From Escherichia phage ime09: 64,000 bases of DNA. This document shows, in pieces, positions 1 to 64,000 of this stretch. The notes beneath the pieces are model-generated. The model did not search any database, was not told where the DNA came from, and worked only from the letters and a program-made list of their open reading frames with translations. Positions within the stretch are counted from its first letter, which is position 1, and each line of letters begins with the position of its first letter. The position numbers and the translations under genes were made by a program. Location: sequence record NC_019503.1; one strand, given 5' to 3'.

Positions 1-146
1 GATGGCTTAACTGCTTGATATCCCATTCTAAACTCCCTAATTAATCGTTTCTTTGTATCTTCAGAACAACCACTCCAATCAACTCTATCGACTGAAATGC
101 CATCGTCCCCATCGTCTAAATCATACCAGCGAGTTTTTAAAATCAT
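1..146 (-). CDS. hypothetical protein, partial (C-terminal part lies outside the window)
   Basis: Minus-strand frame opens at ATG 144-146 (MILKTRWYDLDDGDDG...) and runs off the window start with no stop; ATGA overlap with stop of the gene above. Confidence 0.35.
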   Translation of the reverse strand, partial: MILKTRWYDLDDGDDGISVDRVDWSGCSEDTKKRLIREFRMGYQAVKP

Positions 147-517
147 TTGATTTTCCTACAATCATTCACGAATTCTTTCATTGATTCATTTTCAATATAA
201 GACATGTAGTTATTATATTCTTTTAATTGTATTTTGTAATCCTTTTTTCTTTGCCAATTTATTTTAAAATTATCATAATGAAAATATAAAATGATACTAA
301 AGAATGAAAATAATGAAATTGCTATAGTATAATGAAGTTCACTCCAAACTTCTATTATATCTACTATACCGCTGACGTTACTGCGGATGTTTAAAATAAT
401 ACAGTCAATCGTTAATCCAATAAGACTACCAGCAAGAGCTGCAGCCAACGCCACAGCAAAAATTAAAAATGACTCAGAAAAAGAATATTTAACTTTATTT
501 AGTTTTGGCTTTTGCAT
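143..517 (-). CDS. small membrane protein (two predicted TM helices), paralog of next gene
   Basis: 124 aa ORF; two hydrophobic stretches then a basic C-terminal tail resembling that of the 499-912 product. Confidence 0.55.
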   Translation of the reverse strand: MQKPKLNKVKYSFSESFLIFAVALAAALAGSLIGLTIDCIILNIRSNVSGIVDIIEVWSELHYTIAISLFSFFSIILYFHYDNFKINWQRKKDYKIQLKEYNNYMSYIENESMKEFVNDCRKIK

Positions 518-912
518 CGTGATTCCTTAACAAATTTCATAATTTCATTAAATTCATACATATTTAGTTTAAGCTGGTGTTCCTTTTTAATCTTTTTACA
601 CTGAGCTTTCCATTCACGTACACGTTTACGATAATGCCTTCCTTGATACCAATATCCTACCCAATTTACAGGTACCAATAAAAATGGAACTACTAATGGA
701 AGAATTAATACTAACAAAAATATTACGCCAGATTCAATATCAGTCATAAAGTCTATAACCATTCCAACAATCAATAGAATTACAAATGATATAGCTGTCA
801 CAGGACCTATTAATACATCAGTAGGAATTAGCTGACGCTTTAGTTCATACTTCACAGGTTTACTTGGAAGGTATAGTGATGGCTTTGACATATTCTCTAC
901 ATTCCTTAACAA
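499..912 (-). CDS. small membrane protein (two predicted TM helices), paralog of previous gene; start may be Met8 at 891
   Basis: 137 aa ORF; hydrophobic core plus basic C-terminus (..MKFVKESRCK) similar to ..MKEFVNDCRK of neighbour; AGGA-like RBS before Met8. Confidence 0.55.
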   Translation of the reverse strand: MLRNVENMSKPSLYLPSKPVKYELKRQLIPTDVLIGPVTAISFVILLIVGMVIDFMTDIESGVIFLLVLILPLVVPFLLVPVNWVGYWYQGRHYRKRVREWKAQCKKIKKEHQLKLNMYEFNEIMKFVKESRCKSQN

Positions 913-1465
913 ATTTTTCTAATAATAAATCGCTTTCAAAATTAGGATTTTCTACGAATTTATCAAAAAGATCATCAACAATAGTCAAGATATTCTTTTT
1001 ACTAAGAATACGTTTATTTTCATGTTTTGTTTCAGAATCAACTATAAGAGTAAAGAAATATTTCTTTCCCTGAAATTTTACCGTAGTATCAATATAAAAT
1101 AAATTTGACTTTTGTAAATTACGTTTAAACCATGCGTCACTTAAACTATAAACGCCAAGATAATCATAATCGTCATTTAAATAACAAACTGTCCATTCAG
1201 GAGAAATGAAATCTGTAAATTCAACATCAAAATCACATGTCAATGAATGAATTGATTCAATACTTTTAATGAGTATTCCAGGACGTATTAAAGACTTTTT
1301 ACCTTTATAAAATCCAGAAAGACTTTCATCAGTTTCATATGAAGAGCTCCAATAGTAATTACGTCCTTCTGCCATGTGTTTAAGAGCATTTAGTAATTGG
1401 TCTGGAACATCAACTTGTCTTTGGAACTCTTCAAACATTGAATTGAAATCACTTTGCATTTTCAT
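860..1465 (-). CDS. hypothetical protein
   Basis: 201 aa ORF, same strand and tight spacing with neighbours; AGGA upstream of ATG. Confidence 0.5.
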   Translation of the reverse strand: MKMQSDFNSMFEEFQRQVDVPDQLLNALKHMAEGRNYYWSSSYETDESLSGFYKGKKSLIRPGILIKSIESIHSLTCDFDVEFTDFISPEWTVCYLNDDYDYLGVYSLSDAWFKRNLQKSNLFYIDTTVKFQGKKYFFTLIVDSETKHENKRILSKKNILTIVDDLFDKFVENPNFESDLLLEKFVKECREYVKAITIPSK

Positions 1466-1506
1466 TCCTATTTACTCCAAGTAATAGGGGCCGAAGCCCC
1501 TTATCA

Positions 1507-2100
1507 TTATTTCAGAGAATTAATATATTCCTGAACATCGGCAGAGGTAGTTTCAACCCCAGAAATATTACCATTAAAGGTTTCAACTCGAGCAAGGGTA
1601 TCTTCAATATCAACCTTAGTCAGTGCTGCAATTTCAACTACATCATCTGCAGTACTAATTCCAAGGGCATTTGCCGCACGAGTTTCACGGATATATTCCA
1701 ATTTAACTGCAAGTTCTTGACGAGCATCATCTAACTCAACTACTTTCTTGGCGATTTCAATTCGCATTTCAGCATAACCGTCAGCTTTAGTAGTCAATTG
1801 CTCAGCTGTTCGACGATATAGTAAACCGAGTTTAGCATGCATTGTTACATCTTGACCTTCGGAAAGAAGTTTACGAATTTCGCGTTCTTTTGATTCGGCC
1901 TGTCGATTCTTTTCGATAACAAGTTCACGAATACGTTTTTCTTCATTAATAGATTTAATAGAAGCAGTTTTTAGATCTTTAATTTTATCAAGTAGTTTTG
2001 CTGCTGCAACGGTATACTGTTCTTCGACAGATAGATTTTTAGCCATAGCAGAACCAAGTTTAGTGCGAATAAACTCAACAATTTTCTTCAGTGTGTTCAT
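1507..2100 (-). CDS. coiled-coil protein, faint PspA/IM30-like pattern (unverified)
   Basis: 197 aa ORF, highly charged heptad-like alpha-helical sequence; RBS AGGAAAT before ATG; family assignment is by eye only. Confidence 0.5.
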
Positions 2101-2174
2101 AATATTTCCTTAGGTTGATTAAGATTTAAAATCCGTGTAGAATTATATCCTGTTATTTGAGAAATGTAAACGTG

Positions 2175-2573
2175 TTATTTCATTTTTGCGAGACAGATTT
2201 CATTGGCTTCCCATTGAGCTTGCTTAATAATAGCTTTGGATACAGGAACCTTTTGACCATAAGTTTTTGACGTTGAGAGAACAATATATTTGTTTGCCTC
2301 ATTATGCCAGCCCCATGATTCTTCGCCATGAGTACCTTTAACTACAGCTGACACCTCAACAGAGCAGCCATCAGAACTAATCTTGGTGTTTACAATCCAT
2401 TCATTTCTCTCGATAGCTTCATTTTCAGACCTCATTTTTTCTTCATACACGGCGGCCCAATCAGTTTTTGTCAAGCTTAAACTAAGAGCTTTCTCTAATT
2501 CTTTGGCAGCTTTTTGTTGTTCGGGTGTTAATGAATTATATAACTCTCGCATTTCTTTATCTTCAATATTCAT
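2175..2573 (-). CDS. hypothetical protein
   Basis: 132 aa ORF; GAGGAGAA upstream of ATG. Confidence 0.5.
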   Translation of the reverse strand: MNIEDKEMRELYNSLTPEQQKAAKELEKALSLSLTKTDWAAVYEEKMRSENEAIERNEWIVNTKISSDGCSVEVSAVVKGTHGEESWGWHNEANKYIVLSTSKTYGQKVPVSKAIIKQAQWEANEICLAKMK

Positions 2574-2628
2574 TATGTTCTCCTCAAGTTACAGGCTCAT
2601 AATATCTCAATCATGAGCCTGTGTAAAC

Positions 2629-2895
2629 TTATTTCATATTATTGAAATATTCTTCTGCGATTTCGTCGTTATCATGGTAAACTTTAGAAGACAGTTTAAC
2701 ATAACCTTCTGCTGTAAACATGTTAATCACAACCTTTACAGTATACCACTGACCATCTTCATTACCCATTACTGCGTAAGTTTCAAACATCGGATGATCA
2801 GGACCGATAACTTTAATATCATTCACTGTACGACCGAAATCTTCTGAAACGCATTTCATAAAGAAGTTGAACAGTTCGCCGTAATTATCCATTTC
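2629..2895 (-). CDS. hypothetical protein (start moved to MDNYGELF.. because the longer ORF overlaps its own promoter)
   Basis: ORF 2629-2958; internal ATG at about 2895 is preceded by GGAGAATGAA RBS and lies downstream of an early-promoter-like GTTTAC..TACTAT element. Confidence 0.45.
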   Translation of the reverse strand, partial: EMDNYGELFNFFMKCVSEDFGRTVNDIKVIGPDHPMFETYAVMGNEDGQWYTVKVVINMFTAEGYVKLSSKVYHDNDEIAEEYFNNMK

Positions 2896-2938
2896 ATTCT
2901 CCAAGTGTTGTTTTTCTGTATCAGTAGTTGATAGTTGT

Positions 2939-2968
2939 ATAGTACCATGGAAGAACATGGATGTAAAC
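2939..2968 (-). promoter_or_regulatory. early (sigma70-type) promoter-like element, -35 GTTTAC / -10 TACTAT
   Basis: Minus-strand GTTTAC (2963-2968) and TACTAT (2939-2944), 18-nt spacer. Confidence 0.45.
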
Positions 2969-3124
2969 AGTTTTGTGAAAAAAGTTTTAGTGAATTCTAG
3001 GGCAGGGAGGGGCAGTTAAAGGATAGGATAATATATTATAAAGGGTAGAAACTAAATGATGCCTAGAGAGGTCCAGAAAGGCCTAGATGCCAAAAAGCCC
3101 TATCATTTAGATAGGGATTTAAAA

Positions 3125-3688
3125 TTATTTATCTAGTTTAGTTATTATAGCTTCTGCGGCAGCTTTTAGCTTAGATGCGGTGTTAATACGATTTTTAATT
3201 TCAGTATAAGCGTCGCCAAGAACATCAAGGCTATCAGAATAAACACTTACACTATTGCGTTCGCTATTTGAAATAGAACCTTTAGTTTTACGATCAAAAT
3301 CGGTGTACACGTCTTGAAGATCACGGGCTGCCTTCTTTGCATCATCCAATGCATCAAGAGCTTTATTCAAAGCATTAACGTATTTTTTAGTGTCGAACAT
3401 ATTCTTAGAAATTTTAACAGGTGCGCGTTCAGGAGTAGCTAACACAGATTTAGGAACCTGAGCGCCAGATGCCAATTTCTTAGAAATTTTGAAAAATGCT
3501 TTGTTGAATTTATTTTCTTGACTCATTGTAAAAGAACTATTATCGATGTTGTACATTTCAATAGCTTTAGCTTTCCACTTAAGAAAATCGCCGCGGTCTT
3601 TTGGGTCCAAGTGGAAAAATACTTTAGTAAGATCTGCTTCAGATGGTAATTTTGCTGCTTCGGTTAAAAATTCGGCATAGGTTTTCAT
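3125..3688 (-). CDS. internal head protein-like (IP family, capsid targeting sequence-like N-terminus)
   Basis: 187 aa; N-terminus MKTYAEFLTEA matches the MKxYxEFxxEA motif of T4 internal proteins; preceded by terminator hairpin of gene above. Confidence 0.6.
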   Translation of the reverse strand: MKTYAEFLTEAAKLPSEADLTKVFFHLDPKDRGDFLKWKAKAIEMYNIDNSSFTMSQENKFNKAFFKISKKLASGAQVPKSVLATPERAPVKISKNMFDTKKYVNALNKALDALDDAKKAARDLQDVYTDFDRKTKGSISNSERNSVSVYSDSLDVLGDAYTEIKNRINTASKLKAAAEAIITKLDK

Positions 3689-3778
3689 TTAAAATCCTTG
3701 AAATAATTTATCGGTTGGTTATTAATTATTTATTACTTTGTTATTATCCGTAACAGCATTCTATATGTGATTCAAACT

Positions 3779-3806
3779 AAAAAGCCCCAACCTTTTGGTC
3801 GGGGCT
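3779..3806 (-). terminator. intrinsic terminator-like hairpin plus U-tract (after IP-like gene 3814-4287)
   Basis: Minus strand AGCCCCGACC-AAAA-GGTTGGGGCT followed by UUUUU. Confidence 0.6.
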
Positions 3807-3813
3807 AAGAATG

Positions 3814-4287
3814 TTATTTGATTTGTTTAGCAGACCAAATGCGGTCTTTAATAATTTTTTGGATGTCTTCAACATACTCAAGAGAGTGAACATGTGGGTT
3901 ATCTTTGAAACTATAAGCACGGGCTAACTTTTGGCCTTCGGTTTTGATTACTAAAAGCTCTTTAAGGATAGCTTCATATTTAGCGATAATTCCTTTAACG
4001 ATATTTTTTTCTTGTGCAGCTTTAGGATCTGCTTTAGGAGCAGGTTTACCCGAAGCCTTTGCAAAAGCAGCGCCAGTAGCAACTAAACTTTTCCAGGCCA
4101 TACTAACTGCATTTCCCGTAAATCCTTCTGCTTTCATGTCGCGAGCAAATTGGAATCGTGATTCGTCAGAAGCATCTTTATAGGAATATTTACCCGCTGC
4201 AATGGCTGCTTTTGCGACAGCTTGAATTTCGGTGCTAGATGCTTCATTTAACACCGCTTCATTTAAAAATTGAGCATATGATTTCAT
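3814..4287 (-). CDS. internal head protein-like (IP family)
   Basis: 157 aa; N-terminus MKSYAQFLNEA has the same capsid-targeting-like motif; Ala/Lys-rich. Confidence 0.6.
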   Translation of the reverse strand: MKSYAQFLNEAVLNEASSTEIQAVAKAAIAAGKYSYKDASDESRFQFARDMKAEGFTGNAVSMAWKSLVATGAAFAKASGKPAPKADPKAAQEKNIVKGIIAKYEAILKELLVIKTEGQKLARAYSFKDNPHVHSLEYVEDIQKIIKDRIWSAKQIK

Positions 4288-4337
4288 CTTATTTCCTGTT
4301 TTAATTCGTGGATTTAATATACTACTATATTTATACT

Positions 4338-4365
4338 AAAAAGCCCCAACCTTTCGGTCGGGGCT
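4338..4365 (-). terminator. intrinsic terminator-like hairpin plus U-tract (end of tRNA / stable RNA transcript)
   Basis: Near-identical copy of the 3779-3806 hairpin (one loop substitution), followed by UUUUU. Confidence 0.6.
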
Positions 4366-4379
4366 AAGCCTTGCGGCAA

Positions 4380-4676
4380 CCTTGTCGGGGTTCCACCTGC
4401 TAAGGCAAGTGTTTGTACGAAACGCCGGGATTCGAACCCGGTTATTAAGCAGTTGACGCTACTCAATATTTTTAAAAGGCCATATCTCGACCATATCCGA
4501 ACGTTCCGTCAAAAACGCTACTCGGCTTACGGCAAAGATATTTCCTCGAATCGATAATTCTGTGCGCCGTTTCTGCTGTGATGTAAGGGGACATTAACAG
4601 ATCGTAAAGATTTGTTAATGCCAGTCCTTACCCAGGGAACATCAGTCCGACGACTTACCGGTAGCGACCCGGTTTC
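4380..4676 (-). ncRNA. structured stable-RNA region with a tRNA-like T-arm, possibly the counterpart of T4 species 1/2 (RNA C/D)
   Basis: No credible ORF; contains CCGGGTTCGAATCCCGG T-arm-like element on minus strand and several hairpins; ends at a hairpin plus U-tract terminator (4338-4365). Confidence 0.35.
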
Positions 4677-5027
4677 TTAATATTCTTTTAAAGCATCAAT
4701 CTGTTCACGGCGTTTACGCCATAAATCAATTACTTCATACGCAGATTCAGCATTTCGAATTGGACGGCATTTATATAAAGACTTGTGATTTTGATATTGC
4801 GTAGATAACGGAATTTTATCTAAAAGGTCTTTACGTTCAAAGTATTCGTAACCATCTAAGCCAAATGAACGATTTTTGAGAAATTGCCAATGACCATATT
4901 CGTTTTCGACATAAACATAATCCGCGTGTTGATAAAGCAAATTAATTACACGTTCAGAAATAACAGTGTCATTGTGATTAAAATAGAATGTCAAATCATG
5001 GACTACTAAATAAACATTACCTTTCAT
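4677..5027 (-). CDS. hypothetical protein between tRNA-Arg and the stable-RNA region
   Basis: 116 aa ORF immediately 3' of tRNA-Arg on the same strand. Confidence 0.45.
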   Translation of the reverse strand: MKGNVYLVVHDLTFYFNHNDTVISERVINLLYQHADYVYVENEYGHWQFLKNRSFGLDGYEYFERKDLLDKIPLSTQYQNHKSLYKCRPIRNAESAYEVIDLWRKRREQIDALKEY

Positions 5028-5043
5028 ATTTTCCTCACTTAAT

Positions 5044-5119
5044 TGGTCGAGGCAGTAGGGATCGAACCTACGACCTAGGACTTAGAAGGTCCTTGCTCTT
5101 CCTTCTGAGCTATGCCTCG
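5044..5119 (-). tRNA. tRNA-Arg (anticodon TCT), CCA encoded
   Basis: Cloverleaf folded by hand: acceptor CGAGGCA/TGCCTCG, anticodon stem AGGAC/GTCCT, loop CTTCTAA, T-loop TTCGATC. Confidence 0.8.
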
Positions 5120-5123
5120 TATT

Positions 5124-5198
5124 TGGCGGACGTGATAGGATTCGAACCTATAACCAATCGCTTAACAGGCGATCGCTCTGCCATTGAGCTACACATCC
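5124..5198 (-). tRNA. tRNA-Asn (anticodon GTT)
   Basis: Acceptor GGATGTG/CACGTCC with one G-U pair, anticodon loop CTGTTAA, T-arm ATAGG TTCGAAT CCTAT, CCA encoded. Confidence 0.7.
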
Positions 5199-5202
5199 AA
5201 AT

Positions 5203-5289
5203 TGGTGGGGAGTGATGGAGTCGAACCACCCGAGTCGCAATGACAATGGATTTACAGTCCACACCGCTACCTCTACGGGATAACTCCCC
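5203..5289 (-). tRNA. tRNA-Tyr (anticodon GTA), class II with long variable arm
   Basis: Acceptor GGGGAGT/ACTCCCC, anticodon loop CTGTAAA, long variable arm, T-loop TTCGACT; resembles bacterial tRNA-Tyr. Confidence 0.7.
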
Positions 5290-5302
5290 TTAATTCTTAA
5301 TT

Positions 5303-5377
5303 TGGTGGCCCTGGGTGGAATTGAACCACCATCTGGCGATTATGAGTCGCTTGCTTGAACCTTCCAGCTACAGGGCC
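5303..5377 (-). tRNA. tRNA with anticodon CAT (Met, or Ile if lysidine-modified as assumed for T4 tRNA-Ile)
   Basis: Acceptor GGCCCTG/CAGGGCC, anticodon loop CTCATAA, T-arm GGTGG TTCAATT CCACC, CCA encoded. Confidence 0.65.
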
Positions 5378-5378
5378 T

Positions 5379-5454
5379 TGGTGCTGATTGACGGAATCGA
5401 ACCGCCGACCTTCTCATTACAAGTGAGTTGCTCTACCTACTGAGCTAAATCAGC
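5379..5454 (-). tRNA. tRNA-Thr (anticodon TGT)
   Basis: Acceptor GCTGATT/AATCAGC, D-stem GCTC/GAGC, anticodon loop CTTGTAA, T-arm GGCGG TTCGATT CCGTC. Confidence 0.8.
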
Positions 5455-5459
5455 AAAAC

Positions 5460-5549
5460 TGGCGGAGGCGATAGGATTTGAACCTATGAGTCGCCGGAGC
5501 GACTGCCGGTTTTCAAGACCGGTGCATTAAACCACTCTGCCACGCCTCC
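5460..5549 (-). tRNA. tRNA-Ser (anticodon TGA), class II
   Basis: Acceptor GGAGGCG/CGCCTCC, anticodon loop CTTGAAA, long variable arm, T-arm ATAGG TTCAAAT CCTAT. Confidence 0.8.
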
Positions 5550-5551
5550 AG

Positions 5552-5625
5552 TCTCCATACAAGGATTTGAACCTTGGACCTCCTGATCCCAAATCAGGCG
5601 CTCTACCAAACTGAGCTACACGGAG
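5552..5625 (-). tRNA. tRNA-Pro (anticodon TGG), CCA not encoded
   Basis: Acceptor CTCCGTG/TATGGAG, D-stem GCTC/GAGC, anticodon loop TTTGGGA, T-arm CAAGG TTCAAAT CCTTG. Confidence 0.75.
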
Positions 5626-5635
5626 TAAATTAAAT

Positions 5636-5709
<74 letters not shown>

Positions 5710-5714
5710 AAATT

Positions 5715-5801
5715 TGGTGCGAGAAGTGGGACTCGAACCCACAAGGAAATCATTCCGCAGCATTTTAAGTGCTGTGCCTTTACCAATTTGGCCATTCTCG
5801 C
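5715..5801 (-). tRNA. tRNA-Leu (anticodon TAA), class II
   Basis: Acceptor GCGAGAA/TTCTCGC, anticodon loop CTTAAAA, long variable arm, T-arm GTGGG TTCGAGT CCCAC; one nt from tRNA-Gln. Confidence 0.8.
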
Positions 5802-5802
5802 G

Positions 5803-5875
5803 CTGGGAATAAAGGACTCGAACCTTTGCATCCTGGAATCAAAATCCAGTGCCTTACCAACTTGGCTAATTCCCA
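5803..5875 (-). tRNA. tRNA-Gln (anticodon TTG), CCA not encoded
   Basis: Acceptor TGGGAAT/ATTCCCA, anticodon loop TTTTGAT, T-arm AAAGG TTCGAGT CCTTT; first gene of the array. Confidence 0.8.
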
Positions 5876-5972
5876 ATTATTAACAAAGGCTCTTAAGCAA
5901 GAACCCTTGATGATAGAGGGTATTAATCAGTGCGATATGAGTTAATAATAACAAATAATTCTTAAAGCATAT

Positions 5973-6266
5973 TTACCATTTATGATAATACATATTTACG
6001 ATGCATTCAAGACCCAAAGGATTCTTGAAAATATCATATTCAAGAGGACCTTTTTCTGTTTCAATAAAGAAATCAAAATTTACTGTATTAAATTTACGGT
6101 CTTCCTTCACTAATTTAACTTGTGAAGATGAACGGTCAATGTAAACCTTTTCAACTTCAAAATATGTTAAAATGCCATAATCATCAATCAAGGCTTTAGC
6201 CGCGTCTTGATCATATTTATATCCATTTTCAATGGATGATACTTTCGCATAAAGAATCATTATCAA
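5973..6266 (-). CDS. hypothetical protein
   Basis: 97 aa ORF between tRNA array and IP-like gene; start overlaps stop of gene above. Confidence 0.45.
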   Translation of the reverse strand: MIMILYAKVSSIENGYKYDQDAAKALIDDYGILTYFEVEKVYIDRSSSQVKLVKEDRKFNTVNFDFFIETEKGPLEYDIFKNPLGLECIVNMYYHKW

Positions 6267-6646
6267 CCTTCATCAACAATAGTGTGCGTATTGGCATTTA
6301 CAATTTGCCACCAATCAAAGCGATTAGAACCATAATCTGGTTTGTTTTCATTTTCTTTGATAATGTCACGGAGTTCATCTTCGGTAGCGGCTTTCGCTAT
6401 TAAATCAGCATATCCACCACGAGGATAATAATTATCACCTGCAAAAAGTAAAAAGTTTGGTTTAATGTTATTGAACTCTTCAAGAGTAATAACTTTTCCT
6501 GATGGTAGTTGAACAATCTCTACATATTTATATCCTAATTTTTGAGCAGCATCTACTGCTTCAAGCAAAGTATCATGAGCCCATCCAATTTGACAACCTG
6601 GCTTTTCCGATGGATTAGCCTGATAATCCGCATACACTTTGTACAT
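6263..6646 (-). CDS. hypothetical protein (start moved to MYKVYADYQ..)
   Basis: ORF 6263-6685; internal ATG at 6644-6646 has AAGGTG RBS 8 nt upstream and abuts the stop of the 6648-6833 ORF. Confidence 0.45.
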   Translation of the reverse strand: MYKVYADYQANPSEKPGCQIGWAHDTLLEAVDAAQKLGYKYVEIVQLPSGKVITLEEFNNIKPNFLLFAGDNYYPRGGYADLIAKAATEDELRDIIKENENKPDYGSNRFDWWQIVNANTHTIVDEG

Positions 6647-6647
6647 T

Positions 6648-6833
6648 CTATTCACCTTTAGAAATTTTATCCATAACGATAGCAATTAAACCAATTAAAA
6701 ATGCTACTACAAGTGAAAACACATTTTCTGCTGTAGTCAATAATCCGCATATAAATCCAACAAACATTGAAAAACTAAAAGCAGAAGCAGAAATTGCAAT
6801 AGCAACATTTCGAATTAATTCACAGCGTTTCAT
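6648..6833 (-). CDS. small hydrophobic (single/double TM) protein
   Basis: 61 aa ORF, mostly hydrophobic; GAGGAG RBS; first gene behind an early-promoter-like element. Confidence 0.4.
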   Translation of the reverse strand: MKRCELIRNVAIAISASAFSFSMFVGFICGLLTTAENVFSLVVAFLIGLIAIVMDKISKGE

Positions 6834-6862
6834 TTTATTCTCCTCAGTAGTTGATAGGGTAA

Positions 6863-6891
6863 TAGTATCACAACTAAAACCCTATGTAAAC
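6863..6891 (-). promoter_or_regulatory. early promoter-like element, -35 GTTTAC / -10 TACTAT, 17-nt spacer
   Basis: GTTTAC at 6886-6891 and TACTAT at 6863-6868 (minus strand), upstream of 6648-6833 gene; part of a repeated cassette. Confidence 0.55.
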
Positions 6892-6903
6892 AACTTTGTG
6901 AAA

Positions 6904-7161
6904 TTATTTTAAATCTTCTAATCGTTTCTTCATCTTAGAACCATTTTTAGCAATTTCTCCTGCATCGGAGCATAACGCTAAAAGTGCTTTAACTTTAGTT
7001 TGGTCTCCTTTAAAAGACGAAGGATCGACTGCAGCAGCAAGTTCTTTAATACGAGAGAAAAGACGCTCAGCTTCAGCTAAAGCCATTCCAAGCTTTACTT
7101 CCATACCGTGAGAAGATTCAGTGATAGTAGTTTTTGTAGCAAACTCTTTGAAAGTTTTCAT
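6904..7161 (-). CDS. internal protein I-like small head protein (IP family)
   Basis: 85 aa; N-terminus MKTFKEFATK resembles the IP capsid-targeting motif; position next to 57B matches ipI in T4; own early promoter. Confidence 0.55.
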   Translation of the reverse strand: MKTFKEFATKTTITESSHGMEVKLGMALAEAERLFSRIKELAAAVDPSSFKGDQTKVKALLALCSDAGEIAKNGSKMKKRLEDLK

Positions 7162-7192
7162 TTTATTTTCCTAATTAATTTTGATGAGATAA

Positions 7193-7221
7193 TAGTATCA
7201 CTACCTCATCAGCATGTAAAC
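7193..7221 (-). promoter_or_regulatory. early promoter-like element, -35 GTTTAC / -10 TACTAT, 17-nt spacer
   Basis: GTTTAC at 7216-7221 and TACTAT at 7193-7198 (minus strand), upstream of IPI-like gene; near-identical to the 6863-6891 copy. Confidence 0.55.
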
Positions 7222-7233
7222 AACTTTGTGAAA

Positions 7234-7930
<697 letters not shown>

Positions 7931-7931
<1 letters not shown>

Positions 7932-8644
7932 TATAGTACCTTTAGTGTATTTTTAATTTTAGAAAAAAGTTCTTCAAGAGAACCATCGTTTGTAATTACT
8001 AAATCGCCATCACGAATTGGCAATCCAGCTTCTGTAATATGAGTATCATTGGATTTTTGACCAGGACGAACTACATGAATTACTGTAGCACCCATCGCCC
8101 TAGCCGCATCCATTTCATGATCTTGACGAGTATCAGGAACGATATAATAATCATAACCTGAGTTAAATTTATCAAGATAATCTAAAGCAAATAATTTTAC
8201 CCAATACATGCGGTCGAAGTTATTAACAATCAAATCCGTACCTAGGGCTTGCATCAGACGACGGACTGACCATTGATCTTCAATATTATTTATAACGTCA
8301 GCAATCTTGTTAAATGCTACGAAATTAACTGCGTCATCAAAAACAAACACACCCTTAATTGGGCTTTTACTATTAAGATAGCAAAATGCTTGTTCCATAA
8401 TCGTGATTACTTCTGATTTAGTCAGATTTAAAATAGTCTCACGATCATAGTCAATTCCTTCAAACTCTTTACGAGTTAAGCAAGGATAGTCAGTGTTTGC
8501 TGCAAATACACCCCATGCATAAGCCAATGCATCCTTAATAGGACCAGCAAGTTGATATTTAACTGCAGAATAATTATTCATGATAAAATCTGCAGTAGTA
8601 TCTTTTCCACTACGCTTTACACCACTTAAAAAGATTAGTTTCAT
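7931..8644 (-). CDS. 1: deoxynucleoside monophosphate kinase
   Basis: 237 aa; N-terminal P-loop GVKRSGKDT; recognised as T4 gp1. Confidence 0.9.
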
Positions 8645-8693
8645 ATGTTTCTCCTCAAATTTAGTTAAGATTATAACACATGAAACTGAAGCA

Positions 8694-9224
8694 TTAAACT
8701 TCTGCTATAATTTTGCCATCTTTTTCTACTTGAAAATACGTATAAGGAATCGTTGCTGTGCATACTAAGGCTGGGTCTGAATCTTCTGTGTAGCTAAATT
8801 CTACTTCAGAGAGGTCAGAAACCCAAGGCTTATAAAAATTTATTGACATCACGATTTCAGTTTTACTATTATCTAAAATGTAAAGCGTAATGTATTCAGG
8901 ACCTGTTTTTTGGGCAGTATTTTCGCCTGTAAGATAGTTACTAGTTCCTAGCATCCATTCATACATTCCTATCCACGACTTAAGCTCTTCATCAACTATA
9001 AATCTCACGATGAGTGGATCGTACTCAAATGTAACTCCTGGACGCTGTGCTCTACCTAGTCCAAACGGCCCAGTCACGGTATCAGTAACAGGTATTCTAA
9101 TTCCCGGAATAGGAACTGACTGAGCATTTAAAGTAAAAGCAGATGTAGTACTACTATGCGGTATTGATACTACAAAGTTAGTTGTATTTGCTTGGTTAAA
9201 AATTTGTTGCAGTGCTTGCGACAT
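8694..9224 (-). CDS. 3: gp3 tail completion / sheath stabiliser (start moved to internal Met to give 176 aa)
   Basis: ORF 8694-9305; Met28 is preceded by GAGGAATAT RBS; length then matches T4 gp3; position between genes 1 and 2. Confidence 0.8.
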   Translation of the reverse strand: MSQALQQIFNQANTTNFVVSIPHSSTTSAFTLNAQSVPIPGIRIPVTDTVTGPFGLGRAQRPGVTFEYDPLIVRFIVDEELKSWIGMYEWMLGTSNYLTGENTAQKTGPEYITLYILDNSKTEIVMSINFYKPWVSDLSEVEFSYTEDSDPALVCTATIPYTYFQVEKDGKIIAEV

Positions 9225-9330
9225 ATATTCCTCATAATGCTTTATAAATGTTGGTGGTATAATGGGTCTAAGTCCCTTCCATTCAATTCCAATTAGAACA
9301 AACAATAGAAAAGAATGGAAGATAATAGAA

Positions 9331-10155
9331 TTAAATATTTGACCAGACTTTGTTTGCAGAGAAACGTTTTCCTTTTGAAACGAACTGCTGAAGTGGCATT
9401 AATACAACGTTCGCCCAGTCTTTCGGGGCGATTTCAACAAGGCTACCCATAATATTACCGGGTATATATGCCTTAATCATTTGGTCTGCACCCCTAAATC
9501 CTTTCACTTGACTCCAATCAATTTTTAATTTCGTTTTATTAGTAATAGTAGGTGTATTTGAATATTGCTTTAAAAGCTCTTCTAGAAATTGCTGACGAGC
9601 TTTAGGCGGAATATAGTGCAAGTTCAATCCGTACATTAAATTATGTTTACCTAAACCAAGGTAAATTATCAAAGGAAATTTATCCCAGTAAGGAAGAGTT
9701 TCCTTGTGTTTAGCATCATAAGCAAAAGCATATATTCGTCCCGGCTGAGGGCGAACAACTTTATGTCCTTTTACTTGCTTAATAGTTTCAGCAAACCACT
9801 TTCTGGTTTTATTATTAATTGCTGCACCTTCATTACGAATTTTATCACGCAATGTTTGCCTGAATGAATTTATCATAAGCAGTTGTCTTTCTTGCTTATT
9901 GAGTTTATTCATTGGTTTTGATTCAAGCTTTTGAATCTTTTCAGCCGTTTTAATTCCTGAAGCATATTTTGACATTGCCGAAGTAAACGTAGAGTATTTG
10001 ATTCCTCTTTCTTCGGCAAATTGCTTTCCTGTCATTCCTTTTGCTTTGGCCTTTTTGTATTCAAGACCTATCTGAATCCATTTCTTTTCGTTTAATGATT
10101 GCTTAACCTTTGGAACTTGGGGAGTGCTTTCATTAATTATTTGAAAAATAGCCAT
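9331..10155 (-). CDS. 2: gp2 DNA end-protector protein
   Basis: 274 aa, same length and position as T4 gp2. Confidence 0.85.
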
Positions 10156-10607
10156 TATGCCCCCTTAAAGCCAAGAGCTCGTAATCCATCTTCTGTTAGA
10201 ATTCTAAATTTTATTCCACGCTTTTCAGCTAAAGCTTGCGCTGCTTTCCATTTGTCAGTATTAACGGAATATGTATAAATTTCATTCATAAATCTTTTCT
10301 TCGCTGCAGTTGTTAGATGTGCTGGTTTAACTGGTGGTTGTGTTTCTTTTTTAGGTTTTATTTCAATAAAAAATTCTTGCCCAGAAGAATCTTTCATCCA
10401 AATATCCATGAAGTATCTACGTTTTTTCCCTTCTGCATTACAAAAATAAGGAATTACTGCTGTTTCACTACCCCATGCAATAATTTCTGGATTTTTATCT
10501 AACCATTCAAAAAAGAATTTTTCCCAATTTGATCTATACGTAATTTTTTTAGGGTCACCTCTATATTTTGATATATTTTTAGGAACCCATTTTCCAGAAT
10601 ATGCCAT
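10155..10607 (-). CDS. 4: gp4 head completion protein
   Basis: 150 aa, same length and position as T4 gp4; divergent from gene 53. Confidence 0.85.
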
Positions 10608-10618
10608 TGGATTCTCCT

Positions 10619-10626
10619 TATAAATA
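10619..10626 (+). promoter_or_regulatory. late promoter box TATAAATA (gene 53)
   Basis: Exact TATAAATA about 28 nt upstream of ATG. Confidence 0.6.
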
Positions 10627-10634
10627 GATAATAT

Positions 10635-10642
10635 ATTTATAA
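10635..10642 (-). promoter_or_regulatory. late promoter box TATAAATA (gene 4, divergent)
   Basis: Exact TATAAATA on minus strand in the 4/53 intergenic region. Confidence 0.5.
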
Positions 10643-10654
10643 ACAGGAGGGCCC

Positions 10655-11245
10655 ATGCTCTTTACATTTTTTGATCCGATTGAATATGCGGCCAAAACGG
10701 TGAATAAAAACGCGCCGACTATTCCTATGACAGATATTTTTAGAAACTATAAAGACTATTTCAAACGTGCTCTTGCGGGATACCGTTTACGCACTTATTA
10801 TATTAAAGGTTCACCACGCCCGGAAGAATTAGCAAATGCTATATATGGAAATCCGCAGTTGTATTGGGTTTTATTGATGTGTAATGATAATTATGATCCG
10901 TATTATGGATGGATTACTTCGCAAGAAGCTGCTTATCAAGCATCTATACAAAAATACAAAAATGTAGGTGGAGACCAAATAGTATATCATGTGAATGAGA
11001 ACGGTGAAAAATTTTATAATTTAATATCATACGATGATAATCCATATGTTTGGTATGACAAAGGCGATAAAGCTAGAAAATATCCTCAATATGAAGGAGC
11101 ACTTGCTGCGGTCGATACGTATGAAGCTGCTGTTCTTGAAAATGAAAAACTTCGTCAAATAAAAATAATAGCAAAATCAGACATCAATTCATTTATGAAC
11201 GACCTTATACGTATAATGGAGAAATCTTATGGAAATGATAAGTAA
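10655..11245 (+). CDS. 53: gp53 baseplate wedge protein
   Basis: 196 aa, precedes gene 5; TATAAATA late promoter and AGGAGG RBS upstream. Confidence 0.9.
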   Translation: MLFTFFDPIEYAAKTVNKNAPTIPMTDIFRNYKDYFKRALAGYRLRTYYIKGSPRPEELANAIYGNPQLYWVLLMCNDNYDPYYGWITSQEAAYQASIQKYKNVGGDQIVYHVNENGEKFYNLISYDDNPYVWYDKGDKARKYPQYEGALAAVDTYEAAVLENEKLRQIKIIAKSDINSFMNDLIRIMEKSYGNDK

Positions 11246-12956
11246 TAACCTTAATTGGTTTGTTGGTGTTGTTGAAGATAGAATGGACCCATTAAAATTA
11301 GGTCGTGTTCGTGTTCGTGTAGTTGGTCTGCATCCACCTCAAAGAGCACAAGGCGACGTAATGGGTATTCCAACTGATAAATTACCATGGATGTCAGTTA
11401 TTCAACCTATAACTTCTGCAGCAATGTCTGGAATTGGAGGCTCCGTTACTGGTCCGGTAGAAGGAACTAGAGTTTATGGTCATTTTTTAGACAAATGGAA
11501 AACTAACGGAATTGTCCTTGGCACGTATGGTGGAATAGTTCGCGAAAAGCCTAATAGACTTGAAGGATTTTCTGACCCGACTGGACAGTATCCTAGACGT
11601 CTAGGAAATGATACTAACGTATTAAACCAAGGCGGAGAAGTAGGATATGATTCGTCTTCTAATATTATCCAAGATAGTAATCTAGACACTGCGATAAATC
11701 CTGATGATAGACCGCTATCAGAAATTCCAACTGATGATAATCCAAATATGTCAATGGCTGAAATGCTTCGCCGTGATGAAGGATTAAGACTAAAAGTTTA
11801 TTGGGATACTGAAGGATATCCGACAATTGGCATTGGTCATCTTATCATGAAGCAGCCAGTTCGTGATATGACTCAAATTAATAAAGTTTTATCAAAACAA
11901 GTTGGTCGTGAAATTACCGGAAATCCAGGTTCTATTACAATGGAAGAAGCGGTAACTTTATTTGAACGTGATTTAGCTGATATGCAACGTGACATTAAAT
12001 CACATTCTAAAGTTGGCCCAGTTTGGCAAGCAGTTAATCGTTCTCGTCAAATGGCATTAGAAAATATGGCATTTCAGATGGGTGTTGGCGGTGTAGCTAA
12101 ATTTAACACAATGTTAACTGCTATGTTAGCCGGAGATTGGGAAAAAGCATATAAAGCTGGTCGTGATTCATTGTGGTATCAACAAACAAAAGGCCGTGCA
12201 TCTCGTGTTACCATGATTATTCTTACAGGGAATTTGGAATCATACGGTATTGAAGTGAAAACACCGGCTAGGTCTTTGTCTGCAATGGCTGCTACTGTAG
12301 CAAAGTCTTCTGATCCAGCTGACCCTCCTATTCCGAATGATTCGAGAATTTTATTTAAAGAACCTGTTTCTTCATATAAAGGCGAATATCCGTATGTTCA
12401 TACAATGGAAACTGAAAGCGGTCATATTCAGGAATTTGACGATACCCCGGGACAAGAACGATACAGATTAGTTCATCCGACTGGAACATATGAGGAAGTA
12501 TCACCGTCAGGAAGAAGAACAAGAAAAACTGTTGATAATTTGTATGATATAACAAATGCTGATGGTAATTTTTTGGTAGCTGGCGATAAAAAGACTAACG
12601 TCGGTGGATCAGAAATTTATTACAACATGGATAATCGTCTCCACCAAATAGATGGAAGCAATACAATATTTGTACGTGGCGATGAAACTAAGACGGTTGA
12701 AGGTAATGGAACTATCCTAGTCAAAGGTAATGTTACTATTGTAGTTGAAGGTAATGCTGACATTACAGTTAAAGGGGATGCTACCACTTTAGTTGAAGGA
12801 AATCAGACTAATACAGTAAATGGAAATCTTTCTTGGAAAGTTGCTGGGACGGTTGATTGGGACGTTGGTGGTGATTGGACAGAAAAAATGGCATCTATGA
12901 GTTCTATTTCATCTGGTCAATACACAATTGATGGATCGAGGATTGACATTGGCTAA
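11229..12956 (+). CDS. 5: gp5 baseplate hub / tail-associated lysozyme with C-terminal beta-helix
   Basis: 575 aa; central lysozyme fold then VxGxxxxx repeats (..VEGNGTILVKGNVTIVVEGNADITVKGDATTLVEGN..). Confidence 0.95.
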   Translation: MEMISNNLNWFVGVVEDRMDPLKLGRVRVRVVGLHPPQRAQGDVMGIPTDKLPWMSVIQPITSAAMSGIGGSVTGPVEGTRVYGHFLDKWKTNGIVLGTYGGIVREKPNRLEGFSDPTGQYPRRLGNDTNVLNQGGEVGYDSSSNIIQDSNLDTAINPDDRPLSEIPTDDNPNMSMAEMLRRDEGLRLKVYWDTEGYPTIGIGHLIMKQPVRDMTQINKVLSKQVGREITGNPGSITMEEAVTLFERDLADMQRDIKSHSKVGPVWQAVNRSRQMALENMAFQMGVGGVAKFNTMLTAMLAGDWEKAYKAGRDSLWYQQTKGRASRVTMIILTGNLESYGIEVKTPARSLSAMAATVAKSSDPADPPIPNDSRILFKEPVSSYKGEYPYVHTMETESGHIQEFDDTPGQERYRLVHPTGTYEEVSPSGRRTRKTVDNLYDITNADGNFLVAGDKKTNVGGSEIYYNMDNRLHQIDGSNTIFVRGDETKTVEGNGTILVKGNVTIVVEGNADITVKGDATTLVEGNQTNTVNGNLSWKVAGTVDWDVGGDWTEKMASMSSISSGQYTIDGSRIDIG

Positions 12957-13485
12957 TATACTTCCAATGAGCGCTGATTTAGGAGAATCCATGGAAGGTT
13001 CTTCTATCGACGTCACCTTTACCGCTCAATTAGAAACAGGTGAAACGTTAGTATCTATAAATATAACTAGTTACGAAGAAACTCCTGGGGTTTTAGTAGA
13101 AGAAAATCGTTTATATGGAACGTATGAATCTGTATTTGGATTTGGAAATGATGCGTTGAAATATCGTTTAGATAATGAATTTAAAACCGCTGCTTCATGG
13201 GAAGACCTTCCAACTGATTCTAATACTCAGTTATATTTATGGAAAGCTCCTCAAAACCTCCAGAAGACATTCACTTACGAAGTAACATTAATATATGACT
13301 ACCAAGAACAAAGTGAATCTGGAGGTTCTGGCAGTAATTCTAGGTCATCTTCTGATACTACTGAACCAACGAATCCTCCAGCTCCAATAAGAAAAACTCT
13401 TGTTAAAAATTATACAAAAACTATAGTTGGAAATTGGAGTCGTTGGGCTAATAAATTGAGAAGCTACGTGTATGAGAGGCCATAA
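12928..13485 (+). CDS. 5.1: gp5.1-like conserved protein
   Basis: 185 aa ORF between genes 5 and 5.4. Confidence 0.7.
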
Positions 13486-13779
13486 ATGTCAGGATTAAGT
13501 TATGATAAGTGTGTTACTGCCGGCCATGAAGCATGGCCTCCAACAGTTGTGAATGCTACACAAAGTAAAGTATTCACTGGAGGAATTGCTGTTCTCGTAG
13601 CAGGTGATCCAATTACAGAACATACAGAAATTAAAAAGCCATATGAAACACATGGCGGAGTGACACAACCTAGAACTTCTAAGGTATATGTCACTGGAAA
13701 GAAAGCTGTTCAAATGGCTGATCCAATATCATGCGGTGATACTGTGGCTCAGGCATCATCTAAAGTATTCATTAAATAG
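13486..13779 (+). CDS. 5.4: gp5.4 PAAR-like spike tip protein
   Basis: 97 aa with Cys/His pairs typical of PAAR-repeat proteins; sits after gene 5. Confidence 0.8.
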
Positions 13780-13787
13780 GATTTAAA

Positions 13788-15770
13788 ATGGCAAATACCC
13801 CTGTAAATTATCAATTAACAAGAACAGCAAATGCTATTCCCGAGATATTCGTCGGGGGTACATTTGCTGAAATAAAACAAAACCTCATTGAATGGCTTAA
13901 TGGCCAAAATGAATTTTTGGATTATGATTTTGAAGGCTCAAGATTAAACGTTCTGTGCGACCTTTTGGCTTATAATACATTGTACATTCAACAGTTTGGT
14001 AATGCTGCCTTGTATGAAAGCTTTATGCGTACTGCTAATTTGCGTAGTTCAGTAGTTCAAGCTGCACAAGATAATGGATATTTACCTACTTCAAAATCAG
14101 CTGCTCAAACTGAAATTATGCTAACTTGTACAGATGCATTGAATAGAAATTACATTACTATTCCTCGTGGTACTCGCTTTTTAGCATATGCAAAGGATAC
14201 TTCCGTTAATCCTTATAACTTTGTATCTACCGAAGATGTTATTGCTATTCGCGATAAAAATAACCAATATTTTCCGCGTTTAAAATTAGCCCAGGGGCGT
14301 ATAGTAAGAACTGAAATCATTTATGATAAATTAACACCTATTATCATTTATGACAAAAATATAGATAGAAACCAAGTTAAACTATACGTTGATGGAGCAG
14401 AATGGATTAACTGGACAAGAAAGTCAATGGTTCATGCTGGTTCTACATCAACAATTTACTACATGCGTGAAACTATTGATGGAAATACCGAGTTTTATTT
14501 TGGTGAAGGTGAGATTTCTGTTAATGCGGCAGAAGGAGCATTGACTGCTAATTATATTGGAGGTCTTAAGCCTACCCAGAACTCTACAATTGTTATTGAG
14601 TACATCAGTACTAACGGTGCAGATGCGAATGGCGCAGTCGGATTTTCATACGCAGATACATTGACAAATATAACTGTCATCAATATTAATGAAAATCCAA
14701 ACGATGACCCAGATTTTGTTGGGGCAGATGGCGGCGGTGATCCAGAAGATATTGAACGTATTCGTGAATTGGGTACTATTAAACGTGAAACCCAGCAACG
14801 CTGCGTAACTGCAACTGACTATGATACATTTGTTTCAGAGAGATTTGGTTCTATTATTCAAGCAGTTCAGACTTTCACTGATTCTACTAAACCTGGTTAT
14901 GCATTTATTGCTGCTAAACCTAAATCAGGACTATATTTAACTACTGTACAGCGCGAAGATATTAAAAATTATCTCAAAGACTATAATTTAGCTCCTATTA
15001 CGCCATCAATTATTTCTCCTAATTATCTTTTTATTAAGACTAATTTAAAAGTCACATATGCTTTAAATAAGCTGCAAGAATCCGAACAGTGGCTTGAAGG
15101 TCAAATAATTGATAAAATTGATCGTTATTATACCGAAGACGTAGAAATTTTTAACTCATCTTTCGCTAAATCTAAGATGTTGACATATGTAGATGATGCA
15201 GATCATTCTATCATTGGTTCATCAGCGACAATTCAAATTGTTCGTGAAGTACAAAACTTCTATAAAACGCCTGAAGCAGGTATTAAATACAATAATCAAA
15301 TAAAAGATCGTTCTATGGAATCTAATACATTTTCATTTAATTCTGGACGAAAGGTTGTAAATCCTGATACTGGTTTAGAAGAAGATGTATTATATGACGT
15401 TCGCATAGTATCAACAGACCGAGATTCTAAAGGAATTGGTAAAGTTATTATTGGTCCATTTGCTTCTGGCGATGTTACAGAAAATGAAAACATTCAGCCA
15501 TATACAGGCAACGATTTTAACAAATTAGCAAATTCTGATGGACGCGACAAATACTATGTTATCGGTGAAATAAATTATCCAGCTGATGTGATTTATTGGA
15601 ATATCGCTAAAATTAATTTAACATCTGAAAAATTTGAAGTTCAGACTATTGAATTATATTCTGACCCAACCGATGATGTTATCTTTACTCGCGATGGTTC
15701 ACTGATTGTATTTGAAAATGACTTACGTCCACAATACTTAACTATCGATTTGGAGCCTATATCACAATGA
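13788..15770 (+). CDS. 6: gp6 baseplate wedge protein
   Basis: 660 aa, length/order as T4 gp6. Confidence 0.9.
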   Translation: MANTPVNYQLTRTANAIPEIFVGGTFAEIKQNLIEWLNGQNEFLDYDFEGSRLNVLCDLLAYNTLYIQQFGNAALYESFMRTANLRSSVVQAAQDNGYLPTSKSAAQTEIMLTCTDALNRNYITIPRGTRFLAYAKDTSVNPYNFVSTEDVIAIRDKNNQYFPRLKLAQGRIVRTEIIYDKLTPIIIYDKNIDRNQVKLYVDGAEWINWTRKSMVHAGSTSTIYYMRETIDGNTEFYFGEGEISVNAAEGALTANYIGGLKPTQNSTIVIEYISTNGADANGAVGFSYADTLTNITVININENPNDDPDFVGADGGGDPEDIERIRELGTIKRETQQRCVTATDYDTFVSERFGSIIQAVQTFTDSTKPGYAFIAAKPKSGLYLTTVQREDIKNYLKDYNLAPITPSIISPNYLFIKTNLKVTYALNKLQESEQWLEGQIIDKIDRYYTEDVEIFNSSFAKSKMLTYVDDADHSIIGSSATIQIVREVQNFYKTPEAGIKYNNQIKDRSMESNTFSFNSGRKVVNPDTGLEEDVLYDVRIVSTDRDSKGIGKVIIGPFASGDVTENENIQPYTGNDFNKLANSDGRDKYYVIGEINYPADVIYWNIAKINLTSEKFEVQTIELYSDPTDDVIFTRDGSLIVFENDLRPQYLTIDLEPISQ

Positions 15771-18700
15771 CAGTAAAAGCACCTTCAGTCACTAGTCTCA
15801 GAATTTCCAAGTTATCCGCAAATCAGGTGCAAGTACGCTGGGATGACGTTGGTGCTAATTTCTACTATTTTGTAGAAATCGCTGAGACAAAAACAAACTC
15901 GGGGGAAAATCTCCCGAGTAATCAATACAGATGGATTAACTTGGGATATACTGCAAATAACAGCTTCTTTTTTGATGATGCTGACCCATTGACATCATAC
16001 GTTATTAGAGTAGCTACAGCTGCACAAGATTTTGAGCAGTCTGATTGGATTTATACCGAAGAGTTTGAAACTTTTGGTACAAATGCTTATACATTTCAAA
16101 ACATGATTGAAATGCAATTAGCCAATAAATTCATTCAGGAAAAATTTACTCTTAATAATTCTGATTATGTTAATTTTAATAATGACACTATAATGGCTGC
16201 ATTGATGAATGAATCATTTCAATTCAGCCCATCGTATGTTGACGTTTCATCAATAAGCAATTTTATTATTGGTGAAAATGAGTATCATGAAATACAAGGT
16301 TCTATTCAGCAAGTATGTAAGGATATTAACCGAGTTTATTTGATGGAATCAGAAGGGATTCTATACCTTTTTGAGCGTTATCAACCTGTAGTTAAAGTAT
16401 CCAATGATAAAGGACAAACTTGGAAAGCTGTAAAGCTCTTCAATGACCGCGTAGGATATCCTTTATCTAAGACAGTATATTACCAATCTGCGAACACAAC
16501 ATACGTTCTAGGATACGACAAGATTTTCTATGGCCGCAAATCGACTGATGTTAGATGGTCAGCTGATGATGTCAGATTTAGTTCTCAGGATATAACATTC
16601 GCTAAACTTGGCGACCAATTACATTTAGGATTTGATGTAGAAATTTTTGCCACTTACGCAACTTTGCCAGCGAATGTATATCGCATTGCAGAAGCTATTA
16701 CTTGCACCGATGATTACATTTACGTTGTCGCCAGAGACAAAGTTAGATACATAAAAACGAGTAATGCACCTATAGATTCTGATCCATTATCTCCAACATA
16801 TTCGGAAAGGCTTTTTGAACCTGATACAATGACTATAACCGGAAATCCTAAAGCAGTATGCTATAAAATGGATTCTATCGGTGATAAAGTTTTTGCTCTT
16901 ATTATTGGTGAAGTTGAAACATTAAATGCTAATCCTAGAACATCAAAAATAATTGATTCTGCTGATAAAGGAATATATGTTTTAAATCATGACACAAAAA
17001 CGTGGAAAAGAGTTTTTGGCAATACTGAAGAAGAAAGAAGACGTATTCAACCAGGGTATGCGAATATGTCAACTGATGGTAAATTAGTTTCTCTATCATC
17101 GAGCAATTTTAAATTTTTAAGTGATAATGTTGTTAATGACCCTGAAACTGCAGCAAAATATCAGTTAATCGGTGCTGTTAAATATGAATTTCCTCGTGAA
17201 TGGTTAGCTGATAAGCATTATCATATGATGGCATTTATAGCAGATGAAAAGTCTGATTGGGAAACTTTTACTCCTCAGCCGATGAAATACTATGCAGAAC
17301 CATTCTTTAACTGGTCTAAAAAATCTAACACACGTTGTTGGATAAACAACTCTGATAGGGTTGTAGTAGTTTATGCTGATTTAAAATACACTAAAGTTAT
17401 AGAAAATATTCCTGAAACATCACCAGATAGATTAGTTCATGAATACTGGGATGATGGCGATTGCACTATAGTAATGCCAAATGTTAAATTCACTGGATTT
17501 AAAAAATATGCATCTGGGATGCTTTTCTATAAAGCTTCTGGTGAAATAATTTCTTACTATGATTTTAACTATCGTGTTAGAGACACTGTCGAAATTATTT
17601 GGAAGCCAACTGAAGTATTTTTAAAAGCATTTTTACAAAACCAAGAGCATGAAACTCCTTGGTCGCCTGAAGAAGAGCGTGGATTAGCTGACCCTGATTT
17701 AAGACCGTTGATTGGCACAATGATGCCTGATTCTTATTTGTTACAGGATTCGAATTTTGAGGCATTTTGCGAAGCATATATTCAATATCTTTCTGATGGA
17801 TATGGAACCCAGTATAACAATTTACGAAATTTAATTCGTAACAAATATCCACGAGAAGAGCATGCATGGGAATATTTGTGGTCAGAGATATATAAAAGAA
17901 ACATTTATTTAAATGCTGACAAACGTGATGCTGTTACAAGATTTTTCGAATCACGTAGCTATGATTTTTATTCTACTAAAGGAATTGAAGCATCATACAA
18001 ATTTCTTTTTAAAGTTCTTTATAATGAAGAGGTTGAAATTGAAATTGAATCTGGAGCTGGTACTGAATATGATATAATCGTTCAATCTGATTCTTTAACT
18101 GAAGATTTAGTAGGACAAACGATTTATACAGCTACAGGAAGATGTAATGTTACTTATATAGAAAGAAGTTATTCTAACGGTAAATTGCAATGGACCGTAA
18201 CTATTCATAATCTTTTGGGAAGATTAATTACCGGTCAAGAAGTTAAAGCAGAAAGACTCCCTAGTTTTGAAGGCGAAATTATTCGCGGGGTTAAAGGGAA
18301 GGATTTGCTTCAAAATAATATAGACTATATTAATAGAAGTCGATCATATTATGTAATGAAAATTAAATCCAATTTACCTTCTTCCCGCTGGAAATCTGAC
18401 GTTATTCGTTTTGTTCATCCAGTAGGATTTGGATTTATAGCAATTACCCTTTTAACAATGTTTATTAATGTTGGTTTAACTCTTAAACATACAGAGACTA
18501 TAATTAATAAATACAAAAACTACAAATGGGATTCTGGATTGCCTACTGAATATGCTGATAGAGTAGCTAAATTAACTCCAACCGGTGAAATTGAGCATGA
18601 TTCGGTAACAGGCGAAGCAATTTATGAGCCTGGCCCAATGGCTGGCGTAGAATATCCTCTTCCTGATGACTATAATGCTGAAAATAACAATTCAATATTT

Positions 18701-18865
18701 CAAGGTCAATTGCCGTCTGAACGACGCAAATTAATGAGTCCTTTATTTGATGCATCTGGAACAACATTTGCACAATTTAGGGATTTAGTTAATAAACGTC
18801 TAAAAGATAATATAGGAAATCCAAGAGACCCTGAAAATCCAACACAGGTTAAAATAGATGAATGA
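15767..18865 (+). CDS. 7: gp7 baseplate wedge initiator
   Basis: 1032 aa, length/order as T4 gp7; ATGA overlap with gene 6. Confidence 0.9.
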   Translation: MTVKAPSVTSLRISKLSANQVQVRWDDVGANFYYFVEIAETKTNSGENLPSNQYRWINLGYTANNSFFFDDADPLTSYVIRVATAAQDFEQSDWIYTEEFETFGTNAYTFQNMIEMQLANKFIQEKFTLNNSDYVNFNNDTIMAALMNESFQFSPSYVDVSSISNFIIGENEYHEIQGSIQQVCKDINRVYLMESEGILYLFERYQPVVKVSNDKGQTWKAVKLFNDRVGYPLSKTVYYQSANTTYVLGYDKIFYGRKSTDVRWSADDVRFSSQDITFAKLGDQLHLGFDVEIFATYATLPANVYRIAEAITCTDDYIYVVARDKVRYIKTSNAPIDSDPLSPTYSERLFEPDTMTITGNPKAVCYKMDSIGDKVFALIIGEVETLNANPRTSKIIDSADKGIYVLNHDTKTWKRVFGNTEEERRRIQPGYANMSTDGKLVSLSSSNFKFLSDNVVNDPETAAKYQLIGAVKYEFPREWLADKHYHMMAFIADEKSDWETFTPQPMKYYAEPFFNWSKKSNTRCWINNSDRVVVVYADLKYTKVIENIPETSPDRLVHEYWDDGDCTIVMPNVKFTGFKKYASGMLFYKASGEIISYYDFNYRVRDTVEIIWKPTEVFLKAFLQNQEHETPWSPEEERGLADPDLRPLIGTMMPDSYLLQDSNFEAFCEAYIQYLSDGYGTQYNNLRNLIRNKYPREEHAWEYLWSEIYKRNIYLNADKRDAVTRFFESRSYDFYSTKGIEASYKFLFKVLYNEEVEIEIESGAGTEYDIIVQSDSLTEDLVGQTIYTATGRCNVTYIERSYSNGKLQWTVTIHNLLGRLITGQEVKAERLPSFEGEIIRGVKGKDLLQNNIDYINRSRSYYVMKIKSNLPSSRWKSDVIRFVHPVGFGFIAITLLTMFINVGLTLKHTETIINKYKNYKWDSGLPTEYADRVAKLTPTGEIEHDSVTGEAIYEPGPMAGVEYPLPDDYNAENNNSIFQGQLPSERRKLMSPLFDASGTTFAQFRDLVNKRLKDNIGNPRDPENPTQVKIDE

Positions 18866-19862
18866 TTCAAGTGTTATCTATCGTGCGATAGTTACTTCAA
18901 AATTTAGAACAGAAAAAATGTTGAATTTTTATAATTCAATTGGAAGTGGTCCGGATAAAAACACTATCTTTATCACATTTGGAAGATCAGAACCGTGGTC
19001 ATCAAATGAAAATGAGGTGGGCTTTGCTCCACCTTATCCTACTGATTCTGTATTAGGCGTAACTGACATGTGGACGCATATGATGGGAACCGTAAAGGTT
19101 CTTCCATCTATGCTTGATGCAGTTATTCCTCGTCGAGATTGGGGAGATACTAGATATCCGGATCCATACACATTTAGAATTAACGATATTGTAGTGTGTA
19201 ACTCAGCTCCTTACAATGCTACTGAATCAGGTGCAGGCTGGTTAGTATATCGTTGTTTAGATGTTCCTGACACAGGAATGTGTTCAATTGAGTCTTTAAC
19301 TAATAAGGATGAATGCCTTAAGTTAGGTGGAAAATGGACTCCTTCTGTTAGGTCAATGACTCCTCCTGAAGGTCGAGGAGACGCGGAAGGAACAATCGAA
19401 CCCGGCGACGGATATGTTTGGGAATATCTTTTTGAAATTCCGCCTGATGTATCTATAAATAGATGCACGAATGAATATATCGTGGTTCCTTGGCCTGAGG
19501 AATTAAAAGAAGACCCGGCTAGATGGGGATATGAAGATAATCTCACTTGGCAACAAGATGATTTTGGATTAATTTACCGTGTTAAGGCAAATACTATCCG
19601 TTTTAAAGCATATTTAGATTCAGTTTATTTTCCTGAAGCTGCATTGCCGGGAAATAAAGGATTTAGACAAATATCAATAATCACGAATCCTCTTGAAGCT
19701 AAAGCTCATCCAAATGACCCAAACGTTAAAGCTGAAAAGGATTATTATGATCCGGAAGATTTAATGAGGCATTCGGGCGAAATGATTTATATGGAAAATA
19801 GGCCACCTATTATTATGGCAATGGATCAAACAGAAGAAATCAATATTCTGTTTACATTTTAA
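18858..19862 (+). CDS. 8: gp8 baseplate wedge protein
   Basis: 334 aa, length/order as T4 gp8. Confidence 0.9.
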   Translation: MNDSSVIYRAIVTSKFRTEKMLNFYNSIGSGPDKNTIFITFGRSEPWSSNENEVGFAPPYPTDSVLGVTDMWTHMMGTVKVLPSMLDAVIPRRDWGDTRYPDPYTFRINDIVVCNSAPYNATESGAGWLVYRCLDVPDTGMCSIESLTNKDECLKLGGKWTPSVRSMTPPEGRGDAEGTIEPGDGYVWEYLFEIPPDVSINRCTNEYIVVPWPEELKEDPARWGYEDNLTWQQDDFGLIYRVKANTIRFKAYLDSVYFPEAALPGNKGFRQISIITNPLEAKAHPNDPNVKAEKDYYDPEDLMRHSGEMIYMENRPPIIMAMDQTEEINILFTF

Positions 19863-19867
19863 CTTAA

Positions 19868-19890
19868 GGGAGCCCATGGGCTCCCTTTTT
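19868..19890 (+). terminator. hairpin plus T-tract after gene 8
   Basis: GGGAGCCCATGGGCTCCC followed by TTTTT. Confidence 0.6.
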
Positions 19891-19893
19891 CTT

Positions 19894-19901
19894 TATAAAT
19901 A
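19894..19901 (+). promoter_or_regulatory. late promoter box TATAAATA (gene 9)
   Basis: Exact TATAAATA 25 nt upstream of ATG, just after the gene 8 terminator. Confidence 0.6.
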
Positions 19902-19925
19902 CTATAAACTCATAAGGAAACCGCT

Positions 19926-20792
19926 ATGTTCATTCAAGAACCAAAGAAATTGATTGATACCGGCGAAATTGGTAACGCTTCTACTGGTGATATCTTATTC
20001 GACGGTGGTAATAAAATTAATAGTGATTTTAACGCAATTTATAATGCGTTTGGCGATCAACGTAAAATGGCAGTAGCAAATGGCACTGGAGCAGATGGCC
20101 AAATTATCCATGCTACTGGATATTATCAAAAACACTCTATTGCAGAGTACGCAACTCCAGTAAAAGTTGGCACTAGGCATGATATTGATACCTCTACTGT
20201 AGGTGTTAAAGTTATCATTGAAAGAGGCGAACTTGGCGACTGCGTTGAATTTATTAACTCAAATGGATCTATATCAGTTACTAATCCTTTAACAATTCAA
20301 GCCATTGATTCAATTAAAGGTGTTTCGGGTAATTTAGTAGTAACTAGCCCATATAGTAAAGTAACTTTACGTTGTATTTCATCTGATAATTCTACATCGG
20401 TTTGGAATTATTCTATTGAAAGCATGTTTGGACAAAAGGAATCACCAGCTGAAGGTACATGGAATATTTCTACATCCGGATCAGTTGATATTCCACTATT
20501 TCATCGTACTGAATATAACATGGCTAAATTGCTAGTTACATGTCAATCAGTAGATGGAAGAAAAATTAAAACAGCAGAAATAAATATTCTTGTGGATACT
20601 GTTAATTCAGAGGTCATTTCTTCTGAATATGCTGTCATGCGGGTTGGGAATGAAACCGAAGAAGACGAAATCGCTAATATTGCATTTAGTATTAAAGAAA
20701 ATTATGTAACGGCGACTATAAGTTCTTCAACTGTCGGTATGAGAGCAGCAGTTAAAGTTATCGCTACGCAGAAAATCGGGGTGGCTCAATAA
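19926..20792 (+). CDS. 9: gp9 baseplate wedge / long tail fibre socket
   Basis: 288 aa, TATAAATA late promoter upstream. Confidence 0.9.
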   Translation: MFIQEPKKLIDTGEIGNASTGDILFDGGNKINSDFNAIYNAFGDQRKMAVANGTGADGQIIHATGYYQKHSIAEYATPVKVGTRHDIDTSTVGVKVIIERGELGDCVEFINSNGSISVTNPLTIQAIDSIKGVSGNLVVTSPYSKVTLRCISSDNSTSVWNYSIESMFGQKESPAEGTWNISTSGSVDIPLFHRTEYNMAKLLVTCQSVDGRKIKTAEINILVDTVNSEVISSEYAVMRVGNETEEDEIANIAFSIKENYVTATISSSTVGMRAAVKVIATQKIGVAQ

Positions 20793-22600
20793 TGAAACAA
20801 AATATTAATATCGGTAATGTTGTTGATGATGGTACCGGTGACTACCTGCGTAAAGGTGGTATAAAAATAAATGAAAACTTTGATGAGCTTTATTACGAGC
20901 TTGGTGATGGAGATGTTCCATATTCAGCCGGTGCCTGGAAAACTTATGATGCTTCATCTGGTCAAACACTAAAAGCCGAATGGGGAAAATCATACGCTAT
21001 TAATACCTCTTCTGGAAGAGTAACTATAAATCTTCCAAAAGGAACTGTCAATGATTACAATAAGGTAATTAAAGCTAGAGACGTATTTGCTACATGGAAC
21101 GTCAACCCAGTTACACTAGTAGCTGCTTCCGGCGATACGATTAAAGGGTCTGCAGTACCAGTTGAAATTAATGTTCAATTCAGTGATTTGGAATTGGTGT
21201 ATTGCGCCCCAGGACGTTGGGAATATGTCAAAAATAAGCAAATTGACAAAATTACCAGTTCAGACATCAGTAATGTAGCTCGTAAAGAATTTTTAGTCGA
21301 AGTCCAAGGACAAACTGACTTTTTAGATGTTTTCCGTGGAACTAGTTATAACGTCAATAACATCAGAGTAAAACATCGTGGTAACGAATTGTATTACGGC
21401 GATGTATTTAGTGAAAACAGCGATTTTGGCTCTCCGGGCGAAAACGAAGGTGAATTAGTTCCTCTTGATGGATTTAATATTCGATTAAGACAGCCTTGTA
21501 ATATTGGTGATACTGTTCAAATTGAAACATTTATGGATGGCGTATCACAGTGGAGAAGTTCATATACAAGACGTCAAATTAGAGTGTTAGATTCAAAATT
21601 AACGTCAAAAACTTCTTTAGAAGGAAGCATTTACGTTACTGATTTATCAACAATGAAATCAATTCCGTTTTCAGCTTTTGGATTAATTCCAGGTGAACCT
21701 ATTAATCCTAATTCTCTTGAGGTCCGTTTTAATGGAATTTTACAAGAATTGGCTGGAACAGTTGGAATGCCATTATTTCATTGTGTTGGTGCCGATTCAG
21801 ATGATGAAGTAGAATGCTCTGTTTTAGGTGGAACTTGGGAACAGTCTCATACAGACTATTCAGTTGAAACTGATGAAAACGGCATACCAGAAACATTGCA
21901 CTTCGATAGAGTATTTGAACATGGCGACATTATCAATATCACCTGGTTTAATAATGATTTAGGTACATTATTAACAAAAGATGAGATTATTGATGAAACT
22001 GATAATCTCTATGTATCGCAAGGACCAGGAGTAGATATTTCCGGTGATGTAAATTTAACAGACTTCGATAAAATTGGTTGGCCAAATGTAGAAGCAGTTC
22101 AATCCTATCAACGTGAATTTAATGCTGTTTCAAATATCTTTGATACGATTTATCCTATTGGAACTATATATGAAAACGCTGTTAATCCAAATAACCCTGT
22201 TACATATATGGGATTCGGCTCATGGAAATTATTTGGGCAAGGAAAAGTTTTAGTTGGATGGAATGAAGATATTTCGGACCCTAACTTTGCTCTAAATAAC
22301 AACGATTTAGATTCGGGTGGAAATCCTTCACATACTGCAGGCGGAACAGGTGGTTCTACTTCTGTTACATTGGAAAATGCTAATCTTCCTGCAACTGAGA
22401 CAGATGAAGAAGTTCTAATAGTTGATGAAAATGGATCAGTCATTGTTGGTGGATGTCAATACGATCCAGATGAATCCGGTCCAGTTTACACGAAATACCG
22501 TGAAGCTAAAGCATCTACTAACTCTACTCACACTCCGCCAACATCAATAACTAACATTCAACCATATATTACAGTTTATCGTTGGATAAGGATTGCATAA
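20792..22600 (+). CDS. 10: gp10 baseplate wedge / short tail fibre attachment
   Basis: 602 aa, length/order as T4 gp10. Confidence 0.9.
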
Positions 22601-23259
22601 TGAGTTTACTTAATAATAAAGCGGGAGTTATTTCCCGCTTAGCCGATTTTCTTGGTTTTAGACCTAAAACTGGCGACATCGATGTAATGAATCGTCAATC
22701 AGTTGGGTCAGTGACAATTTCTCAACTAGCGAAAGGATTTTATGAACCAAACGTAGAATCAGCTATTAATGATGTTCATAATTTTTCTATAAAAGACGTT
22801 GGTACAATTATTACTAATAAAACTGGTGTTTCTCCTGAGGGTGTTTCTCAAACTGATTATTGGGCGTTTTCGGGAACTGTAACAGATGATTCGCTTCCTC
22901 CTGGTTCTCCTGTTACTGTATTAGTATTTGGTCTTCCAGTTTCAGCAACAACCGGAATGACAGCTATCGAGTTTGTTGCCAAAGTTCGTGTTGCGCTACA
23001 AGAAGCTATTGCGTCATTTACTGCTATCAATTCATATAAAGACCATCCAACAGATGGTAGTAAATTAGAAGTTACTTATTTAGATAATCAAAAACATGTA
23101 TTAAGCACATATTCTACATATGGAATAACTATTTCCCAAGAAATTATTTCAGAATCTAAGCCTGGATATGGCACATGGAATTTGCTTGGTGCACAAACTG
23201 TAACTTTAGATAATCAGCAAACTCCAATAGTACTTTATCATTTTGAGAGAACAGCATGA
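22600..23259 (+). CDS. 11: gp11 baseplate wedge protein (start at MSLLNNKAG..)
   Basis: ORF 22582-23259; ATG overlapping gene 10 stop gives 219 aa as in T4 gp11. Confidence 0.85.
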
Positions 23260-24839
23260 GTAATAATACATATCAACACGTTTCTAATGAATCTCGCTAT
23301 GTAAAATTTGATCCAACTGGTACAAATTTTCCGGCAGAGATTACTGATGTTCAGGCTGCTATAGCAGCCATTTCTCCTGCTGGTGTAAATGGAGTTCCTG
23401 ATGCATCATCAACAACAAAGGGAATTTTATTTCTTGCCACTGAACAGGAAGTTATCGACGGAACTGATAATACCAAAGCAGTTACACCAGCAACGTTGGC
23501 AACAAGATTATCTTATCCAAACGCAACTGAAACTGTTTATGGATTAACAAGATATTCAACCAATGATGAAGCAATTGCCGGAGTTAATAATGAATCTTCT
23601 ATAACTCCTGCTAAATTTACTGTTGCCCTTAATAATGCCTTTGAAACTCGTGTTTCAACTGAATCATCAAATGGAGTTATTAAAATTTCATCTCTACCGC
23701 AAGCATTAGCTGGCGCAGATGATACTACTGCGATGACTCCATTAAAAACACAGCAGTTAGCTATTAAACTAATTGCGCAAATCGCTCCTTCTGAAACCAC
23801 AGCTACCGAATCAGACCAAGGTGTTGTTCAATTAGCGACAGTAGCTCAAGTTCGTCAAGGAACCTTAAGAGAAGGCTATGCAATTTCTCCTTATACGCTA
23901 ATGAATTCTACTGCTACTGAAGAATATAAAGGCGTAATTAAATTAGGAACACAATCAGAAGTTAACTCGAATAATGCTTCTGTTGCGGTTACTGGCGCAA
24001 CTCTTAATGGTCGTGGTTCTACAACGTCAATGAGAGGCGTAGTTAAATTAACTACAACCGCCGGCTCACAGAGTGGAGGTGATGCTTCAACGGCATTAGC
24101 TTGGAATGCTGACGTTATCCACCAAAGAGGTGGTCAAACGATTAATGGAACACTTCGCATTAATAATACGCTCACAATAGCTTCAGGCGGAGCAAATATT
24201 ACCGGAACAGTTAACATGACTGGTGGTTATATTCAGGGTAAGCGTGTTGTAACGCAGAATGAAATAGATAGAACTATTCCTGTCGGAGCTATTATGATGT
24301 GGGCGGCTGATAGCCTTCCTAGTGATGCTTGGCGCTTCTGTCATGGCGGAACTGTTTCAGCATCAGATTGTCCATTATATGCTTCTAGAATTGGAACAAG
24401 ATACGGCGGAAGCTCATCAAATCCTGGATTACCTGATATGCGTGGTCTTTTTGTTCGTGGCTCTGGTCGTGGCTCTCACTTAACAAATCCAAATGTTAAT
24501 GGTAATGACCAATTTGGTAAGCCTAGATTAGGTGTAGGTTGTACTGGTGGATATGTTGGCGAAGTGCAAAAACAGCAGATGTCTTATCATAAACACGCTG
24601 GCGGATTCGGTGAGCATGATGATTCTGGAGCATTCGGTAATACCCGTAGATCAAATTTTGTTGGTACACGTAAAGGACTTGACTGGGATAACCGTTCATA
24701 TTTCACCAATGACGGATATGAAATTGACCCAGCATCACAACGAAATTCCAAATATACACTAAATCGTCCTGAATTAATTGGAAATGAAACACGTCCATGG
24801 AACATTTCTTTAAACTACATAATTAAGGTAAAAGAATGA
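23256..24839 (+). CDS. 12: gp12 short tail fibre
   Basis: 527 aa, length/order as T4 gp12. Confidence 0.9.
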
Positions 24840-26299
24840 CAGATATTGTACTGAATGACTTACCATTCGTTGACGGCCCTCCTGCAGAGGGCCAGAGCCG
24901 CATTTCCTGGATTAAAAACGGCGAAGAAATATTAGGAGCTGACACGCAGTATGGAAGTGAAGGTTCAATGAATAGACCTACAGTTTCTGTACTAAGAAAT
25001 GTTGAAGTTCTTGATAAAAACATTGGAATACTTAAAACATCTTTAGAAACCGCAAATAGTGATATTAAAACAATTCAGGGCATCTTAGATGTATCTGGTG
25101 ATATTGAAGCTTTGGCCCAAATAAGTATCAATAAAAAGGATATTTCTGACCTTAAAACGCTAACCAGTGAACATACAGAAATATTAAATGGAACTAATAG
25201 TACAGTTGACAGCATTCTTGCTGATATTGGTCCATTTAACTCCGAGGCTAACTCTGTATACAGAACGATCAGAAATGATTTACTGTGGATAAAGCGTGAA
25301 CTTGGACAATACACAGGCCAAGATATTAATGGTCTTCCTGTTGTAGGAAATCCTAGCACAGGAATGAAGCATCGCATTATTAATAATACTGATGTCATCA
25401 CTTCACAGGGAATACGTTTAAGCGAATTAGAAACAAAATTTATTGAATCTGATGTAGGTTCTTTAACTATTGAAGTTGGTAATCTCCGTGAAGAGCTTGG
25501 ACCTAAACCACCGTCATTTTCACAAAACGTTTACAGCCGCTTAAATGAAATTGACACTAAACAGACAACAGTTGAGTCTGACATTAGCGCTATTAAGACC
25601 TCAATAGGATATCCAGGAAATAATTCGATTATTACGAGTGTTAATACAAACACTGATAATATTGCATCTATTAATTTAGAGCTAAATCAAAGTGGAGGTA
25701 TTAAACAGCGTTTAACCGTTATTGAAACTTCTATTGGTTCAGATGATATTCCTTCGAGTATTAAAGGCCAAATCAAAGATAATACAACTTCAATCGAAGC
25801 TCTAAATGGAATCGTTGGTGAAAACACTTCATCTGGTTTAAGAGCGAATGTTTCGTGGTTAAACCAAATTGTTGGAACTGATTCTAGCGGTGGACAACCT
25901 TCTCCTCCTGGGTCTCTTTTAAACCGAGTTTCTACAATTGAAACTTCTGTTTCAGGCTTGAATAACGATGTTCAAAACCTACAAGTAGAGATTGGTAATA
26001 ACAGCGCAGGAATTAAAGGGCAAGTTGTAGCGTTAAATACTTTAGTAAATGGAACTAATCCAAATGGTTCAACTGTCGAAGAACGTGGATTAACCAATTC
26101 AATAAAAGCTAACGAAACCAACATTGCATCAGTTACACAAGAAGTGAATACAGCCAAAGGTAGTATATCTTCTCTGCAAGGTGATGTTCAAGCTCTACAA
26201 GAAGCAGGTTATATTCCTGAAGCTCCAAAAGATGGTCAAGCTTACGTTCGTAAAGACGGCGAATGGGTATTACTTTCTACCTTTTTATCACCAGCATAA
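24836..26299 (+). CDS. wac: fibritin (whisker, neck fibre)
   Basis: 487 aa coiled-coil protein, length/order as T4 wac. Confidence 0.9.
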
Positions 26300-26331
26300 C
26301 ATGGGGCCGCAAGGCCCCAAAGGATTTTTAA

Positions 26332-28033
<1,702 letters not shown>

Positions 28034-28074
28034 TAAATATTATAAACTAATTAAAGCCCAGATTAGGAGAAATC

Positions 28075-31215
<3,141 letters not shown>

Positions 31216-31243
31216 TATTAAAGCATATTAAAGAGGATTAAAA

Positions 31244-33223
31244 ATGACTTTATTATCTCCGGGCATTGAGCTCAAAGAAACTACGGTTCAAAGCACCGTG
31301 GTTAATAACTCTACTGGTACAGCAGCTTTGGCCGGTAAATTCCAGTGGGGTCCTGCTTTTCAAATTAAACAGGTTACAAACGAAGTAGATTTAGTTAATA
31401 CTTTTGGTCAACCTACAGCTGAAACTGCTGACTATTTTATGTCTGCAATGAATTTCTTACAATACGGAAATGATTTGCGAGTTGTGCGTGCTGTCGATAG
31501 AGATACCGCTAAAAACTCATCTCCGATTGCCGGTAATATTGAATACACTATTTCTACCCCAGGTAGTAACTACGCGGTTGGAGATAAAATCACGGTTAAG
31601 TATGTTTCAGAAGACATTGAAACAGAATGTAAAGTTACCGAAGTAGATGCTGATGGAAAAATTAAGAAAATTAATATTCCTACCGCAAAAATTATCGCTA
31701 AAGCGAAAGAAGTAGGCGAATATCCAGCACTAGGTTCTAACTGGACCGCGGAAATTTCTTCGTCTTCCTCTGGTTTAGCTGCAGTAATAACTCTTGGAAA
31801 AATTATTACTGATTCTGGTATTTTATTAGCTGAAATTGAAAATGCCGAAGCTGCCATGACAGCTGTTGACTTTCAAGCAAATCTCGAAAAATATGGAATT
31901 CCAGGAGTAGTAGCTCTTTATCCAGGCGAGTTGGGCGATAAAATTGAAATTGAAATCGTATCTAAAGCTGATTACGCAAAAGGTGCTTCTGCATTACTTC
32001 CAATTTATCCAGGCGGCGGCACACGCGCATCTACTGCCAAAGCAGTGTTTGGATATGGACCACAAACTGATTCACAATACGCTATTATAGTTCGTCGCAA
32101 TGATGCTATTGTTCAAAGCGTTGTTCTTTCAACAAAGCGTGGTGAAAAAGATATTTACGATAGTAACATCTATATTGATGACTTTTTCGCAAAAGGTGGT
32201 TCAGAATATATTTTCGCAACTGCACAAAACTGGCCAGAAGGCTTCTCTGGAATTTTAACTCTGTCTGGTGGATTATCATCAAATGCTGAAGTAACAGCAG
32301 GAGATTTGATGGAAGCTTGGGACTTCTTTGCTGACCGCGAATCTGTTGATGTTCAGTTGTTTATTGCGGGTTCTTGCGCCGGCGAATCTTTAGAAACAGC
32401 ATCTACTGTCCAAAAACACGTCGTTTCAATTGGTGATGCTCGCCAAGATTGCTTAGTATTGTGCTCACCGCCGCGCGAAACTGTAGTTGGAATTCCTGTA
32501 ACTCGTGCTGTTGATAACTTAGTCAATTGGAGAACTGCAGCAGGTTCATACACTGATAACAACTTTAATATCAGTTCAACCTATGCAGCAATCGATGGTA
32601 ACTACAAGTATCAGTATGACAAATATAATGATGTGAATCGTTGGGTTCCATTAGCAGCTGATATTGCTGGTTTGTGTGCAAGAACTGATAACGTTTCTCA
32701 GACTTGGATGTCTCCAGCTGGTTATAATCGTGGTCAGATTCTTAACGTTATTAAACTTGCTATTGAAACTCGCCAGGCGCAGCGCGACCGTTTATACCAA
32801 GAAGCTATCAACCCAGTAACTGGTACAGGTGGTGATGGTTACGTATTGTATGGTGATAAAACAGCTACTTCTGTTCCTTCTCCATTTGATCGTATTAACG
32901 TTCGTCGTCTGTTTAATATGTTGAAAACGAATATCGGACGTAGTTCAAAATATCGTTTGTTCGAATTAAACAACGCGTTTACTCGTTCATCGTTCCGCAC
33001 AGAAACTTCCCAGTACTTACAGGGAATTAAAGCTCTCGGTGGAATTTATGAATATCGTGTAGTTTGCGATACAACAAATAACACTCCGTCAGTAATTGAT
33101 AGAAATGAGTTTGTTGCAACATTCTACATTCAACCGGCTAGAAGCATTAACTACATTACCTTAAACTTCGTAGCAACTGCTACTGGTGCAGATTTCGATG
33201 AGTTAACTGGTCTTGCAGGTTAA
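31244..33223 (+). CDS. 18: tail sheath protein
   Basis: 659 aa, TATAAATA late promoter at 31208-31215. Confidence 0.95.
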   Translation: MTLLSPGIELKETTVQSTVVNNSTGTAALAGKFQWGPAFQIKQVTNEVDLVNTFGQPTAETADYFMSAMNFLQYGNDLRVVRAVDRDTAKNSSPIAGNIEYTISTPGSNYAVGDKITVKYVSEDIETECKVTEVDADGKIKKINIPTAKIIAKAKEVGEYPALGSNWTAEISSSSSGLAAVITLGKIITDSGILLAEIENAEAAMTAVDFQANLEKYGIPGVVALYPGELGDKIEIEIVSKADYAKGASALLPIYPGGGTRASTAKAVFGYGPQTDSQYAIIVRRNDAIVQSVVLSTKRGEKDIYDSNIYIDDFFAKGGSEYIFATAQNWPEGFSGILTLSGGLSSNAEVTAGDLMEAWDFFADRESVDVQLFIAGSCAGESLETASTVQKHVVSIGDARQDCLVLCSPPRETVVGIPVTRAVDNLVNWRTAAGSYTDNNFNISSTYAAIDGNYKYQYDKYNDVNRWVPLAADIAGLCARTDNVSQTWMSPAGYNRGQILNVIKLAIETRQAQRDRLYQEAINPVTGTGGDGYVLYGDKTATSVPSPFDRINVRRLFNMLKTNIGRSSKYRLFELNNAFTRSSFRTETSQYLQGIKALGGIYEYRVVCDTTNNTPSVIDRNEFVATFYIQPARSINYITLNFVATATGADFDELTGLAG

Positions 33224-33258
33224 TACGGTGCATTCTAAAGGCCTGTTTCGGCAGGCCA

Positions 33259-33266
33259 TATAAATA
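33259..33266 (+). promoter_or_regulatory. late promoter box TATAAATA (gene 19, distal)
   Basis: Exact TATAAATA immediately after the gene 18 hairpin. Confidence 0.5.
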
Positions 33267-33317
33267 CACTATATCCTTAATTCTTTAATTCTATATGCCC
33301 TAGGTTAAACATAGGGA

Positions 33318-33325
33318 TATAAATA
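33318..33325 (+). promoter_or_regulatory. late promoter box TATAAATA (gene 19, proximal)
   Basis: Exact TATAAATA 15 nt upstream of ATG. Confidence 0.55.
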
Positions 33326-33339
33326 CTACAGAGGCTAAT

Positions 33340-33831
33340 ATGTTTGTAGATGATGTAACACGAGCGTTTGAATCTGGTGATTTTGCTCGACCTAACTTAT
33401 TCCAAGTAGAAATTTCTTATCTTGGACAAAATTTTACGTTTCAATGCAAAGCCACTGCTTTACCAGCTGGTATTGTAGAAAAAATTCCAGTAGGATTTAT
33501 GAACCGTAAAATTAACGTAGCAGGCGATCGTACATTCGATGACTGGACTGTTACAGTAATGAACGATGAGGCACATGATGCTCGTCAGAAGTTTGTTGAT
33601 TGGCAAAGCATTGCTGCTGGGCAAGGGAACGAAATTACTGGTGGAAAACCAGCAGAGTATAAAAAGAGCGCTGTTGTTCGCCAATATGCTCGTGACGCTA
33701 AAACTGTAACAAAAGAAGTCGAAATTAAAGGTCTGTGGCCTACTAACGTGGGTGAACTTCAATTAGATTGGGATTCAAACAATGAAATCCAAACCTTTGA
33801 AGTAACTCTTGCTCTCGATTATTGGGAATAA
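33340..33831 (+). CDS. 19: tail tube protein
   Basis: 163 aa, two TATAAATA late promoters upstream. Confidence 0.9.
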   Translation: MFVDDVTRAFESGDFARPNLFQVEISYLGQNFTFQCKATALPAGIVEKIPVGFMNRKINVAGDRTFDDWTVTVMNDEAHDARQKFVDWQSIAAGQGNEITGGKPAEYKKSAVVRQYARDAKTVTKEVEIKGLWPTNVGELQLDWDSNNEIQTFEVTLALDYWE

Positions 33832-33863
33832 AATGAATGGGGAGAAATCCCCATCCTGCTTAA

Positions 33864-35488
<1,625 letters not shown>

Positions 35489-35489
<1 letters not shown>

Positions 35490-35746
35490 TGGAAGGTTTA
35501 ATTGAAGCTATTAAATCAAACGACCTCGTAGCCGCTCGTAAATTCTTTGCTGAAGCCATGGCTGCAAGAACGATTGATTTAATTAAAGAAGAAAAAATCG
35601 CTATCGCTCGTAATTTCTTAATCGAAGGTGAAGAACCTGATGATGAGGATGATGACGAAGACGAGGACGACGAAGATAGCGATGATAAAGACGACAAAAA
35701 AGACAAAGACTCTGACGAAGATGACGAAGACGAGGATGATGAATAA
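35489..35746 (+). CDS. 67: gp67 prohead core protein with poly-acidic C-terminus
   Basis: 85 aa; C-terminal run of D/E encoded by GAT/GAA/GAC/GAG repeats. Confidence 0.85.
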
Positions 35747-36171
35747 TGCTTCTAATCCCTGAAACTCATGAATTAGTTCTCGAGAATGTCGAAGCACTTA
35801 TTCCTGAAGCACAGGGTCGCTTTGACGAATTGTCTTCTGCTTTAAATAAAGACGATATAAATACAATTGTCGAGAATATGCTTGATGATGAAACTGATTT
35901 AGCGATTGCATTAGCTTCTATTAATGAAGATATGCCGCTAAATGAATTCATCGTTAAACATGTTTCTGCTCGTGGTGAAATTACACGTACCAAAGACCGT
36001 AAAACGCGTGAACGTAATGCATTTCAAACCACCGGGCTGTCTAAAGCAAAACGTAGACAAATCGCTCGCAAAGCTACCAAAACGAAGATTGCCAATCCAG
36101 CAGGTCAATCTCGTGCTCAGCGTAAGCGTAAAAAAGCTCTTAAACGCCGTAAAGCATTAGGATTAAGCTAA
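35746..36171 (+). CDS. 68: gp68 prohead core protein
   Basis: 141 aa, between 67 and 21. Confidence 0.85.
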
Positions 36172-36809
36172 TGAATGAACCCCAATTACTAATTGAAACT
36201 TGGGGTCAACCTGGCGAAATTATTGATGGTGTGCCAATGCTTGAATCTCATGATGGAAAAGACCTCGGTTTAAAACCTGGTTTATACATCGAAGGAATAT
36301 TCATGCAAGCGGAAGTCGTCAATAGAAATAAACGTCTTTATCCAAAACGCATATTAGAAAAAGCGGTAAAAGACTATATCAATGAGCAAGTTTTAACTAA
36401 ACAAGCTCTCGGAGAATTAAATCATCCTCCACGCGCTAATGTTGACCCGATGCAAGCCGCTATCATTATAGAAGATATGTGGTGGAAAGGAAATGACGTA
36501 TACGGACGAGCTCGTGTTATTGAAGGTGACCATGGTCCTGGAGATAAATTAGCAGCTAATATTCGTGCCGGATGGATTCCAGGAGTTTCTTCTCGTGGAT
36601 TAGGTTCATTGACTGACACAAATAAAGGTTATCGTATCGTAAACGAAGGATTCAAATTAACTGTAGGTGTTGATGCAGTATGGGGTCCAAGTGCTCCAGA
36701 TGCATGGGTAACTCCTAAGGAAATTACCGAATCACAGACGGCGGAAGCCGATACAAGTGCCGATGACGCCTATATGGCTCTCGCAGAGGCCATGAAAAAA
36801 GCGTTATAA
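36171..36809 (+). CDS. 21: prohead core protease
   Basis: 212 aa, order as T4 gp21. Confidence 0.9.
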   Translation: MNEPQLLIETWGQPGEIIDGVPMLESHDGKDLGLKPGLYIEGIFMQAEVVNRNKRLYPKRILEKAVKDYINEQVLTKQALGELNHPPRANVDPMQAAIIIEDMWWKGNDVYGRARVIEGDHGPGDKLAANIRAGWIPGVSSRGLGSLTDTNKGYRIVNEGFKLTVGVDAVWGPSAPDAWVTPKEITESQTAEADTSADDAYMALAEAMKKAL

Positions 36810-36839
36810 ATATTATTATCTAAACAACAGGACTACAAA

Positions 36840-37649
36840 ATGCTTAAAGAACAACTGATTGCTGAAGCGCAAAAAATTGATGCTTCCGTTGCTCTTGATA
36901 GTATTTTCGAATCAGTTAATATTTCTCCGGAAGCAAAAGAAACTTTCGGCACTGTATTCGAAGCTACCGTCAAGCAGCACGCCGTTAAATTAGCTGAATC
37001 TCATATCGCTAAAATTGCTGAAAAAGCAGAAGAAGAAGTAGAAAAAAATAAAGAAGAAGCCGAAGAAAAAGCTGAGAAGAAAATCGCTGAGCAAGCTTCT
37101 AAATTCATCGACCATCTTGCAAAAGAATGGCTCGCTGAAAATAAATTAGCAGTTGATAAAGGCATCAAAGCCGAACTGTTTGAATCCATGCTTGGTGGAT
37201 TAAAAGAGCTCTTTGTTGAACACAACGTTGTTGTTCCAGAAGAATCAGTTGATGTTGTAGCTGAAATGGAAGAAGAGCTGCAAGAACATAAAGAAGAATC
37301 AGCTCGTCTGTTCGAAGAACTCAATAAGCGTGACGCATATATCAATTATGTGCAGCGTGAAGTGGCATTGAGCGAAAGTACTAAAGATCTGACTGAGTCT
37401 CAAAAAGAAAAAGTCTCTGCTCTGGTCGAAGGTATGGATTATTCAGATGAATTCTCAAGTAAATTGAGTGCCATCGTAGAAATGGTGAAGAAGTCTAATA
37501 AAGATGAAAGCACTATTACTGAGGGTATAAATACTCCTGATACTGAAGCAGCCGGACTGAATTTCGTCACTGAAGCTGTAGAAGATAAAGCTGCACCTGG
37601 TGCAGAAGATATTGTAAGTGTATATGCGAAAGTCGCATCTCGTTTCTAA
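36840..37649 (+). CDS. 22: prohead core scaffold protein
   Basis: 269 aa, acidic coiled-coil. Confidence 0.9.
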   Translation: MLKEQLIAEAQKIDASVALDSIFESVNISPEAKETFGTVFEATVKQHAVKLAESHIAKIAEKAEEEVEKNKEEAEEKAEKKIAEQASKFIDHLAKEWLAENKLAVDKGIKAELFESMLGGLKELFVEHNVVVPEESVDVVAEMEEELQEHKEESARLFEELNKRDAYINYVQREVALSESTKDLTESQKEKVSALVEGMDYSDEFSSKLSAIVEMVKKSNKDESTITEGINTPDTEAAGLNFVTEAVEDKAAPGAEDIVSVYAKVASRF

Positions 37650-37667
37650 TTTTAAAGGTTAACACAA

Positions 37668-39233
37668 ATGACTATCAAAACTAAAGCTGAACTTTTGAAC
37701 AAATGGAAACCATTACTGGAAGGTGAAGGTTTACCGGAAATTGCTAATAGCAAACAAGCGATTATCGCTAAAATCTTTGAAAACCAGGAAAAAGATTTCC
37801 AGACAGCTCCAGAGTACAAAGACGAAAAAATTGCTCAGGCATTCGGTTCTTTCTTAACAGAAGCTGAAATCGGTGGTGACCATGGTTACAATGCTACTAA
37901 CATCGCTGCAGGTCAGACTTCTGGCGCAGTAACTCAGATTGGCCCAGCTGTTATGGGTATGGTACGTCGTGCTATTCCTAACCTGATTGCTTTCGATATT
38001 TGCGGTGTTCAGCCGATGAACAGCCCGACTGGCCAGGTATTCGCACTGCGTGCAGTATATGGTAAAGACCCAATCGCTGCCGGTGCTAAAGAAGCATTCC
38101 ACCCAATGTATGGTCCAGATGCAATGTTCTCTGGTCAGGGTGCTGCTAAGAAATTCCCGGCTCTGGCTGCTAGCACAGAAACCACAGTAGGTGATATCTA
38201 TACTCACTTCTTCCAGGACACTGGTACTGTGTATCTGCAGGCTTCTGCTCAAGTAACAATTAGTGCAAGCGCAACTGATGCAGCTAAATTAGATGCTGAA
38301 ATTAAGAAACAAATGGAAGCTGGTGCATTGGTAGAAATCGCTGAAGGTATGGCTACTTCTATCGCTGAACTCCAGGAAGGTTTCAACGGTTCTACCGATA
38401 ACCCATGGAATGAAATGGGCTTCCGTATCGATAAACAAGTTATCGAAGCTAAATCTCGCCAGCTGAAAGCTGCTTACTCTATCGAATTAGCACAAGACCT
38501 CCGCGCTGTTCACGGTATGGATGCTGATGCTGAACTGTCTGGTATTCTGGCTACCGAAATCATGCTGGAAATCAACCGTGAAGTTGTTGATTGGATTAAC
38601 TACTCGGCTCAGGTTGGTAAATCTGGTATGACCCTGACTCCAGGTTCTAAAGCTGGTGTATTTGACTTCCAGGATCCGATTGATATTCGTGGTGCTCGCT
38701 GGGCGGGTGAATCCTTTAAAGCTCTGTTGTTCCAGATTGACAAAGAAGCAGTTGAAATTGCTCGTCAGACCGGTCGTGGTGAAGGTAACTTCATTATCGC
38801 TTCCCGTAACGTAGTTAACGTTCTGGCTTCAGTTGATACTGGCATTTCTTATGCTGCACAGGGTCTGGCTACCGGCTTTAACACTGATACTACCAAGTCA
38901 GTATTTGCTGGTGTTCTGGGTGGTAAATACCGTGTATATATCGACCAGTATGCTAAACAGGATTATTTCACTGTAGGTTATAAAGGTCCGAACGAAATGG
39001 ATGCTGGTATTTACTATGCTCCATATGTAGCTCTGACTCCGCTGCGTGGTTCCGATCCGAAGAACTTCCAACCAGTAATGGGATTCAAAACTCGTTACGG
39101 TATCGGTATCAACCCATTTGCAGAATCCGCTGCTCAGGCTCCGGCTTCTCGCATTCAAAGCGGTATGCCTTCTATTCTGAATAGCCTTGGTAAAAACGCT
39201 TACTTCCGCCGTGTATATGTTAAAGGTATCTAA
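37668..39233 (+). CDS. 23: major capsid protein
   Basis: 521 aa, MTIKTKAELLNKWKPLLEGEG.. recognised as T4 gp23. Confidence 0.97.
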   Translation: MTIKTKAELLNKWKPLLEGEGLPEIANSKQAIIAKIFENQEKDFQTAPEYKDEKIAQAFGSFLTEAEIGGDHGYNATNIAAGQTSGAVTQIGPAVMGMVRRAIPNLIAFDICGVQPMNSPTGQVFALRAVYGKDPIAAGAKEAFHPMYGPDAMFSGQGAAKKFPALAASTETTVGDIYTHFFQDTGTVYLQASAQVTISASATDAAKLDAEIKKQMEAGALVEIAEGMATSIAELQEGFNGSTDNPWNEMGFRIDKQVIEAKSRQLKAAYSIELAQDLRAVHGMDADAELSGILATEIMLEINREVVDWINYSAQVGKSGMTLTPGSKAGVFDFQDPIDIRGARWAGESFKALLFQIDKEAVEIARQTGRGEGNFIIASRNVVNVLASVDTGISYAAQGLATGFNTDTTKSVFAGVLGGKYRVYIDQYAKQDYFTVGYKGPNEMDAGIYYAPYVALTPLRGSDPKNFQPVMGFKTRYGIGINPFAESAAQAPASRIQSGMPSILNSLGKNAYFRRVYVKGI

Positions 39234-39248
39234 TCTTTGACGATTTAA

Positions 39249-39275
39249 GGGACCTTCGGGTCCCTTTAGTTGTTT
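39249..39275 (+). terminator. CUUCGG-loop hairpin plus T-tract after gene 23
   Basis: GGGACCTTCGGGTCCC followed by TTTAGTTGTTTTT. Confidence 0.6.
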
Positions 39276-39281
39276 TTATGG

Positions 39282-39289
39282 TATAAATA
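39282..39289 (+). promoter_or_regulatory. late promoter box TATAAATA (gene 24)
   Basis: Exact TATAAATA about 28 nt upstream of ATG, after the gene 23 terminator. Confidence 0.6.
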
Positions 39290-39316
39290 AATCATATAAA
39301 CCAAAAGGAAAGCGCA

Positions 39317-40600
39317 ATGGCTAAAATCAACGAACTTCTGCGCGAATCAACCACAACGAATAGCAACTCAATCGGTCGCCCAAATCTCGTTGCTTTGACT
39401 CGCGCTACCACTAAATTAATATATTCTGACATTGTAGCAACGCAAAGAACTAATCAACCTGTTGCTGCTTTTTATGGTATCAAATACCTTAATCCAGATA
39501 ACGAATTTACATTTAAAACTGGTGCTACTTACGCTGGCGAAGCTGGATATGTAGACCGAGAACAAATCACAGAATTAACAGAAGAGTCTAAATTAACTCT
39601 CAATAAAGGCGATTTATTCAAATATAATAATATCGTTTATAAAGTATTAGAAGATACACCATTTGCTGATATTGAAGAAAGCGATTTAGAATTAGCTCTT
39701 CAGATTGCAATTGTTCTTTTAAAGGTTCGTTTATTTTCTGATGCTGCAGTAACAAGCAAATTTGAAAGCTCTGATAGTGAAATTGCGGATGCTAGATTCC
39801 AGATTAATAAATGGCAAACCGCAGTTAAATCTCGTAAACTTAAAACTGGCATTACGGTTGAATTAGCACAAGATTTAGAAGCAAATGGATTCGATGCTCC
39901 TAATTTCTTGGAAGATTTGCTTGCAACTGAAATGGCGGATGAAATCAATAAAGATATTCTGCAGTCTTTGATTACAGTGTCAAAACGCTATAAAGTTACA
40001 GGAATTACTGATACTGGATTCATTGATTTGAGTTATGCATCTGCACCTGAAGCTGGTCGTTCATTATACCGAATGGTGTGTGAAATGGTTTCGCATATCC
40101 AAAAAGAATCAACTTATACTGCAACGTTCTGTGTTGCTTCAGCTCGTGCCGCTGCGATTCTTGCTGCATCAGGTTGGTTAAAACATAAACCAGAAGATGA
40201 TAAATATCTTTCACAAAATGCCTACGGGTTCTTAGCTAATGGTTTACCGCTTTATTGCGATACTAACAGCCCATTAGATTATGTAATCGTTGGTGTAGTA
40301 GAAAATATCGGTGAAAAAGAAATTGTTGGATCAATTTTCTATGCTCCGTATACAGAAGGTCTTGACTTAGATGACCCTGAACATGTAGGTGCATTTAAAG
40401 TTGTAGTTGATCCAGAAAGTTTGCAGCCATCTATCGGTTTATTAGTTAGATATGCTTTATCTGCAAATCCTTACACTGTAGCAAAAGATGAAAAAGAAGC
40501 AAGAGTAATTGATGGTGGAGACATGGATAAAATGGCGGGTCGTTCAGATTTGTCTGTTTTATTAGGTGTTAAGCTACCAAAAATTATCGTTGATGAATAA
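39317..40600 (+). CDS. 24: capsid vertex protein
   Basis: 427 aa paralog of gp23; TATAAATA late promoter upstream. Confidence 0.95.
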   Translation: MAKINELLRESTTTNSNSIGRPNLVALTRATTKLIYSDIVATQRTNQPVAAFYGIKYLNPDNEFTFKTGATYAGEAGYVDREQITELTEESKLTLNKGDLFKYNNIVYKVLEDTPFADIEESDLELALQIAIVLLKVRLFSDAAVTSKFESSDSEIADARFQINKWQTAVKSRKLKTGITVELAQDLEANGFDAPNFLEDLLATEMADEINKDILQSLITVSKRYKVTGITDTGFIDLSYASAPEAGRSLYRMVCEMVSHIQKESTYTATFCVASARAAAILAASGWLKHKPEDDKYLSQNAYGFLANGLPLYCDTNSPLDYVIVGVVENIGEKEIVGSIFYAPYTEGLDLDDPEHVGAFKVVVDPESLQPSIGLLVRYALSANPYTVAKDEKEARVIDGGDMDKMAGRSDLSVLLGVKLPKIIVDE

Positions 40601-40607
40601 AACAAAG

Positions 40608-40630
40608 GGACCGAAAGGTCCCTTTTTATT
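40608..40630. terminator. bidirectional hairpin between convergent genes 24 and rnlB
   Basis: GGGACCGAAAGGTCCC followed by TTTTTATTT. Confidence 0.55.
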
Positions 40631-41634
40631 TAACTTACCAATTCAATCCAAGCCGGACGAAGTACATCTTGTACCATTTTAACTAATTCCTTCTTAATCA
40701 AAGAAGGATTATCCGCTTGAGCTAAAGTAATACCTTCACGAGAAGTTTCTTCCAAAATATCTTGAACAGTTAGTCCCATCACCTTTCCAAAATCTTTTGG
40801 ACCAATTTCGCCAATTTTAGAAATAACGTTATTTACTCGGTTCAGTGTAACGTAGCAAGCTAAAATTCCAACCAATTTGTTATCAGCTTCTGACAGTTCA
40901 ACTTTAGCTTTAATAGGCTTATCAGACTTTTTCTTTTCACTAAATTTAGAGTTCTTGCATTTGATGGCTACACGATTGCGATTAGGCAGCCAAGAAGGAT
41001 AACAAGGTTTCAATACATATCCTTCAGCGGTAAATACTTCGCCTTTTGCTTCAGCATTCCAAACGCATTTATTTGCATCAACTAATCCAGCATGGTCTAC
41101 CGTAAAATTATAATCCTGTACGACAGAATCTAAATCATTTGGCAATTTAATCAGCTCTTCAAATTTACCGCGACCTAAAAGTGGAGCCATTTTAAATTTA
41201 AATGTATTACAGAATGATTCCATCATATAATCATCGACATAAGTTACATCACCACTTTCTGTAGTAACAATAATGTCAAATACATAAAAGTCTTTATCGC
41301 CATAATCGACATTCTTCTGAATGCCAGGTCCGGCGAATTCACCAAAGACTTGATAAGATACAACTGCTGAAGTTTCCATAATATCTTGCACTGCTTTAAT
41401 GGAATCAGCGTAATTCTTCAAAATAATTTCATACCCAAAGAAATCTTCAGCAGGAAGAATAGGACCAGTACGTTTAGCACAAGTTACTTTATCACGCTCA
41501 ATAATTAGCGAGAAATTTGTACCATGAATCTTTTCACGAGCTACCCATTCGCCGCCAGTCAATCCTAAACTGTAAAGTTTTTCAATGAATTTAGAATTGT
41601 AATGATTTTCAAGACTGCTATACTTTTTAAACAT
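40630..41634 (-). CDS. rnlB: RNA ligase 2
   Basis: 334 aa; nucleotidyltransferase lysine motif in EKIHGTNFS near N-terminus; position after gene 24 as in T4. Confidence 0.85.
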
Positions 41635-41643
41635 AATTAATCC

Positions 41644-41922
41644 TCAAAATGTAATTTCTAACCAATCACCATCACGCTGATCACTATTGACTTTAAAGCT
41701 AAATCCTTCTTTTCTCAGCCAATCACCAATTTCTTCAGTAATCAATTTATCGCGAGCAGTACAATAATAACTAAAATATGTTTTACCTTGTTCAGCTGCT
41801 TTATTAGCAAGTTCCGAAAAATCTTTAATAAAACACTCTAGCTTAAACTGTTTACTTTTAAGTGCTTTTTCACGTAATTGATTAGCAAAAGATTCATTTT
41901 CATAAAGATCATACTGTTCCAT
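41644..41922 (-). CDS. hypothetical protein (24.2-like position)
   Basis: 92 aa ORF between rnlB and hoc. Confidence 0.5.
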   Translation of the reverse strand: MEQYDLYENESFANQLREKALKSKQFKLECFIKDFSELANKAAEQGKTYFSYYCTARDKLITEEIGDWLRKEGFSFKVNSDQRDGDWLEITF

Positions 41923-42124
41923 TTTTCACCTTTTTATTAATATGCCTTTTTCTATAGACAACTTTTTCTCGAGTTTCAAATTTATTCTTAGCAGTCATAG
42001 CTCGAGCCCATAATACAGCCACTTCCTTTGCCTGTAAGTTCAATTCACGAGCAATTTCAATGAATGACTTTCCAGACTCATGAAGAGTAAACACCACAAC
42101 CTCAGTTCTCATAATCAATCTCAT
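41909..42124 (-). CDS. hypothetical small basic protein (24.3-like position)
   Basis: 71 aa ORF, basic C-terminus. Confidence 0.4.
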   Translation of the reverse strand: MRLIMRTEVVVFTLHESGKSFIEIARELNLQAKEVAVLWARAMTAKNKFETREKVVYRKRHINKKVKNGTV

Positions 42125-42193
42125 GTTATCGAGTTGGTGCCATTATATACATCATTTTCTGAGTGTGTTTTGTGTGCTTTCAAAATGAAGAAA

Positions 42194-42207
42194 GGGGCCG
42201 AAGCCCC
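42194..42207 (-). terminator. UUCG-tetraloop hairpin 3' of hoc (RNA stability/processing element)
   Basis: Minus strand GGGGCUUCGGCCCC; identical hairpins at 1487-1500 and 62723-62736. Confidence 0.4.
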
Positions 42208-42213
42208 TTATGA

Positions 42214-43632
42214 TTATGGATAGGTATAGATGATACCAGTTTCTAAAGCAGTTTTATGAATGATGTATCCATTACGTGATTCTTGAACATCAACTTCTGG
42301 ATAGTCTTTCATCATCTTCTGAAGAGTGTAACGATGCAGGTAGTATTTACTATCTGGATCTTCAGTTTTCCAATCTTTACCTTCTTCGGTCATTTTTTGG
42401 ATTTCATCCATAACCCACCAACCGCACCAGATATAAGCCGAAGTACGATGTGGAAGAGGATGAACATAAGGCAATTCACCTTCTGGTTCTGGAGCAACTT
42501 TATCAGTTACCTGAACTTGACCTTCTGCTGTGATAGTTTTGCTATCATAATCAGTAGCAGTAACAGTTGCAGTAACTTCAATAGTTTGACTTCCAATAGA
42601 TGATGTATCAACCGTGTATACATTAGTTGACCCTTCTACTGGAGAAGAATCTTTCTTCCATGAATATTCGATTTGTGCTTCTTCTGGAGCATCCGTAACA
42701 TTAGCAGTAAATGTAGCCGAAGCATCTTGCTGAACGTTAATAGAAGGAGGAGTCAATGTAACCTGTGGATTCATTGTTTTCTTATTAACAGTCAATGATA
42801 CTTCATTAGAAGTAACTTCCTTTTCATTGTAATTTTCTGCAGTTACTTGAGCTACACACTTAACTGTTTTAGCTCCAACTGTGGTAGGAGTATAGTTAAA
42901 TGTAGTAGTAGTTTCTCCATCGACCAGAGAACCGTCAACATACCACTGATACGTAGCAGACGCTCCTGGTGGCTGTGAAGCCAAGGCAGCAGTAAATTGA
43001 ACTGGGGTTCCAATTACCCCGGCAGCAGGATTAGCAGGAGTTACTGCCAAGGTAGTCGTCTGCGTCTTCTTATTAACTGTTAATGATACTTCATTAGAAG
43101 TAACGCTTAGTGTATCATAATCTGCCGCAGTTACTTGAGCTACACACTTGATTTTTTTAACTCCGCTTGTGTCAGGAGTGTAATTGAATGTAGCGTCAGT
43201 TGCTTCGTCTACAGGAGAACCGTCAACGTGCCATTGATACGTAGCGTTTGCACCTGATGGCTGTGAAGCTAAGGCAGCGGTAAATTCAATTGGAGTTCCA
43301 ATCACTCCAGCATCAGGGCTACCAGGAGTTACAGCTAAAGTAGTTGTTTGTGTCTTATTTTGAACTGTGATAGTTGTACTAATTTCTGCTGTTTCAGGTT
43401 CAGATTCTGCAACTTGATTGGTTGCAACTACTTTAATAGTCTTTTGACCGGCAGGTCCTTTTAGTACATAACTAAAAGTTGCTGACGTTTCTTCCTGTGG
43501 AGCGTCGTCTACAGTCCAAGCATATGTAATAGGTCCATCTCCAGTTTGACCACTGGGTGTAGCAGTAAACTGCTGAGTCTGATCTATAACTCCAGTAGGT
43601 GTTTTAGGAGTTATATCAACTGTAAAAGCCAT
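42214..43632 (-). CDS. hoc: Hoc outer capsid decoration protein, 472 aa with one more Ig-like domain than T4 Hoc
   Basis: N-terminus ..FTVDITPKTPTGVID.. and C-terminal capsid-binding region as T4 Hoc; two consecutive ~97-aa Ig-like modules both starting TQTTTLAVTP. Confidence 0.9.
   Translation of the reverse strand: MAFTVDITPKTPTGVIDQTQQFTATPSGQTGDGPITYAWTVDDAPQEETSATFSYVLKGPAGQKTIKVVATNQVAESEPETAEISTTITVQNKTQTTTLAVTPGSPDAGVIGTPIEFTAALASQPSGANATYQWHVDGSPVDEATDATFNYTPDTSGVKKIKCVAQVTAADYDTLSVTSNEVSLTVNKKTQTTTLAVTPANPAAGVIGTPVQFTAALASQPPGASATYQWYVDGSLVDGETTTTFNYTPTTVGAKTVKCVAQVTAENYNEKEVTSNEVSLTVNKKTMNPQVTLTPPSINVQQDASATFTANVTDAPEEAQIEYSWKKDSSPVEGSTNVYTVDTSSIGSQTIEVTATVTATDYDSKTITAEGQVQVTDKVAPEPEGELPYVHPLPHRTSAYIWCGWWVMDEIQKMTEEGKDWKTEDPDSKYYLHRYTLQKMMKDYPEVDVQESRNGYIIHKTALETGIIYTYP
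42778..43359 (-). repeat. in-frame tandem duplication (2 x 291 bp) inside hoc, one Ig-like domain per copy
   Basis: Copies at about 42778-43068 and 43069-43359 align at DNA level with scattered substitutions. Confidence 0.8.
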
Positions 43633-43641
43633 AAGTTATCC

Positions 43642-44322
43642 TTATTTTAATGTTACGAAAGAAGAATTGCGTGTTTCACGAATTAGAACTGATCCGTCAC
43701 GGTTAATGTAGTAAATTAAGCTAAATAAAGTTTGATGTGCCGACGCGTGTTCAAAACTAGTTGGGTGAGATTTCCAATCCGGAGTTTCAGCAATCCACTG
43801 GTAAATCCACCAAGGAACAGTGCAGAATCCTGGATTTTTTCCAATCAGCTGAAGATTCGGACTAAAGTTTTCCGGAAGAGTAAATACAGACGGCTTTTCA
43901 GATTCAATAATCTCAGCTACAGCCTGTTCGAATTTTTCTTCAACAAAAGGAGTATCTTCAATCAAAACATCGGTATTTTCGGGAATTTTATCCATTTCGA
44001 CTACTTCAATTTTAATGTCAGATTTAACCGGAGAATCAATCAGAAGTGCTGCTTCTGGATTGACTTCTTCATCGTCATATTTTAATCCCTCTGCGGCATC
44101 AGCAGCATTGATTAAGTCTTTAATAGATAACCCATCAGTCTCTGGCATAGGTTCACTAGCGAGCTTCTGGAGGGCTTCTTCAATATCATTAACGATATTA
44201 TCAAAAGATTTATTCTTTTTGACCTTTATACCAAACTGTTCAGCATATTCAGCTAATTTAGCCTTAGCTTCTTTATTATCATCAAGAGCCTTCAGCTCTG
44301 CAATATAATCTTTATCTATCAT
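43642..44322 (-). CDS. inh: Inh, inhibitor of prohead protease
   Basis: 226 aa, position between hoc and uvsW as in T4. Confidence 0.8.
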   Translation of the reverse strand: MIDKDYIAELKALDDNKEAKAKLAEYAEQFGIKVKKNKSFDNIVNDIEEALQKLASEPMPETDGLSIKDLINAADAAEGLKYDDEEVNPEAALLIDSPVKSDIKIEVVEMDKIPENTDVLIEDTPFVEEKFEQAVAEIIESEKPSVFTLPENFSPNLQLIGKNPGFCTVPWWIYQWIAETPDWKSHPTSFEHASAHQTLFSLIYYINRDGSVLIRETRNSSFVTLK

Positions 44323-44335
44323 AATATTTCCTCAG

Positions 44336-44343
44336 TATAAATA
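44336..44343 (+). promoter_or_regulatory. late promoter box TATAAATA (uvsW)
   Basis: Exact TATAAATA about 30 nt upstream of ATG. Confidence 0.55.
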
Positions 44344-44372
44344 TAGATATATTTATTACATGGTATTTAGAC

Positions 44373-45884
44373 ATGACTGACATTAAAGTACATTTTTATG
44401 ATTTTAGTCACGTGAGAATTGATTGTGAAGAAAGTACATTTCATGAACTCCGTGATTTCTTTAGCTTCGAAGCTGATGGGTATCGTTTTAATCCGAAATA
44501 CAAGTATGGTCACTGGGATGGACGAATCCGTCTATTAGATTATAATCGCCTTCTTCCGTTTGGTTTAGTCGGGCAAATTAAAAAGTTCTGCGATAACTTT
44601 GGCTATAAAGCTTGGATTGACCCGCAAATTAACGAAAAAGAAGAATTATCAAGAAAAGATTTTGATGAATGGCTTTCTAAGTTAGAAATCTATTCAGGAA
44701 ATAAAAGAATTGAACCACACTGGTATCAAAAAGATGCAGTGTTCGAAGGATTAGTTAATCGTCGTAGAATTCTTAATCTTCCAACATCCGCAGGTAAATC
44801 TTTAATTCAAGCTTTGCTTGCACGTTATTATTTGGAAAATTATGAAGGTAAAATTCTTATCATTGTTCCAACAACTGCTTTAACAACTCAGATGGCTGAT
44901 GACTTTGTTGATTATCGTTTATTCAGTCATGCAATGATAAAGAAAATCGGCGGCGGAGCATCAAAAGATGATAAATATAAAAATGATGCACCGGTAATTG
45001 TTGGTACATGGCAAACTGTAGTAAAACAACCAAAAGAATGGTTCTCACAGTTTGGAATGATGATGAATGATGAATGCCATCTTGCCACAGGAAAAAGTAT
45101 TTCATCTATCATATCAGGTTTAAATAACTGCATGTTTAAATTTGGTTTGTCCGGTTCATTGCGTGATGGCAAAGCTAATATCATGCAGTATGTTGGAATG
45201 TTTGGTGAAATATTTAAGCCAGTAACGACTTCTAAATTAATGGAAGATGGACAAGTAACTGAGTTAAAAATTAATAGTATTTTTCTTCGCTATCCCGATG
45301 AGTTCACTACTAAATTAAAGGGAAAAACTTACCAAGAAGAAATAAAAATTATTACTGGGCTCAGTAAAAGAAATAAATGGATCGCTAAATTAGCTATTAA
45401 GCTTGCACAAAAAGATGAAAACGCTTTTGTCATGTTTAAACACGTATCACACGGTAAAGCTATTTTCGATTTAATTAAAAATGAATACGATAAAGTTTAT
45501 TACGTATCAGGGGAAGTTGATACCGAAACACGCAACGTAATGAAAACCCTAGCTGAAAACGGTAAAGGAATAATTATAGTAGCTAGTTATGGTGTATTTT
45601 CTACTGGTATTTCAGTTAAAAATCTGCATCACGTTGTTTTAGCACACGGTGTTAAATCTAAAATTATTGTATTGCAAACAATAGGTCGCGTATTACGTAA
45701 GCATGGTTCCAAAACAATCGCAACGGTCTGGGACCTCATTGACGATTGTGGCGTTAAACCAAAATCTGCTAATACGAAAAAGAAATATGTTCATTTGAAC
45801 TATCTTTTAAAACACGGCATTGATCGTATTCAGCGCTACGCAGATGAAAAATTTAATTACGTAATGAAAACAGTTAATTTATAA
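44373..45884 (+). CDS. uvsW: UvsW RNA-DNA / DNA helicase
   Basis: 503 aa; Walker A PTSAGKS, DEAH-like MMNDECH motif; TATAAATA late promoter upstream. Confidence 0.9.
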   Translation: MTDIKVHFYDFSHVRIDCEESTFHELRDFFSFEADGYRFNPKYKYGHWDGRIRLLDYNRLLPFGLVGQIKKFCDNFGYKAWIDPQINEKEELSRKDFDEWLSKLEIYSGNKRIEPHWYQKDAVFEGLVNRRRILNLPTSAGKSLIQALLARYYLENYEGKILIIVPTTALTTQMADDFVDYRLFSHAMIKKIGGGASKDDKYKNDAPVIVGTWQTVVKQPKEWFSQFGMMMNDECHLATGKSISSIISGLNNCMFKFGLSGSLRDGKANIMQYVGMFGEIFKPVTTSKLMEDGQVTELKINSIFLRYPDEFTTKLKGKTYQEEIKIITGLSKRNKWIAKLAIKLAQKDENAFVMFKHVSHGKAIFDLIKNEYDKVYYVSGEVDTETRNVMKTLAENGKGIIIVASYGVFSTGISVKNLHHVVLAHGVKSKIIVLQTIGRVLRKHGSKTIATVWDLIDDCGVKPKSANTKKKYVHLNYLLKHGIDRIQRYADEKFNYVMKTVNL

Positions 45885-45885
45885 G

Positions 45886-45897
45886 GGCTTCGGCCCT
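45886..45897 (+). terminator. CUUCGG hairpin after uvsW (stability/processing element or weak terminator)
   Basis: GGGCTTCGGCCC immediately after the uvsW stop. Confidence 0.4.
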
Positions 45898-46140
45898 TTG
45901 GAGAAAAAGATGTTACTAGAATTTAAACAATTTCTTTATGAAGCTTCTATTGATGAATTTATGGGTAAAATTGCCTCTTGTCAAACATTAGAAGGTCTAG
46001 AAGAACTTGAAGCTTATTACAAGAAAAGAGTTAAAGAAACTGAATTAAAAGATACTGATGACATCTCTGTGAGAGATGCTTTGGCAGGAAAAAGAGCTGA
46101 ATTAGAAGATTCAGACGATGAAGTAGAAGAAAGCTTTTAA
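45898..46140 (+). CDS. uvsW.1: UvsW.1 small acidic protein
   Basis: 80 aa ORF directly after uvsW behind a CUUCGG hairpin. Confidence 0.7.
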   Translation: MEKKMLLEFKQFLYEASIDEFMGKIASCQTLEGLEELEAYYKKRVKETELKDTDDISVRDALAGKRAELEDSDDEVEESF

Positions 46141-46196
46141 ATTAAAAAAGGCCCAACCAAAAAGGAAGGGCCAAAACTATAGACTAAAGGTCACAC

Positions 46197-46361
46197 TATA
46201 GCAAAAGTTGTGTTTCATTTAATTGTTCTTCCGAACTTTCTGAAACTGGTAGTTCTTTAATGTAATTATAACAAGGCCCAGGATGTACAGGACCTTTGTC
46301 TGTTTCAACAACCAATGCAGAATCGATTGGAGTTTTACAGACAACACAAATCTTATCTGAC
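46197..46361 (-). CDS. small Cys-rich protein (CxxC..C, possible zinc ribbon), absent from the ORF track
   Basis: Hand translation of minus strand: MSDKICVVCKTPIDSALVVETDKGPVHPGPCYNYIKELPVSESSEEQLNETQLLL; below the length cutoff of the track. Confidence 0.35.
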
Positions 46362-46391
46362 ATGATTGTCTCCTCTAAATTATATATCTAT

Positions 46392-46616
46392 TTATATAAC
46401 TCTCATATGCATATCAATGCCCATATCTTTGGAATAAAAATATTCATCAAGATATCCGGCAAATTTTCCTTTAACATAAAGTACATCTTCACCACATGGA
46501 TGGTCGGCCAGGATACGAATATCCTGACGCTTGAGATTATACTTTTTCATTAAGAATTGAATTTCCGTTTCAAATTCTTCTTCATAATTAAAAGCATTGA
46601 TGATGCTATATCTCAT
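46392..46616 (-). CDS. hypothetical protein (uvsY.-1/-2 position)
   Basis: 74 aa ORF directly 3' of uvsY. Confidence 0.5.
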   Translation of the reverse strand: MRYSIINAFNYEEEFETEIQFLMKKYNLKRQDIRILADHPCGEDVLYVKGKFAGYLDEYFYSKDMGIDMHMRVI

Positions 46617-47029
46617 TATTTTCCAGCCTCAAATGCTCGCATGTCTTGAATATGCTTAATAGCAAATCCGCGTGATTTAATAGCATCAAGAGCTCCGCTA
46701 CAGAAATCCAATAAAATTCCCCAATATTGTAATGAAGTATCAACTTTTAAAACATCCTTATCAGCTGATAGAACTGTCTTCATTTCTGATTTCTCATAGC
46801 GGTCCATACTAAATTCATCACCATCTCCTCGTCCCGAGTAGTAGTCTAATCTAGCTTTAAGAGCAACTTTTTTCTGTGCGTCAATTCTAAGCATTTCCTT
46901 TTTAATACTTGAATGCTTATTAAGCCATTTGCTATATAACATCACATTATTAGCTGCTTCATACTGTAATTTAGTCGAATCTATAAACACATCTTTCTTC
47001 AATTCTTCTTGAAGATCTTCTAATTTCAT
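46616..47029 (-). CDS. uvsY: UvsY recombination mediator
   Basis: 137 aa, length/position as T4 UvsY. Confidence 0.9.
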   Translation of the reverse strand: MKLEDLQEELKKDVFIDSTKLQYEAANNVMLYSKWLNKHSSIKKEMLRIDAQKKVALKARLDYYSGRGDGDEFSMDRYEKSEMKTVLSADKDVLKVDTSLQYWGILLDFCSGALDAIKSRGFAIKHIQDMRAFEAGK

Positions 47030-47095
47030 ATTGTTCTCTATTCAATTGTTATTGGATGGACTTAGATTCATTATACCACGTTTATACGTGAAGCA

Positions 47096-47494
47096 TTATA
47101 CTCTGTTACTGGAAGCTAGTTGCAGTTTTATCTGCTCAATATCATCAGGGTTATCGATGACCGAAAAGCGTATTTCTACTATCAGAGTATAATCATCATA
47201 AACTGGTATTACATTAACTGCTAATTTATCAATACGTGGCTCGTAGTTTCTTACTGCGCTTTCAATGTTACGCTCAACAGTATCAGCAGTAAGAGGAGTC
47301 ATATTCTCAAAAAGCTGGTCAGATAAATCACATCCAAATTCCGGGTCAAATGGCCTTGACCCTTTCCTGGTTGTAATAATTCCTAAAAGGCTATTTTTAA
47401 TTGACCTTAATCCAAGAGATCTGGAAACGTCTTTGTCCCAATCCATTTTCATTTCTGGGTCAATGTCAGAATAAAGCTTATTAATATTTGCCAT
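47096..47494 (-). CDS. 25: gp25 baseplate wedge protein
   Basis: 132 aa, order as T4. Confidence 0.9.
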   Translation of the reverse strand: MANINKLYSDIDPEMKMDWDKDVSRSLGLRSIKNSLLGIITTRKGSRPFDPEFGCDLSDQLFENMTPLTADTVERNIESAVRNYEPRIDKLAVNVIPVYDDYTLIVEIRFSVIDNPDDIEQIKLQLASSNRV

Positions 47495-48120
47495 TACAAT
47501 AGCTCAAAGAATTCTTTGAGTCCTCTTATTACATGAGCGTGAGTTTTTCCACACTCTGGACACTTAATTGGAACAGCCAAATAAACAGTAGGCTTTAAAA
47601 GCATATCTTTTATAGCTACAATATCTGACTCTGTGATGATAGAATATAAATCTTCCAATTCTTTTTCATTTAAGTCTTCAACTGGAATGCTTTCACCGTT
47701 AGCATGAATCGTTTCTATACATGATACTATCATGTGGGCTATATTTTTATCATCAAAAATTTTAGGGTAATGGAACTTAATTTTAATGTCACCCAGTGTA
47801 TACCAGAGGTCTTCTGGTGCATCTATTTGTGTATGTAATAGATTTATATGGGTTGGTATTTCAGTTCCACAGATGCACTTCCAGGAGTTTTCGTGATTAA
47901 CTTCTCCAAGAGAATGTGCCCATAAATGAATCAGCAGTAGTTCTGATTCTTGACGGTTTAAATCTTTTGCATTTGTACAGTCTTTGATTAGCTTTTTAAC
48001 GATCTCTTCTACTGAACCGTTCTTTTTAGCAGTAATAAGTTCTAGATATTCTTTAAGAGTAAATGCGCGACAGTTGATTATTTTAGAACCAACTCTCACG
48101 TCAAATTTGTATTCATACAT
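47494..48120 (-). CDS. 26: gp26 baseplate hub protein
   Basis: 208 aa, divergent from gene 51 with shared late-promoter region. Confidence 0.85.
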
Positions 48121-48141
48121 ATTTAGCTCCTTTATTTATCA

Positions 48142-48153
48142 TATTTATAAATA
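48142..48153. promoter_or_regulatory. overlapping divergent late promoter boxes for genes 26 (minus) and 51 (plus)
   Basis: TATTTATAAATA contains TATAAATA on both strands in the 26/51 intergenic region. Confidence 0.55.
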
Positions 48154-48170
48154 GAATAAAAGGAGCATCT

Positions 48171-48920
48171 ATGGCAAACATTATTCGTTGTAAATTACCA
48201 GATGGTGTTCATCGTTTTAAACCATTTACGGTAGAAGATTATCGAGATTTTTTGTTAGTTCGAAACGATATAGAACATCGGTCACCACAAGAACAAAAAG
48301 AAATAATTGCTGATTTAATTGCCGATTATTTTGGAGACTATCCGAAGACTTGGCAACCATTTATATTTTTGCAGGTATTTGTAGGGTCAATAGGTAAAAC
48401 TAAAGTACCGGTCACATTTGTATGTCCAAAATGTAAAAAAGAAAAGACAGTTCCATTTGAAATATATCAAAAAGAATTAAAGGAGCCTGTTTTTGATGTA
48501 GCTAATGTTAAAATTAAATTAAAGTTTCCTTCTGAGTTTTATGAAAATAAAGCAAAGATGATTACTGAAAATATTCATTCCGTTCAAGTAGATGAAATAT
48601 GGTATGATTGGAAGGAAATTAGCGAATCAAGTCAAATAGAACTTGTTGATGCCATCGAGATAGAAACATTAGAAAAAATTCTCGATGCAATGAATCCTAT
48701 TAATTTAACATTGCATATGTCATGTTGTAATAAGTATGTAAAAAAATACACTGATATAGTAGATGTGTTTAAGCTATTAGTTAACCCAGATGAAATATTT
48801 ACTTTTTATCAAATCAATCACACACTCGTAAAAAGTAATTATAGCTTAAATTCAATAATGAAAATGATTCCTGCTGAGCGCGGATTCGTATTAAAACTGA
48901 TTGAGAAGGATAAACAATAA
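48171..48920 (+). CDS. 51: gp51 baseplate hub assembly catalyst
   Basis: 249 aa, order as T4. Confidence 0.85.
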
Positions 48921-50095
48921 TGAGTATGTTGCAACGCCCAGGATATCCAAATCTCAGCGTTAAATTATTTGATAGCTACGACGCTTGGAGTAATAATAGA
49001 TTTGTTGAATTAGCTGCTACTATTACCACATTAACTATGCGGGATTCTCTTTATGGCCGAAATGAAGGAATGTTGCAGTTTTATGATTCTAAAAATATCC
49101 ATACAAAAATGGATGGAAATGAAATAATTCAGATTTCTGTAGCTAACGCAAACGATATTAATAATGTTAAAACACGAATTTATGGATGTAAGCATTTTTC
49201 TGTATCTGTAGATTCAAAGGGTGATAACATCATTGCTATTGAATTGGGAACTATTCATTCCATAGAAAATCTTAAATTTGGCAGACCGTTTTTCTCTGAT
49301 GCAGGTGAATCTATAAAGGAAATGCTTGGTGTCATTTATCAGGATCGCACGTTATTAACTCCAGCAATAAATGCTATAAATGCTTATGTTCCTGATATTC
49401 CATGGACTAGCACATTTGAAAACTATTTGTCGTATGTTAGAGAAGTTGCTCTAGCTGTAGGAAGTGACAAATTTGTATTTGTGTGGCAAGACATCATGGG
49501 AGTTAACATGATGGACTATGATATGATGATAAATCAAGAACCGTATCCAATGATTGTCGGTGAGCCATCTTTAATAGGTCAATTCATCCAAGAATTAAAA
49601 TATCCATTAGCATATGATTTCGTTTGGTTGACTAAATCGAATCCTCACAAACGCGACCCAATGAAAAACGCTACTATCTATGCGCATTCATTTTTAGATT
49701 CTTCATTGCCAATGATTACTACAGGAAAGGGCGAAAACTCTATTGTAGTGTCAAGGTCAGGTGCTTATTCTGAAATGACTTATAGGAATGGCTATGAAGA
49801 AGCTATTCGTCTTCAAACTATGGCACAATATGACGGCTATGCTAAATGTTCTACTGTCGGTAATTTTAACTTGACTCCTGGTGTTAAAATTATTTTTAAT
49901 GATAGTAAAAACCAATTTAAAACAGAATTTTACGTTGATGAAGTTATCCATGAATTATCCAATAATAATTCAGTAACTCATCTATATATGTTCACTAATG
50001 CAACGAAACTGGAAACAATAGACCCAGTTAAGGTTAAAAATGAATTTAAATCTGATACTACCACTGAAGAAAGTAGTTCTTCCAATAAGCAATAA
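48920..50095 (+). CDS. 27: gp27 baseplate hub protein
   Basis: 391 aa, order as T4. Confidence 0.9.
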
Positions 50096-50573
50096 AGAAG
50101 TTTCTATTCCTAAAATGGGTCTTAAACATTATAACATTTTAAAAGATGTTAAAGGTCCTGATGAAAATTTAAAACTTCTTATTGATTCTATTTGTCCGAA
50201 TTTATCACCAGCAGAAGTTGATTTCGTTTCCATTCATTTATTGGAATTTAATGGAAAGATTAAATCTCGTAAAGAAATAGATGGTTATACTTATGACATT
50301 AATGATGTTTATGTATGCCAAAGATTAGAATTTCAATACCAAGGAAATACATTTTATTTTAGACCTCCTGGAAAATTTGAACAATTTTTAACGGTGAGCG
50401 ATATGTTATCCAAATGCTTGCTTAAGGTCAATGATGAAGTTAAAGAAATTAATTTTCTTGAGATGCCAGCATTCGTTTTAAAATGGGCAAATGATATTTT
50501 TACAACTTTAGCAATTCCTGGCCCTAATGGTCCAATAACCGGAATTGGCAATATTATTGGATTATTTGAATGA
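50040..50573 (+). CDS. 28: gp28 baseplate hub distal protein
   Basis: 177 aa, overlaps 3' end of gene 27 in another frame. Confidence 0.8.
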
Positions 50574-52342
50574 AAAAGCCACAAGAAATGCAAACGATGC
50601 GTAGAAAAGTTATTTCAGATAATAAATCAACACAGGAAGCGGCTAAATCCGCTTCCAACACTTTATCTGGACTTAACGATATATCTACGAAATTGGATGA
50701 TGCTCAAGCTGCTTCTGAATTAATTGCTCAAACTGTCGAAGAAAAATCGAATGAAATAATTGGAGCAATTGACAATGTAGAAAGCGCAGTGAGTGATACT
50801 ACTGCTGGTTCTGAGTTAATTGCTGAAACTGTCGAAATTGGCAACAATATTAATAAAGAAATCGGTGAATCACTCGGAAGTAAATTAGATAAATTAACGA
50901 GTTTACTAGAGCAAAAAATTCAGACAGCCGGAATTCAACAAACAGGAACTAGTTTAGCTACGGTTGAAAGCGCTATTCCTGTTAAAGTTGTTGAGGACGA
51001 TACAGCTGAATCCGTGGGTCCTTTATTACCAGCTCCTGAAGCAGTTAATAATGATCCTGATGCTGATTTTTTCCCTACCCCTCAGCCAGTTGAACCTAAA
51101 CAAGAATCGCCAGAAGAAAAACAGAAAAAAGACGCATTTAACTTAAAATTATCTCAAGCTTTAGATAAATTAACAAAGACTGTTGATTTCGGATTTAAGA
51201 AATCTATTTCAATTACTGATAAAATATCGAGCATGTTATTTAAGTATACCGTCAGTGCTGCTATTGAAGCTGCTAAAATGACTGCAATGATATTGGCTGT
51301 TGTTGTTGGAATAGATCTGCTGATGGTTCACTTTAAATATTGGTCAGATAAATTTTCACAGGCATGGGATTTATTTAGTACAGACTTTACTAAATTCTCT
51401 AGCGAAACCGGAACATGGGGTCCTTTATTACAGAGCATCTTTAGTTCTATCGATGAAATTAAAAAATTCTGGGAAGCGGGAGATTGGGGTGGTTTGACAG
51501 TAGCTATTGTAGAAGGGCTTGGAAAGGTTCTTTATAATTTAGGAGAACTTATTCAGCTTGGAATGGCTAAATTATCTGCTGCAATTCTTCGAGTCATTCC
51601 TGGCATGAAGGATACTGCTGATGAAGTAGAAGGAAGAGCGCTGGAAAATTTCCAAAATTCTACTGGAGCATCTCTCAATAAAGAAGACCAGGAAAAAGTA
51701 GCAAATTATCAAGATAAACGAATGAATGACGATCTTGGTCCAATAGCAAAAGGATTAGATAAAATTGCTAATTGGAAAACCCGTGCATCTAACTGGATTC
51801 GTGGCGTTGATAATAAAGAAGCACTAACTACCGACGAAGAACGTGCAGCAGAAGAAGAAAAATTAAAGCAACTTTCACCAGAAGAAAGAAAAAATGCTTT
51901 AATGAAGGCTAATGAAGCTCGGGCCGCGATGATTCGTTTTGAAAAATATGCTGATTCAGCTGATATGAGTAAAGACTCAACGGTTAAATCAGTTGAAGCT
52001 GCCTATGAAGACCTTAAAAAACGAATGGATGACCCGGATTTAAATAATTCACCGGCAGTTAAAAAAGAACTTGCTGCTAGATTTTCTAAAATTGATGCTA
52101 CTTATCAAGAGCTCAAGAAAAATCAGCCTAATGCCAAACCTGAAACTTCTGCTAAATCGCCAGAAGCAAAACAAGTCCAGGTAATAGAAAAGAACAAAGC
52201 ACAGCAAGCTCCTGTTCAACAAGCATCTCCTTCGATCAATAATACTAATAATGTTATTAAGAAAAATACTGTCGTTCATAATATGACACCTGTAACGAGC
52301 ACGACTGCTCCTGGTGTATTTGATGCGACTGGAGTTAATTAA
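50570..52342 (+). CDS. 29: gp29 tail tape-measure / baseplate hub protein
   Basis: 590 aa, order as T4. Confidence 0.9.
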   Translation: MKKPQEMQTMRRKVISDNKSTQEAAKSASNTLSGLNDISTKLDDAQAASELIAQTVEEKSNEIIGAIDNVESAVSDTTAGSELIAETVEIGNNINKEIGESLGSKLDKLTSLLEQKIQTAGIQQTGTSLATVESAIPVKVVEDDTAESVGPLLPAPEAVNNDPDADFFPTPQPVEPKQESPEEKQKKDAFNLKLSQALDKLTKTVDFGFKKSISITDKISSMLFKYTVSAAIEAAKMTAMILAVVVGIDLLMVHFKYWSDKFSQAWDLFSTDFTKFSSETGTWGPLLQSIFSSIDEIKKFWEAGDWGGLTVAIVEGLGKVLYNLGELIQLGMAKLSAAILRVIPGMKDTADEVEGRALENFQNSTGASLNKEDQEKVANYQDKRMNDDLGPIAKGLDKIANWKTRASNWIRGVDNKEALTTDEERAAEEEKLKQLSPEERKNALMKANEARAAMIRFEKYADSADMSKDSTVKSVEAAYEDLKKRMDDPDLNNSPAVKKELAARFSKIDATYQELKKNQPNAKPETSAKSPEAKQVQVIEKNKAQQAPVQQASPSINNTNNVIKKNTVVHNMTPVTSTTAPGVFDATGVN

Positions 52343-52350
52343 GGAATAAT

Positions 52351-53445
52351 ATGGCAATTGTTAAAGAAATAACTGCTGATTTAATTAAAAAGTCCGGTGA
52401 GAAAATTTCAGCCGGACAGAGTACTAAATCAGAAGTAGCAACTAAAACATACACTGCCCAGTTTCCAACTGGGCGTGCTAGTGGTAATGACACTACAGGG
52501 GACTTCCAGGTAACAGATCTATATAAGAATGGATTATTATTTACTGCATACAATATGTCATCTAGGGATTCTGGAAGTCTTAGATCGATGAGATCTAACT
52601 ACTCTTCTTCATCTTCGAGTATTTTAAGTACAGCTAGAAACACTATTAGTAGTACAGTATCAAAACTATCAAATGGATTAATATCAAACAATAATTCAGG
52701 AACAATAAGTAAAGCTCCTGTCGCAAACATTCTTTTACCGAGATCTAAATCTGACGTTGATACGTCATCACATAGATTTAATGATGTTCAAGAAAGTCTT
52801 ATCAGCAGAGGCGGAGGTACTGCTACTGGTGTGTTAAGTAATATTGCTTCAACTGCAGTATTTGGGGCACTGGAAAGTATAACACAGGGTATAATGGCTG
52901 ATAATAATGAACAGATTTATACTACAGCCAGAAGTATGTATGGTGGAGCTGAGAATAGAACTAAAGTGTTTACATGGGATTTGACTCCACGTTCAACAGA
53001 AGATTTAATGGCTATTATCAATATCTATCAATATTTTAACTATTTTTCTTATGGTGAAACGGGTAAATCTCAATATGCTGCTGAAATAAAGGGGTATTTA
53101 GATGATTGGTATCGTTCTACGTTAATTGAACCTTTATCTCCGGAAGACGCAGCTAAAAATAAAACACTATTTGAGAAAATGACATCGAGCTTAACTAACG
53201 TTCTAGTAGTTTCAAACCCGACAATTTGGATGGTGAAAAACTTTGGTGCAACATCTAAGTTTGATGGAAAAACGGAAATATTTGGCCCATGCCAAATACA
53301 GAGCATCAGATTTGATAAAACACCTAATGGTAACTTTAACGGATTAGCTATTGCTCCAAACCTCCCTAGTACATTTACTCTTGAGATTACTATGAGAGAA
53401 ATTATCACGTTAAACCGTGCTTCTTTATATGCGGGGACTTTTTAA
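52351..53445 (+). CDS. 48: gp48 baseplate tail-tube cap
   Basis: 364 aa, order as T4. Confidence 0.9.
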   Translation: MAIVKEITADLIKKSGEKISAGQSTKSEVATKTYTAQFPTGRASGNDTTGDFQVTDLYKNGLLFTAYNMSSRDSGSLRSMRSNYSSSSSSILSTARNTISSTVSKLSNGLISNNNSGTISKAPVANILLPRSKSDVDTSSHRFNDVQESLISRGGGTATGVLSNIASTAVFGALESITQGIMADNNEQIYTTARSMYGGAENRTKVFTWDLTPRSTEDLMAIINIYQYFNYFSYGETGKSQYAAEIKGYLDDWYRSTLIEPLSPEDAAKNKTLFEKMTSSLTNVLVVSNPTIWMVKNFGATSKFDGKTEIFGPCQIQSIRFDKTPNGNFNGLAIAPNLPSTFTLEITMREIITLNRASLYAGTF

Positions 53446-54410
53446 TGTATTCTTTAGAGGAATTTAATAATCAAGCAATAAACGCAGATTTCCAACGTAA
53501 TAATATGTTTAGCTGCGTTTTTGCGACAACTCCATCAACTAAAAGCTCTTCGTTGATAAGTTCAATTAGCAACTTTTCTTATAATAACTTGGGTCTAAAT
53601 TCAGATTGGTTAGGATTGACTCAAGGCGATATTAATCAGGGAATTACCACGCTAATTACCGCTGGCACACAAAAACTGATAAGAAAATCAGGGGTTAGTA
53701 AATATCTTATTGGTGCCATGAGTCAACGTACAGTTCAAAGTTTATTGGGCTCATTTACAGTTGGTACATATTTAATTGACTTCTTTAACATGGCATATAA
53801 CTCATCTGGGTTGATGATATATTCTGTAAAAATGCCAGAGAATAGATTATCCTATGAAACTGACTGGAACTATAACTCTCCTAATATTCGTATAACTGGG
53901 AGAGAATTAGACCCTTTGGTTATTTCATTTAGAATGGATTCAGAAGCTTGTAACTATCGTGCAATGCAAGACTGGGTTAACGCTGTTCAAGACCCAGTAA
54001 CTGGACTGCGTGCTTTGCCGCAAGATGTCGAGGCAGATATTCAGGTTAATCTTCATGCTCGTAATGGATTACCTCATACTGCAGTGATGTTCACCGGATG
54101 CATTCCAGTGTCAGTGAGCGCTCCTGAGTTATCATATGATGGAGATAACCAAATAACTACATTTGATGTTACTTTTGCGTATAGAGTCATGCAGGCTGGG
54201 TCGGTTGATAGACAAGCTGCGCTTGAGTGGCTTGAATCTGCTGCTATAAACGGTATTCAAAGCGTTCTCGGAAATAGTGGAGGTGTTACTGGATTATCTA
54301 ATTCGCTTTCACGACTTAGTAGATTAGGAGGAACTGCTGGAAGCATTTCAAACATTAATACTATGACGGGAATTGTCAATTCGCAAAGTAAAATATTAGG
54401 AGCAATATAA
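53445..54410 (+). CDS. 54: gp54 baseplate tail-tube initiator
   Basis: 321 aa, order as T4. Confidence 0.9.
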   Translation: MYSLEEFNNQAINADFQRNNMFSCVFATTPSTKSSSLISSISNFSYNNLGLNSDWLGLTQGDINQGITTLITAGTQKLIRKSGVSKYLIGAMSQRTVQSLLGSFTVGTYLIDFFNMAYNSSGLMIYSVKMPENRLSYETDWNYNSPNIRITGRELDPLVISFRMDSEACNYRAMQDWVNAVQDPVTGLRALPQDVEADIQVNLHARNGLPHTAVMFTGCIPVSVSAPELSYDGDNQITTFDVTFAYRVMQAGSVDRQAALEWLESAAINGIQSVLGNSGGVTGLSNSLSRLSRLGGTAGSISNINTMTGIVNSQSKILGAI

Positions 54411-54414
54411 CAAT

Positions 54415-54440
54415 GGGGACCGAAAGGTCCCCATATTTTT
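54415..54440. terminator. bidirectional hairpin between convergent gene 54 and the 54439-54729 ORF
   Basis: GGGGACCGAAAGGTCCCC followed by ATATTTTTATTT. Confidence 0.55.
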
Positions 54441-54729
54441 ATTTACGGAATGAAATAAAAGCAGCAACTGAAGCAACTAGACTGTCTTCAATATAAACTT
54501 CAATTTTTACCGGAGCTTCTGACTCAAATTTACCTGTTACTACACCCTGGAAAATGCTTTCAGTCTGTTCTGGCTTTAAAAAATTTTCAGAAGGAAAAAT
54601 TCCGAACTTTTTATCTGTTCCAAAAATTTTGATAAATTCATCATAAACTGCTTCATTAAAAGCGTTATCAGCAGGAATAACGCCTTCAACTACAAGTTCT
54701 TGACCTAAAAAGCGTAAAGAAGATTTCAT
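54439..54729 (-). CDS. hypothetical protein (alt.-3-like position)
   Basis: 96 aa ORF 3' of the alt genes. Confidence 0.5.
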   Translation of the reverse strand: MKSSLRFLGQELVVEGVIPADNAFNEAVYDEFIKIFGTDKKFGIFPSENFLKPEQTESIFQGVVTGKFESEAPVKIEVYIEDSLVASVAAFISFRK

Positions 54730-54789
54730 TTTGTGTTCCTCATGTTATGTCAGTAAAACTATTGTAACACAACACGAGGGACTTGTAAA

Positions 54790-56847
54790 CTACATCTTGA
54801 ACTTTTTAGACATTCCGTTGATGTTAACCAAAGAAGCCAAGATTTGAGAAACTTCGTTTTCCTCTTCTTTTGATTCTTCTACAAGGAATTGATTAAACCC
54901 AGCCATTGGACGAACTTCACCAGTTTCCATTAGATGATCGCCATCATATACCGATTCTTCTAATTGTTCAGAAGGAGGAACGATTGTGCCTTCGATTAGA
55001 TACTTGTTATAAGCAGTTTCTTTCATCATGTACGTGCTTACTTTATTAATCTTCAACAAAATTCCACGCGGTAGAATAACTTCAGCTTCTGATGGAAATC
55101 CTGATAAATGACCTGGAACGATAACTTTGATTCGCTCAGCCCCTTTAATTACCATACCTACGCTAGTTTCAGCATCTTCATTAGCATATGCAGAATGACT
55201 ACCCATATGCATTAAATCTTCAGCATCAACAGAACCTTCTCCTTCACCAGAAAATACTGCACCGGAATCATCTAGAGCCATATAGTTTTTACCATGCTCA
55301 CCGAAGATATTTGGTTTAAGCGATGTTGATACGAAGTTCTTGAAATAGAACATTTTATTTTCAATATTATGGCGTAAAGTTTTAAAAGTAACTTCTTGTC
55401 CACGATAAAGCGTAGTTCCTGGAGGAAGAACTGATCCTTTTGCGAATGCAGAATCCAGCGTCTCGATGTGTTTAATAGCTCGTTCCATGTATTCTTCACG
55501 GGTAGAATCTGGTTTACCCAAGAGGAACGAGTTCATTTCAACATATGAATCTGCACAATAATCTTCAATTACATCAGACTCAGCCTGAGTCAGTCCTTTT
55601 GGAGTTACTTCGGTGCTTGCGTATTCATATGCCTGAGCAGCAGATTCATTAATCAATTTATAAATGCCATTCATGACAAATTGAATAATAGCTACTTTTT
55701 CGTCTGGCGTGGCTTTAGAACCTTTAACTAAATCATTGATAATTTTCTTAATAACATCAAAGCTATTAGAAATATTAATGTCAGCGAGATCGCTCAAAAT
55801 TTTATCGGTTTTATAATCAAAAAATTCTTTATTCTTTAAATATTCTTGAGAACCTTGATGTGTTATATCGCTCTGCAGTCTGATAGACGGATCACGTAAA
55901 CGTGCATGGGCCAATGCAATATGATTTCGGAAGCTTTCTAGTTCATAATCGTTAGATTTAAAACGAGAAGCACTTCTCATACCACCGATAGCTCCTTTGC
56001 CGAAGTTTGAACCAATCTGAATAACGCCAGAGTTCATTGGTCCTTCTGCTTTATATACCGGAACTTTAGATTCAAACTCTTGATATTTCTTGGCAGCGAA
56101 GCTATCACCCTGAAGTGAAGCATCGACAGTAGAATATTGAGCTTGTGCTGCTAATCGACGACTAATTTTAGTTTTCTGAATAACAGCTTGATCCGTGCGC
56201 TTATCATTTTCTAAGGCAATAGAAGCAGCAACAGCAACAGCTTTAGGAACAGCATTACCTGTTTTAACATCTACATAAACATCACCAACCTTTGATTCAA
56301 CTTTTGTGAATAACTCAGTTGAAATAGGAGGTACACCTGGAATGTCTTCTAAATTGGCATTTTTACGGTAAACCATAATATATGCATACTTTTTATCATA
56401 ATCCCAGATTTCCTTTAAAAGAACATATCGACCTGCTCCTTTAGTACGTACTAAACGGTCAGCAATAACTTGCATTTGACGAGCAGCGCCATTTGTTTTA
56501 CTTTTTAGTACGCGGAATAGGCATGCGTCAATTTTATACTGTTTCATTGTTTGAAGAGCAGTATCAAAAACCGCATTAATGACACCAATTGGATTTCCAC
56601 CCAAGTTTTTAAGTTTAACGAGCGATAGTTTCTCATTGACACCTATCATTACGATATGCATCATTTTATCGCCTGGCTTAACGTTTTTATTTGTATCACC
56701 GCCAGAGGTGTATGTACAAAATCTAAATCCAGGAAGCACACTTTCTTCGCCGGCTTGAATAGCAAAAATTTGAGGTATTTTATGCTTAGGATTTAAGTTA
56801 ACAACCGGCGCCGAAGCGCCGTCAAATAATTCTGTAATAAGTTCCAT
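54790..56847 (-). CDS. Alt-like mono-ADP-ribosyltransferase paralog
   Basis: 685 aa; N-terminal ~230 aa closely similar to the upstream alt product (MELITELFD..); C-terminal R / STS / E-x-E motifs (..LYRGQ.., ..FVSTSL.., ..SEAEVILPRG..). Confidence 0.85.
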   Translation of the reverse strand: MELITELFDGASAPVVNLNPKHKIPQIFAIQAGEESVLPGFRFCTYTSGGDTNKNVKPGDKMMHIVMIGVNEKLSLVKLKNLGGNPIGVINAVFDTALQTMKQYKIDACLFRVLKSKTNGAARQMQVIADRLVRTKGAGRYVLLKEIWDYDKKYAYIMVYRKNANLEDIPGVPPISTELFTKVESKVGDVYVDVKTGNAVPKAVAVAASIALENDKRTDQAVIQKTKISRRLAAQAQYSTVDASLQGDSFAAKKYQEFESKVPVYKAEGPMNSGVIQIGSNFGKGAIGGMRSASRFKSNDYELESFRNHIALAHARLRDPSIRLQSDITHQGSQEYLKNKEFFDYKTDKILSDLADINISNSFDVIKKIINDLVKGSKATPDEKVAIIQFVMNGIYKLINESAAQAYEYASTEVTPKGLTQAESDVIEDYCADSYVEMNSFLLGKPDSTREEYMERAIKHIETLDSAFAKGSVLPPGTTLYRGQEVTFKTLRHNIENKMFYFKNFVSTSLKPNIFGEHGKNYMALDDSGAVFSGEGEGSVDAEDLMHMGSHSAYANEDAETSVGMVIKGAERIKVIVPGHLSGFPSEAEVILPRGILLKINKVSTYMMKETAYNKYLIEGTIVPPSEQLEESVYDGDHLMETGEVRPMAGFNQFLVEESKEEENEVSQILASLVNINGMSKKFKM

Positions 56848-56850
56848 GAT

Positions 56851-58947
56851 TTATCCTTGAACGAACTTGTAAGGCATGTTTGTAATATCTATGCAAGACG
56901 CAATAATTCCAAGAGATGATTCTACTTTTTGTTTAACATTTGATGAAACAAATGATGCAAAGTCAACTCTGTCTTCTATTTCAATATCACCTGTCATTGC
57001 AACTACTTCACCAGTTTCCATTAGACGGTCACCGTCATAAATTACTGATTCGGTGAGTTCTTCCGTAGTCATAACTTCAGCTTGAATGAGTTTTGTATTA
57101 TTAGATGTTGTTCCGTCGTTATTAGAAGCATCAGTTATTTTATTGACTTTGACCATCAATCCGCGTGGTAGAATAACTTCAGCTTCTGTTGCTATTCCGA
57201 GACTTCCTGGATATACAACATTAACTTTATGAGCTCCATCAATTGCCCATCCTATTTGAACTTTAACGTATTCAGGATTTTCTTTATACGCTCTTATTTC
57301 ATTTGGATTAATAGTTATTCCTTCTTCATTTTTATCAACTGTCAATTCATTACGAGCTTCTGGTTCTAAAAGACCAATACCAGCATGTGTAATTCCAAAA
57401 CGTCCAAAAATGATAGGAGTTAAAGAAGTAGATACAAAATTTCTGAAATAGAACACTTTATTTTTAACTAGTGCTTCGTATATAGGAGCAGTCATGCTTT
57501 GAGCACGATAAACTGTAATGCCTTCTGGTATACGGTCACCGTTTTCAAAAGCTGAATCTAAGTTATTTATAGCAGATTCAATTTCTTTTTCACTCATTAC
57601 ATCATATCGTTCTGGATTGTAACGACCCAAAAGAAGATTATTGATGTCAGTATATCCTGAACCACAATACTCTCTAATGCCGCGCTTTTGTGATGGAGTA
57701 TATTTAGAACCATCACGGGCAATAGTAATATCAATCATTGGACCTGCACCAATTCCAGAAAAGCTATAAATCATTCGTTTGAGGAATTTAGTTTTTGCTG
57801 CGTTCCAGGAATTTTTAGTTATTTCTTCCCAGACTTCATCTGGCTGTCCTTTACGGGTTTTATTATGTTTATCAAGCCAATTATCTTTATATTCTTCAAA
57901 GAATTGATTAACGGCTGCTGCGTATTTCTCCAAACATTTTATTGAAGTAGTTGGTTCATTTTTAATCGCATTAAGAATTACATCTTTAATTTTTTCAGAA
58001 ACTTCATTAACCTCACTTTTTGAAAAGAATTTATAATCATAGTGAAGTTCATCTGCAGTTCCTTCGGCAATGATTTTTGCTGCCTTAGTTTTAGAAGCTA
58101 ATGAATTAATTCCAAGCTTCATTTCTTCTGCTTCGGGAATTAAAGGAGCTGTAGCAGGTTTATTGAAATTAGCTGCGGTAGATTCATACTTTTGGAATAA
58201 TTCACTTTCAAATCTAGAAGATTCCAATGACTGACTTTGTGCAATTGCTCTGCGGGAAATTTTAACTTTAACGATTACAGCTTGGTCAGAACGTTTATCG
58301 TTTTCTTGTGCAATAGATGCTGCAATTGCCTCATTTTTAGTTACTTGAGCTCCAGTATCTTTATTGATATAAACATCACCGACCTTCGATTCAACTTTAG
58401 TAAAGAGCTCGGTACTGATTTCCGGAACTCCTGGAATGTCTTCTAATGATACATTTTTGCGATGTATAAGAATATATGCATACTTTTTATCGTAATCCCA
58501 GAGTTCCTTAAGAAGGACGTATCTGCCGCCTGAACGGCTGCGGATAAGTCTATCAGCAATAACTTGAATTTGTCGAGCTTGACCAGCAGTTTTAGACTTA
58601 AGAATACGAAGCATACAGGCATCAATTTTATACTGACGCATTGTTTGCATTGCAACAGTAAAAACTGAATTGATGTAATTAATTGGGCTTGGACCGAGAC
58701 CTTTCAATTTAGCAATTGAACCTTTAGCAGTTAATGTAAAAGGAACAATATGCATCATTTTATCACCCATCTTTAAATCGCGATTAGTATCACCTCCAGA
58801 TGTATAGGTACATAAACGAAAGCCTGGTTGTTCAATTGCGTCATCAACATGAACTGAAAAAATTTGCGGTATTTTCTTCTTTGGATTTAAGTTTGTAATC
58901 GGAAGAGTAGTATCTTCGTCAAATAATTCTGTAATGAGTTCCATCAT
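56851..58947 (-). CDS. alt: Alt ADP-ribosyltransferase (packaged, injected enzyme in T4)
   Basis: 698 aa (684 from second Met); MMELITELFDEDTTLPITNL..; R / STS / E-x-E motifs (..VYRAQ.., ..FVSTSL.., ..TEAEVILPRG..); TATAAATA late promoter upstream. Confidence 0.9.
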   Translation of the reverse strand: MMELITELFDEDTTLPITNLNPKKKIPQIFSVHVDDAIEQPGFRLCTYTSGGDTNRDLKMGDKMMHIVPFTLTAKGSIAKLKGLGPSPINYINSVFTVAMQTMRQYKIDACMLRILKSKTAGQARQIQVIADRLIRSRSGGRYVLLKELWDYDKKYAYILIHRKNVSLEDIPGVPEISTELFTKVESKVGDVYINKDTGAQVTKNEAIAASIAQENDKRSDQAVIVKVKISRRAIAQSQSLESSRFESELFQKYESTAANFNKPATAPLIPEAEEMKLGINSLASKTKAAKIIAEGTADELHYDYKFFSKSEVNEVSEKIKDVILNAIKNEPTTSIKCLEKYAAAVNQFFEEYKDNWLDKHNKTRKGQPDEVWEEITKNSWNAAKTKFLKRMIYSFSGIGAGPMIDITIARDGSKYTPSQKRGIREYCGSGYTDINNLLLGRYNPERYDVMSEKEIESAINNLDSAFENGDRIPEGITVYRAQSMTAPIYEALVKNKVFYFRNFVSTSLTPIIFGRFGITHAGIGLLEPEARNELTVDKNEEGITINPNEIRAYKENPEYVKVQIGWAIDGAHKVNVVYPGSLGIATEAEVILPRGLMVKVNKITDASNNDGTTSNNTKLIQAEVMTTEELTESVIYDGDRLMETGEVVAMTGDIEIEDRVDFASFVSSNVKQKVESSLGIIASCIDITNMPYKFVQG

Positions 58948-58967
58948 ATCCTCTCTAGTGTTTATTC

Positions 58968-58975
58968 TATTTATA
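58968..58975 (-). promoter_or_regulatory. late promoter box TATAAATA (alt)
   Basis: Exact TATAAATA on minus strand about 21 nt upstream of alt ATG. Confidence 0.55.
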
Positions 58976-58996
58976 AAATTAAAGGCCCGAAGGCCT

Positions 58997-59185
58997 TTAA
59001 TAATCTATTGGTAAGAGAGTACGGTATATTTCAAACTTTGGACCTTTTTCGTAGGCATCAAATGTTTCTGTGAATTTATTATAAGCATACGCATCTATAA
59101 ATTCAATCATAATTTGTGATACAGAAGTAGAAACATCTCCACCTTCTTTTTGAGCCACGACAATTGTTTCTAAATAAGCTTTCAT
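58997..59185 (-). CDS. hypothetical protein
   Basis: 62 aa ORF between gene 30 and alt. Confidence 0.45.
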   Translation of the reverse strand: MKAYLETIVVAQKEGGDVSTSVSQIMIEFIDAYAYNKFTETFDAYEKGPKFEIYRTLLPIDY

Positions 59186-60645
59186 AGACCAGTTACCTCA
59201 TGAAAATCACCAAATACATCCTCGAATGTATTAGCTTTAGTTTTATCTTCACGTAAACGAATCGCAATCGGAAGAAATAATTTAACGTAATCAGTGCGGC
59301 CATCAGATTTTAACCAACCGTTGCATTCGCACTCTAGAATTTTTCCAATATAATAATTTTGGTTTTCCATAATGCGAGTACGGTCAAGTTCATGTGATTT
59401 TACACCGGCTTTATCTTTTAAGCCTGAACCAGCATTTACTTTAATTTTTCCACACTCTGATTCAAGAATAAATCCACCTGCTTTGGTAGGGTCTTTACGG
59501 TGAGGATAAATTCCTACAATTTTTAAATCAACATCAATTACTTCTTTAAATTTATAAAGATTTTTTGAACGAGCATTTTCCCACAATCCATCGGTATTTT
59601 TGAGAATAATACCTTCAAGACCTTGGTCAATATACTTTTTATAAATTACCTTAGCTTCATCTAGGTTATTTACTACCTGGTTTTCAATTAAAATTACTTT
59701 ATCATATCCTGATGTCATTTGTTCTAGTTTAGAAAAACGCACATCATATTTTAAACGAAACGCCGGAAGACCATATATTTCTACCAACGGAACATAATCC
59801 CAGACCTGAAACTTCATGCATTGAGCTTCTTTTTCAGAAATGGTTCCTTTTAAGGATTTATTGGCGATTCCATTAGAAGTAGTACGAGATTCCGCTACTT
59901 CGGCGAATTCTTTAGCTTTACTAATTTCAGGATAAGCATCAAAAAGAAAATCTAGGCCTTCTGGTTCCTTTTTAACTTGCTCGTGGTATACCAATTCGCC
60001 ATCAATTAACACACCTTCTGGATGAATCTGGCGGGCTTCAGCAGTCATTTTGATTAATTCTTCCTTAAGAAGATCTAATCCTAGATATTCATTACCAGCT
60101 CGTGATAAAAGACGAACATCATCTAATTCATCGCCTCTAACTTCAGCAAAACACCGGGCTCCATCTGCTTTTAACTGTGCAAAGGCTGGAAATTTGATAT
60201 TCTTACTAATGCCCTTTTCATCATAAGAACTTGCCAGCATTTGAGGTTGTTCAGGAATTAAACCTGGCCAAACTTTGTTTGCAATAGATACTGAAGCACC
60301 GCATTCAAGGTCTCGCATCATCACTCGACGCAAAACTTCAACATCATCCTTTTTACCATCGGTGATATATCCAGTTAATTCCTCAATTGCAGCATTTCCG
60401 GTCAATTTCCGAGTAGCTAACGTGAATTCAATGAAGTCAAGCATATCGGTAATAGTCAGCATTCCAAAACTCTGGGTAGCAATATCAGGTTTAGGCCATT
60501 TCTTGATATAATACTGTAACCCACGAGAATAAGTCAGACGATATACCCGTTTAAGCAATTCATTATCTTTATTCTTTTCAAGAATTGCTTGCTTCTGCTT
60601 AGTTGATCCAATAGATGCTATTTCATTCAGAATTTTAAGAATCAT
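59182..60645 (-). CDS. 30: ATP-dependent DNA ligase
   Basis: 487 aa; adenylation motif KADGAR; MILKILNEIASIGSTKQKQAILEKNKDNELLKRVY.. recognised as T4 DNA ligase. Confidence 0.95.
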   Translation of the reverse strand: MILKILNEIASIGSTKQKQAILEKNKDNELLKRVYRLTYSRGLQYYIKKWPKPDIATQSFGMLTITDMLDFIEFTLATRKLTGNAAIEELTGYITDGKKDDVEVLRRVMMRDLECGASVSIANKVWPGLIPEQPQMLASSYDEKGISKNIKFPAFAQLKADGARCFAEVRGDELDDVRLLSRAGNEYLGLDLLKEELIKMTAEARQIHPEGVLIDGELVYHEQVKKEPEGLDFLFDAYPEISKAKEFAEVAESRTTSNGIANKSLKGTISEKEAQCMKFQVWDYVPLVEIYGLPAFRLKYDVRFSKLEQMTSGYDKVILIENQVVNNLDEAKVIYKKYIDQGLEGIILKNTDGLWENARSKNLYKFKEVIDVDLKIVGIYPHRKDPTKAGGFILESECGKIKVNAGSGLKDKAGVKSHELDRTRIMENQNYYIGKILECECNGWLKSDGRTDYVKLFLPIAIRLREDKTKANTFEDVFGDFHEVTGL

Positions 60646-60911
60646 TGCTCATCCTTCAAAGTTTGGTTTACAGCTCTATTATAAATCAATTCATCATTAA
60701 GCTCAGGCAAAGACTTATGATATGTAGTTCTAACTTTATTTCCTTGCATCCAGTGCTTGACGTAAATGAAACCTTGCTCTACACATTTTTTAAAAATTCG
60801 TTCGTCTTTTTGAGCTCGGAATTCTGGATTGCATCTAAAAAATTGATTTACGTGACCGTAATCACGTGTAGTATTACCTTCATTTTCATAAATAGTGTGA
60901 ACGACAAACAT
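60642..60911 (-). CDS. hypothetical protein (30.1 position)
   Basis: 89 aa ORF overlapping stop of next gene. Confidence 0.5.
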   Translation of the reverse strand: MFVVHTIYENEGNTTRDYGHVNQFFRCNPEFRAQKDERIFKKCVEQGFIYVKHWMQGNKVRTTYHKSLPELNDELIYNRAVNQTLKDEQ

Positions 60912-61750
60912 TAGAATGCTCCTTGGAAAATATTATCACCACAAGTAGGTCTATTATACAAATACTCTATGCCACCAGGTTTAATATAGTTCCATGTCTG
61001 AAACGGATGTGTCTGATATGGATGATATAGATGATTATAAGGATTAAACCCAGGCGTTCTCCAGGTAGTGTTCCAACGAAAAGAATCGTTTTTAACCATC
61101 TTCTCAATTAAATCTTTTATAGCTTTTTCACTATCAAAACTTTCTTTATTTTCCTTCGGCGAAAAAAGCTTATTTTCTACATCATTCCATGTATAAACTC
61201 GCTGCGCAGTTTTTGGAATATTGTCACGCTCTCCTCGAGCCATCCAATAAACAGGAACATTTAATATTTCACTAGCATGATCGCAGTGATGAGCGAGATC
61301 GTCAATATAACAAATTACGTTATATTTCTCTTTTGCCTTTTTGAACAACTCTTCTTTTGAAGAATCATGACCGCACATCATTACTTCCGAGAAGGCACCA
61401 GGAAAAAGAGCATTCAAATTAAATTGACGATTCAACAGAGCGTCAATAGAATCACCCAATGCTGTAACAGCTACAAAATTATAATCTTCTTTTAATTTGT
61501 TAATTACACACAGGGCATCTTTATATGGAGACAAGTAACGAATAAAATCTGATCGATTGTATTTTTCAATTAGCTTGACACCAAGTTCTTCATCACAGTT
61601 AAATAGTTTACCTGGAGAAATAAATTTCTCATCTTGGATCATTTTTAAAATATGTTCTAACGGAAGATTATATTTCTGAGCAAAATAAGGAAGACCTGAT
61701 TGCCAGCTTAAACATACTCCATCAATATCAGTTAAAATAGTAGGCTTCAT
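60911..61750 (-). CDS. HAD-superfamily hydrolase-like protein (30.2 position)
   Basis: 279 aa; N-terminal ILTDIDGV matches HAD motif I (DxDG). Confidence 0.55.
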   Translation of the reverse strand: MKPTILTDIDGVCLSWQSGLPYFAQKYNLPLEHILKMIQDEKFISPGKLFNCDEELGVKLIEKYNRSDFIRYLSPYKDALCVINKLKEDYNFVAVTALGDSIDALLNRQFNLNALFPGAFSEVMMCGHDSSKEELFKKAKEKYNVICYIDDLAHHCDHASEILNVPVYWMARGERDNIPKTAQRVYTWNDVENKLFSPKENKESFDSEKAIKDLIEKMVKNDSFRWNTTWRTPGFNPYNHLYHPYQTHPFQTWNYIKPGGIEYLYNRPTCGDNIFQGAF

Positions 61751-62211
61751 AGAGAGTCTCTTAATAGGTTTAACACATCAATAAATTCAGCTTCGGTTAG
61801 TATTGTATCATCTTTTGTTAGACCACTAGCCATGCTGTGCTTCAAAACTTTTCCTTTCGAGGCTTGTAATGCATCGCGAAAGCCCCTGTTTTGGAACGCT
61901 GCTTCAAAATATGCATTTGTGTATAATTCTTTCCACGCTGGAGAGTATCTTGAAAACGGAACTCCAAGCCAGAAGAGGGTCCCACGGTCCTGAGCTCTAG
62001 CATAAGCTCGTCCAGCTTGTTGGGCAGCAAGCCCGGATAACCCAAATATACGACGTTGCTGTTCAACATTTTTCACCTTACACCCTTGGAGGAATCCTTC
62101 GAGACCTCCAAATTGGATACCATCCATAACAAAAGGCCATTGGGCGAAATTACTTAGTGCGCATGATGGCCATCTAAAATTGCTTCTTATCTCTAACTCA
62201 GACATTTTCAA
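61747..62211 (-). CDS. NADAR (YbiA/DUF1768)-like protein, candidate ADP-ribose-processing enzyme (30.3 position)
   Basis: 154 aa; ..CALSNFAQWPFVMDGIQF.. resembles the SNFxxWP..DG motif I recall from E. coli YbiA-type NADAR domains. Confidence 0.45.
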   Translation of the reverse strand: MKMSELEIRSNFRWPSCALSNFAQWPFVMDGIQFGGLEGFLQGCKVKNVEQQRRIFGLSGLAAQQAGRAYARAQDRGTLFWLGVPFSRYSPAWKELYTNAYFEAAFQNRGFRDALQASKGKVLKHSMASGLTKDDTILTEAEFIDVLNLLRDSL

Positions 62212-62413
62212 TACTTATAATTTCAACATCAGCCCAATGACCGTAACCCGGTAAACGGTCTTCAATAGATAATCCGCCATCATATTTAAGCATTTTAATT
62301 GTCATAATATATGGCTCTAAATGGTCTTCTGTGAGAGGAGAAACGTCAGTCACACGATAAGTAACTTCAACCATTTCCGTACCTAATAATTTCTGAATTA
62401 ATTTCTTAAACAT
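62198..62413 (-). CDS. hypothetical protein
   Basis: 71 aa ORF. Confidence 0.45.
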   Translation of the reverse strand: MFKKLIQKLLGTEMVEVTYRVTDVSPLTEDHLEPYIMTIKMLKYDGGLSIEDRLPGYGHWADVEIISIENV

Positions 62414-62417
62414 TTTA

Positions 62418-62705
62418 TTAGAACCTCATCTGAAAACCGTGCGATTTAACATTACCGCCGCCAATATCAGAAATATTAATTTCACGCGCAATTGAAGGAT
62501 CAATGTCAATTTCACGATTGAGTTTAGTGATAGCTAAAGTATCGCGGCCATTTACAGTACGGAACTCTAAAGGACATACTACATTAACGTAGTTTTTAAT
62601 CGATTCGCTGGTAGGTTGCAAATGAGCAGGAAGGTCTTTAGGCGCCTTAGAGAAAACCACTTCACAGAAGTTTTTACGAGTATCAAAATAAGTAGTCATA
62701 AACAT
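62418..62705 (-). CDS. hypothetical protein
   Basis: 95 aa ORF; GAGGAAAATACT RBS region; preceded by GGGGCCGAAGCCCC hairpin. Confidence 0.5.
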   Translation of the reverse strand: MFMTTYFDTRKNFCEVVFSKAPKDLPAHLQPTSESIKNYVNVVCPLEFRTVNGRDTLAITKLNREIDIDPSIAREINISDIGGGNVKSHGFQMRF

Positions 62706-62746
62706 AGTATTTTCCTCAGTAAGGGGCCGAAGCCCCTCATTTTATT

Positions 62747-63112
62747 TTAAATATCAAATTCATTAAGAACTACATCAAAGATCGCTTCAAGATGCTCAGG
62801 TTTAGCTCTGTTACTCAGAATATGACGAATCCAAGTTTTAACCAGAAGCTTGCGATTAACACCATTCCAGCAAGGATGAGTCCCTAAATCGCGTTGACGA
62901 AAATCATCATCCAAAGCAATTTTGAAGTTGGAACCTTCCATTGTGATTGAAACCGTGATGCCATTTTCAAATCGCATATAAACGTAGTTAGGAGTCATAT
63001 ACTGTTCAATTTCGCATACTGATCCATTTTGATGTTTCCAAAGGCAAATAGTATCAATAGAACCTGCAATACCATTAGAAACATATTTACGTTCAAAGTT
63101 AATGTAGTTCAT
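62747..63112 (-). CDS. hypothetical protein
   Basis: 121 aa ORF. Confidence 0.5.
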   Translation of the reverse strand: MNYINFERKYVSNGIAGSIDTICLWKHQNGSVCEIEQYMTPNYVYMRFENGITVSITMEGSNFKIALDDDFRQRDLGTHPCWNGVNRKLLVKTWIRHILSNRAKPEHLEAIFDVVLNEFDI

Positions 63113-63182
63113 TTTTATTCTCCGAGATGTTTAATTGCGGTACAGGTATATAATATCATATCCTGTACCAAAGTAAACTATT

Positions 63183-63551
63183 TTATGCAACTTTAATCCA
63201 ATTATCTAAATTTAATTCACCTTTGGCTTTCATTTTTTCAATCAAGAGGTCAGCGGTAATACGACCATTTTGATACCACGTAACATCTTCAGAGTAACCA
63301 GTTTCTTTATCTTCATAAGTCTCACAGCGAATTTTACCAAGAATCAAAGTTTTTAATTCGTATGTATCTCCAGTAAAAAAGTTAGTTAACATTATTTTCC
63401 AAGAGAAGTCATCAGAAGGACCTTCAGGAGTCATGCAACCTACAAATTCAAATTGTTCTTTGTATAAGTGCCACTGAAGTTCTTTAGTTTCGATAGCTTT
63501 ATAGCCGTCGTGATCTTTACCTTTGATGTATGAGTTAAGATTGATTTTCAT
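63183..63551 (-). CDS. hypothetical protein
   Basis: 122 aa ORF, GGAGAATAAAATG RBS, early-promoter-like element upstream. Confidence 0.5.
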   Translation of the reverse strand: MKINLNSYIKGKDHDGYKAIETKELQWHLYKEQFEFVGCMTPEGPSDDFSWKIMLTNFFTGDTYELKTLILGKIRCETYEDKETGYSEDVTWYQNGRITADLLIEKMKAKGELNLDNWIKVA

Positions 63552-63579
63552 TTTATTCTCCTTTGTTTGTGTAAGATAA

Positions 63580-63608
63580 TACTATCACAAAGGAACCATA
63601 CTGTAAAC
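63580..63608 (-). promoter_or_regulatory. early promoter-like element, -35 GTTTAC / -10 TAGTAT
   Basis: GTTTAC at 63603-63608 and TAGTAT at 63580-63585 (minus strand), upstream of gene 63183-63551. Confidence 0.5.
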
Positions 63609-63661
63609 AACTTTGTGCAATCTTTGGAAAATAAAAAAGGACTCCCGAAGGAGTCCTCAAC

Positions 63662-63839
63662 TTATGCTTTCTGCTTACCAAAACGAGAAGCATCATCTCG
63701 AAGAACCGCACGTGCTCGGCGCATGATCTTCTCAACAGTTTGATTGATACGAGAGTTCGACCCACGCTTGTAACCAGCGCGTTTAGAATCACCAACTTTC
63801 TTTTCAACTGCTTTCTTTGCTTTAGCTTGTTTTGCCATT
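63662..63839 (-). CDS. small highly basic protein (Lys/Arg-rich, possible nucleic-acid binder); start taken at MAKQAKAKK
   Basis: ORF 63662-63880; internal ATG at 63837-63839; 58 aa with many K/R. Confidence 0.4.
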
Positions 63840-64000
63840 ATAAATTCTCTTTTAAATGAAAATGCAGGACTTATTGGCATTGCCTGCGAAAGCCCTCAAG
63901 GGGTACTTAGGTTTTGAATATTTACCGACAGGATAACCATAAACCTCGTCAACATTCAAGAGGTACACCGTAAAACAAAGTTCGACGGCTCCTCGTTTTA

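Follow-up and report, generated by a model that had tools for sequence, protein, structure and literature searches.

The e.2–e.8 cluster of T4-like phages encodes a PspA/Vipp1 relative beside proteins with a common C-terminal tail motif

The stretch of DNA analysed (hereafter the window) comprises 64,000 nt of Escherichia phage ime09 (NC_019503.1). Positions 1–2968 hold seven genes, all on the minus strand, which by sequence are the e.2–e.8 early accessory cluster of Tequatrovirus, known from T4 and present here in T4 gene order. An earlier note, made from the sequence alone, had taken minus-strand reading frames at the start of the window for an island foreign to the neighbourhood of T4 gene e; the frames are real, and the island is e.2–e.8 itself, with 86–99% protein identity to the T4 orthologues (e.2, e.3, e.4, e.5, e.6, and e.8). 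The note also reported e, nudE, and denV as absent, which is true of the window but not of the neighbourhood: BW-1 and JLBYU22, both close relatives, have e.2-nudE-e-denV directly left of the matching region, and the genes are missing here because the window begins just to their right. The other flank of the cluster carries tRNAs (5044–5875). While homology to T4 is clear, it is not homology to characterized housekeeping genes, the T4 genes concerned being themselves uncharacterized.

At the left edge, e.2 is represented by its 5′ end (2–146, first 48 codons, 94% identical to residues 1–48 of T4 e.2), from where the gene runs off the window. Then come e.3 (143–517, 124 aa, 88% identity to T4, phrog_2330), e.4 (499–891, 130 aa, 86%, phrog_2604), and e.5 (860–1465, 201 aa, 94%), which is predicted to be soluble and overlaps e.4 by 32 nt; the overlapping e.5, e.4, e.3, and e.2 are probably translationally coupled. 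Between e.5 and e.6 lies a hairpin (GGGGCTTCGGCCCC, 1486–1501, minus strand) after which the coding strand has no T-run; the same e.6 hairpin was given as a predicted terminator in phage UFV13 (PMC5931544). The e.6 gene (1507–2100, 197 aa, 97.5%) is preceded by an early-type promoter-like site (2142–2170, minus strand, GTTTACA-17-TATAAT, 11/12). Farther right, a 132-aa accessory gene occupies the slot of T4 e.7 (2175–2573, phrog_8232) and e.8 follows (2629–2892, 87 aa, 99%, phrog_2678); each has a promoter-like site upstream on the minus strand (2599–2627, TTTACA-17-TATTAT, 10/12, and 2939–2967, TTTACA-17-TACTAT with TG, respectively). The e.4 frame can be read from a TTG (499–912, 137 aa), and similarity to the 130-aa T4 protein begins at residue 8, at the T4-equivalent ATG (891); the extension to 912 is probably unused. 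Likewise, the e.8 frame is open to 2958 (2629–2958, 109 aa), and both the similarity to T4 e.8 and the match to phrog_2678 (residues 23–109) begin at residue 23, giving 87 aa from the T4-equivalent start at 2892.

Order, strand, and overlaps are like those of T4 e.2–e.8 (NC_000866; P32273, P32274, P39222, P39223, P39224, P39226; UniProt accessions as given in the supplement of PMC9697503), with some departures. The 132-aa gene replaces T4 e.7, to which it has no similarity; it occurs in 255 phage records versus 1105 for e.6, and at this position BW-1 has no gene and JLBYU22 a 58-aa ORF. In the closest relatives e.2 is intact (162 aa), whereas in T4 it is cut to 102 aa plus a 51-aa remnant ORF; two Ip-like genes lie here between e.8 and rnaC, whereas in T4 they lie between denV and e. 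An Rfam scan of 1–2968 gave no matches, and scans of all ORFs against Pfam, NCBIfam, and PADLOC gave nothing above threshold. In T4, the RNAs of e.2–e.8 are all early, that of e.6 included, and all the proteins, e.3 among them, were detected by mass spectrometry; e.2, e.3, and e.4 are listed there as “predicted membrane protein” (PMC9697503 and supplements).

The 197-aa product of e.6, in which the earlier note had seen a faint PspA/IM30-like pattern, proved to be just that: by profile matches, Pfam matches of its relatives, and fold, it is a viral protein of the PspA/Vipp1/ESCRT-III superfamily, though a divergent one. The best eight matches of the e.6 family profile among PDB sequences are all Vipp1 or PspA (E = 7.8e-5 to 2.1e-3), in register over e.6 residues 1–140, and PF04012 is matched by 4 of 28 e.6 relatives (best E = 8.9e-10). 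The membership is transitive, because e.6 of the window on its own matches neither PF04012 (Pfam, E ≤ 1) nor any PDB sequence; the family profile was needed, as the single-sequence search of the PDB found no solved PspA or anything else. The AlphaFold2 (AF2) model (pLDDT 83.5) consists of a helix (residues 2–22) and a long hairpin (25–80/86–145, pLDDT 81–98) corresponding to the α1-α2/3 hairpin, and Foldseek ranks Vipp1/PspA structures in all of the top 10 places and the archaeal CdvB/CdvB2 after them, at alignment identities of 13–18%. The predicted helix 2–22 aligns with Vipp1 residues 1–22 (α0) and is moderately amphipathic (hydrophobic moment 0.45, exceeded in 336 of 5000 shuffles, p ~0.07). 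About 55 C-terminal residues fall outside the PspA/Vipp1 match; this region is peculiar to the e.6 family, in which Gly147 is invariant. The alignment with PspA/Vipp1 (IM30; PF04012; PDB 7O3W, 6ZVR, 8QBW) stays in register from residue 1 across the predicted N-terminal helix and the α1-α2/3 hairpin, but e.6 is carried by virulent phages and comes without PspF, PspB, or PspC.

Homologs of e.6 are found in ~1100 phage records from many Straboviridae genera, also in phages that infect Aeromonas, among other hosts, and sporadically in Ackermannviridae; three distant single homologs used as queries against viral contigs retrieved no loci. Homology to PspA has been published independently for gp163 of Klebsiella phage Metamorpho (PMC7862958) and for phrog_1203, that is, Gp_125 of the Salmonella Kuttervirus SeF3a (PMC9409062), both of which belong to the same family as e.6 (phrog_1203). 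The passages on e.6/PspA in these two papers mention neither the neighbouring genes nor a tail motif or membrane partners. A literature search with the T4 gene names e.3–e.6 returned the Metamorpho note alone, and in the main text of a large study on PSP evolution the words “virus,” “bacteriophage,” and “Caudovir” are absent and “viral” occurs twice.

As the earlier note had described, e.3 and e.4 are built alike: two hydrophobic helices lie between a basic N-terminus (net +4) and a C-terminal tail that is basic as well (net +3 in e.3, net +10 in e.4); the loop between the helices is acidic. Hydropathy and charge argue that e.3, e.4, and the long form of e.2 are small inner-membrane hairpins with predicted N-in/C-in topology; by the positive-inside rule their basic tails should face the cytoplasm, and the predicted periplasmic loops of e.3 and e.4 are merely 7–17 residues long. 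The long e.2 of BW-1 and JLBYU22 (162 aa) starts with a soluble N-domain, which is followed by two TM helices and a basic tail with NNFITECRKLK at its end. In Pfam and PHROG, e.3 and e.4 fall only into families of unknown function (relatives of e.4 carry the precomputed Pfam id PF26873) and match no profile of Imm, Sp, or holin/antiholin; the PspB, PspC, and LiaI/LiaF-TM profiles of Pfam and NCBIfam are unmatched by e.2, e.3, and e.4 at E ≤ 1. In Bacillus subtilis (LiaI-LiaH) and in enterobacteria (PspB/PspC-PspA), small membrane proteins recruit a PspA homolog; here, too, a PspA-family gene adjoins small inner-membrane proteins with predicted cytoplasmic C-terminal helices. The likeness is one of architecture and gene context, without detectable sequence similarity, and the putative phage partners differ in carrying a distinct tail, Φ-[IV]-x-x-[C/A]-[R/K], which is also present on the soluble e.5. 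A domain survey has been published (PMC11237479).

That e.3 and e.4 are diverged tandem duplicates, as had been proposed, finds weak support. Compared pairwise they are not significantly similar (BLASTP, E = 0.26, 18% identity; hhalign, P = 0.02, probability 2.3%); a segment-wise shuffle test gave p ~0.03. An HMM built from eight e.3/e.2-type proteins, with e.4 sequences excluded, and searched among 529 ORFs, ranked four e.4-type proteins directly after the training family (E = 1.2e-3 to 7.2e-3), three of them aligned end to end; one soluble e.5-like protein ranked together with them. Both proteins have an N-terminal M-x-K-P-x-L and an F-V-x-x-[C/S]-R near the C-terminus. At the DNA level, an exact 16-nt repeat (522–537 = 901–916) connects the e.4/e.3 and e.5/e.4 junctions, and a longest repeat of at least 16 nt has p ~0.01 in shuffles; it does not prove that a tandem duplication took place recently, because the strongest local match between the two units at the DNA level has p ~0.07, short of significance. 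The proposed common descent is thus weakly supported by sequence: the family HMM (E about 2e-3) and the shared terminal motifs speak in its favour, while the pairwise comparisons do not. Among genera, the number of two-TM genes varies from 1 to 3, and a chimeric protein (P0143, N-terminal e.4 and C-terminal e.2) indicates that recombination occurs in this region.

The tail motif Φ-[IV]-x-x-[C/A]-[R/K] ends e.5 (FVKECR, 896–913), e.3 (FVNDCR, 155–172), and long-form e.2, and a variant is present in e.4 (FVKESR followed by C, 517–534, covered by the repeat at 522–537; all minus strand). Within the window, e.3, e.4, and e.5 are the only ones of 189 ORFs to have it, and in e.5-like proteins of five genera the only invariant columns are E183, F185, and C189 (the AF2 model of e.5, from a shallow alignment, has a pLDDT of 60). 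The motif might have been a by-product of the Shine-Dalgarno sequence of the downstream gene or of a DNA repeat; this was rejected because across genera it is encoded by varying codons at varying distances from the stop codon, so that it is conserved as protein. A redox or catalytic role of the cysteine is also unlikely, since phages of Ackermannviridae and Serratia phages have an alanine instead. Strong enrichment was seen in genes directly behind e.6 homologs of Straboviridae and Ackermannviridae. In its strict form, the motif is found in 12 of 64 ORFs downstream of e.6 and in 0 of 224 controls (p = 6e-9), in its loose form in 19 of 93 ORFs downstream of e.6 homologs and in 3 of 323 controls (p = 8e-11), tests which are only partly independent because the motif was defined after the window had been seen. 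Of 11 other lineages examined, 10 have it downstream of an e.6 homolog, Ackermannviridae included; there, in one phage, the gene after the e.6 homolog encodes an N-terminally anchored protein of 183 aa, and behind it stand three genes for single-TM proteins of 55–61 aa that end in IV-x-x-ARGRR(R/K) or IV-x-x-ARSRRQ. Aeromonas phage 31 and Cronuts have the soluble motif protein only, without a two-TM partner, and in Morganella Mm5 no motif protein adjoins e.6. No earlier report of the motif or of its linkage to e.6 was found.

Taken together, and by analogy with the cellular systems, e.2–e.8 may well be an early-expressed module for maintenance of the inner membrane, consisting of e.6 and motif-bearing partners, a reading that is held with moderate confidence; partner status is suggested by gene adjacency and the common motif, which are circumstantial. 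In the layout of the cluster, e.6, with its own early-type promoter-like site, is followed by the hairpin and by e.5, e.4, e.3, and e.2, with nudE and e next in relatives. Early in infection, e.6 would assemble at the inner membrane, on its cytoplasmic side, and limit proton leakage; the proton-motive force would thereby be kept for phage development and for correct timing of the holin. The motif-bearing proteins would act as partners of e.6, the membrane hairpins as its anchors or recruiters (compare LiaI for LiaH, or PspB/PspC for PspA) and soluble e.5 as its partner or regulator in the cytoplasm, docking through the same helix, with e.3, e.4, and e.2 presumably being old, fast-diverging paralogs. 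A bolder version, tentative at best, is that T-even phages and some Ackermannviridae carry a self-contained viral membrane repair of the PspA/ESCRT-III type, in which the tail motif is the docking signal for an e.6 polymer. In that case e.2, e.3, e.4, the mini single-TM proteins of Agtrevirus, and soluble e.5 would recruit or regulate e.6, maybe by partner-switching analogous to that of PspF/PspBC-PspA with unrelated parts, and the membrane potential would be kept against injection damage, premature holin triggering, and depolarizing defences.

It is also conceivable, if rather doubtful, that e.6, with or without its neighbours, serves not general maintenance but counter-defence, by neutralizing abortive-infection effectors that depolarize the membrane (Rex-like or TM-effectors). 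This idea was published for phrog_1203 in Kuttervirus SeF3a (PMC9409062), and early expression, the sporadic presence in Ackermannviridae, and the hypervariable neighbouring slot agree with it; however, such breadth as e.6 has in Straboviridae is commoner among genes with a general role in infection than among narrow counter-defence genes, and PADLOC/anti-defence families show no similarity. Early expression and membership in the PspA superfamily would also fit a mimicry of PspA by which e.6, instead of protecting the membrane itself, manipulates the host's Psp response, be it by sequestering PspF or by poisoning PspA oligomers. Yet e.6 is so distant from cellular PspA (no solved PspA retrieved with the single sequence, and the low identities of the Foldseek alignments) that precise mimicry of PspF-binding surfaces is unlikely, and phages of other hosts, Aeromonas among them, carry the family too; such hijacking is thus very improbable.

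Other explanations dispense with the connection between e.6 and its neighbours. There might be no module at all, with e.6 working alone amid unrelated accessory ORFs whose shared termini stem from a common ancestor and from cassettes being shuffled at the junctions of a plastic region; duplication and gene conversion could be promoted by the 16-nt junction repeat and the overlapping frames, the number of two-TM genes varies, and the chimera P0143 attests to recombination. Against this, the motif persists although its codons and stop distances differ, is the sole invariant part of e.5-like proteins, and stays next to e.6 in another phage family where the flanking genes are unrelated, all of which points to selection on the peptide and on its linkage and leaves the shuffling scenario with a rather small likelihood. 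The earlier note had instead pointed out that small phage membrane proteins in such islands often act in superinfection exclusion or lysis timing; e.3 and e.4 would then act on their own, independently of e.6. They match known T4 membrane effectors in size and topology, their expression is early, and in relatives the endolysin gene e is close by, but no link to either process was found: Pfam, PHROG, NCBIfam, and PADLOC gave no match of known function, superinfection-immunity and holin families included. Moreover, their most conserved feature is the predicted cytoplasmic tail motif, common to e.5 and linked to e.6, which argues for a cytoplasmic partner rather than for a periplasmic or DNA-entry target; the periplasmic loops are also very short, and a stand-alone role appears unlikely.

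In public records, the proteins of this cluster bear names such as “sulfurtransferase” (e.3/e.4), “host specificity protein” (e.6), and “phosphoserine phosphatase” or “RNA endonuclease” (e.5), for which no supporting match exists in Pfam, NCBIfam, or PADLOC; the propagated “sulfurtransferase,” “host specificity protein,” and “phosphoserine phosphatase” are unsupported and should be dropped. T4 is the best-studied virulent phage, and still e.2–e.8 are among its known genes without an assigned function, although they are early and e.6 is conserved in ~1100 sequenced phages. As the motif F-[IV]-x-x-C-R offers a concrete handle for mutation, the maintenance module is directly testable in T4. If true, a phage PspA/Vipp1 with conserved partners would represent viral use of the bacterial ESCRT-III-type machinery of membrane maintenance, which would bear on how membrane potential is preserved after DNA injection, on lysis timing as opposed to premature triggering of the holin, and on resistance to depolarizing defences.

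The window is Tequatrovirus DNA; the segment 1-6500 matched 1069 phage records by megablast, with Shigella phage ESh26 as top match (96% across 99% of the query). Every sizeable ORF of 1-2968 lies on the minus strand, and BLASTP against the T4 proteins (NC_000866) named them as the first 48 residues of e.2 (2-146; 94% identity to T4), e.3 (143-517; 88%), e.4 (499-891; 86%), e.5 (860-1465; 94%), e.6 (1507-2100; 97.5%), and e.8 (2629-2892; 99%, with an ORF open to 2958). A 137-aa ORF for e.4 results from a TTG start seven codons 5′ of the T4-equivalent ATG. The ORFs described in an earlier note, made from the sequence alone, are thus real; its statement that they have no counterpart around T4 e was wrong, since e.2–e.6 and e.8 are recognised at 86–99% identity, and so was the reading as a non-T4 island: 1-2968 is the T4 e neighbourhood itself, a known but uncharacterised T4 gene cluster. 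Lysozyme e, nudE, and denV are indeed not in the window, but only because it begins just right of them; in the close relatives BW-1 and JLBYU22, e.2, nudE, e, and denV lie directly left of the matching region. The sole T4-e-like sequence of the window (11748-12245, plus strand, 43% identity to T4 lysozyme e) is, by position and strand, the lysozyme domain of the baseplate hub protein gp5 and not an endolysin. One gene of the cluster, for a 132-aa protein (2175-2573, minus), has no T4 counterpart; it sits in the T4 e.7 slot, which is empty in BW-1 and contains a 58-aa ORF in JLBYU22, and its product is found in 255 phage records versus 1105 for e.6. Public records name e.3 and e.4 “sulfurtransferase”, e.5 “phosphoserine phosphatase” or “site-specific RNA endonuclease”, and e.6 “host specificity protein”; no curated model backing these names was found in Pfam, NCBIfam, or PADLOC.

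Beyond e.8, two adjacent genes on the minus strand (3125-3688 and 3814-4287) resemble those for internal head proteins, with starts of the capsid-targeting type (MKTYAEFLTEA and MKSYAQFLNEA); both match phrog_2280, and past these first 11 residues they have little in common (BLASTP E = 0.003, restricted to that stretch). They lie between e.8 and rnaC, whereas ipII and ipIII of T4 are located between denV and e, and the window encodes no close homolog of IpI, IpII, or IpIII. Two near-identical, terminator-like hairpins (3783-3806 and 4342-4365, minus; AGCCCCGACC(A/G)AAAGGTTGGGGCT followed by TTTT) flank the second of these genes, one 3′ and the other upstream of it; a further terminator-like hairpin is found at 3098-3116. 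Homologs of the small stable RNAs rnaC (4416-4554, minus; 98.6% to T4) and rnaD (4562-4677, minus; 88%) follow, for which Rfam has no family and reported nothing there at the gathering threshold. A 116-aa ORF (4677-5027; phrog_3355) adjoins tRNA-Arg, which belongs to ten tRNA genes (5044-5875, minus; Arg, Asn, Tyr, Met, Thr, Ser, Pro, Gly, Leu, Gln) as compared to eight in T4; the window lacks tRNA-Ile and the homing endonuclease gene segB. In several T4-like genera, three to five tandem small genes (65–107 aa) are located downstream of the e cluster, their products ending in the manner of W-[VLY]-S-S-S-x-x-C (e.g., GAWVSSSEMC, GGWVSSSMEC); they occupy 5067-6639, 5445-6239, 5022-6264, 4799-5325, 5431-6245, and 6986-7818 of the comparison loci L005, L008, L009, L010, L011, and L014, respectively, and the window has no member of this multi-copy family.

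The 197-aa product of e.6, in which a faint PspA/IM30-like pattern had been noticed, matched neither PF04012 in a Pfam scan nor any solved structure in a search of PDB sequences when used as a single sequence. Searched exhaustively with HMMER, 1.84 billion representatives yielded only 36 clusters of homologs, nearly all of ~200 aa, and a family profile built from 28 of them had only Vipp1/PspA among its best eight PDB sequences (E = 7.8e-5 to 2.1e-3), the alignments spanning residue 1 to ~140 on both sides. Four of the 28 relatives matched PF04012 singly (best E = 8.9e-10). The AlphaFold2 model of e.6 (pLDDT 83.5) comprises an N-terminal helix (2–22), a long hairpin (25–80/86–145), and three short helices; in the PDB, its ten closest Foldseek matches belong without exception to Vipp1/PspA, followed by the archaeal ESCRT-III proteins CdvB and CdvB2. 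The pattern is therefore confirmed by the profile, by PF04012 on the relatives, and by the fold; the last ~55 residues, with an invariant Gly147, are specific to the family and lie beyond the PspA match. This likeness had already been described, from HHpred homology to PspA, for the e.6 homolog of Klebsiella phage Metamorpho (PMC7862958), and PspA homology together with an anti-abortive-infection hypothesis was published for the Kuttervirus protein of phrog_1203 (PMC9409062), the PHROG which the window e.6 matches. The terms “virus”, “bacteriophage”, and “Caudovir” do not occur in the main text of a large comparative Psp study (PMC11237479).

In T4, the RNAs of e.2–e.8 are all classed as early and all of the proteins are detected by mass spectrometry (PMC9697503, supplementary files 4 and 6); e.4, e.5, e.7, and e.8 are early proteins, e.2 and e.6 middle, and e.3 accumulates late (PMC9697503). 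Early-type promoter-like sites are present in the window upstream of e.8, of the 132-aa gene, and of e.6, the last one (GTTTACA-17-TATAAT) with 11/12 matches. A hairpin without a T-run, GGGGCTTCGGCCCC, lies directly 3′ of e.6, and beyond it e.5/e.4, e.4/e.3, and e.3/e.2 overlap by 32, 19, and 4 nt, which suggests from the layout that e.5-e.4-e.3-e.2 form one coupled unit.

The products of e.3 (124 aa) and e.4 (130 aa) were correctly described as basic-ended membrane proteins with two transmembrane (TM) helices: by charge and hydropathy each begins with a basic segment (net +4) and ends in a basic tail (net +3 in e.3, +10 in e.4), with two hydrophobic helices in between that are joined by a short acidic loop, from which both are predicted to be N-in/C-in hairpins with 45–50 C-terminal residues in the cytoplasm. 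Of the proposal that they are diverged tandem duplicates the shared architecture held, but paralogy found weak support. Standard comparisons fail to establish that e.3 and e.4 are homologous: BLASTP gave E = 0.26 at 18% identity, and hhalign of the two family alignments P = 0.02 (probability 2.3%). Both families span little diversity, with identities of 68% or more in that of e.3 and 55% or more in that of e.4; a shuffle test preserving the composition of N-terminus, TM segments, and tail gave p ~0.03. Full-length e.2 of close relatives has 162 aa, and its C-terminal half, likewise two TM helices and a basic tail, is more clearly similar to e.3 (p ~0.006, same test). An HMM was trained on eight e.3/e.2-type proteins from four genera, with e.4 sequences left out; in its search of 529 six-frame ORFs, e.4 of T4, Marfa (e.4-like), the window, and ESh27 came right after the training family (E = 1.2e-3 to 7.2e-3), the alignments running end to end in three of the four (partial in ESh27); one soluble e.5-like protein scored among these matches and the first unrelated ORF at E = 0.032. 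Both e.3 and e.4 begin with M-x-K-P-x-L and carry F-V-x-x-[C/S]-R close to the C-terminus. At the DNA level, 16 nt are repeated exactly at the e.4/e.3 and e.5/e.4 junctions (522-537 = 901-916; longest-repeat statistic, p ~0.01) with 18 adjoining nt at 78% identity; the junction alignment by itself gives p ~0.07. It is plausible but not proven, judging from these sequence comparisons, that e.2, e.3, and e.4 are old, fast-diverging paralogs. Their copy number varies: Marfa has one e.4-type gene, AnYang one e.3-type, ESh27 e.4 and e.3, and AS6 two of the e.3/e.2 type.

In T4 (NC_000866, minus strand, 5473-5628 and 5653-5961), annotated e.2 encodes 102 aa with one TM helix, and the “intergenic” stretch that separates it from nudE contains a 51-aa ORF matching (E = 5e-12) the C-terminal part of the long, 162-aa form in BW-1 and JLBYU22, that is, the second TM helix, a basic stretch, and NNFITECRKLK; annotated T4 e.2 thus looks like a truncated gene. 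A protein of Escherichia phage vB_EcoM-UFV05 (P0143, 106 aa) is a chimera of e.4 (first ~32 residues) and the C-terminal, two-TM half of long e.2, ending in NFITECRKLK, which indicates deletion or recombination between paralogous membrane genes. Its precomputed Pfam ids are PF26873 and PF26896, the latter on the e.2-type half; e.4 and e.5 of relatives carry PF26873 and PF26876, and Pfam-A scans conducted here reported none of the three.

A short C-terminal tail motif, Φ-[IV]-x-x-[C/A]-[R/K], is present in e.5 (LEKFVKECRE), e.3 (MKEFVNDCRK), and long e.2 (NNFITECRK), and as a variant in e.4 (MKFVKESRC); across all 64 kb of the window (189 ORFs of 50 aa or more), only e.3, e.4, and e.5 have F[VIL]xx[CS]R in their last 25 residues. 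In other genera, the e.6 homolog is followed by a soluble e.5-like protein (180–316 aa), in the alignment of which the sole invariant columns, E183, F185, and C189, all fall into the motif, and further motif proteins, soluble or with two TM helices, come after it. A repeat in the DNA or a Shine-Dalgarno constraint might be considered as cause of the motif; however, six different codons are used for its arginine and its distance to the stop ranges from 1 to 25 residues, which rules out both, and the motif is conserved at the protein level. In eight non-Tequatrovirus phages, the strict form F[IV]xxC[RK] (last 32 residues) occurs in 12/64 same-strand ORFs up to ~3.5 kb downstream of e.6 homologs versus 0/224 controls (upstream, opposite-strand, and remaining window ORFs; Fisher p = 6e-9). 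With Ackermannviridae included, the looser [FIVL][IV]xx[CA][RK] occurs in 19/93 downstream ORFs versus 3/323 controls (p = 8e-11). Both tests are only partly independent because the motif was defined after viewing the window. In Ackermannviridae, alanine replaces the cysteine; Agtrevirus pSal-SNUABM-02 encodes, after the e.6 homolog, an N-terminally anchored 183-aa protein with IETIVARARGQ and then three single-TM proteins of 55–61 aa ending in IVENARGRRR, IVNKARGRRK, and IVSQARSRRQ. Morganella phage Mm5 is the sole phage examined without a motif gene beside e.6. Neither the motif nor its linkage to e.6 across two phage families is mentioned in the literature retrieved.

A PspA/Vipp1-type protein is thus present and early in this cluster; the overlapping genes after it encode one soluble protein and as many as three hairpin proteins of the inner membrane, and their conserved tail motif, by the positive-inside rule, is predicted to face the cytoplasm, the same compartment as e.6. 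LiaH is anchored by LiaI, and PspA has a binding partner in the cytoplasmic part of PspC; by analogy, the motif proteins may recruit or regulate e.6. PspA/Vipp1 proteins bind to inner membranes under stress and restrict the leakage of protons (PMC9409062, PMC11237479), and with such an activity e.6 would protect the inner membrane during infection. Possible benefits would be that the proton-motive force is kept after injection or superinfection, that premature holin triggering is avoided, or that depolarising host defences are resisted. Through the conserved motif and its tight linkage to e.6, the idea of a phage PspA module can be tested directly.

Follow-up and report, generated by a model that had tools for sequence, protein, structure and literature searches.

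Small stable RNAs downstream of the tRNA array of Escherichia phage ime09: probable orthologues of T4 rnaD and rnaC, and a predicted tRNA-like four-way junction

What is encoded by the DNA that separates a 116-aa ORF from a hairpin terminator downstream of the tRNA genes of Escherichia phage ime09? The sequence analyzed here is a window of 64,000 nt from this phage (NC_019503.1), that is, the whole stretch of DNA under study, and all coordinates refer to it. The locus is located on the minus strand, as is an array of ten tRNA genes (5044-5875; Gln, Leu, Gly, Pro, Ser, Thr, Met, Tyr, Asn, Arg). In minus-strand order, the tRNA array is followed by the 116-aa ORF, a stretch devoid of ORFs and an intrinsic terminator with a U tract. 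An earlier sequence-only reading had described the interval as about 300 nt of structured RNA with several hairpins and no credible ORF, containing a perfect T-arm-like element that could not be folded into a canonical cloverleaf. It had offered two candidates for it, namely the species 1 and 2 RNAs known from beside the T4 tRNA genes or an unusual tRNA-like molecule.

The description of the interval is borne out by our results. In the ORF list of the window, the only frames overlapping this stretch are those of 34, 40 and 50 aa. The three segments into which the region can be divided (rnaD, rnaC, and trailer plus terminator; see below) all fold far better than their shuffled counterparts, with z-scores of -3.6, -4.6 and -4.3, respectively. 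In agreement with the failure to find a cloverleaf, ARAGORN calls neither a tRNA nor a tmRNA within 4380-4681, and the Rfam tRNA model RF00005 (threshold 29 bits) makes no call in the same interval. When the whole window was scanned with Rfam 15 at gathering scores, the ten tRNAs passed and nothing else did, there being no family for either rnaD or rnaC, also among the bacterial Y-RNA-like and phage sRNA families. A scan of 4250-5100 at E-values of up to 10 gave nothing credible, the best match being a non-significant one to tRNA-Sec (16.6 bits, E = 2.8).

The identity of the region emerges from its relatives. In a blastn search of 50,697 phage records, 805 give full-length matches to region 4300-4720, almost all of them from Tequatrovirus and close relatives, and Enterobacteria phage vB_EcoM_IME339 is 100% identical to the window across the region. 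The GenBank records of T4T, Aplg8, Kha5h, RB10, RB27 and RB3 carry rnaD ("species 2 RNA") and rnaC ("species 1 RNA") at the aligned positions. The best explanation is that the region very probably specifies a pair of small stable non-coding RNAs orthologous to T4 rnaD and rnaC; the guess that had named species 1 and 2 was thus right, as the T4T, Aplg8 and Kha5h annotations project onto the region. For the coordinates, the T4T features (rnaD: L001 1797-1915) were carried over in a four-way alignment, and the mature ends in ime09 are those implied by the T4 annotation. The range first proposed for the structured region, 4380-4676, identified the right locus, although it clips the first 5 nt of rnaD and ends inside the trailer. 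The locus is laid out as follows.

4681-4337, minus strand: whole rnaD/rnaC unit including trailer and terminator (T4T projection and fold)
4677-5027, minus strand: 116-aa ORF, phrog_3355, between tRNA-Arg and rnaD
4679-4677, minus strand: stop codon of the 116-aa ORF, overlapped by the rnaD 5' end (position taken from T4)
4681-4561, minus strand: predicted rnaD (species 2 RNA) orthologue, about 121 nt (T4T projection)
4560-4555, minus strand: 6-nt spacer GAAUUA between rnaD and rnaC (four-way alignment with T4T)
4554-4416, minus strand: predicted rnaC (species 1 RNA) orthologue, 139 nt as annotated in T4 (T4T projection; covariance model)
4415-4373, minus strand: conserved 3' trailer, 43 nt (near-invariance in 10 loci; fold)
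4337-4365, minus strand: intrinsic terminator, hairpin at 4365-4342 (annotated as terminator in Aplg8 and Kha5h)

Position, order and strand of the rnaD and rnaC orthologues are those of T4, in which the tRNA array is likewise followed on the same strand by rnaD, a 6-nt spacer, rnaC, trailer and terminator. The two RNAs differ in their degree of conservation: rnaC shares 98.6% identity with its T4 counterpart (137 of 139 positions versus T4T) and at least 97% across hundreds of Tequatrovirus genomes, whereas the corresponding values for rnaD are 88.8% and 78-100%. Several substitutions and indels distinguish the apical hairpin of ime09 rnaD from that of T4. A further difference concerns the upstream neighbor, since T4 rnaD abuts tRNA-Arg while the 116-aa ORF intervenes in ime09. 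In T4T, L016, L017 and UP19, the rnaD start directly follows the CCA of a tRNA; with the ORF in place of the abutting tRNA, the 5' end of rnaD may be different in ime09.

The species 1 and 2 RNAs of T4 have been known since the 1970s, for about 50 years. As they are also annotated in GenBank, finding them in ime09 is no discovery, and what is added here to elements already known from T4 is modest: a comparative structure and a re-reading of one SNP. In T4, rnaD and rnaC are part of a tRNA precursor of ~1.75 kb that terminates after species I (PMC2330249). Both RNAs have been detected by RNA-seq in T4-infected cells, where rnaD is classed as a late RNA; the northern-blot validation used a probe given as RNAC, not RNAD (PMC9697503). 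Both have repeatedly been termed "of unknown function" (PMC3014915, PMC9697503, PMC12685909).

The T-arm-like element, CCGGG-TTCGAAT-CCCGG, is exact and constitutes a part of rnaC on the minus strand at 4441-4425. The 11-mer GGTTCGAATCC, allowing one mismatch, occurs at eight sites in the window, seven of which fall in annotated tRNAs and the remaining one in the rnaC T arm; in shuffled sequences the mean was 0.61, and none of 100 shuffles reached eight. Around this arm, rnaC is predicted to contain the following elements.

4553-4547, minus strand: acceptor stem, 5' strand, CGAUUCG (pairs with 4424-4418)
4546-4477, minus strand: P2, irregular hairpin of ~70 nt in the position of the D arm (covariation)
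4512-4507, minus strand: P2 apical loop UUGACG (alignment)
4468-4443, minus strand: P3, 10-bp stem with a 6-nt loop (covariation)
4458-4453, minus strand: P3 loop CGUCAA (alignment)
4441-4425, minus strand: T arm CCGGG-UUCGAAU-CCCGG (sequence; covariation)
4424-4418, minus strand: acceptor stem, 3' strand, CGUUUCG (pairs with 4553-4547)
4417, minus strand: discriminator U (homologue alignment)
4416-4414, minus strand: ACA after the discriminator (homologue alignment)

P2 follows the acceptor stem without a linker, a 9-nt A/U-rich linker leads to P3, and one nucleotide separates P3 from the T arm. A covariance model of this arrangement (R1), built from seven homologues, matches rnaC in the window with 156.5 bits (E = 7e-48) and nothing else there, and finds one full-length copy in each homologue genome with 87-159 bits. 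Among seven genera, RNAalifold reports compensatory change in 23 of 46 pairs. For a wider test of the 54 pairs of the fold, 26 distinct sequences, drawn from nine or more genera of T4-like phages, were aligned with MAFFT without regard to structure. In this set, 89.9% of cells are paired, versus 37-45% when the partners are slid by 1-3 columns, and 29 of the 54 pairs show compensatory double changes, a count reached by none of 500 shuffles. Such changes affect 16 of the 26 pairs of P2 and nine of the ten stem pairs of P3. An Rfam/Infernal scan combined with covariance analysis across T4-like genomes, the check named by the sequence-only reading, has in sum returned no Rfam family and strong covariation.

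The two tRNA-like helices also vary at individual positions. Acceptor pair 3:70 is A-U in ten sequences, ime09 included, G-C in 15 and G.U in one; pair 1:72 is C-G, replaced by A-U in PM2; and at the third pair of the T stem, 11 sequences have G-C and 13 have U-A. A tandem U.U at acceptor pairs 4:69 and 5:68 is present in 25 of the 26 sequences, PM2 having U-A. The 3' end reads U-ACA in ime09 and most clades, and U-CCA is encoded in Marfavirus and PM2. We found no open frame common to the 26 homologues, and in PM2, PG7, VR7, T4T and L013 all six frames of rnaC are interrupted by stops. This comparative evidence supports a tRNA-like four-way junction for rnaC, composed of an acceptor stem, P2, P3 and a canonical T arm. 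The molecule has the acceptor stem and the T arm of a tRNA but no D arm or anticodon arm, and matches the unusual tRNA-like molecule that had been suspected at this locus.

Outside the T arm, the two most conserved elements of rnaC are the loops of P2 and P3, UUGACG and CGUCAA, which are perfectly complementary over six nucleotides. The P2 apical loop is invariant save in Marfavirus and PM2. The helix that the two loops could form is paired in 99.4% of cases, with an A-U to G-C exchange in four Marfavirus sequences, where UUGGCG/CGCCAA replace UUGACG/CGUCAA; PM2 retains the central GACG/CGUC. The natural loop pairs have calculated duplex energies of -5.5 and -7.6 kcal/mol, versus -0.4 kcal/mol for one mismatched combination. 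These observations suggest a putative kissing contact between P2 and P3, which we regard as probable. We stop short of a stronger statement because the covariation amounts to a single evolutionary event in one clade, and no second event was found by blastn walks from PM2, PEi20 and Marfavirus or by a loop-independent pattern run on viral and metagenome contigs. Given the far greater length of P2 (~26 bp) compared with P3 (10 bp), kissing within one molecule would require a sharp bend in P2, and a contact between two molecules, giving a dimer, is equally possible.

Other roles were considered for the loop sequences. One such role, in which the P3 loop would be an anticodon loop with GUC set against a GAC "codon" in P2, was rejected, since the loop has 6 nt and no U33. 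Pairing of the rnaD loop CGCUAC with GUAGCG, which occurs twice in rnaC, was dropped because a 6-mer match of this kind arises by chance in roughly 5-10% of cases. It is further disfavored by the location of the GUAGCG sites, partly inside stems, and by the retention of GUAGCG in Karamvirus, where blastn finds no rnaD.

Homologues of rnaC extend well beyond Tequatrovirus. They occur in Mosigvirus (RB69), Gaprivervirus (VR7), Karamvirus (PG7, Pet-CM3-4), Kanagawavirus (IME523, Kosakonia 305), Gelderlandvirus (Proteus ABTNLPp2, Salmonella Melville), Mosugukvirus (PM2), Moonvirus (NM4.3) and Marfavirus (Klebsiella F48, EI, VAC36), as well as in Edwardsiella PEi20 and Citrobacter Ursula. Spacers of 5-8 nt separate rnaC from a preceding tRNA-Trp and a following tRNA-Gly in PG7, Pet-CM3-4 and the Proteus phage. 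In Ursula it also follows tRNA-Trp, and tRNA-Gly is about 390 nt further, past a CDS. With scores of about 21-27 bits, the R1 model also picks up genuine tRNAs, tRNA-Ser among them, and aligns P3 to the long variable arm. Blastn walks from PM2, PEi20 and Marfavirus and a pattern search of viral and metagenome contigs revealed no new, more distant clade of rnaC; of the 38 metagenome pattern matches, 25 were not confirmed by the covariance model and count as false positives.

How far, then, does rnaC resemble known RNAs? It shares with canonical tRNAs, class II included, the stacking of an acceptor stem of 7 bp on a T stem of 5 bp that carries a UUCGAAU loop. The gene encodes a discriminator followed by ACA or CCA after the acceptor stem, and rnaC occupies a tRNA slot in arrays. 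P3 stands where class II tRNAs such as tRNA-Ser have the long variable arm, one nucleotide before the T arm. In contrast to a canonical tRNA, rnaC lacks the D arm and a 7-nt anticodon loop, contains the tandem U.U in the acceptor stem and a 9-nt linker between P2 and P3, and is 139 nt long; ARAGORN and RF00005 are blind to it. As in tmRNA, a large insert foreign to tRNA lies within a frame of acceptor stem and T arm, and tRNA-like processing, which is an inference for rnaC, would be a further point in common. However, rnaC is much smaller than tmRNA and has neither a G3.U70 pair (3:70 is A-U in ime09 and G-C in most homologues) nor a pseudoknot series, and ARAGORN detects no tmRNA or tag reading frame.

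Two further groups of RNAs deserve mention. The mascRNA of MALAT1, a small tRNA-like RNA excised by RNase P, and the viral tRNA-like structure of TYMV are examples of a tRNA-shaped handle for tRNA enzymes in a non-decoding RNA. They are unrelated to rnaC in sequence, host and architecture, and the likeness is conceptual only. As in the kissing complexes TAR/TAR* and RNA I/RNA II of ColE1, whose loops of 6-7 nt pair fully, the rnaC loops are complementary over all six positions, with the difference that both rnaC loops are found within one RNA of 139 nt.

rnaD has a narrower range, blastn matches being confined to Tequatrovirus, Mosigvirus, Gaprivervirus and Dhakavirus-type phages. Alignment of 12-13 phages reveals invariant ends, comprising ~50 nt at the 5' side and ~25 nt at the 3' side, around a central apical hairpin that exists in three unrelated versions, T4/IME339-type, T2-type and Dhakavirus-type. 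The closing helices are retained among the versions, with some compensatory change, and a long-range stem is formed by GUCGUCG/CGGCG-CAC. Two elements can be placed in ime09.

4673-4657, minus strand: 5' hairpin ACCGG-GUCGCUA-CCGGU, within the invariant 5' block
about 4633-4584, minus strand: hypervariable apical hairpin (alignment of homologues)

The molecule would thus consist of a 5' hairpin and a long irregular hairpin, with a core that is invariant and a tip exchanged between phage lineages.

A published experimental evolution study sheds light on this tip. BW-1 lines adapted to ECOR34 had one convergent SNP only (PMC12685909). When the GenBank record is read in the RNA sense, this SNP maps to the apical hairpin of rnaD. 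The base concerned is an A in the T2-type apical stem CACAG-UUUUA-CUAUG, where it forms a C.A mismatch, and its change to G repairs the mismatch to a C-G pair that already exists in T2, IME537, ELT1 and OLB35. The SNP lowers the minimum free energy calculated for BW-1 rnaD from -25.9 to -31.0 kcal/mol and restores the family fold. This re-reading assumes that the coordinates of the paper are those of OR125554.1, an assumption supported by the presence of a T at that position of the plus strand and by the coincidence of the quoted 164336 boundary with a CDS end. In the original report, the orientation of rnaD was reversed and the stem repair went unremarked (PMC12685909). In the light of the predicted fold, the structural integrity of rnaD appears to affect growth on some hosts. 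The SNP is the sole phenotype-linked mutation that we met in the literature for these RNAs.

Between rnaC and the terminator, the 43-nt trailer is nearly invariant in ten Tequatro-, Mosig-, Gapriver- and Dhaka-type loci and folds into a 7-bp hairpin accompanied by small elements.

4411-4394, minus strand: trailer 7-bp hairpin CACUUGC-CUUA-GCAGGUG (fold)
4389-4383, minus strand: CCCCGAC copy in the trailer, repeating the 5' strand of the terminator stem (4363-4357)

The trailer might serve as a nuclease site, protect the 3' end or pair alternatively with the terminator, all of which are possible. The terminator reads AGCCCCGACC-GAAA-GGUUGGGGCU, followed by UUUUU, and is predicted from this sequence to end the transcription unit of tRNAs, rnaD and rnaC.

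With regard to maturation, rnaD and rnaC would form the 3' end of a tRNA operon, sharing a transcript with the ten tRNAs and the 116-aa ORF, and would be cut from the polycistronic precursor by the tRNA-maturation machinery of the host. An acceptor stem joined to a T arm, of 7 and 5 bp in rnaC, is the module recognized by RNase P and by the enzymes that trim 3' ends. Indeed, a minihelix made of an acceptor stem and a T stem-loop is a known RNase P substrate (PMC11143913). Since rnaC carries the complete module, we infer that RNase P would produce its 5' end and that its 3' end would be trimmed towards the discriminator. The presence of rnaC in tRNA slots within arrays, the U-CCA encoded in some clades and the cross-matches to tRNA-Ser point to an RNA that is handled like a tRNA.

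What such an RNA may do is a matter for more guarded proposals. As a tentative possibility, rnaC may be a non-decoding tRNA mimic that binds or titrates a factor recognizing the acceptor/T-arm face of tRNA. The target would be a host enzyme that attacks tRNAs or one that processes or modifies them, and rnaC itself would stay out of translation; rnaD would act through its structured core. On the other hand, ime09 rnaC is encoded with ACA, not CCA, at the 3' end, and its acceptor stem carries a tandem U.U unlike any tRNA, so that something other than a tRNA enzyme may be its partner.

Several other explanations of the locus have to be weighed against two functional RNAs. rnaC could be the remnant of a decayed tRNA gene which, together with its spacer, is perhaps transcribed but has no function of its own. 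This would agree with the missing cloverleaf, the silence of ARAGORN and of the Rfam tRNA model, and the tRNA-Met or tRNA-Lys labels on parts of some homologues, and the weak cross-match of the rnaC model to tRNA-Ser fits descent from a class II tRNA. A remnant, however, is hard to reconcile with at least 97% identity in hundreds of Tequatrovirus genomes and a sequence recognizable in at least nine genera, with loops and junction residues that are invariant, or with compensatory substitutions in 29 of 54 pairs, where precisely the arms foreign to tRNA, P2 and P3, co-vary most. Helices kept through double changes strongly disfavor a decaying pseudogene, and we consider it very unlikely. The same alignment bears on the notion that the region encodes small proteins. 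Many records do place "hypothetical protein" features under the match, and the window has its ORFs of 34, 40 and 50 aa, yet no frame is stop-free across the rnaC homologues, the ORFs differ between clades, and substitutions are paired across helices without codon periodicity; the probability of a coding function is close to negligible. Covariation and the absence of a conserved frame together effectively exclude the pseudo-tRNA and small-protein readings.

Since the structured region closes the operon, with the terminator immediately after it, a mainly cis-acting module for processing, stability or termination is an alternative to consider, with the stable RNAs as by-products. Such a module would offer entry points for nucleases and a 3' structure that protects, perhaps along with regulated termination. 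The trailer is as invariant as rnaC, and its CCCCGAC copy could compete with the 5' strand of the terminator stem. Nevertheless, the rnaC of Karamvirus, Gelderlandvirus and Ursula has the same fold in the middle of a tRNA array, with no adjoining trailer or terminator; a co-varying loop-loop contact and an invariant junction exceed what a nuclease entry site needs; and in T4 each of the two RNAs builds up as a discrete species (PMC9697503). We therefore judge a mainly cis-acting role quite improbable. It is also conceivable that one or both RNAs regulate host or phage mRNAs by base pairing through their loops or the rnaD tip, rather than by mimicking tRNA. A tip swapped between lineages on a fixed core is what is expected of a specificity module, and the sole convergent change on a new host lies in that tip (PMC12685909). 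That change, however, restores an intramolecular pair and leaves no single-stranded seed altered, and in rnaC the two loops conserved best are mutually complementary, all of which makes regulation by base pairing seem improbable.

Returning to the orthologues of rnaD and rnaC, the evidence can be assembled into a joint reading, although we regard it in its entirety as doubtful. According to it, rnaC would belong to a family of tRNA mimics of enterobacterial T4-like phages that is uncurated in Rfam; it would be excised like a tRNA, held in a non-decoding shape by its kissing loops, and would act as decoy or adaptor towards a host factor recognizing the acceptor/T-arm face of tRNA, for instance a tRNA-targeting defense nuclease or a transferase. 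rnaD would be a second host-range determinant, with its structural integrity under selection on semi-permissive hosts, as suggested by the BW-1 SNP that mends its apical stem. Mutants of T4 with deletions of the tRNA region that also remove species 1 and 2 grow on laboratory strains. In view of this growth, any function of rnaD or rnaC would be conditional. A fold of rnaC backed by covariation in at least nine genera, its place in tRNA slots and the CCA encoded in some clades, a pair of complementary loops and the BW-1 SNP make the 50-year-old question of their function easier to test.

The annotation of these genes is uneven across genome records. Some pipelines call parts of rnaC homologues tRNA-Met or tRNA-Lys, and many GenBank records place "hypothetical protein" CDSs over the region, as is the case of a 45-aa CDS over rnaC of Marfavirus. 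A covariance model would correct both the spurious hypothetical proteins and the wrong tRNAs annotated over rnaC and rnaD genes.

The conservation of rnaC, the species 1 RNA orthologue, extends downstream of the RNA itself. The trailer that separates it from the terminator varies as little as rnaC does in phages of the Tequatro, Mosig, Gapriver and Dhaka types. The features considered here, in the trailer and on either side of it, are as follows:

4373-4415, minus strand: trailer from rnaC to the terminator
4411-4394, minus strand: 7-bp hairpin in the trailer
4389-4383, minus strand: CCCCGAC copy in the trailer, with the same sequence as 4363-4357, the 5' strand of the terminator stem
4365-4342, minus strand: terminator hairpin, copy 1, just upstream of the 157-aa ORF
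3814-4287, minus strand: 157-aa ORF, phrog_2280, function unknown
3806-3783, minus strand: terminator hairpin, copy 2, between the 187-aa and 157-aa ORFs
3125-3688, minus strand: 187-aa ORF, phrog_2280, function unknown
4677-5027, minus strand: 116-aa ORF, phrog_3355, function unknown
5203-5289, minus strand: tRNA-Tyr(GUA), Rfam tRNA model, 30.2 bits

The CCCCGAC copy in the trailer could serve as an alternative partner for the 3' strand of the terminator. In RB69 and VR7, UU replaces GA in the terminator's own 5' strand, resulting in a weaker terminator stem. The two terminator hairpins in the window are near-identical (AGCCCCGACC-GAAA/AAAA-GGUUGGGGCU), and the 187-aa and 157-aa ORFs are tandem paralogues. 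Taken together, the arrangement looks like a duplicated gene-plus-terminator cassette. T4 carries e.8/e.7/e.6 at the corresponding place.

On the other side of the RNA pair, the 116-aa ORF constitutes an insertion separating tRNA-Arg from rnaD (the species 2 RNA orthologue), and its stop codon overlaps the site matching the T4 rnaD 5' end. In T4, which lacks this ORF, rnaD adjoins tRNA-Arg, with segB upstream; T2, ELT1, IME537 and BW-1, in contrast, also have it.

Regarding rnaD of BW-1, lines of this phage adapted to E. coli ECOR34 share a single convergent SNP (PMC12685909). Provided that the published coordinates are those of OR125554.1, the SNP lies at record position 164264 (position 266 of the BW-1 locus), in the apical stem of a T2-type rnaD hairpin. 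In the RNA sense it is an A to G change that turns a C.A mismatch into a C-G pair, as in T2 and others, and the computed minimum free energy improves from -25.9 to -31.0 kcal/mol. The orientation of the RNAs is reversed in PMC12685909.

The nonamer GAGUAGCGU is present twice in rnaC on the minus strand, in the P2 bulge and stem (4522-4514) and in the P3 5' strand (4466-4458). The invariant rnaD hairpin loop (4668-4662) contains CGCUAC, the complement of the nonamer's GUAGCG core; this match is probably due to chance, because Karamvirus, in which no rnaD turns up by blastn, keeps the motif too. The terminator-like site reported on the plus strand at 4657-4673 is simply the rnaD 5' hairpin read in antisense and then rnaD's A-rich 5' end, and the call is almost certainly a scan artefact.

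Rfam 15 contains a family for neither rnaC nor rnaD, and rnaC homologues are mis-annotated in public records: as 'tRNA-Met' in PG7 (1546-1640 of its locus, 95 nt), as 'tRNA-Lys' in G4507 (NC_054919), and at the Marfavirus loci L032-L035 as hypothetical proteins of 35-45 aa, one of which comes with an annotated ribosome-binding site. Within the tRNA array, tRNA-Tyr(GUA) scores just above the gathering score of 29, compared with 60-74 bits for the other nine tRNAs. It is an atypical tRNA, whose counterpart is labelled 'tRNA-Pseudo-GTA' in the Pet-CM3-4 and IME523 records.

Follow-up and report, generated by a model that had tools for sequence, protein, structure and literature searches.

Hoc serves as the standard model of how phages adhere to mucus, and T4 nanoparticle vaccines use it as a display platform. 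In T4, one Hoc molecule sits at each gp23 hexamer centre and is dispensable for infectivity (PMC10385173; PMC10580926). Its C-terminal domain binds the hexamer centre, and its Ig-like domains project as a fibre of ~180 Å (PMC10385173). Hoc homologues carry one to ten Ig-like domains (PMC10385173), and both the number and the organisation of the domains vary among T4-like phages (PMC13435897). The Hoc of Serratia phage Muldoon has 10 Ig-like domains (PMC10385173), that of Klebsiella phage PMBT63 has one additional Ig-like domain (PMC13435897), and that of PNJ-9 is without domain 3 (PMC11853027). Domain 2 of the PNJ-9 protein is reported to bind MUC2 via S183, L184 and T185 (PMC11853027), and the numbering 183-185 of this S-L-T motif holds also in the Hoc of S143_2 (PMC13390416).

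These proteins share a common principle with the Hoc described below, namely a conserved capsid-binding domain combined with a variable string of Ig-like domains. Muldoon, PMBT63 and PNJ-9 nevertheless provide distant homologues whose domain number differs between genera, whereas in Tequatrovirus it is the number of one 288-bp cassette that differs, and it does so between near-identical phages. A further parallel is offered by the BACON repeats of crAssphage, which are likewise in-frame tandem domain repeats of variable copy number in a virion-associated protein, although of another fold and in another phage group (PMC6949934). Most work on Hoc assumes the 376-aa form of T4 with its three Ig-like domains; roughly 40% of the sequenced relatives, however, have two to four domain-2 modules. 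In the portion of the literature accessible to us, domain-number variation is described in general terms, with no description of a domain-2 cassette array or of its copy-number turnover in Tequatrovirus.

The gene considered here lies in a stretch of 64,000 nt from Escherichia phage ime09 (NC_019503.1), which is called the window in the following. The source is a Tequatrovirus (T4-like) and is 98.3% identical over 24 kb to Escherichia phage ECP2301, itself a Tequatrovirus. The hoc open reading frame (ORF) occupies 42214-43632 on the minus strand and comprises 472 codons and a stop. Its product matches T4 Hoc (PDB 5vf3_Z) with E=1e-249, and the ORF shares 97.6% DNA identity with the ECP2301 gene for a Hoc-like head decoration protein. 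The neighbouring ORFs encode an Inh-like protein of 226 aa, 24.3/24.2-like products, an RNA ligase 2-like protein of 334 aa and a UvsW-like helicase of 503 aa. The gene is thus found downstream of inh, upstream of 24.3/24.2/rnlB and next to uvsW, which is the order annotated in T4 and its relatives; the position between inh and 24.3/24.2 is shared with T4 itself.

The hoc start lies 9 nt past the stop of the upstream inh-like ORF (43642-44322, the gap being 43633-43641), and the Shine-Dalgarno sequence AAGGA for hoc sits within the end of inh. No T4 late-promoter motif TATAAATA was detected on the minus strand of 42000-44400, so that hoc is probably transcribed from further upstream, presumably together with inh. 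Immediately 3' of the hoc stop codon, at 42192-42209 on the minus strand, a GC-rich hairpin with a T-run resembles an intrinsic terminator, and a terminator is annotated at the equivalent place after hoc in the record of fPS-90.

The window protein is longer by 96 aa than T4 Hoc, which measures 376 aa in the PDB entry. The HMMER match between the two comes as two stretches, window aa 1-190 and aa 189-472, because both of them cover T4 Hoc residues 93-190, that is, T4 domain 2; both window copies, A and B, align with these residues. The sequence-only reading of the locus had proposed a Hoc of 472 aa against 376 aa in T4, with the extra ~96 aa forming a second copy of an Ig-like module, and both proposals are borne out by the ORF list, by 5vf3_Z and by the alignment of both copies to T4 Hoc domain 2. 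Tandem Repeats Finder returned one array at 42779-43368 (period 288, 2.0 copies, 78% matches, score 721), and a separate repeat search gave the same 288-nt spacing. In codon register, the repeat unit is 288 bp or 96 codons and the repeat proper spans 42778-43353. The period of 291 bp given by the sequence-only reading was therefore incorrect, as was its end point at 43359, whereas its start at 42778 stands. Both units begin with TQTTTLAVTP and end with SNEVSLTVNKK, as had been noticed, and they match with scattered substitutions at 223/288 nt (77.4%) and 72/96 aa (75%), while the best of 10,000 shuffles reached 104/288 matches. The copies are hence arranged head-to-tail, with a period that is a multiple of 3 and a similarity above chance, which is the pattern of an in-frame tandem domain duplication, and the unit boundaries coincide with the D1|D2 and D2|D3 boundaries of T4.

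The product consists of D1-D2a-D2b-D3 and the capsid-binding C-terminal domain, and accordingly displays four Ig-like domains where T4 has three. All domains are encoded on the minus strand. Ig-like domain 1 (aa 1-93; 43354-43632) aligns with T4 Hoc 1-93 and is predicted as a beta-sandwich with pLDDT ~85-93. It is followed by domain-2 unit 1 or copy A (aa 94-189; 43066-43353), an A-type cassette that differs at 4/288 nt from unit 1 of phage YUEEL01, and by domain-2 unit 2 or copy B (aa 190-285; 42778-43065), a B-type cassette with a C-type head (unit types are defined below). Ig-like domain 3 (aa 286-378; 42499-42777) aligns with T4 Hoc 190-282, carries Pfam Ig_3 and I-set matches at 289-373 and has a pLDDT of ~90. 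The C-terminal domain (aa 379-472; 42217-42498) aligns without gaps to T4 Hoc 283-376, at 95.7% nucleotide identity to T4 and with dN 0.009; by this alignment it corresponds to the capsid-binding domain of T4 Hoc (residues ~281-376), whose role has been described (PMC10385173). Pfam places a PKD match of 40.9 bits (cut-off 23.5) as well as Ig-family matches on the units and domain 3. Together with the structure prediction and Foldseek, this identifies the N-terminal part as a string of Ig-like (PKD/I-set-like) beta-sandwich domains.

A structure prediction of the four-Ig form, which the sequence-only reading had proposed as a check, was carried out with AlphaFold2 on 34 homologues and gave four confident beta-sandwich domains, with pLDDT ~90 over residues 1-378. 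Confidence is low for the C-terminal domain (pLDDT <50 over 381-407 and 444-472), and statements on the capsid-binding fold are for this reason not based on the model. Among PDB entries, Foldseek ranks four-Ig fragments of Sidekick, Dscam and ICAM-5 highest, with a probability of 1.00, at TM-scores that are low (0.15-0.3) because the inter-domain angles differ; Foldseek was consequently used for the per-domain Ig assignment only. Amino-acid differences between copies A and B show no preference for loops (12 lie in strands and 12 in loops, p=0.35), which gives no indication that divergence has been concentrated on a binding surface.

In order to place this allele among its relatives, GenBank phage records were searched by tblastn with the 96-aa unit as query (E<=1e-25), which located the unit at 860 places, distributed over 596 records. 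Of 60 records sampled at an even spread from these 596, 38 had one unit, 18 two, two three and two four units. An independent, evenly spaced sample of whole genes, drawn from 657 matching records, contained 52 full-length matches, 19 of the long and 33 of the short form. Since the copy-number figures rest on samples and place counts, the resulting proportions of roughly 61% one-unit, 35% two-unit, 3% three-unit and 1% four-unit records should be taken as estimates and not as a census. Protein clusters exist for 376, 472 and 568 aa, each with many members, and the 568-aa three-unit form is present in ~16 GenBank records. Escherichia phage slur14 (NC_028448.1; CDS 10..2004 of the fetched stretch) encodes a Hoc of 664 aa with four domain-2 units and six Ig-like domains, the longest Tequatrovirus Hoc among those seen in the analysis, and slur03 and Sfk20 likewise give four unit matches. 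Among IMG/VR viral contigs, the D2|D2 junction was found in 1 contig and the control junction D2|D3 in 4, numbers that are too few for a frequency.

The window allele is a real but ordinary variant, given that the 472-aa form has been deposited many times and annotated as Hoc. The full-length 1419-bp gene is found at 92-97.6% identity in ECP2301, U115, JK08, HP3, pSs-1, phiD1, teqsoen, slur04 and others, all with the same architecture and length. One protein cluster of deposited 472-aa Tequatrovirus Hoc is 98% identical to the window protein, and the deposited proteins differ from it by point differences and by the fine mosaic of the units only; unit 2 of HP3 and ECP2301, for instance, has a B-type head, whereas that of the window has a C-type head. 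T4 Hoc (376 aa; PDB 5vf3, 8t1x and others) differs more obviously in having one domain-2 unit, C-like or mosaic, against two in the window (A, then B with a C-type head). YUEEL01 and UGKSEcP1 (568 aa) as well as slur03, slur14 and Sfk20 (664 aa) contain the cassettes of the window and one or two extra middle units. Among the phages closest to the window over 24 kb (97.7-98.3% identity) are the one-unit phages Ec_MI-02 and ADUt, the two-unit phages ECP2301 and KMB23 and the three-unit phage ESh26. The finding in the window is thus already known at the sequence level, and the picture of cassettes across the population is a modest by-product of its analysis.

Several deposited records deserve a comment of their own. 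LR597660.1 (Escherichia phage T4_ev151) is named as a T4 derivative, yet it encodes a three-unit Hoc of 568 aa instead of the 376 aa of T4, and its domain 1 region has no megablast-level match to the window. The phage may have arisen by recombination in a phage-breeding experiment; the literature found on this record consists of accession citations only. The RefSeq record NC_041919.1 (HP3), T4-like by sequence, reads 'Rosemountvirus' in its taxonomy line. In MG010123.1 (Staphylococcus phage SAJK-IND), a record of 32 kb, a T4-type 1419-bp hoc is present at 93% identity, which suggests mislabelling or contamination.

The two units of the window are separated by a dS of 0.70 with a dN/dS of 0.24, and dN/dS between the units of three other two-unit genes is 0.12-0.28. 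Between the window units and the single unit of T4, dS is 0.64-0.74, the deepest allelic divergence for domain 2, whereas the A unit of the window differs from the A units of HP3 and PYPS2T by a dS of 0.04-0.05. Identities give the same ranking: window A is 96-99% identical at the nucleotide level to the A units of HP3, PYPS2T and YUEEL01, window B is 97% identical to YUEEL01 B, and A and B are 77% identical to each other. Orthologous units are closer than the A-B pair, which is the opposite of what a recent, lineage-specific duplication leaves behind. Near-identical units are absent from the multi-unit alleles examined, where the maximum is 85% aa identity in 38 clusters and 84% nt identity in the fetched genes. 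As the divergence between A and B reaches the allelic depth and near-identical units are missing from these alleles, the repeat is old, with both units under purifying selection, and nothing in these comparisons points to a duplication within this phage's own lineage.

In a neighbour-joining tree of 164 units, one clade gathers the first units of 29 out of 30 two-unit proteins and of all eight three-unit proteins, together with six single units, and most of the single and later units are placed in another. Units were also typed at the DNA level by the 65 sites that distinguish the A and B units of the window, which yielded types A and B, a third, T4-like pattern C, and mosaics. Arrays of the type A-B are present in the window, HP3 and ECP2301, A-C in KMB23, A-C-B in YUEEL01 and UGKSEcP1, and A-mosaic-C-B in slur14. 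The single unit is of type A in PYPS2T, of type B in Ec_MI-02 and C-like in T4, and teqhad combines an A head with a B tail. Among 120 cluster representatives that were typed, A-type units never stand outside the first position. A strict A-C-B order was also considered, and it is weakened by A-b-C and c-C arrays and by many mosaic units among the 120 representatives; it is best regarded as a tendency only.

T4-type phages recombine very actively, and several alleles can be converted into one another by the removal of whole units. When one unit is taken out of the YUEEL01 array, starting from nt 21-31 of unit 2, the window array results with 7 mismatches in 576 nt. Removal of two units yields the whole hoc of PYPS2T with 3 mismatches in 1131 nt, none of them within the array, and removal of one unit at nt 229-239 of unit 1 yields HP3 with 19 mismatches in 1419 nt. 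Similarly, a crossover placed at unit nt 204-229 of the window gene produces the teqhad sequence, apart from 18 mismatches in 1131 nt. PYPS2T, whose array matches without a single mismatch, is the clearest case of contraction among these. The unit-length deletions that relate YUEEL01 to the window array and to PYPS2T argue that copy number changes by unequal homologous recombination. The hoc genes of YUEEL01, PYPS2T and HP3, phages isolated on different hosts (E. coli, Yersinia pseudotuberculosis), have 1-3 mismatches outside the array and yet three, one and two units, respectively. From the sequences, this difference in unit number looks like a very recent copy-number change.

Copy B of the window differs from the YUEEL01 B unit at 8 positions, of which 5 fall in the first 21 nt. 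Its first 31 nt (43035-43065, minus strand) agree exactly with the C-type unit that stands in the middle of three-unit arrays, including that of YUEEL01, and carry the C base at 5/5 distinguishing sites (unit nt 2-20). From nt 31 on, copy B has 3 mismatches in 257 nt to the B unit, whereas over its full length it departs from C at 59 positions. By these sites, copy B is a C/B chimera with a switch between unit nt 21 and 31, a structure more readily explained if a three-unit array lost one unit than if one was gained relative to T4.

We therefore favour, with a probability of roughly 0.85, the reading that the two diverged in-frame cassettes are one common state of a Tequatrovirus hoc array of one to four units, in which unequal recombination changes the copy number. 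Tequatrovirus hoc would hold an old array of diverged domain-2 cassettes belonging to at least three ancient sequence types, and unequal homologous recombination between the units, either within one genome or between co-infecting phages, would alter their number and generate chimeric units. Both the near-invariance of the first 30 nt and the last 40 nt of the unit and the activity of T4-type recombination would favour such exchange. A likely homologous crossover site is the conserved 3' end of the unit, which encodes VTSNEVSLTVNKK and is found at 42776-42816 in unit B and at 43064-43104 in unit A, as members of one family of 41-nt repeats that are 93% identical between the copies. The window array, A followed by B with a C-type head, would most simply descend from a three-unit A-C-B array by a crossover ~21-31 nt into C and B. 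The suggestion of the sequence-only reading that the repeat is a substrate for expansion and contraction is borne out by the relatives that carry one, two, three and four units and by the chimeric units. Comparison of the sequences establishes the architecture, divergence, distribution and chimerism of the units. The direction of each event is unproven, because unequal crossover gives expansions and contractions reciprocally, and because co-infecting phages that exchange whole alleles by ordinary homologous recombination would give like patterns.

The array could alternatively have arisen by a recent tandem duplication of domain 2 in the window phage itself, starting from a T4-like gene for three Ig-like domains, and such a gain relative to T4 was implied by the sequence-only reading. 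The perfect in-frame, head-to-tail repeat is in line with this idea, and a 6-nt microhomology, AAGACA, lies at both the D1|D2 and the D2|D3 boundaries as a possible mediator; that the very first duplication took place through it is speculation. The copies, however, differ at 65/288 nt, their dS is the same as that between the window and T4, the same A and B units occur at 96-99% identity in many other phages, the most similar units within an array stay at or below 85% aa and 84% nt identity, and the two-unit form is present in about one third of the genomes. A recent duplication in this lineage is thus very improbable and effectively already refuted. An assembly artefact in the window sequence has a negligible probability: tandem repeats can in principle be mis-assembled, with nothing specific to suggest it here, whereas the reading frame is intact, the same 1419-bp gene is present in dozens of independently sequenced genomes, and the copies could not have been collapsed or expanded by misplaced reads because they are 22% diverged. 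A more substantial, though still unlikely, scenario is that domain-2 alleles first diverged in separate single-unit lineages and were then joined into arrays, through illegitimate or microhomology-mediated unequal recombination between co-infecting phages. Single-unit alleles of pure type do exist (A in PYPS2T, B in Ec_MI-02, C-like in T4), the divergence between unit types equals the allelic divergence, and the microhomology at the domain boundaries could again be of use. Yet PYPS2T, once the deleted units are set aside, differs from YUEEL01 by only 3 mismatches in 1131 nt and has a B-type tail, as expected of a contraction product and not of a progenitor, while the restriction of A-type units to the first position fits an old ordered array. 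Joining of alleles and ancient divergence in place are not cleanly separable with these data.

A different question is whether unit number matters to the phage. The difference in copy number may be selectively neutral, without effect on adhesion or fitness, and arise simply because T4-type hyper-recombination acts on a repeat in a decoration gene that is dispensable; we regard this as a serious alternative, albeit one to which we give somewhat less than even chances. One-, two- and three-unit alleles coexist among phages that are ~98% identical over 24 kb, Hoc is non-essential (PMC10580926), frameshifts split hoc in several deposited genomes, and the copies do not differ preferentially in loops. 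Against neutrality, all units examined are intact and evolve under purifying selection (dN/dS 0.12-0.28), domain 2 of a related Hoc is reported to bind MUC2 (PMC11853027), and many Hoc homologues retain long Ig strings (PMC10385173). A bolder version of the array reading holds that an ordered cassette array switches fast among ~98% identical phages, that fibre length or the number of glycan-binding modules is possibly selected, and that the three-Ig Hoc of T4 is contracted and not ancestral; we put it forward tentatively and consider it rather doubtful. If it were true, fibre length and the number of glycan-binding modules would constitute a rapidly switching trait.

Returning to the favoured reading of a one- to four-unit array, what the additional domain may do can be judged from the established structure of Hoc. 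The conserved C-terminal domain would seat the 472-aa protein at the gp23 hexamer centre, the extra domain would lengthen the projecting fibre by about one Ig domain, and it would display a second copy of the domain-2 surface that has been implicated in mucin binding. The S-L-T motif reported to bind MUC2 in domain 2 of PNJ-9 is present in copy A as S183-L184-T185 (43078-43086, minus strand) and again in copy B as S279-L280-T281 (42790-42798, minus strand). A greater reach or avidity, or an altered adhesion, is plausible. Variation in unit number bears on the comparison of adhesion among therapeutic T4-like phages, on annotation and on the engineering of fibre length.

Some smaller features of the gene were also recorded. 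A terminator scan marked a small hairpin with a T-rich tail at 43004-43020 and another at 43291-43309 (minus strand), one per unit. The two lie ~288 nt apart at the equivalent unit position, within sequence encoding AGVIGTP, and are conserved between the copies; they are probably merely coding sequence. Copy A contains a run of seven A at 43152-43158 (minus strand; codons VKKIK), whereas copy B is without this run. In FriedrichMiescher ('Hoc part 1 / part 2'), PM107, 101117BS1, NHEP10 and Ec_YwIITB1, hoc is deposited in two pieces or with a length of 1418, 1420 or 1430 bp.

What the first reader, a model, noticed from the sequence alone, without database searches (positions are those of the whole stretch)
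54790..58975. Two tandem Alt-type ADP-ribosyltransferase genes with shared N-terminus and divergent middle
Two adjacent minus-strand ORFs (698 and 685 aa) both start MELITELFD, share a well-conserved N-terminal ~230 aa (the region that in T4 Alt directs packaging into the head), and both carry R / STS / E-x-E catalytic signatures near the C-terminus. Their central regions are strongly diverged although stretches of DNA still align. Only the upstream copy has a late TATAAATA box; the second follows 3 nt after its stop, so they are probably co-transcribed. A pair of injected ARTs with different middles suggests different host targets.
Basis: partly seen in the sequence, partly recalled or inferred. 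Interest (0 to 1): 0.6.

Follow-up and report, generated by a model that had tools for sequence, protein, structure and literature searches.

The report
Two tandem Alt ADP-ribosyltransferase genes
This T4-like phage carries two intact, adjacent copies of the gene for the injected Alt enzyme; that is the normal, already annotated state in most relatives (T2, T6), and T4 itself keeps only a broken stub of the second copy.

Summary
Two minus-strand genes, alt-1 (56851..58944, 697 aa from the likelier second ATG) and alt-2 (54790..56847, 685 aa), are 41% identical overall. Their first 238 aa are 68% identical. Both keep the R / S-T-S / E-x-E catalytic residues.

Both also keep the two T4 prohead-protease (gp21) cleavage motifs mapped in T4 Alt: ITE-6, and L-x-E about 55-65 aa from the C-terminus. 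Both genes are under strong purifying selection (dN/dS 0.03 and 0.045 against T2).

The arrangement is not new:
- About 355-400 phage records, including T2 and T6, carry the same pair, usually annotated "Alt-like (x2)".
- Papers from 2006, 2014 and 2026 describe alt duplications; the 2026 paper offers the same "functional divergence" reading.

Small additions from this work:
- T4's alt.-1/alt.-2 ORFs are a ~96% identical remnant of alt-2, broken by a 1-nt frameshift and a 1,699-bp deletion between 9-bp repeats.
- At least four independent alt-1::alt-2 hybrid single genes exist, two of them in cultured isolates (PST, ECML-134).
- The pair is older than the Tequatrovirus/Dhakavirus split.

That alt-2 is packaged and has different targets is plausible but untested. 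The claim that the N-terminal 230 aa direct packaging has no published support.

The parts
56851..58944 (-). alt-1: orthologue of T4 alt, 697 aa plus stop. The ORF finder's first ATG is at 58947; the second ATG at 58944 is the likely start.
   Evidence: 72% identity to T4 Alt, full-length match to phrog_802, Pfam PF03496. The start choice rests on Shine-Dalgarno spacing and the T2 annotation.
54790..56847 (-). alt-2: full-length paralogue, 685 aa plus stop. It is the intact form of the gene that survives in T4 as alt.-1/alt.-2.
   Evidence: At least 95% identical in about 395-400 phage records. dN/dS against T2 is 0.045.
58968..58975 (-). T4-type late promoter box TATAAATA, 23 nt upstream of the alt-1 ATG.
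   Evidence: The window holds 23 TATAAATA matches against 9.4 expected by chance.
58981..58998 (-). Hairpin AAAGGCC-TTCG-GGCCTTT followed by AATTTT, directly after the alt.1 stop. It is a likely terminator of upstream transcripts, and the late promoter follows it.
   Evidence: Sequence read directly. The consensus scan did not report it.
56848..56858 (-). alt-1/alt-2 junction: AAGGA Shine-Dalgarno (56858-56854) overlapping the last alt-1 codons, TAA stop (56853-56851), 3-nt spacer ATC.
   Evidence: The same 3-nt spacer is present in T2.
58231..58944 (-). Alt-1 N-terminal domain, aa 1-238, including the gp21 cleavage motif ITE-6 (58935-58927).
   Evidence: All but one of these residues are identical to T4 Alt.
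56134..56847 (-). Alt-2 N-terminal domain, aa 1-238 (Pfam PF26846 Tevenvirinae_ADPRT), including ITE-6 (56838-56830).
57691..58230 (-). Alt-1 central region, aa 239-418. This is a 'T2-type' allele, only ~30% identical to the T4 allele.
   Evidence: It is 66.7% identical to the same stretch of Dhakavirus WG01 ORF200.
55588..56133 (-). Alt-2 central region, aa 239-420. It is all-helical in the model and has no detectable sequence similarity to the Alt-1 central region.
   Evidence: At least 90% identical in 400 phage records. 46.7% identical to WG01 ORF199.
57049..57690 (-). Alt-1 ART domain, aa 419-632: R480 (57507-57505), STS (57432-57424), EAE (57186-57178). It ends at the gp21 motif LTE-632 (57057-57049).
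54955..55587 (-). Alt-2 ART domain, aa 421-631: R482 (55404-55402), STS (55329-55321), EAE (55089-55081). It ends at the gp21-type motif LEE-631 (54963-54955).
56854..57048 (-). Alt-1 C-terminal propeptide, 65 aa, acidic. It is homologous to the 63 aa removed from T4 Alt.
   Evidence: PMC5694885.
54793..54954 (-). Alt-2 predicted C-terminal propeptide, 54 aa. The YDGDxLMETGE and terminal KF motifs are conserved.
   Evidence: The model is disordered here. Against T2 this stretch has 0 non-synonymous and 8 synonymous changes.
56500..56508 (-). CTAAAAAGT: upstream copy of the 9-bp direct repeat at which the T4 lineage deleted 1,699 bp of alt-2.
54801..54809 (-). CTAAAAAGT: downstream copy of the same repeat, 12 nt before the alt-2 stop.
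57564..57571 (-). Second TATAAATA on the coding strand inside alt-1 (codons A-I-N-N). It is a possible extra late start for alt-2, or a chance match.
   Evidence: About 0.15 such matches are expected by chance in one 2.1-kb strand.

Best explanation
The region holds two intact late genes. Both encode paralogous arginine-type (R-S-ExE) mono-ADP-ribosyltransferases of the T-even Alt family.

alt-1 is the orthologue of T4 alt. alt-2 is the full-length gene whose decayed remnant is annotated in T4 as alt.-1/alt.-2. The duplication is old: positional orthologues of both copies exist in Dhakavirus.

Proposed mechanism, with shown and inferred steps marked:
1. Both genes are transcribed from the TATAAATA late promoter upstream of alt-1. 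alt-2 is translated from its own AAGGA site 3 nt after the alt-1 stop. (The sequence features are shown; co-transcription is inferred.)
2. Both proteins enter the prohead core and are trimmed by the gp21 protease at ITE-6 and at an L-x-E site near the C-terminus. This would leave mature proteins of about 70 kDa (Alt-1) and 69 kDa (Alt-2). (The motifs are shown; cleavage and packaging of Alt-2 are inferred by homology to T4 Alt.)
3. Both are injected with the DNA and ADP-ribosylate host proteins on arginine. (Inferred.)
4. The shared N-terminal domain and the terminal propeptides carry the common 'virion' role. The unrelated central helical regions and the different loops before ExE give the two enzymes different substrate ranges. 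(Inferred; this is the weakest step.)

The tandem pair is recombinationally dynamic. Lineages have lost alt-2 by frameshift plus deletion (T4), or have fused the pair into one alt-1::alt-2 hybrid gene by unequal crossing-over in the shared N-terminal coding region.
For: Family and catalytic residues:
- Pfam PF03496 matches both proteins, and both match phrog_802 over the full length.
- R / STS / ExE are invariant across T4 Alt, Alt-1 and Alt-2, and across 56 diverse relatives.
- Mutating the ExE glutamate inactivates T4 Alt (PMC11404850).

Processing:
- T4 Alt is cut at ITE-6 and LTE-619, giving 68.2 kDa (PMC5694885). My calculation from those two sites reproduces 68.2 kDa.
- The homologous sites are ITE-6 / LTE-632 in Alt-1 and ITE-6 / LEE-631 in Alt-2.
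- E6 and the C-terminal L-x-E...YDGD block are near-invariant in the family.

Both genes are functional:
- Against T2, dN/dS is 0.03 for alt-1 and 0.045 for alt-2. The alt-2 comparison has 76 synonymous and 14 non-synonymous differences.
- The Alt-2 central region is at least 90% identical in 400 phage records.

Expression signals: late box, Shine-Dalgarno sites and 3-nt spacer.

T4 remnant:
- T4 alt.-1/alt.-2 DNA is ~96% identical to the first ~350 nt of alt-2. It carries a 1-nt deletion and then jumps across a CTAAAAAGT repeat to the last 20 nt of alt-2.
- The PHROG families that align with the first ~57 and next ~56 residues and are the length of T4 Alt.-1 and Alt.-2 (61 and 67 aa) score Alt-2 at E 1e-40 and Alt-1 at E 1e-21.

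Hybrid genes: single alt-1::alt-2 genes occur with clean crossovers at codons ~51, ~100, ~152 and ~183. Two are in metagenome contigs and two are in the isolates PST and ECML-134.

Age of the duplication: WG01 ORF200 is 66% identical to Alt-1 and ORF199 is 49% identical to Alt-2, in the same gene order.
Against: - There is no direct evidence that Alt-2 is in virions, is cleaved, is active, or has targets different from Alt-1. I found no proteomic or biochemical paper on it.
- Loss of alt-2 in the T4 lineage (about 20% of Tequatrovirus records), and replacement of alt-1's body in the hybrid phages, show that neither body is indispensable.
- The role of the N-terminal domain is unknown. Its only structural neighbours are GNAT-fold proteins at modest Z, 5-7.3.
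- An internal TATAAATA in alt-1 leaves open a separate alt-2 transcript.
Confidence: 0.8

Rival explanations
1. Redundant dose. Alt-2 is packaged and active but modifies essentially the same host proteins as Alt-1 (RNA polymerase alpha and others). The pair would then simply raise or buffer the injected activity, and the central-region divergence would be neutral drift in a spacer.
For: The catalytic motifs are the same and both are the ExE (arginine) type. Phages with one hybrid gene or with only alt-1 are viable. T4 Alt is known to be non-essential (PMC9026906).
Against: The Alt-2 central region is strongly conserved (at least 90% in 400 records; dN/dS 0.107 against T2). It has kept 47% identity to its Dhakavirus positional orthologue while showing no similarity to Alt-1's central region. 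That pattern fits two separately constrained functions, not a drifting spacer. The loops between STS and ExE also differ.
Confidence: 0.25
2. Alt-2 is not an injected effector. It would act in the cytoplasm late in infection, or serve mainly as a structural component of the prohead core.
For: There are no virion data for Alt-2. Alt has been called a core protein as well as an enzyme (PMC11404850).
Against: Alt-2 keeps the same N-terminal propeptide (MELITE|), the homologous C-terminal cleavage motif and the propeptide block. In natural hybrids the Alt-1 N-terminus drives an Alt-2 body as the phage's only Alt. Its catalytic residues are under purifying selection.
Confidence: 0.1
3. One copy is a decaying pseudogene or an assembly duplication artefact.
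For: T4 shows that alt-2 can decay.
Against: Both reading frames are open and all motifs are intact. dN/dS is 0.03-0.045. The same pair is present in hundreds of independent complete genomes, including T2 and T6. The copies are only 68% identical in DNA, with a longest exact match of 22 nt, so an assembly artefact is not credible.
Confidence: 0.02

Closest known systems
T4 Alt (gp alt, NAD+--arginine ADP-ribosyltransferase; NP_049811)
   Same: alt-1 is its orthologue. It sits in the same position between alt.1 and the alt.-N genes and has a late promoter. Residues 1-245 are all but identical and the C-terminal ~80 residues are >80% identical. It has the same R/STS/ExE residues and the same ITE-6 and LTE cleavage motifs.
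   Different: The central region and parts of the ART domain are a different allele. Identity is about 14-40% per 30-column block across alignment columns 271-420, ~30% by tblastn, and 72% overall. The window allele is the T2 type and is closer to Dhakavirus WG01 ORF200 (66%) than T4 Alt is (47%).
T4 alt.-1 / alt.-2 ORFs (NP_049810, NP_049809)
   Same: Their DNA is ~96% identical to the first ~350 nt of the window's alt-2, in the same position directly after alt.
   Different: In T4 the gene is broken by a 1-nt deletion, which splits it into two small ORFs, and by a 1,699-bp deletion between CTAAAAAGT repeats. The T4 record describes them as 'an old duplication of the first part of gene alt'. 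The data here show instead a truncated full-length paralogue.
Annotated 'Alt-like RNA polymerase ADP-ribosyltransferase (x2)' pairs in T2, T6, RB32, RB51, Shfl2, HY01, 6phi13/SHFML-11 and others
   Same: The same two genes at 96-100% protein identity, with the same order and the same 3-nt spacer. PMC13600099 reports 43.29% identity between the paralogues and proposes functional divergence.
   Different: Nothing material. The window is one more member.
Tandem Alt arrays in other Tevenvirinae (Dhakavirus WG01 with three genes; JS98, Bp7, Ac42, ZZ1, 44RR, RB49)
   Same: One to three Alt-like genes at the same locus. WG01 ORF200 and ORF199 are positional orthologues of Alt-1 and Alt-2 (PMC1524935; PMC4177764).
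   Different: Copy number differs, and ZZ1 has a split gene. Sequences are 33-66% identical.
C3-like / VIP2 / iota-family bacterial R-S-E ADP-ribosyltransferase toxins (Vis, C3bot, Certhrax, CDTa)
   Same: The fold of the catalytic domain and the R / STS / ExE active site.
   Different: The delivery route differs: phage head rather than secretion or a binary toxin. Alt proteins have extra N-terminal and central domains and protease-removed propeptides. Sequence identity is only 14-24%.

Membership tests
T-even Alt family (Pfam PF26846 Tevenvirinae_ADPRT + PF03496; phrog_802) | R-S-ExE catalytic signature of arginine-specific mono-ADP-ribosyltransferases | tested here: met
   Alt-1 has R480, S505-T-S507 and E587-A-E589. 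Alt-2 has R482, S507-T-S509 and E587-A-E589. These align with T4 Alt R478, S503-505 and E574-x-E576.
T-even Alt family (Pfam PF26846 Tevenvirinae_ADPRT + PF03496; phrog_802) | ADP-ribosyltransferase fold of the C-terminal domain | tested here: met
   [not shown]
T-even Alt family (Pfam PF26846 Tevenvirinae_ADPRT + PF03496; phrog_802) | Family-specific N-terminal domain of about 240 aa | tested here: met
   PF26846 is listed for the Alt-2 cluster and its relatives. phmmer finds only 69 representative clusters among 1.84 billion proteins. Most are 600-712 aa with the domain at the N-terminus, and of eight spot-checked by Pfam five have an ART domain at the C-terminal end.
T-even Alt family (Pfam PF26846 Tevenvirinae_ADPRT + PF03496; phrog_802) | gp21 prohead-protease processing at both ends (ITE-6 and LTE-619 in T4) | tested here: met
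   The motifs are present at homologous positions in both proteins: ITE-6 plus LTE-632 in Alt-1, and ITE-6 plus LEE-631 in Alt-2. Actual cleavage cannot be tested here.
T-even Alt family (Pfam PF26846 Tevenvirinae_ADPRT + PF03496; phrog_802) | Late gene located between gene 30/alt.1 and alt.-3/gene 54 | tested here: met
   Synteny with T4 and T2. TATAAATA at 58968-58975.
T-even Alt family (Pfam PF26846 Tevenvirinae_ADPRT + PF03496; phrog_802) | About 40 copies packaged in the head and injected with the DNA | not testable with these tools
   Known for T4 Alt only (PMC9026906). No virion proteomics for Alt-2 was found.
T-even Alt family (Pfam PF26846 Tevenvirinae_ADPRT + PF03496; phrog_802) | [quoted passage not shown] | not testable with these tools
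   This is a biochemical property. It is established for T4 Alt (PMC5512222, PMC11404850) and unknown for Alt-2 and for the T2-type Alt-1 allele.
GNAT (acyl-CoA N-acyltransferase) fold, considered for the shared N-terminal domain | GNAT alpha/beta fold | tested here: inconclusive
   [not shown]
GNAT (acyl-CoA N-acyltransferase) fold, considered for the shared N-terminal domain | Acetyl-CoA pyrophosphate-binding motif Q/R-x-x-G-x-G/A between strand 4 and helix 3 | tested here: inconclusive
   A glycine-rich loop (family consensus LKGGLGxDP; G83 and P86 near-invariant) precedes helix 86-103. It does not fit the motif strictly. No Pfam GNAT match was found.

The most novel reading that the evidence does not exclude
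Alt-2 is a second head-packaged, injected ADP-ribosyltransferase whose target spectrum differs from classical Alt, for example a host-takeover or counter-defence function. The T4 lineage has lost it.

If so, decades of T4 work on 'alteration' have described a reduced version of what most T-even phages (T2, T6 and about 80% of Tequatrovirus genomes) inject. Some T2/T6-versus-T4 differences in host range or defence sensitivity could trace to it.

A further possibility is that the shared N-terminal domain, which has only GNAT-fold structural neighbours, is not merely a packaging handle but a second ligand-binding or enzymatic module.
Probability: 0.35. Interest if true: 0.55.

Novelty: already known. 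Interest (0 to 1): 0.28.

Why it matters
The gene pair itself is ordinary. It is in T2, T6 and most Tequatrovirus genomes, and it has been noted in print.

What keeps some value is that the second enzyme has, as far as I could find, never been studied, while phage ADP-ribosyltransferases are again of interest. The evidence here suggests it is a real, conserved, probably injected effector:
- strong purifying selection on the whole gene;
- both prohead-protease cleavage motifs conserved at the homologous positions;
- an orthologue in another genus.

The reference phage T4 lacks it because of a simple frameshift and deletion. That gives a clean genetic handle. One could restore alt-2 in T4 or delete it in T2.

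The natural alt-1::alt-2 hybrids show that the N-terminal domain is interchangeable. That is useful for anyone engineering cargo into T4-type heads.

Tried and rejected
- PDB sequence search with Alt-2 found no hit at E <= 0.01. NCBIfam had no family for either protein.
- Profile-profile comparison of the two central regions gave probability 1.6%. I cannot say whether they are diverged homologues or a replacement. Both map to the same positions of phrog_802.
- Literature searches for any characterisation of the second Alt (virion proteomics, targets, T2/T6 work) returned only genome-description papers.
- I considered that the hybrid alt genes in metagenome contigs were assembly chimeras. I rejected this for three reasons. 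The longest exact alt-1/alt-2 match is 22 nt. The crossovers sit at four different positions. Two hybrids are in complete genomes of the cultured phages PST and ECML-134.
- I considered that alt-2 is a pseudogene. dN/dS and the conservation across records reject this.
- I considered that the T4 deletion is a laboratory artefact of T4. I rejected this because the same junction is present in about 20% of Tequatrovirus records, including many recent isolates.
- I considered that the N-terminal domain is a general packaging module fused to other effectors. This is not supported. Among the 69 representative clusters, most full-length members are 600-712 aa, and five of eight spot-checked have an ART domain at the C-terminal end. 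P0183, P0184 and P0186 have no Pfam match and were not pursued.
- The GNAT lead for the N-domain stays inconclusive.
- T4 Alt 'E577A' in PMC11404850 is off by one from my count of the NC_000866 protein, where the ExE glutamates are E574 and E576. I assume it is the second ExE glutamate but could not verify this.

Full report
**What the window is.** Positions 50570-62211 are collinear with T4 genes 29, 48 and 54 on the + strand. On the - strand they match alt.-3, alt, alt.1, 30 (DNA ligase), 30.1, 30.2 and 30.3. The 4.8-kb stretch around the finding is 97.6-98.4% identical to many Tequatrovirus genomes. The window therefore comes from a T-even phage.

**Checking the observation.**
- Two minus-strand ORFs are present: 56851..58947 (698 aa) and 54790..56847 (685 aa).
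- The first begins MMELIT. The AGAGAGG ribosome-binding site is 2 nt from the first ATG and 5 nt from the second. T2 is annotated from the second ATG. The product is therefore most likely 697 aa and starts MELITELFD, like the second gene.
- BLASTP of the pair gives 41% identity over the full length, E 7e-158.
- The first 238 residues are 68% identical. The next ~180 residues fall to 13-20% per 30-column block and give no profile-profile signal. Identity rises again around the catalytic motifs and in a C-terminal YDGDxLMETGE block.
- At DNA level the first 690 nt align at 68%. Beyond that, only three patches of 43-57 nt align, at the STS motif, the ExE motif and the YDGD block.
- Catalytic residues are intact in both: Alt-1 R480 / S505-T-S507 / E587-A-E589 and Alt-2 R482 / S507-T-S509 / E587-A-E589. 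Pfam PF03496 matches both.
- The alt-1 stop, a 3-nt spacer and the alt-2 ATG are as described, and AAGGA lies 6 nt upstream of that ATG.
- A TATAAATA late box lies 23 nt upstream of alt-1, just after a hairpin that follows alt.1.
- One addition: a second TATAAATA lies on the coding strand inside alt-1 (57564-57571), 717 nt upstream of alt-2. It may be a chance match.

**What the two genes are.**
- alt-1 is the orthologue of T4 alt, at 72% identity. Residues 1-245 are almost identical to T4 Alt and the C-terminal ~80 residues are more than 80% identical.
- Its central region is a different allele, only ~30% identical to T4's. This 'T2-type' allele occurs at 90% identity or more in 318 phage records.
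- alt-2 is the full-length version of what T4 annotates as alt.-1 and alt.-2. T4 DNA from the alt stop onward is ~96% identical to the first ~350 nt of the window's alt-2.
- In T4 that stretch carries a 1-nt deletion in an A-run, which creates the stop and restart that split it into two small ORFs. It then jumps across a 9-bp direct repeat, CTAAAAAGT (window 56500-56508 and 54801-54809), to the last 20 nt of alt-2 and the alt.-3 promoter. That is a 1,699-bp deletion.
- The two small PHROG families that align with Alt residues ~1-57 and ~62-118, and whose lengths (61 and 67 aa) equal those of T4 Alt.-1 and Alt.-2, score Alt-2 far better than Alt-1: E 1e-40 against 1e-21.
- The T4 GenBank note calls these ORFs 'an old duplication of the first part of gene alt'. 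The comparison here shows a truncated full-length paralogue instead.

**How common the pair is.**
- The whole 4.8-kb query is at least 80% covered in 355 phage records, many annotated 'Alt-like ... (x2)'.
- The Alt-2 N-domain is at least 95% identical in 395 records, and its central region at least 90% identical in 400.
- T2 has the same 697 + 685 aa genes with the same 3-nt spacer. T6 is annotated with two.
- The T4-type deletion junction is fully covered in roughly one fifth of about 500 Tequatrovirus records, including many recent isolates. It is therefore a natural lineage state and not a laboratory artefact.
- In Dhakavirus WG01 three Alt-like genes sit at the same locus. ORF200 is 66% identical to Alt-1 and ORF199 is 49% identical to Alt-2, in the same order. 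The duplication therefore predates the split of these genera.
- Published notes of alt duplications exist for RB49, 44RR and T4 (PMC1524935). They also exist for ZZ1, Ac42, JS98 and Bp7 (PMC4177764).
- For Tequatrovirus 6phi13 and SHFML-11, PMC13600099 reports 43.29% identity and the same 'functional divergence' interpretation.

**Evidence on how the proteins work.**
- T4 Alt is a prohead core protein of about 40 copies. It is ejected into the cell and is non-essential (PMC9026906).
- It is cut by gp21 at ITE-6 and at LTE-619, giving a 68.2-kDa mature protein (PMC5694885). Computing the mass from those two sites reproduces 68.2 kDa.
- The homologous sites are present in both window proteins. 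Alt-1 has ITE-6 and LTE-632, for a mature mass of 70.1 kDa. Alt-2 has ITE-6 and LEE-631, for 69.1 kDa.
- E6 and the C-terminal L-x-E...YDGD block are near-invariant across 56 diverse family members.
- Against T2, alt-1 has dN/dS 0.03 and alt-2 has 0.045. The predicted C-terminal propeptides show only synonymous changes.
- An AlphaFold2 model of Alt-2 (pLDDT 74.6) has four parts. These are an alpha/beta N-domain (residues 12-235), a helical region (250-470), an ART domain (470-628) and a disordered C-terminal tail.
- The ART domain matches Vis, C3, Certhrax, CDTa and VIP2.
- These data make it likely that Alt-2 is packaged, processed and active like Alt. This is inference by homology. I found no proteomic or biochemical work on it.

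**The shared N-terminal domain.**
I found no support for that. The literature documents the two terminal propeptides, and a ~10-aa targeting sequence in the internal proteins.
- The domain is specific to this family. phmmer against 1.84 billion representative proteins finds only 69 clusters. Most are 600-712 aa with the domain at the N-terminus, and five of eight members checked by Pfam have an ART domain at the C-terminal end.
- Modelled alone it is confident, with pLDDT 89.5. Its only structural neighbours are GNAT-fold proteins at modest Z (5-7.3, about 105 of 238 residues aligned). That is a lead, not an assignment.

**A dynamic locus.**
- Some close relatives have a single 684-686-aa gene between alt.1 and alt.-3. 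Its 5' end is alt-1 and the rest is alt-2.
- Informative-site analysis shows clean single crossovers at four different positions. They fall at codons ~51 and ~183 in two metagenome contigs, ~100 in Yersinia phage PST and ~152 in Escherichia phage ECML-134.
- This is the signature of repeated unequal recombination between the tandem N-terminal coding regions.
- It also shows that the two N-domains are functionally interchangeable. That fits a common virion-related role for the N-domain, with specificity residing elsewhere.

**Verdict.** The two-gene arrangement is real and both copies look functional. However, it is the ordinary, annotated and published state of most T-even phages. The packaging role assigned to the N-terminal 230 aa is not established, and 'different targets' remains untested. 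Novelty: already known. The modest additions are listed in the summary and are not repeated here. Interest is low to moderate, because Alt-2 is an unstudied, probably injected enzyme that T4 happens to lack.

Noticed in passing
window 5044-5875 (-): The window has a cluster of 10 tRNA genes: Arg-tct, Asn-gtt, Tyr-gta, Met/Ile-cat, Thr, Ser, Pro, Gly, Leu and Gln. From memory, T4 is described with 8, so Asn and Tyr would be extra here. The cluster coincides with the GC-rich bin 4001-6000.
   Followed up: no
window 54761-54789 (-) and 54413-54434: alt.-3 (54439-54729, DUF5498) has its own sigma-70 / T4-early-like promoter, TTTACA-17 nt-TACAAT, with TG before the -10 box. The promoter starts immediately after the alt-2 stop codon. 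The gene ends at a 9-bp-stem bidirectional hairpin shared with the convergent gene 54. alt.-3 is therefore probably not part of the late alt operon.
   Followed up: partly
window 57564-57571 (-): A second TATAAATA lies on the coding strand inside alt-1, in codons A-I-N-N, 717 nt upstream of alt-2. It could be an internal late promoter or a chance match in AT-rich DNA.
   Followed up: no
L005:3051-5111 (Yersinia phage PST), L006:2701-4761 (ECML-134), L003:5001-7055, L004:5001-7061: Single alt-1::alt-2 hybrid genes replace the pair in these phages and contigs. The crossovers fall at four different codons: ~100, ~152, ~183 and ~51.
   Followed up: yes
L007 (Dhakavirus WG01 KU878968) 1-5856: Three tandem Alt-like genes (ORF201, ORF200, ORF199) sit at the same locus. 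ORF200 is 66% identical to the window's Alt-1 and ORF199 is 49% identical to Alt-2. The third copy, ORF201, was not analysed.
   Followed up: partly
window 57691-58230 (-) versus L001 (T4 alt): Alt-1 exists in at least two very different central-region alleles within Tequatrovirus. The T2 type seen here is at least 90% identical in 318 records. The T4 type is ~30% identical to it. The flanks are almost identical. At least one phage (SHFML-26) combines the T4-type allele with an intact alt-2.
   Followed up: partly
[not shown]
   Followed up: partly
representative proteins P0183 (485 aa), P0184 (541 aa), P0186 (221 aa): These are distant matches to the Alt N-domain (E 3e-8 to 2e-6) with no Pfam ART domain detected. 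They could be N-domains joined to something else, or just divergent or fragmentary proteins.
   Followed up: no

Follow-up and report, generated by a model that had tools for sequence, protein, structure and literature searches.

Gene 30.3 of Escherichia phage ime09 as an apparently intact orthologue of the T4 anti-DarT factor gene adfN, next to a predicted HAD phosphatase gene

The window analysed here is the whole stretch of 64,000 nucleotides from Escherichia phage ime09 (NC_019503.1), which by DNA similarity belongs to Tequatrovirus (97.9% identity to Escherichia phage A6-6; 721 phage records match). Between positions 59182 and 63112, its minus strand carries a series of genes that overlap or follow one another closely, which we named by comparison with the annotated T4 genome as alt.1, 30, 30.1, 30.2, 30.3, 30.4, 30.6 and 30.7. 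The DNA ligase encoded by gene 30 is 98.6% identical to that of T4. Every gene lies on the minus strand and the order of transcription is 30.4, 30.3, 30.2, 30.1 and then 30, so that the NADAR-like and HAD-like genes (30.3 and 30.2), which an earlier note had placed downstream of the ligase gene, both lie upstream of it along the direction of transcription. The features of this pair are as follows:

60911..61750, minus strand: homologue of T4 gene 30.2, 279 aa; residues 1-197 correspond to a predicted HAD-superfamily phosphatase domain, followed by a C-terminal tail modelled with low confidence
61747..61750, minus strand: ATGA overlap of the 30.3 stop and the 30.2 start, read from the sequence; T4 is arranged alike
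61747..62205, minus strand: coding sequence of adfN (T4 gene 30.3), 152 aa plus stop, for a predicted phage-type NADAR ADP-ribosylglycohydrolase
61750..61794, minus strand: C-terminal helix of AdfN, residues 138-152 (helix 138-151 in the model), identical to T4; the portion missing in the inactive RB69 allele
61842..62069, minus strand: internal out-of-frame ORF 30.3', 75 aa, annotated in T4, with no sign of coding constraint
62206..62211, minus strand: two additional codons, TTG AAA, the source of a 154-aa count for 30.3 (judged by the T4 annotation and the E36/K43 numbering)

Both open reading frames that had been pointed out before, of 154 and 279 aa, are present on the minus strand at these positions, and their overlap consists of the ATGA. 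From their sequences, 30.3 and 30.2 are real genes and not chance ORFs, since the 30.3 protein matches the Pfam family Phage_30_3, homologues of the 30.3 and 30.2 proteins occur in 1509 and 1451 phage records, respectively, and the differences from T4 in 30.3 are mostly synonymous. For 30.3 we counted 20 nucleotide differences from T4, 15 of which are silent, which indicates purifying selection on this gene. The length of 154 aa holds for the maximal ORF from a TTG codon (61747-62211), whereas the start annotated in T4 is an ATG two codons further on (62205), which overlaps the end of 30.4 by 8 nt, as it does in T4, and gives a protein of 152 aa. We prefer the 152-aa ORF because only the ATG start reproduces the published numbering of E36 and K43; the codons TTG AAA are hence probably not translated.

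The closest known system is T4 AdfN (gp30.3, PF08010), to which the protein of the window is 97% identical along its entire length (148/152 residues), with the same position in the order 30.4-30.3-30.2-30.1-ligase, the same residues E36, K43 and H123 and an intact C-terminal helix. It differs from T4 AdfN by the four conservative substitutions S67A, I104F, K107R and I125M, which leave the catalytic residues untouched. The reading frame runs through to ...EFIDVLNLLRDSL as in T4, and the C-terminus is therefore of full length. Many tblastn matches spanned just residues 1-144 of gp30.3 and had raised the thought of a common, RB69-like C-terminal truncation; since T4 was also cut off under default filtering but aligned over residues 1-152 without filtering, this was rejected as an artefact of the default settings for filtering and composition.

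The overlapping frame 30.3' was likewise considered as a gene of its own and rejected. Its product is 87% identical to that of T4 30.3', compared with 97% for 30.3, and 12 of the 13 nucleotide differences within it alter its amino acids, in many cases radically; in the 30.3 frame most of them are silent. This substitution pattern speaks against a genuine overlapping gene. The feature that coincides with the match to a gp30.3 homologue is named 'anti-CBASS protein acb1' or 'virion RNA polymerase' in two database entries (PQ657790.1, from Klebsiella phage Roth16, and PP889464.1, from Klebsiella phage phi1_146010); these labels are probably annotation errors or belong to overlapping features.

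The surroundings of the pair are partly mosaic. The small genes near adfN at 62198-62705 and 63183-63551 (both minus strand) differ from their T4 counterparts, in that the locus lacks 30.5 and the 30.4 and 30.8 products are just 54% and 38% identical to T4, respectively, unlike 30.3, 30.2, 30.6, 30.7 and 30.9, which are 97-100% identical. On the other side of the ligase region, a tandem pair of full-length Alt-like ADP-ribosyltransferase genes is found at 54790-56847 and 56851-58947 (minus strand). The member adjoining alt.1 shares 70% identity with T4 Alt and the second (685 aa) 42%; T4 carries at the position of the latter the short remnants alt.-1, alt.-2 and alt.-3 and nothing longer. Directly downstream of 30.9, a strong terminator-like hairpin (9 bp stem with 5 GC pairs and a T-run) is located at 63637-63658 on the minus strand, beyond which this strand has no other terminator-like site until 59489. 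These positions are consistent with a single transcription unit from 30.8 to the ligase gene. A promoter scan of 59000-64000 returned 22 sites against 17.1 +/- 4.7 expected, which is not above chance, and we consequently claim no promoter.

The assignment of the 30.3 protein to the NADAR families is not evident from direct domain searches. Phage_30_3 (PF08010) matches it along the whole profile (positions 1-138 of 138) with E 4e-69 and 231 bits, where the cutoff is 36, but the Pfam NADAR profile (PF08719) gives no match to the 152-aa protein at E <= 1, NCBIfam holds no match for either the 30.3 or the 30.2 protein, and both families are entered in PHROGs as of unknown function. Without a direct PF08719 match, the NADAR link rests on profile comparison, on relatives and on structure. 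A family profile built from 59 homologues with identities down to 35% recovered E. coli YbiA (2b3w) from the PDB at E 0.007, and hhalign aligned the two with a probability of 92% (E 5e-7). The profile search suggested in the earlier note therefore failed in its direct form, yet succeeded by way of YbiA. Among the relatives of the 30.3 protein, PF08719 is matched by 8 of 58 (best E 1.5e-7), and several family members carry YbiA/DUF1768 names from JGI. The predicted fold matches NADAR structures only and, in the model, reproduces that of YbiA with a helical core between two small beta-hairpins.

The residues of the putative active site point in the same direction. The NADAR signature named in the earlier note proved accurate: the quoted motif LSNFAQWPFVMDGIQF occupies residues 17-32 of the 30.3 protein and lines up with FSNFAAWPIKVDGKTW in E. 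coli YbiA (a pairing also given as LSNFAQWPFVMDG against FSNFAAWPIKVDG), and its SNF block is invariant across the 59 homologues. The predicted catalytic positions are:

62098..62100, minus strand: codon GAA for catalytic Glu36, invariant in 59 homologues and aligned with YbiA E48
62077..62079, minus strand: codon AAG for catalytic Lys43, conserved in at least 90% of the homologues and aligned with YbiA K55
61837..61839, minus strand: codon CAC for His123, the last-strand residue marking phage NADARs, invariant in 59 homologues

The Glu/Lys pair seven residues apart that the NADAR superfamily requires is thus present (E36, K43). The hhalign alignment stops one residue short of H123, which we therefore place opposite YbiA E125; in the model it directly follows the last strand (120-122). 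A His in the last strand is the hallmark of phage NADARs, as opposed to Glu in the YbiA type and Asp in the DarG1 type (PMC11125620, PMC11543638). Taken together, sequence and model support that the 30.3 protein belongs to the NADAR/YbiA superfamily.

For the neighbouring gene product, gp30.2, which starts with MKPTILTDIDGV and is 97% identical to T4, the HAD motifs are as follows:

61715..61729, minus strand: HAD motif I, D8-I-D10-G-V, with the nucleophile Asp and the general acid/base Asp; all 54 homologues share D8, D10 and G11
61298..61303, minus strand: HAD motif IV, D150-D151, the predicted Mg2+ ligands, invariant in 54 homologues

With T96 as motif II (conserved in at least 90% of the 54 homologues) and K132 as motif III (invariant), all four HAD motifs are conserved in this family, in agreement with the earlier call of a HAD-like hydrolase from motif I. 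The model shows a capped Rossmannoid core of the HAD type. No Pfam family, the HAD profile included, is matched by gp30.2 itself at E <= 1; support from Pfam comes instead through its relatives, of which 8 of 54 match PF00702 (best E 1.2e-4). The nearest known enzymes, by a weak link, are the 5'(3')-deoxyribonucleotidases (NT5C, PF06941; PDB 2jao, 3bwv, 2i7d): five of the 54 relatives match PF06941 at E <= 0.01 (best 1.2e-4), the family profile finds 2jao at E 0.02 along the first 100 residues, and a Foldseek search of the PDB gives TMt values of 0.63-0.70. A second Asp in HAD motif I is a mark of phosphatases, not of dehalogenases, and we read gp30.2 accordingly. From sequence and model we conclude that it is a HAD phosphatase nearest to the NT5C branch, and analogy to this family suggests a (deoxy)nucleoside monophosphate as its substrate class. 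Our literature search on gp30.2 returned no paper and no function, and the role of this conserved phosphatase, found in about 1450 phage genomes, is from our point of view where the remaining interest of the locus lies.

Compared with the NT5C enzymes, gp30.2 has an added tail of about 80 aa (residues about 200-279; 60911-61150, minus strand), which is variable and poorly predicted. At residues 260-273, about 12-18 residues from the end of the protein, the tail contains the short conserved sequence G-I-E-Y-L-x-N/R-x-P-T, which 17 of 53 long homologues share but none of the 47 short ones. This may be a docking motif.

The function of the NADAR itself has already been described. Johannesman, Carlson and LeRoux mapped the resistance of T2 and T4 to DarTG1 to gene 30.3, which they renamed adfN for anti-DarT factor NADAR, and found that T-even phages need AdfN to escape DarTG1 and that AdfN suffices for this escape (PMC11257639). 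In the same study, the substitutions E36A and K43A each abolished the function of T4 AdfN, and the purified protein took ADP-ribose off DarT1-modified DNA without binding to DarT1. RB69 is sensitive to DarTG1 because a frameshift in its allele deletes the last 15 residues of AdfN (PMC11257639). The factor was most effective for T-even phages, which have hydroxymethylcytosine DNA, and poor for phages with unmodified DNA (PMC11257639). Guanine-ADPr hydrolysis by the T4 NADAR was reported in vitro by the Ahel group (PMC11125620), and G-ADPr hydrolase activity also in a 2026 paper, which describes the phage NADAR as a bare core domain and lists it as an eraser of G-ADPr, though not of C-ADPr (PMC12945103). 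Finally, in a transposon screen of T4 every adfN insertion was lost on DarTG1 hosts (HIDEN-SEQ preprint).

The proposal of the earlier note that this gene counters DNA ADP-ribosylation of the DarT type has hence been demonstrated by experiments on T4 AdfN, to which its product is 97% identical (PMC11257639, PMC11125620, HIDEN-SEQ preprint), and as the function of AdfN is published, the main interpretation is supported but was already known. Judged by sequence, the gene of the window is a functional-looking orthologue of the characterised adfN, i.e. a rediscovery of published biology, and by analogy the allele can be inferred to act like T4 AdfN. Its enzymatic activity and anti-DarTG1 phenotype are taken from the literature on the T4 protein, while our own analysis contributes identity, fold, conservation and gene layout.

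Two further groups of proteins help to define what kind of gene this is. The DarG1-type antitoxins (Geobacter lovleyi NADAR, PDB 8bat; E. coli C7 DarG1) carry Asp in the last strand where the protein of the window has His, and the latter lacks the N-terminal extension, being reduced to the core domain. DarG1 also cannot be replaced by T4 AdfN in uninfected E. coli (PMC11257639). No DarT1 toxin gene lies beside adfN in the window; its neighbours are 30.4 and 30.2, and we therefore regard it as an orphan antitoxin-like gene and not as part of a toxin-antitoxin system. E. coli YbiA (PDB 2b3w, PF08719), an N-glycosidase of riboflavin intermediates, shows about 21-24% identity to the protein of the window and has Glu125 where AdfN has His123; its gene resides in a LexA-controlled host operon (PMC11125620).

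The overlap of the two genes raises the question of whether NADAR and HAD protein work together. Their arrangement in the phages compared is:

Window and T4: 30.3 and 30.2 adjacent, with the ATGA overlap
Acinetobacter phage AB-Navy4: adjacent; NADAR, HAD, ligase and Alt-like transferase in this order
Klebsiella phage Miro: NADAR and HAD apart by two small ORFs
Cronobacter phage Pet-CM3-4: HAD next to ligase and alt; NADAR about 59 kb from there, among tRNA genes
Vibrio phage KVP40: NADAR; no HAD within 4 kb
Ralstonia phage RSP15: NADAR; no HAD within 4 kb

One could imagine a two-enzyme module in which AdfN frees ADP-ribose or a phosphorylated form of it, the product then being dephosphorylated or detoxified by gp30.2, or in which both act on one nucleotide-derived immune signal. 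The ATGA overlap in the window and in T4, the adjacency in AB-Navy4 and the presence of both families in about 1450-1500 phage records with nearly the same host distribution are in line with such a module, but the co-occurrence stems mostly from shared ancestry within Straboviridae, and the arrangements in Miro, Pet-CM3-4, KVP40 and RSP15 argue against it. The genes separate freely across the five other phage loci, so that a conserved NADAR plus HAD operon was rejected. In addition, AdfN alone suffices in trans against DarTG1 (PMC11257639), and the text of the HIDEN-SEQ preprint reports adfN with no mention of 30.2. As the HAD gene keeps company with the ligase gene, the NADAR gene is mobile and AdfN is sufficient in trans, an obligate module is unlikely. 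We hold the same doubt about the wider idea that gp30.2 is a second counter-defence or nucleotide-pool enzyme which would clear ADP-ribose or phosphorylated products, or degrade a nucleotide-derived immune signal, alongside AdfN, with its tail docking a partner protein.

Still less probable, in our view, is that the NADAR acts mainly on small molecules, be it soluble immune signals derived from ADP-ribose or, as for YbiA, reactive intermediates of riboflavin, and on DNA only secondarily. The activity of YbiA itself, a passage of Iyer et al. and the failure of AdfN to rescue uninfected cells from DarT1 (PMC11257639) can be counted in favour of this reading, but genetics and biochemistry directly demonstrate the removal of ADP-ribose from DNA and a phenotype specific to DarTG1 (PMC11257639; HIDEN-SEQ preprint), and the last strand has His where the YbiA family has Glu. 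The least probable of the readings, and to us a very remote one, is the alternative of the earlier note that the enzyme tunes the ADP-ribosylation driven by the phage itself by reversing Alt, ModA or ModB marks on host proteins or RNA. Alt and Mod enzymes modify arginine, which already speaks against it. The position of adfN two genes from the ligase gene and near two Alt-like ADP-ribosyltransferase genes, the early expression of NADARs along with the transferases in T4-like phages and the removal of G-ADPr from RNA by NADARs in vitro (PMC12945103) would fit this idea. Yet in the passages considered from PMC11125620 and PMC12945103, the T4 NADAR is reported to hydrolyse guanine N2-ADPr alone, thymidine-ADPr is not reversed, cytidine-ADPr is not listed among the substrates of phage NADARs and no protein substrate of the T4 NADAR is reported. 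Moreover, adfN mutants have no reported phenotype on hosts lacking DarTG1 (PMC11257639, HIDEN-SEQ preprint). Our analysis yielded no evidence in favour of tuning.

An intact adfN orthologue, encoding a NADAR with an anti-DarT role, next to a separate HAD phosphatase gene is by far the most probable overall explanation of the locus. Following the mechanism worked out for T4, the DarT1 toxin of the host would ADP-ribosylate guanine N2 in the replicating phage DNA, and AdfN, a minimal, core-only N-glycosidase of NADAR fold, would hydrolyse the bond between guanine and ribose and free the ADP-ribose. In this catalysis Glu36 and Lys43 would hold ribose and phosphate, joined by the phage-specific His123 of the last strand. 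Removal of the ADP-ribose would restore replication and allow the phage to form plaques on DarTG1 hosts, so that AdfN would in effect be a phage-borne orphan antitoxin. The predicted phosphatase gp30.2, Mg2+-dependent and with Asp8 as nucleophile, would be co-transcribed and translationally coupled with adfN, yet dispensable for the anti-DarT activity. AdfN exemplifies how phages capture an antitoxin-like enzyme to erase a DNA modification inflicted by the host, a mechanism that is published and has been reproduced, and to this the window contributes one further intact allele in Tequatrovirus.

A last observation concerns the location of the gene in other phages. In Pet-CM3-4 (L007:3001-3450) and RSP15 (L005:3995-4513), the NADAR of the gp30.3 family lies far away from the ligase region, within clusters of tRNA genes, which suggests that the NADAR gene moves between hypervariable regions.
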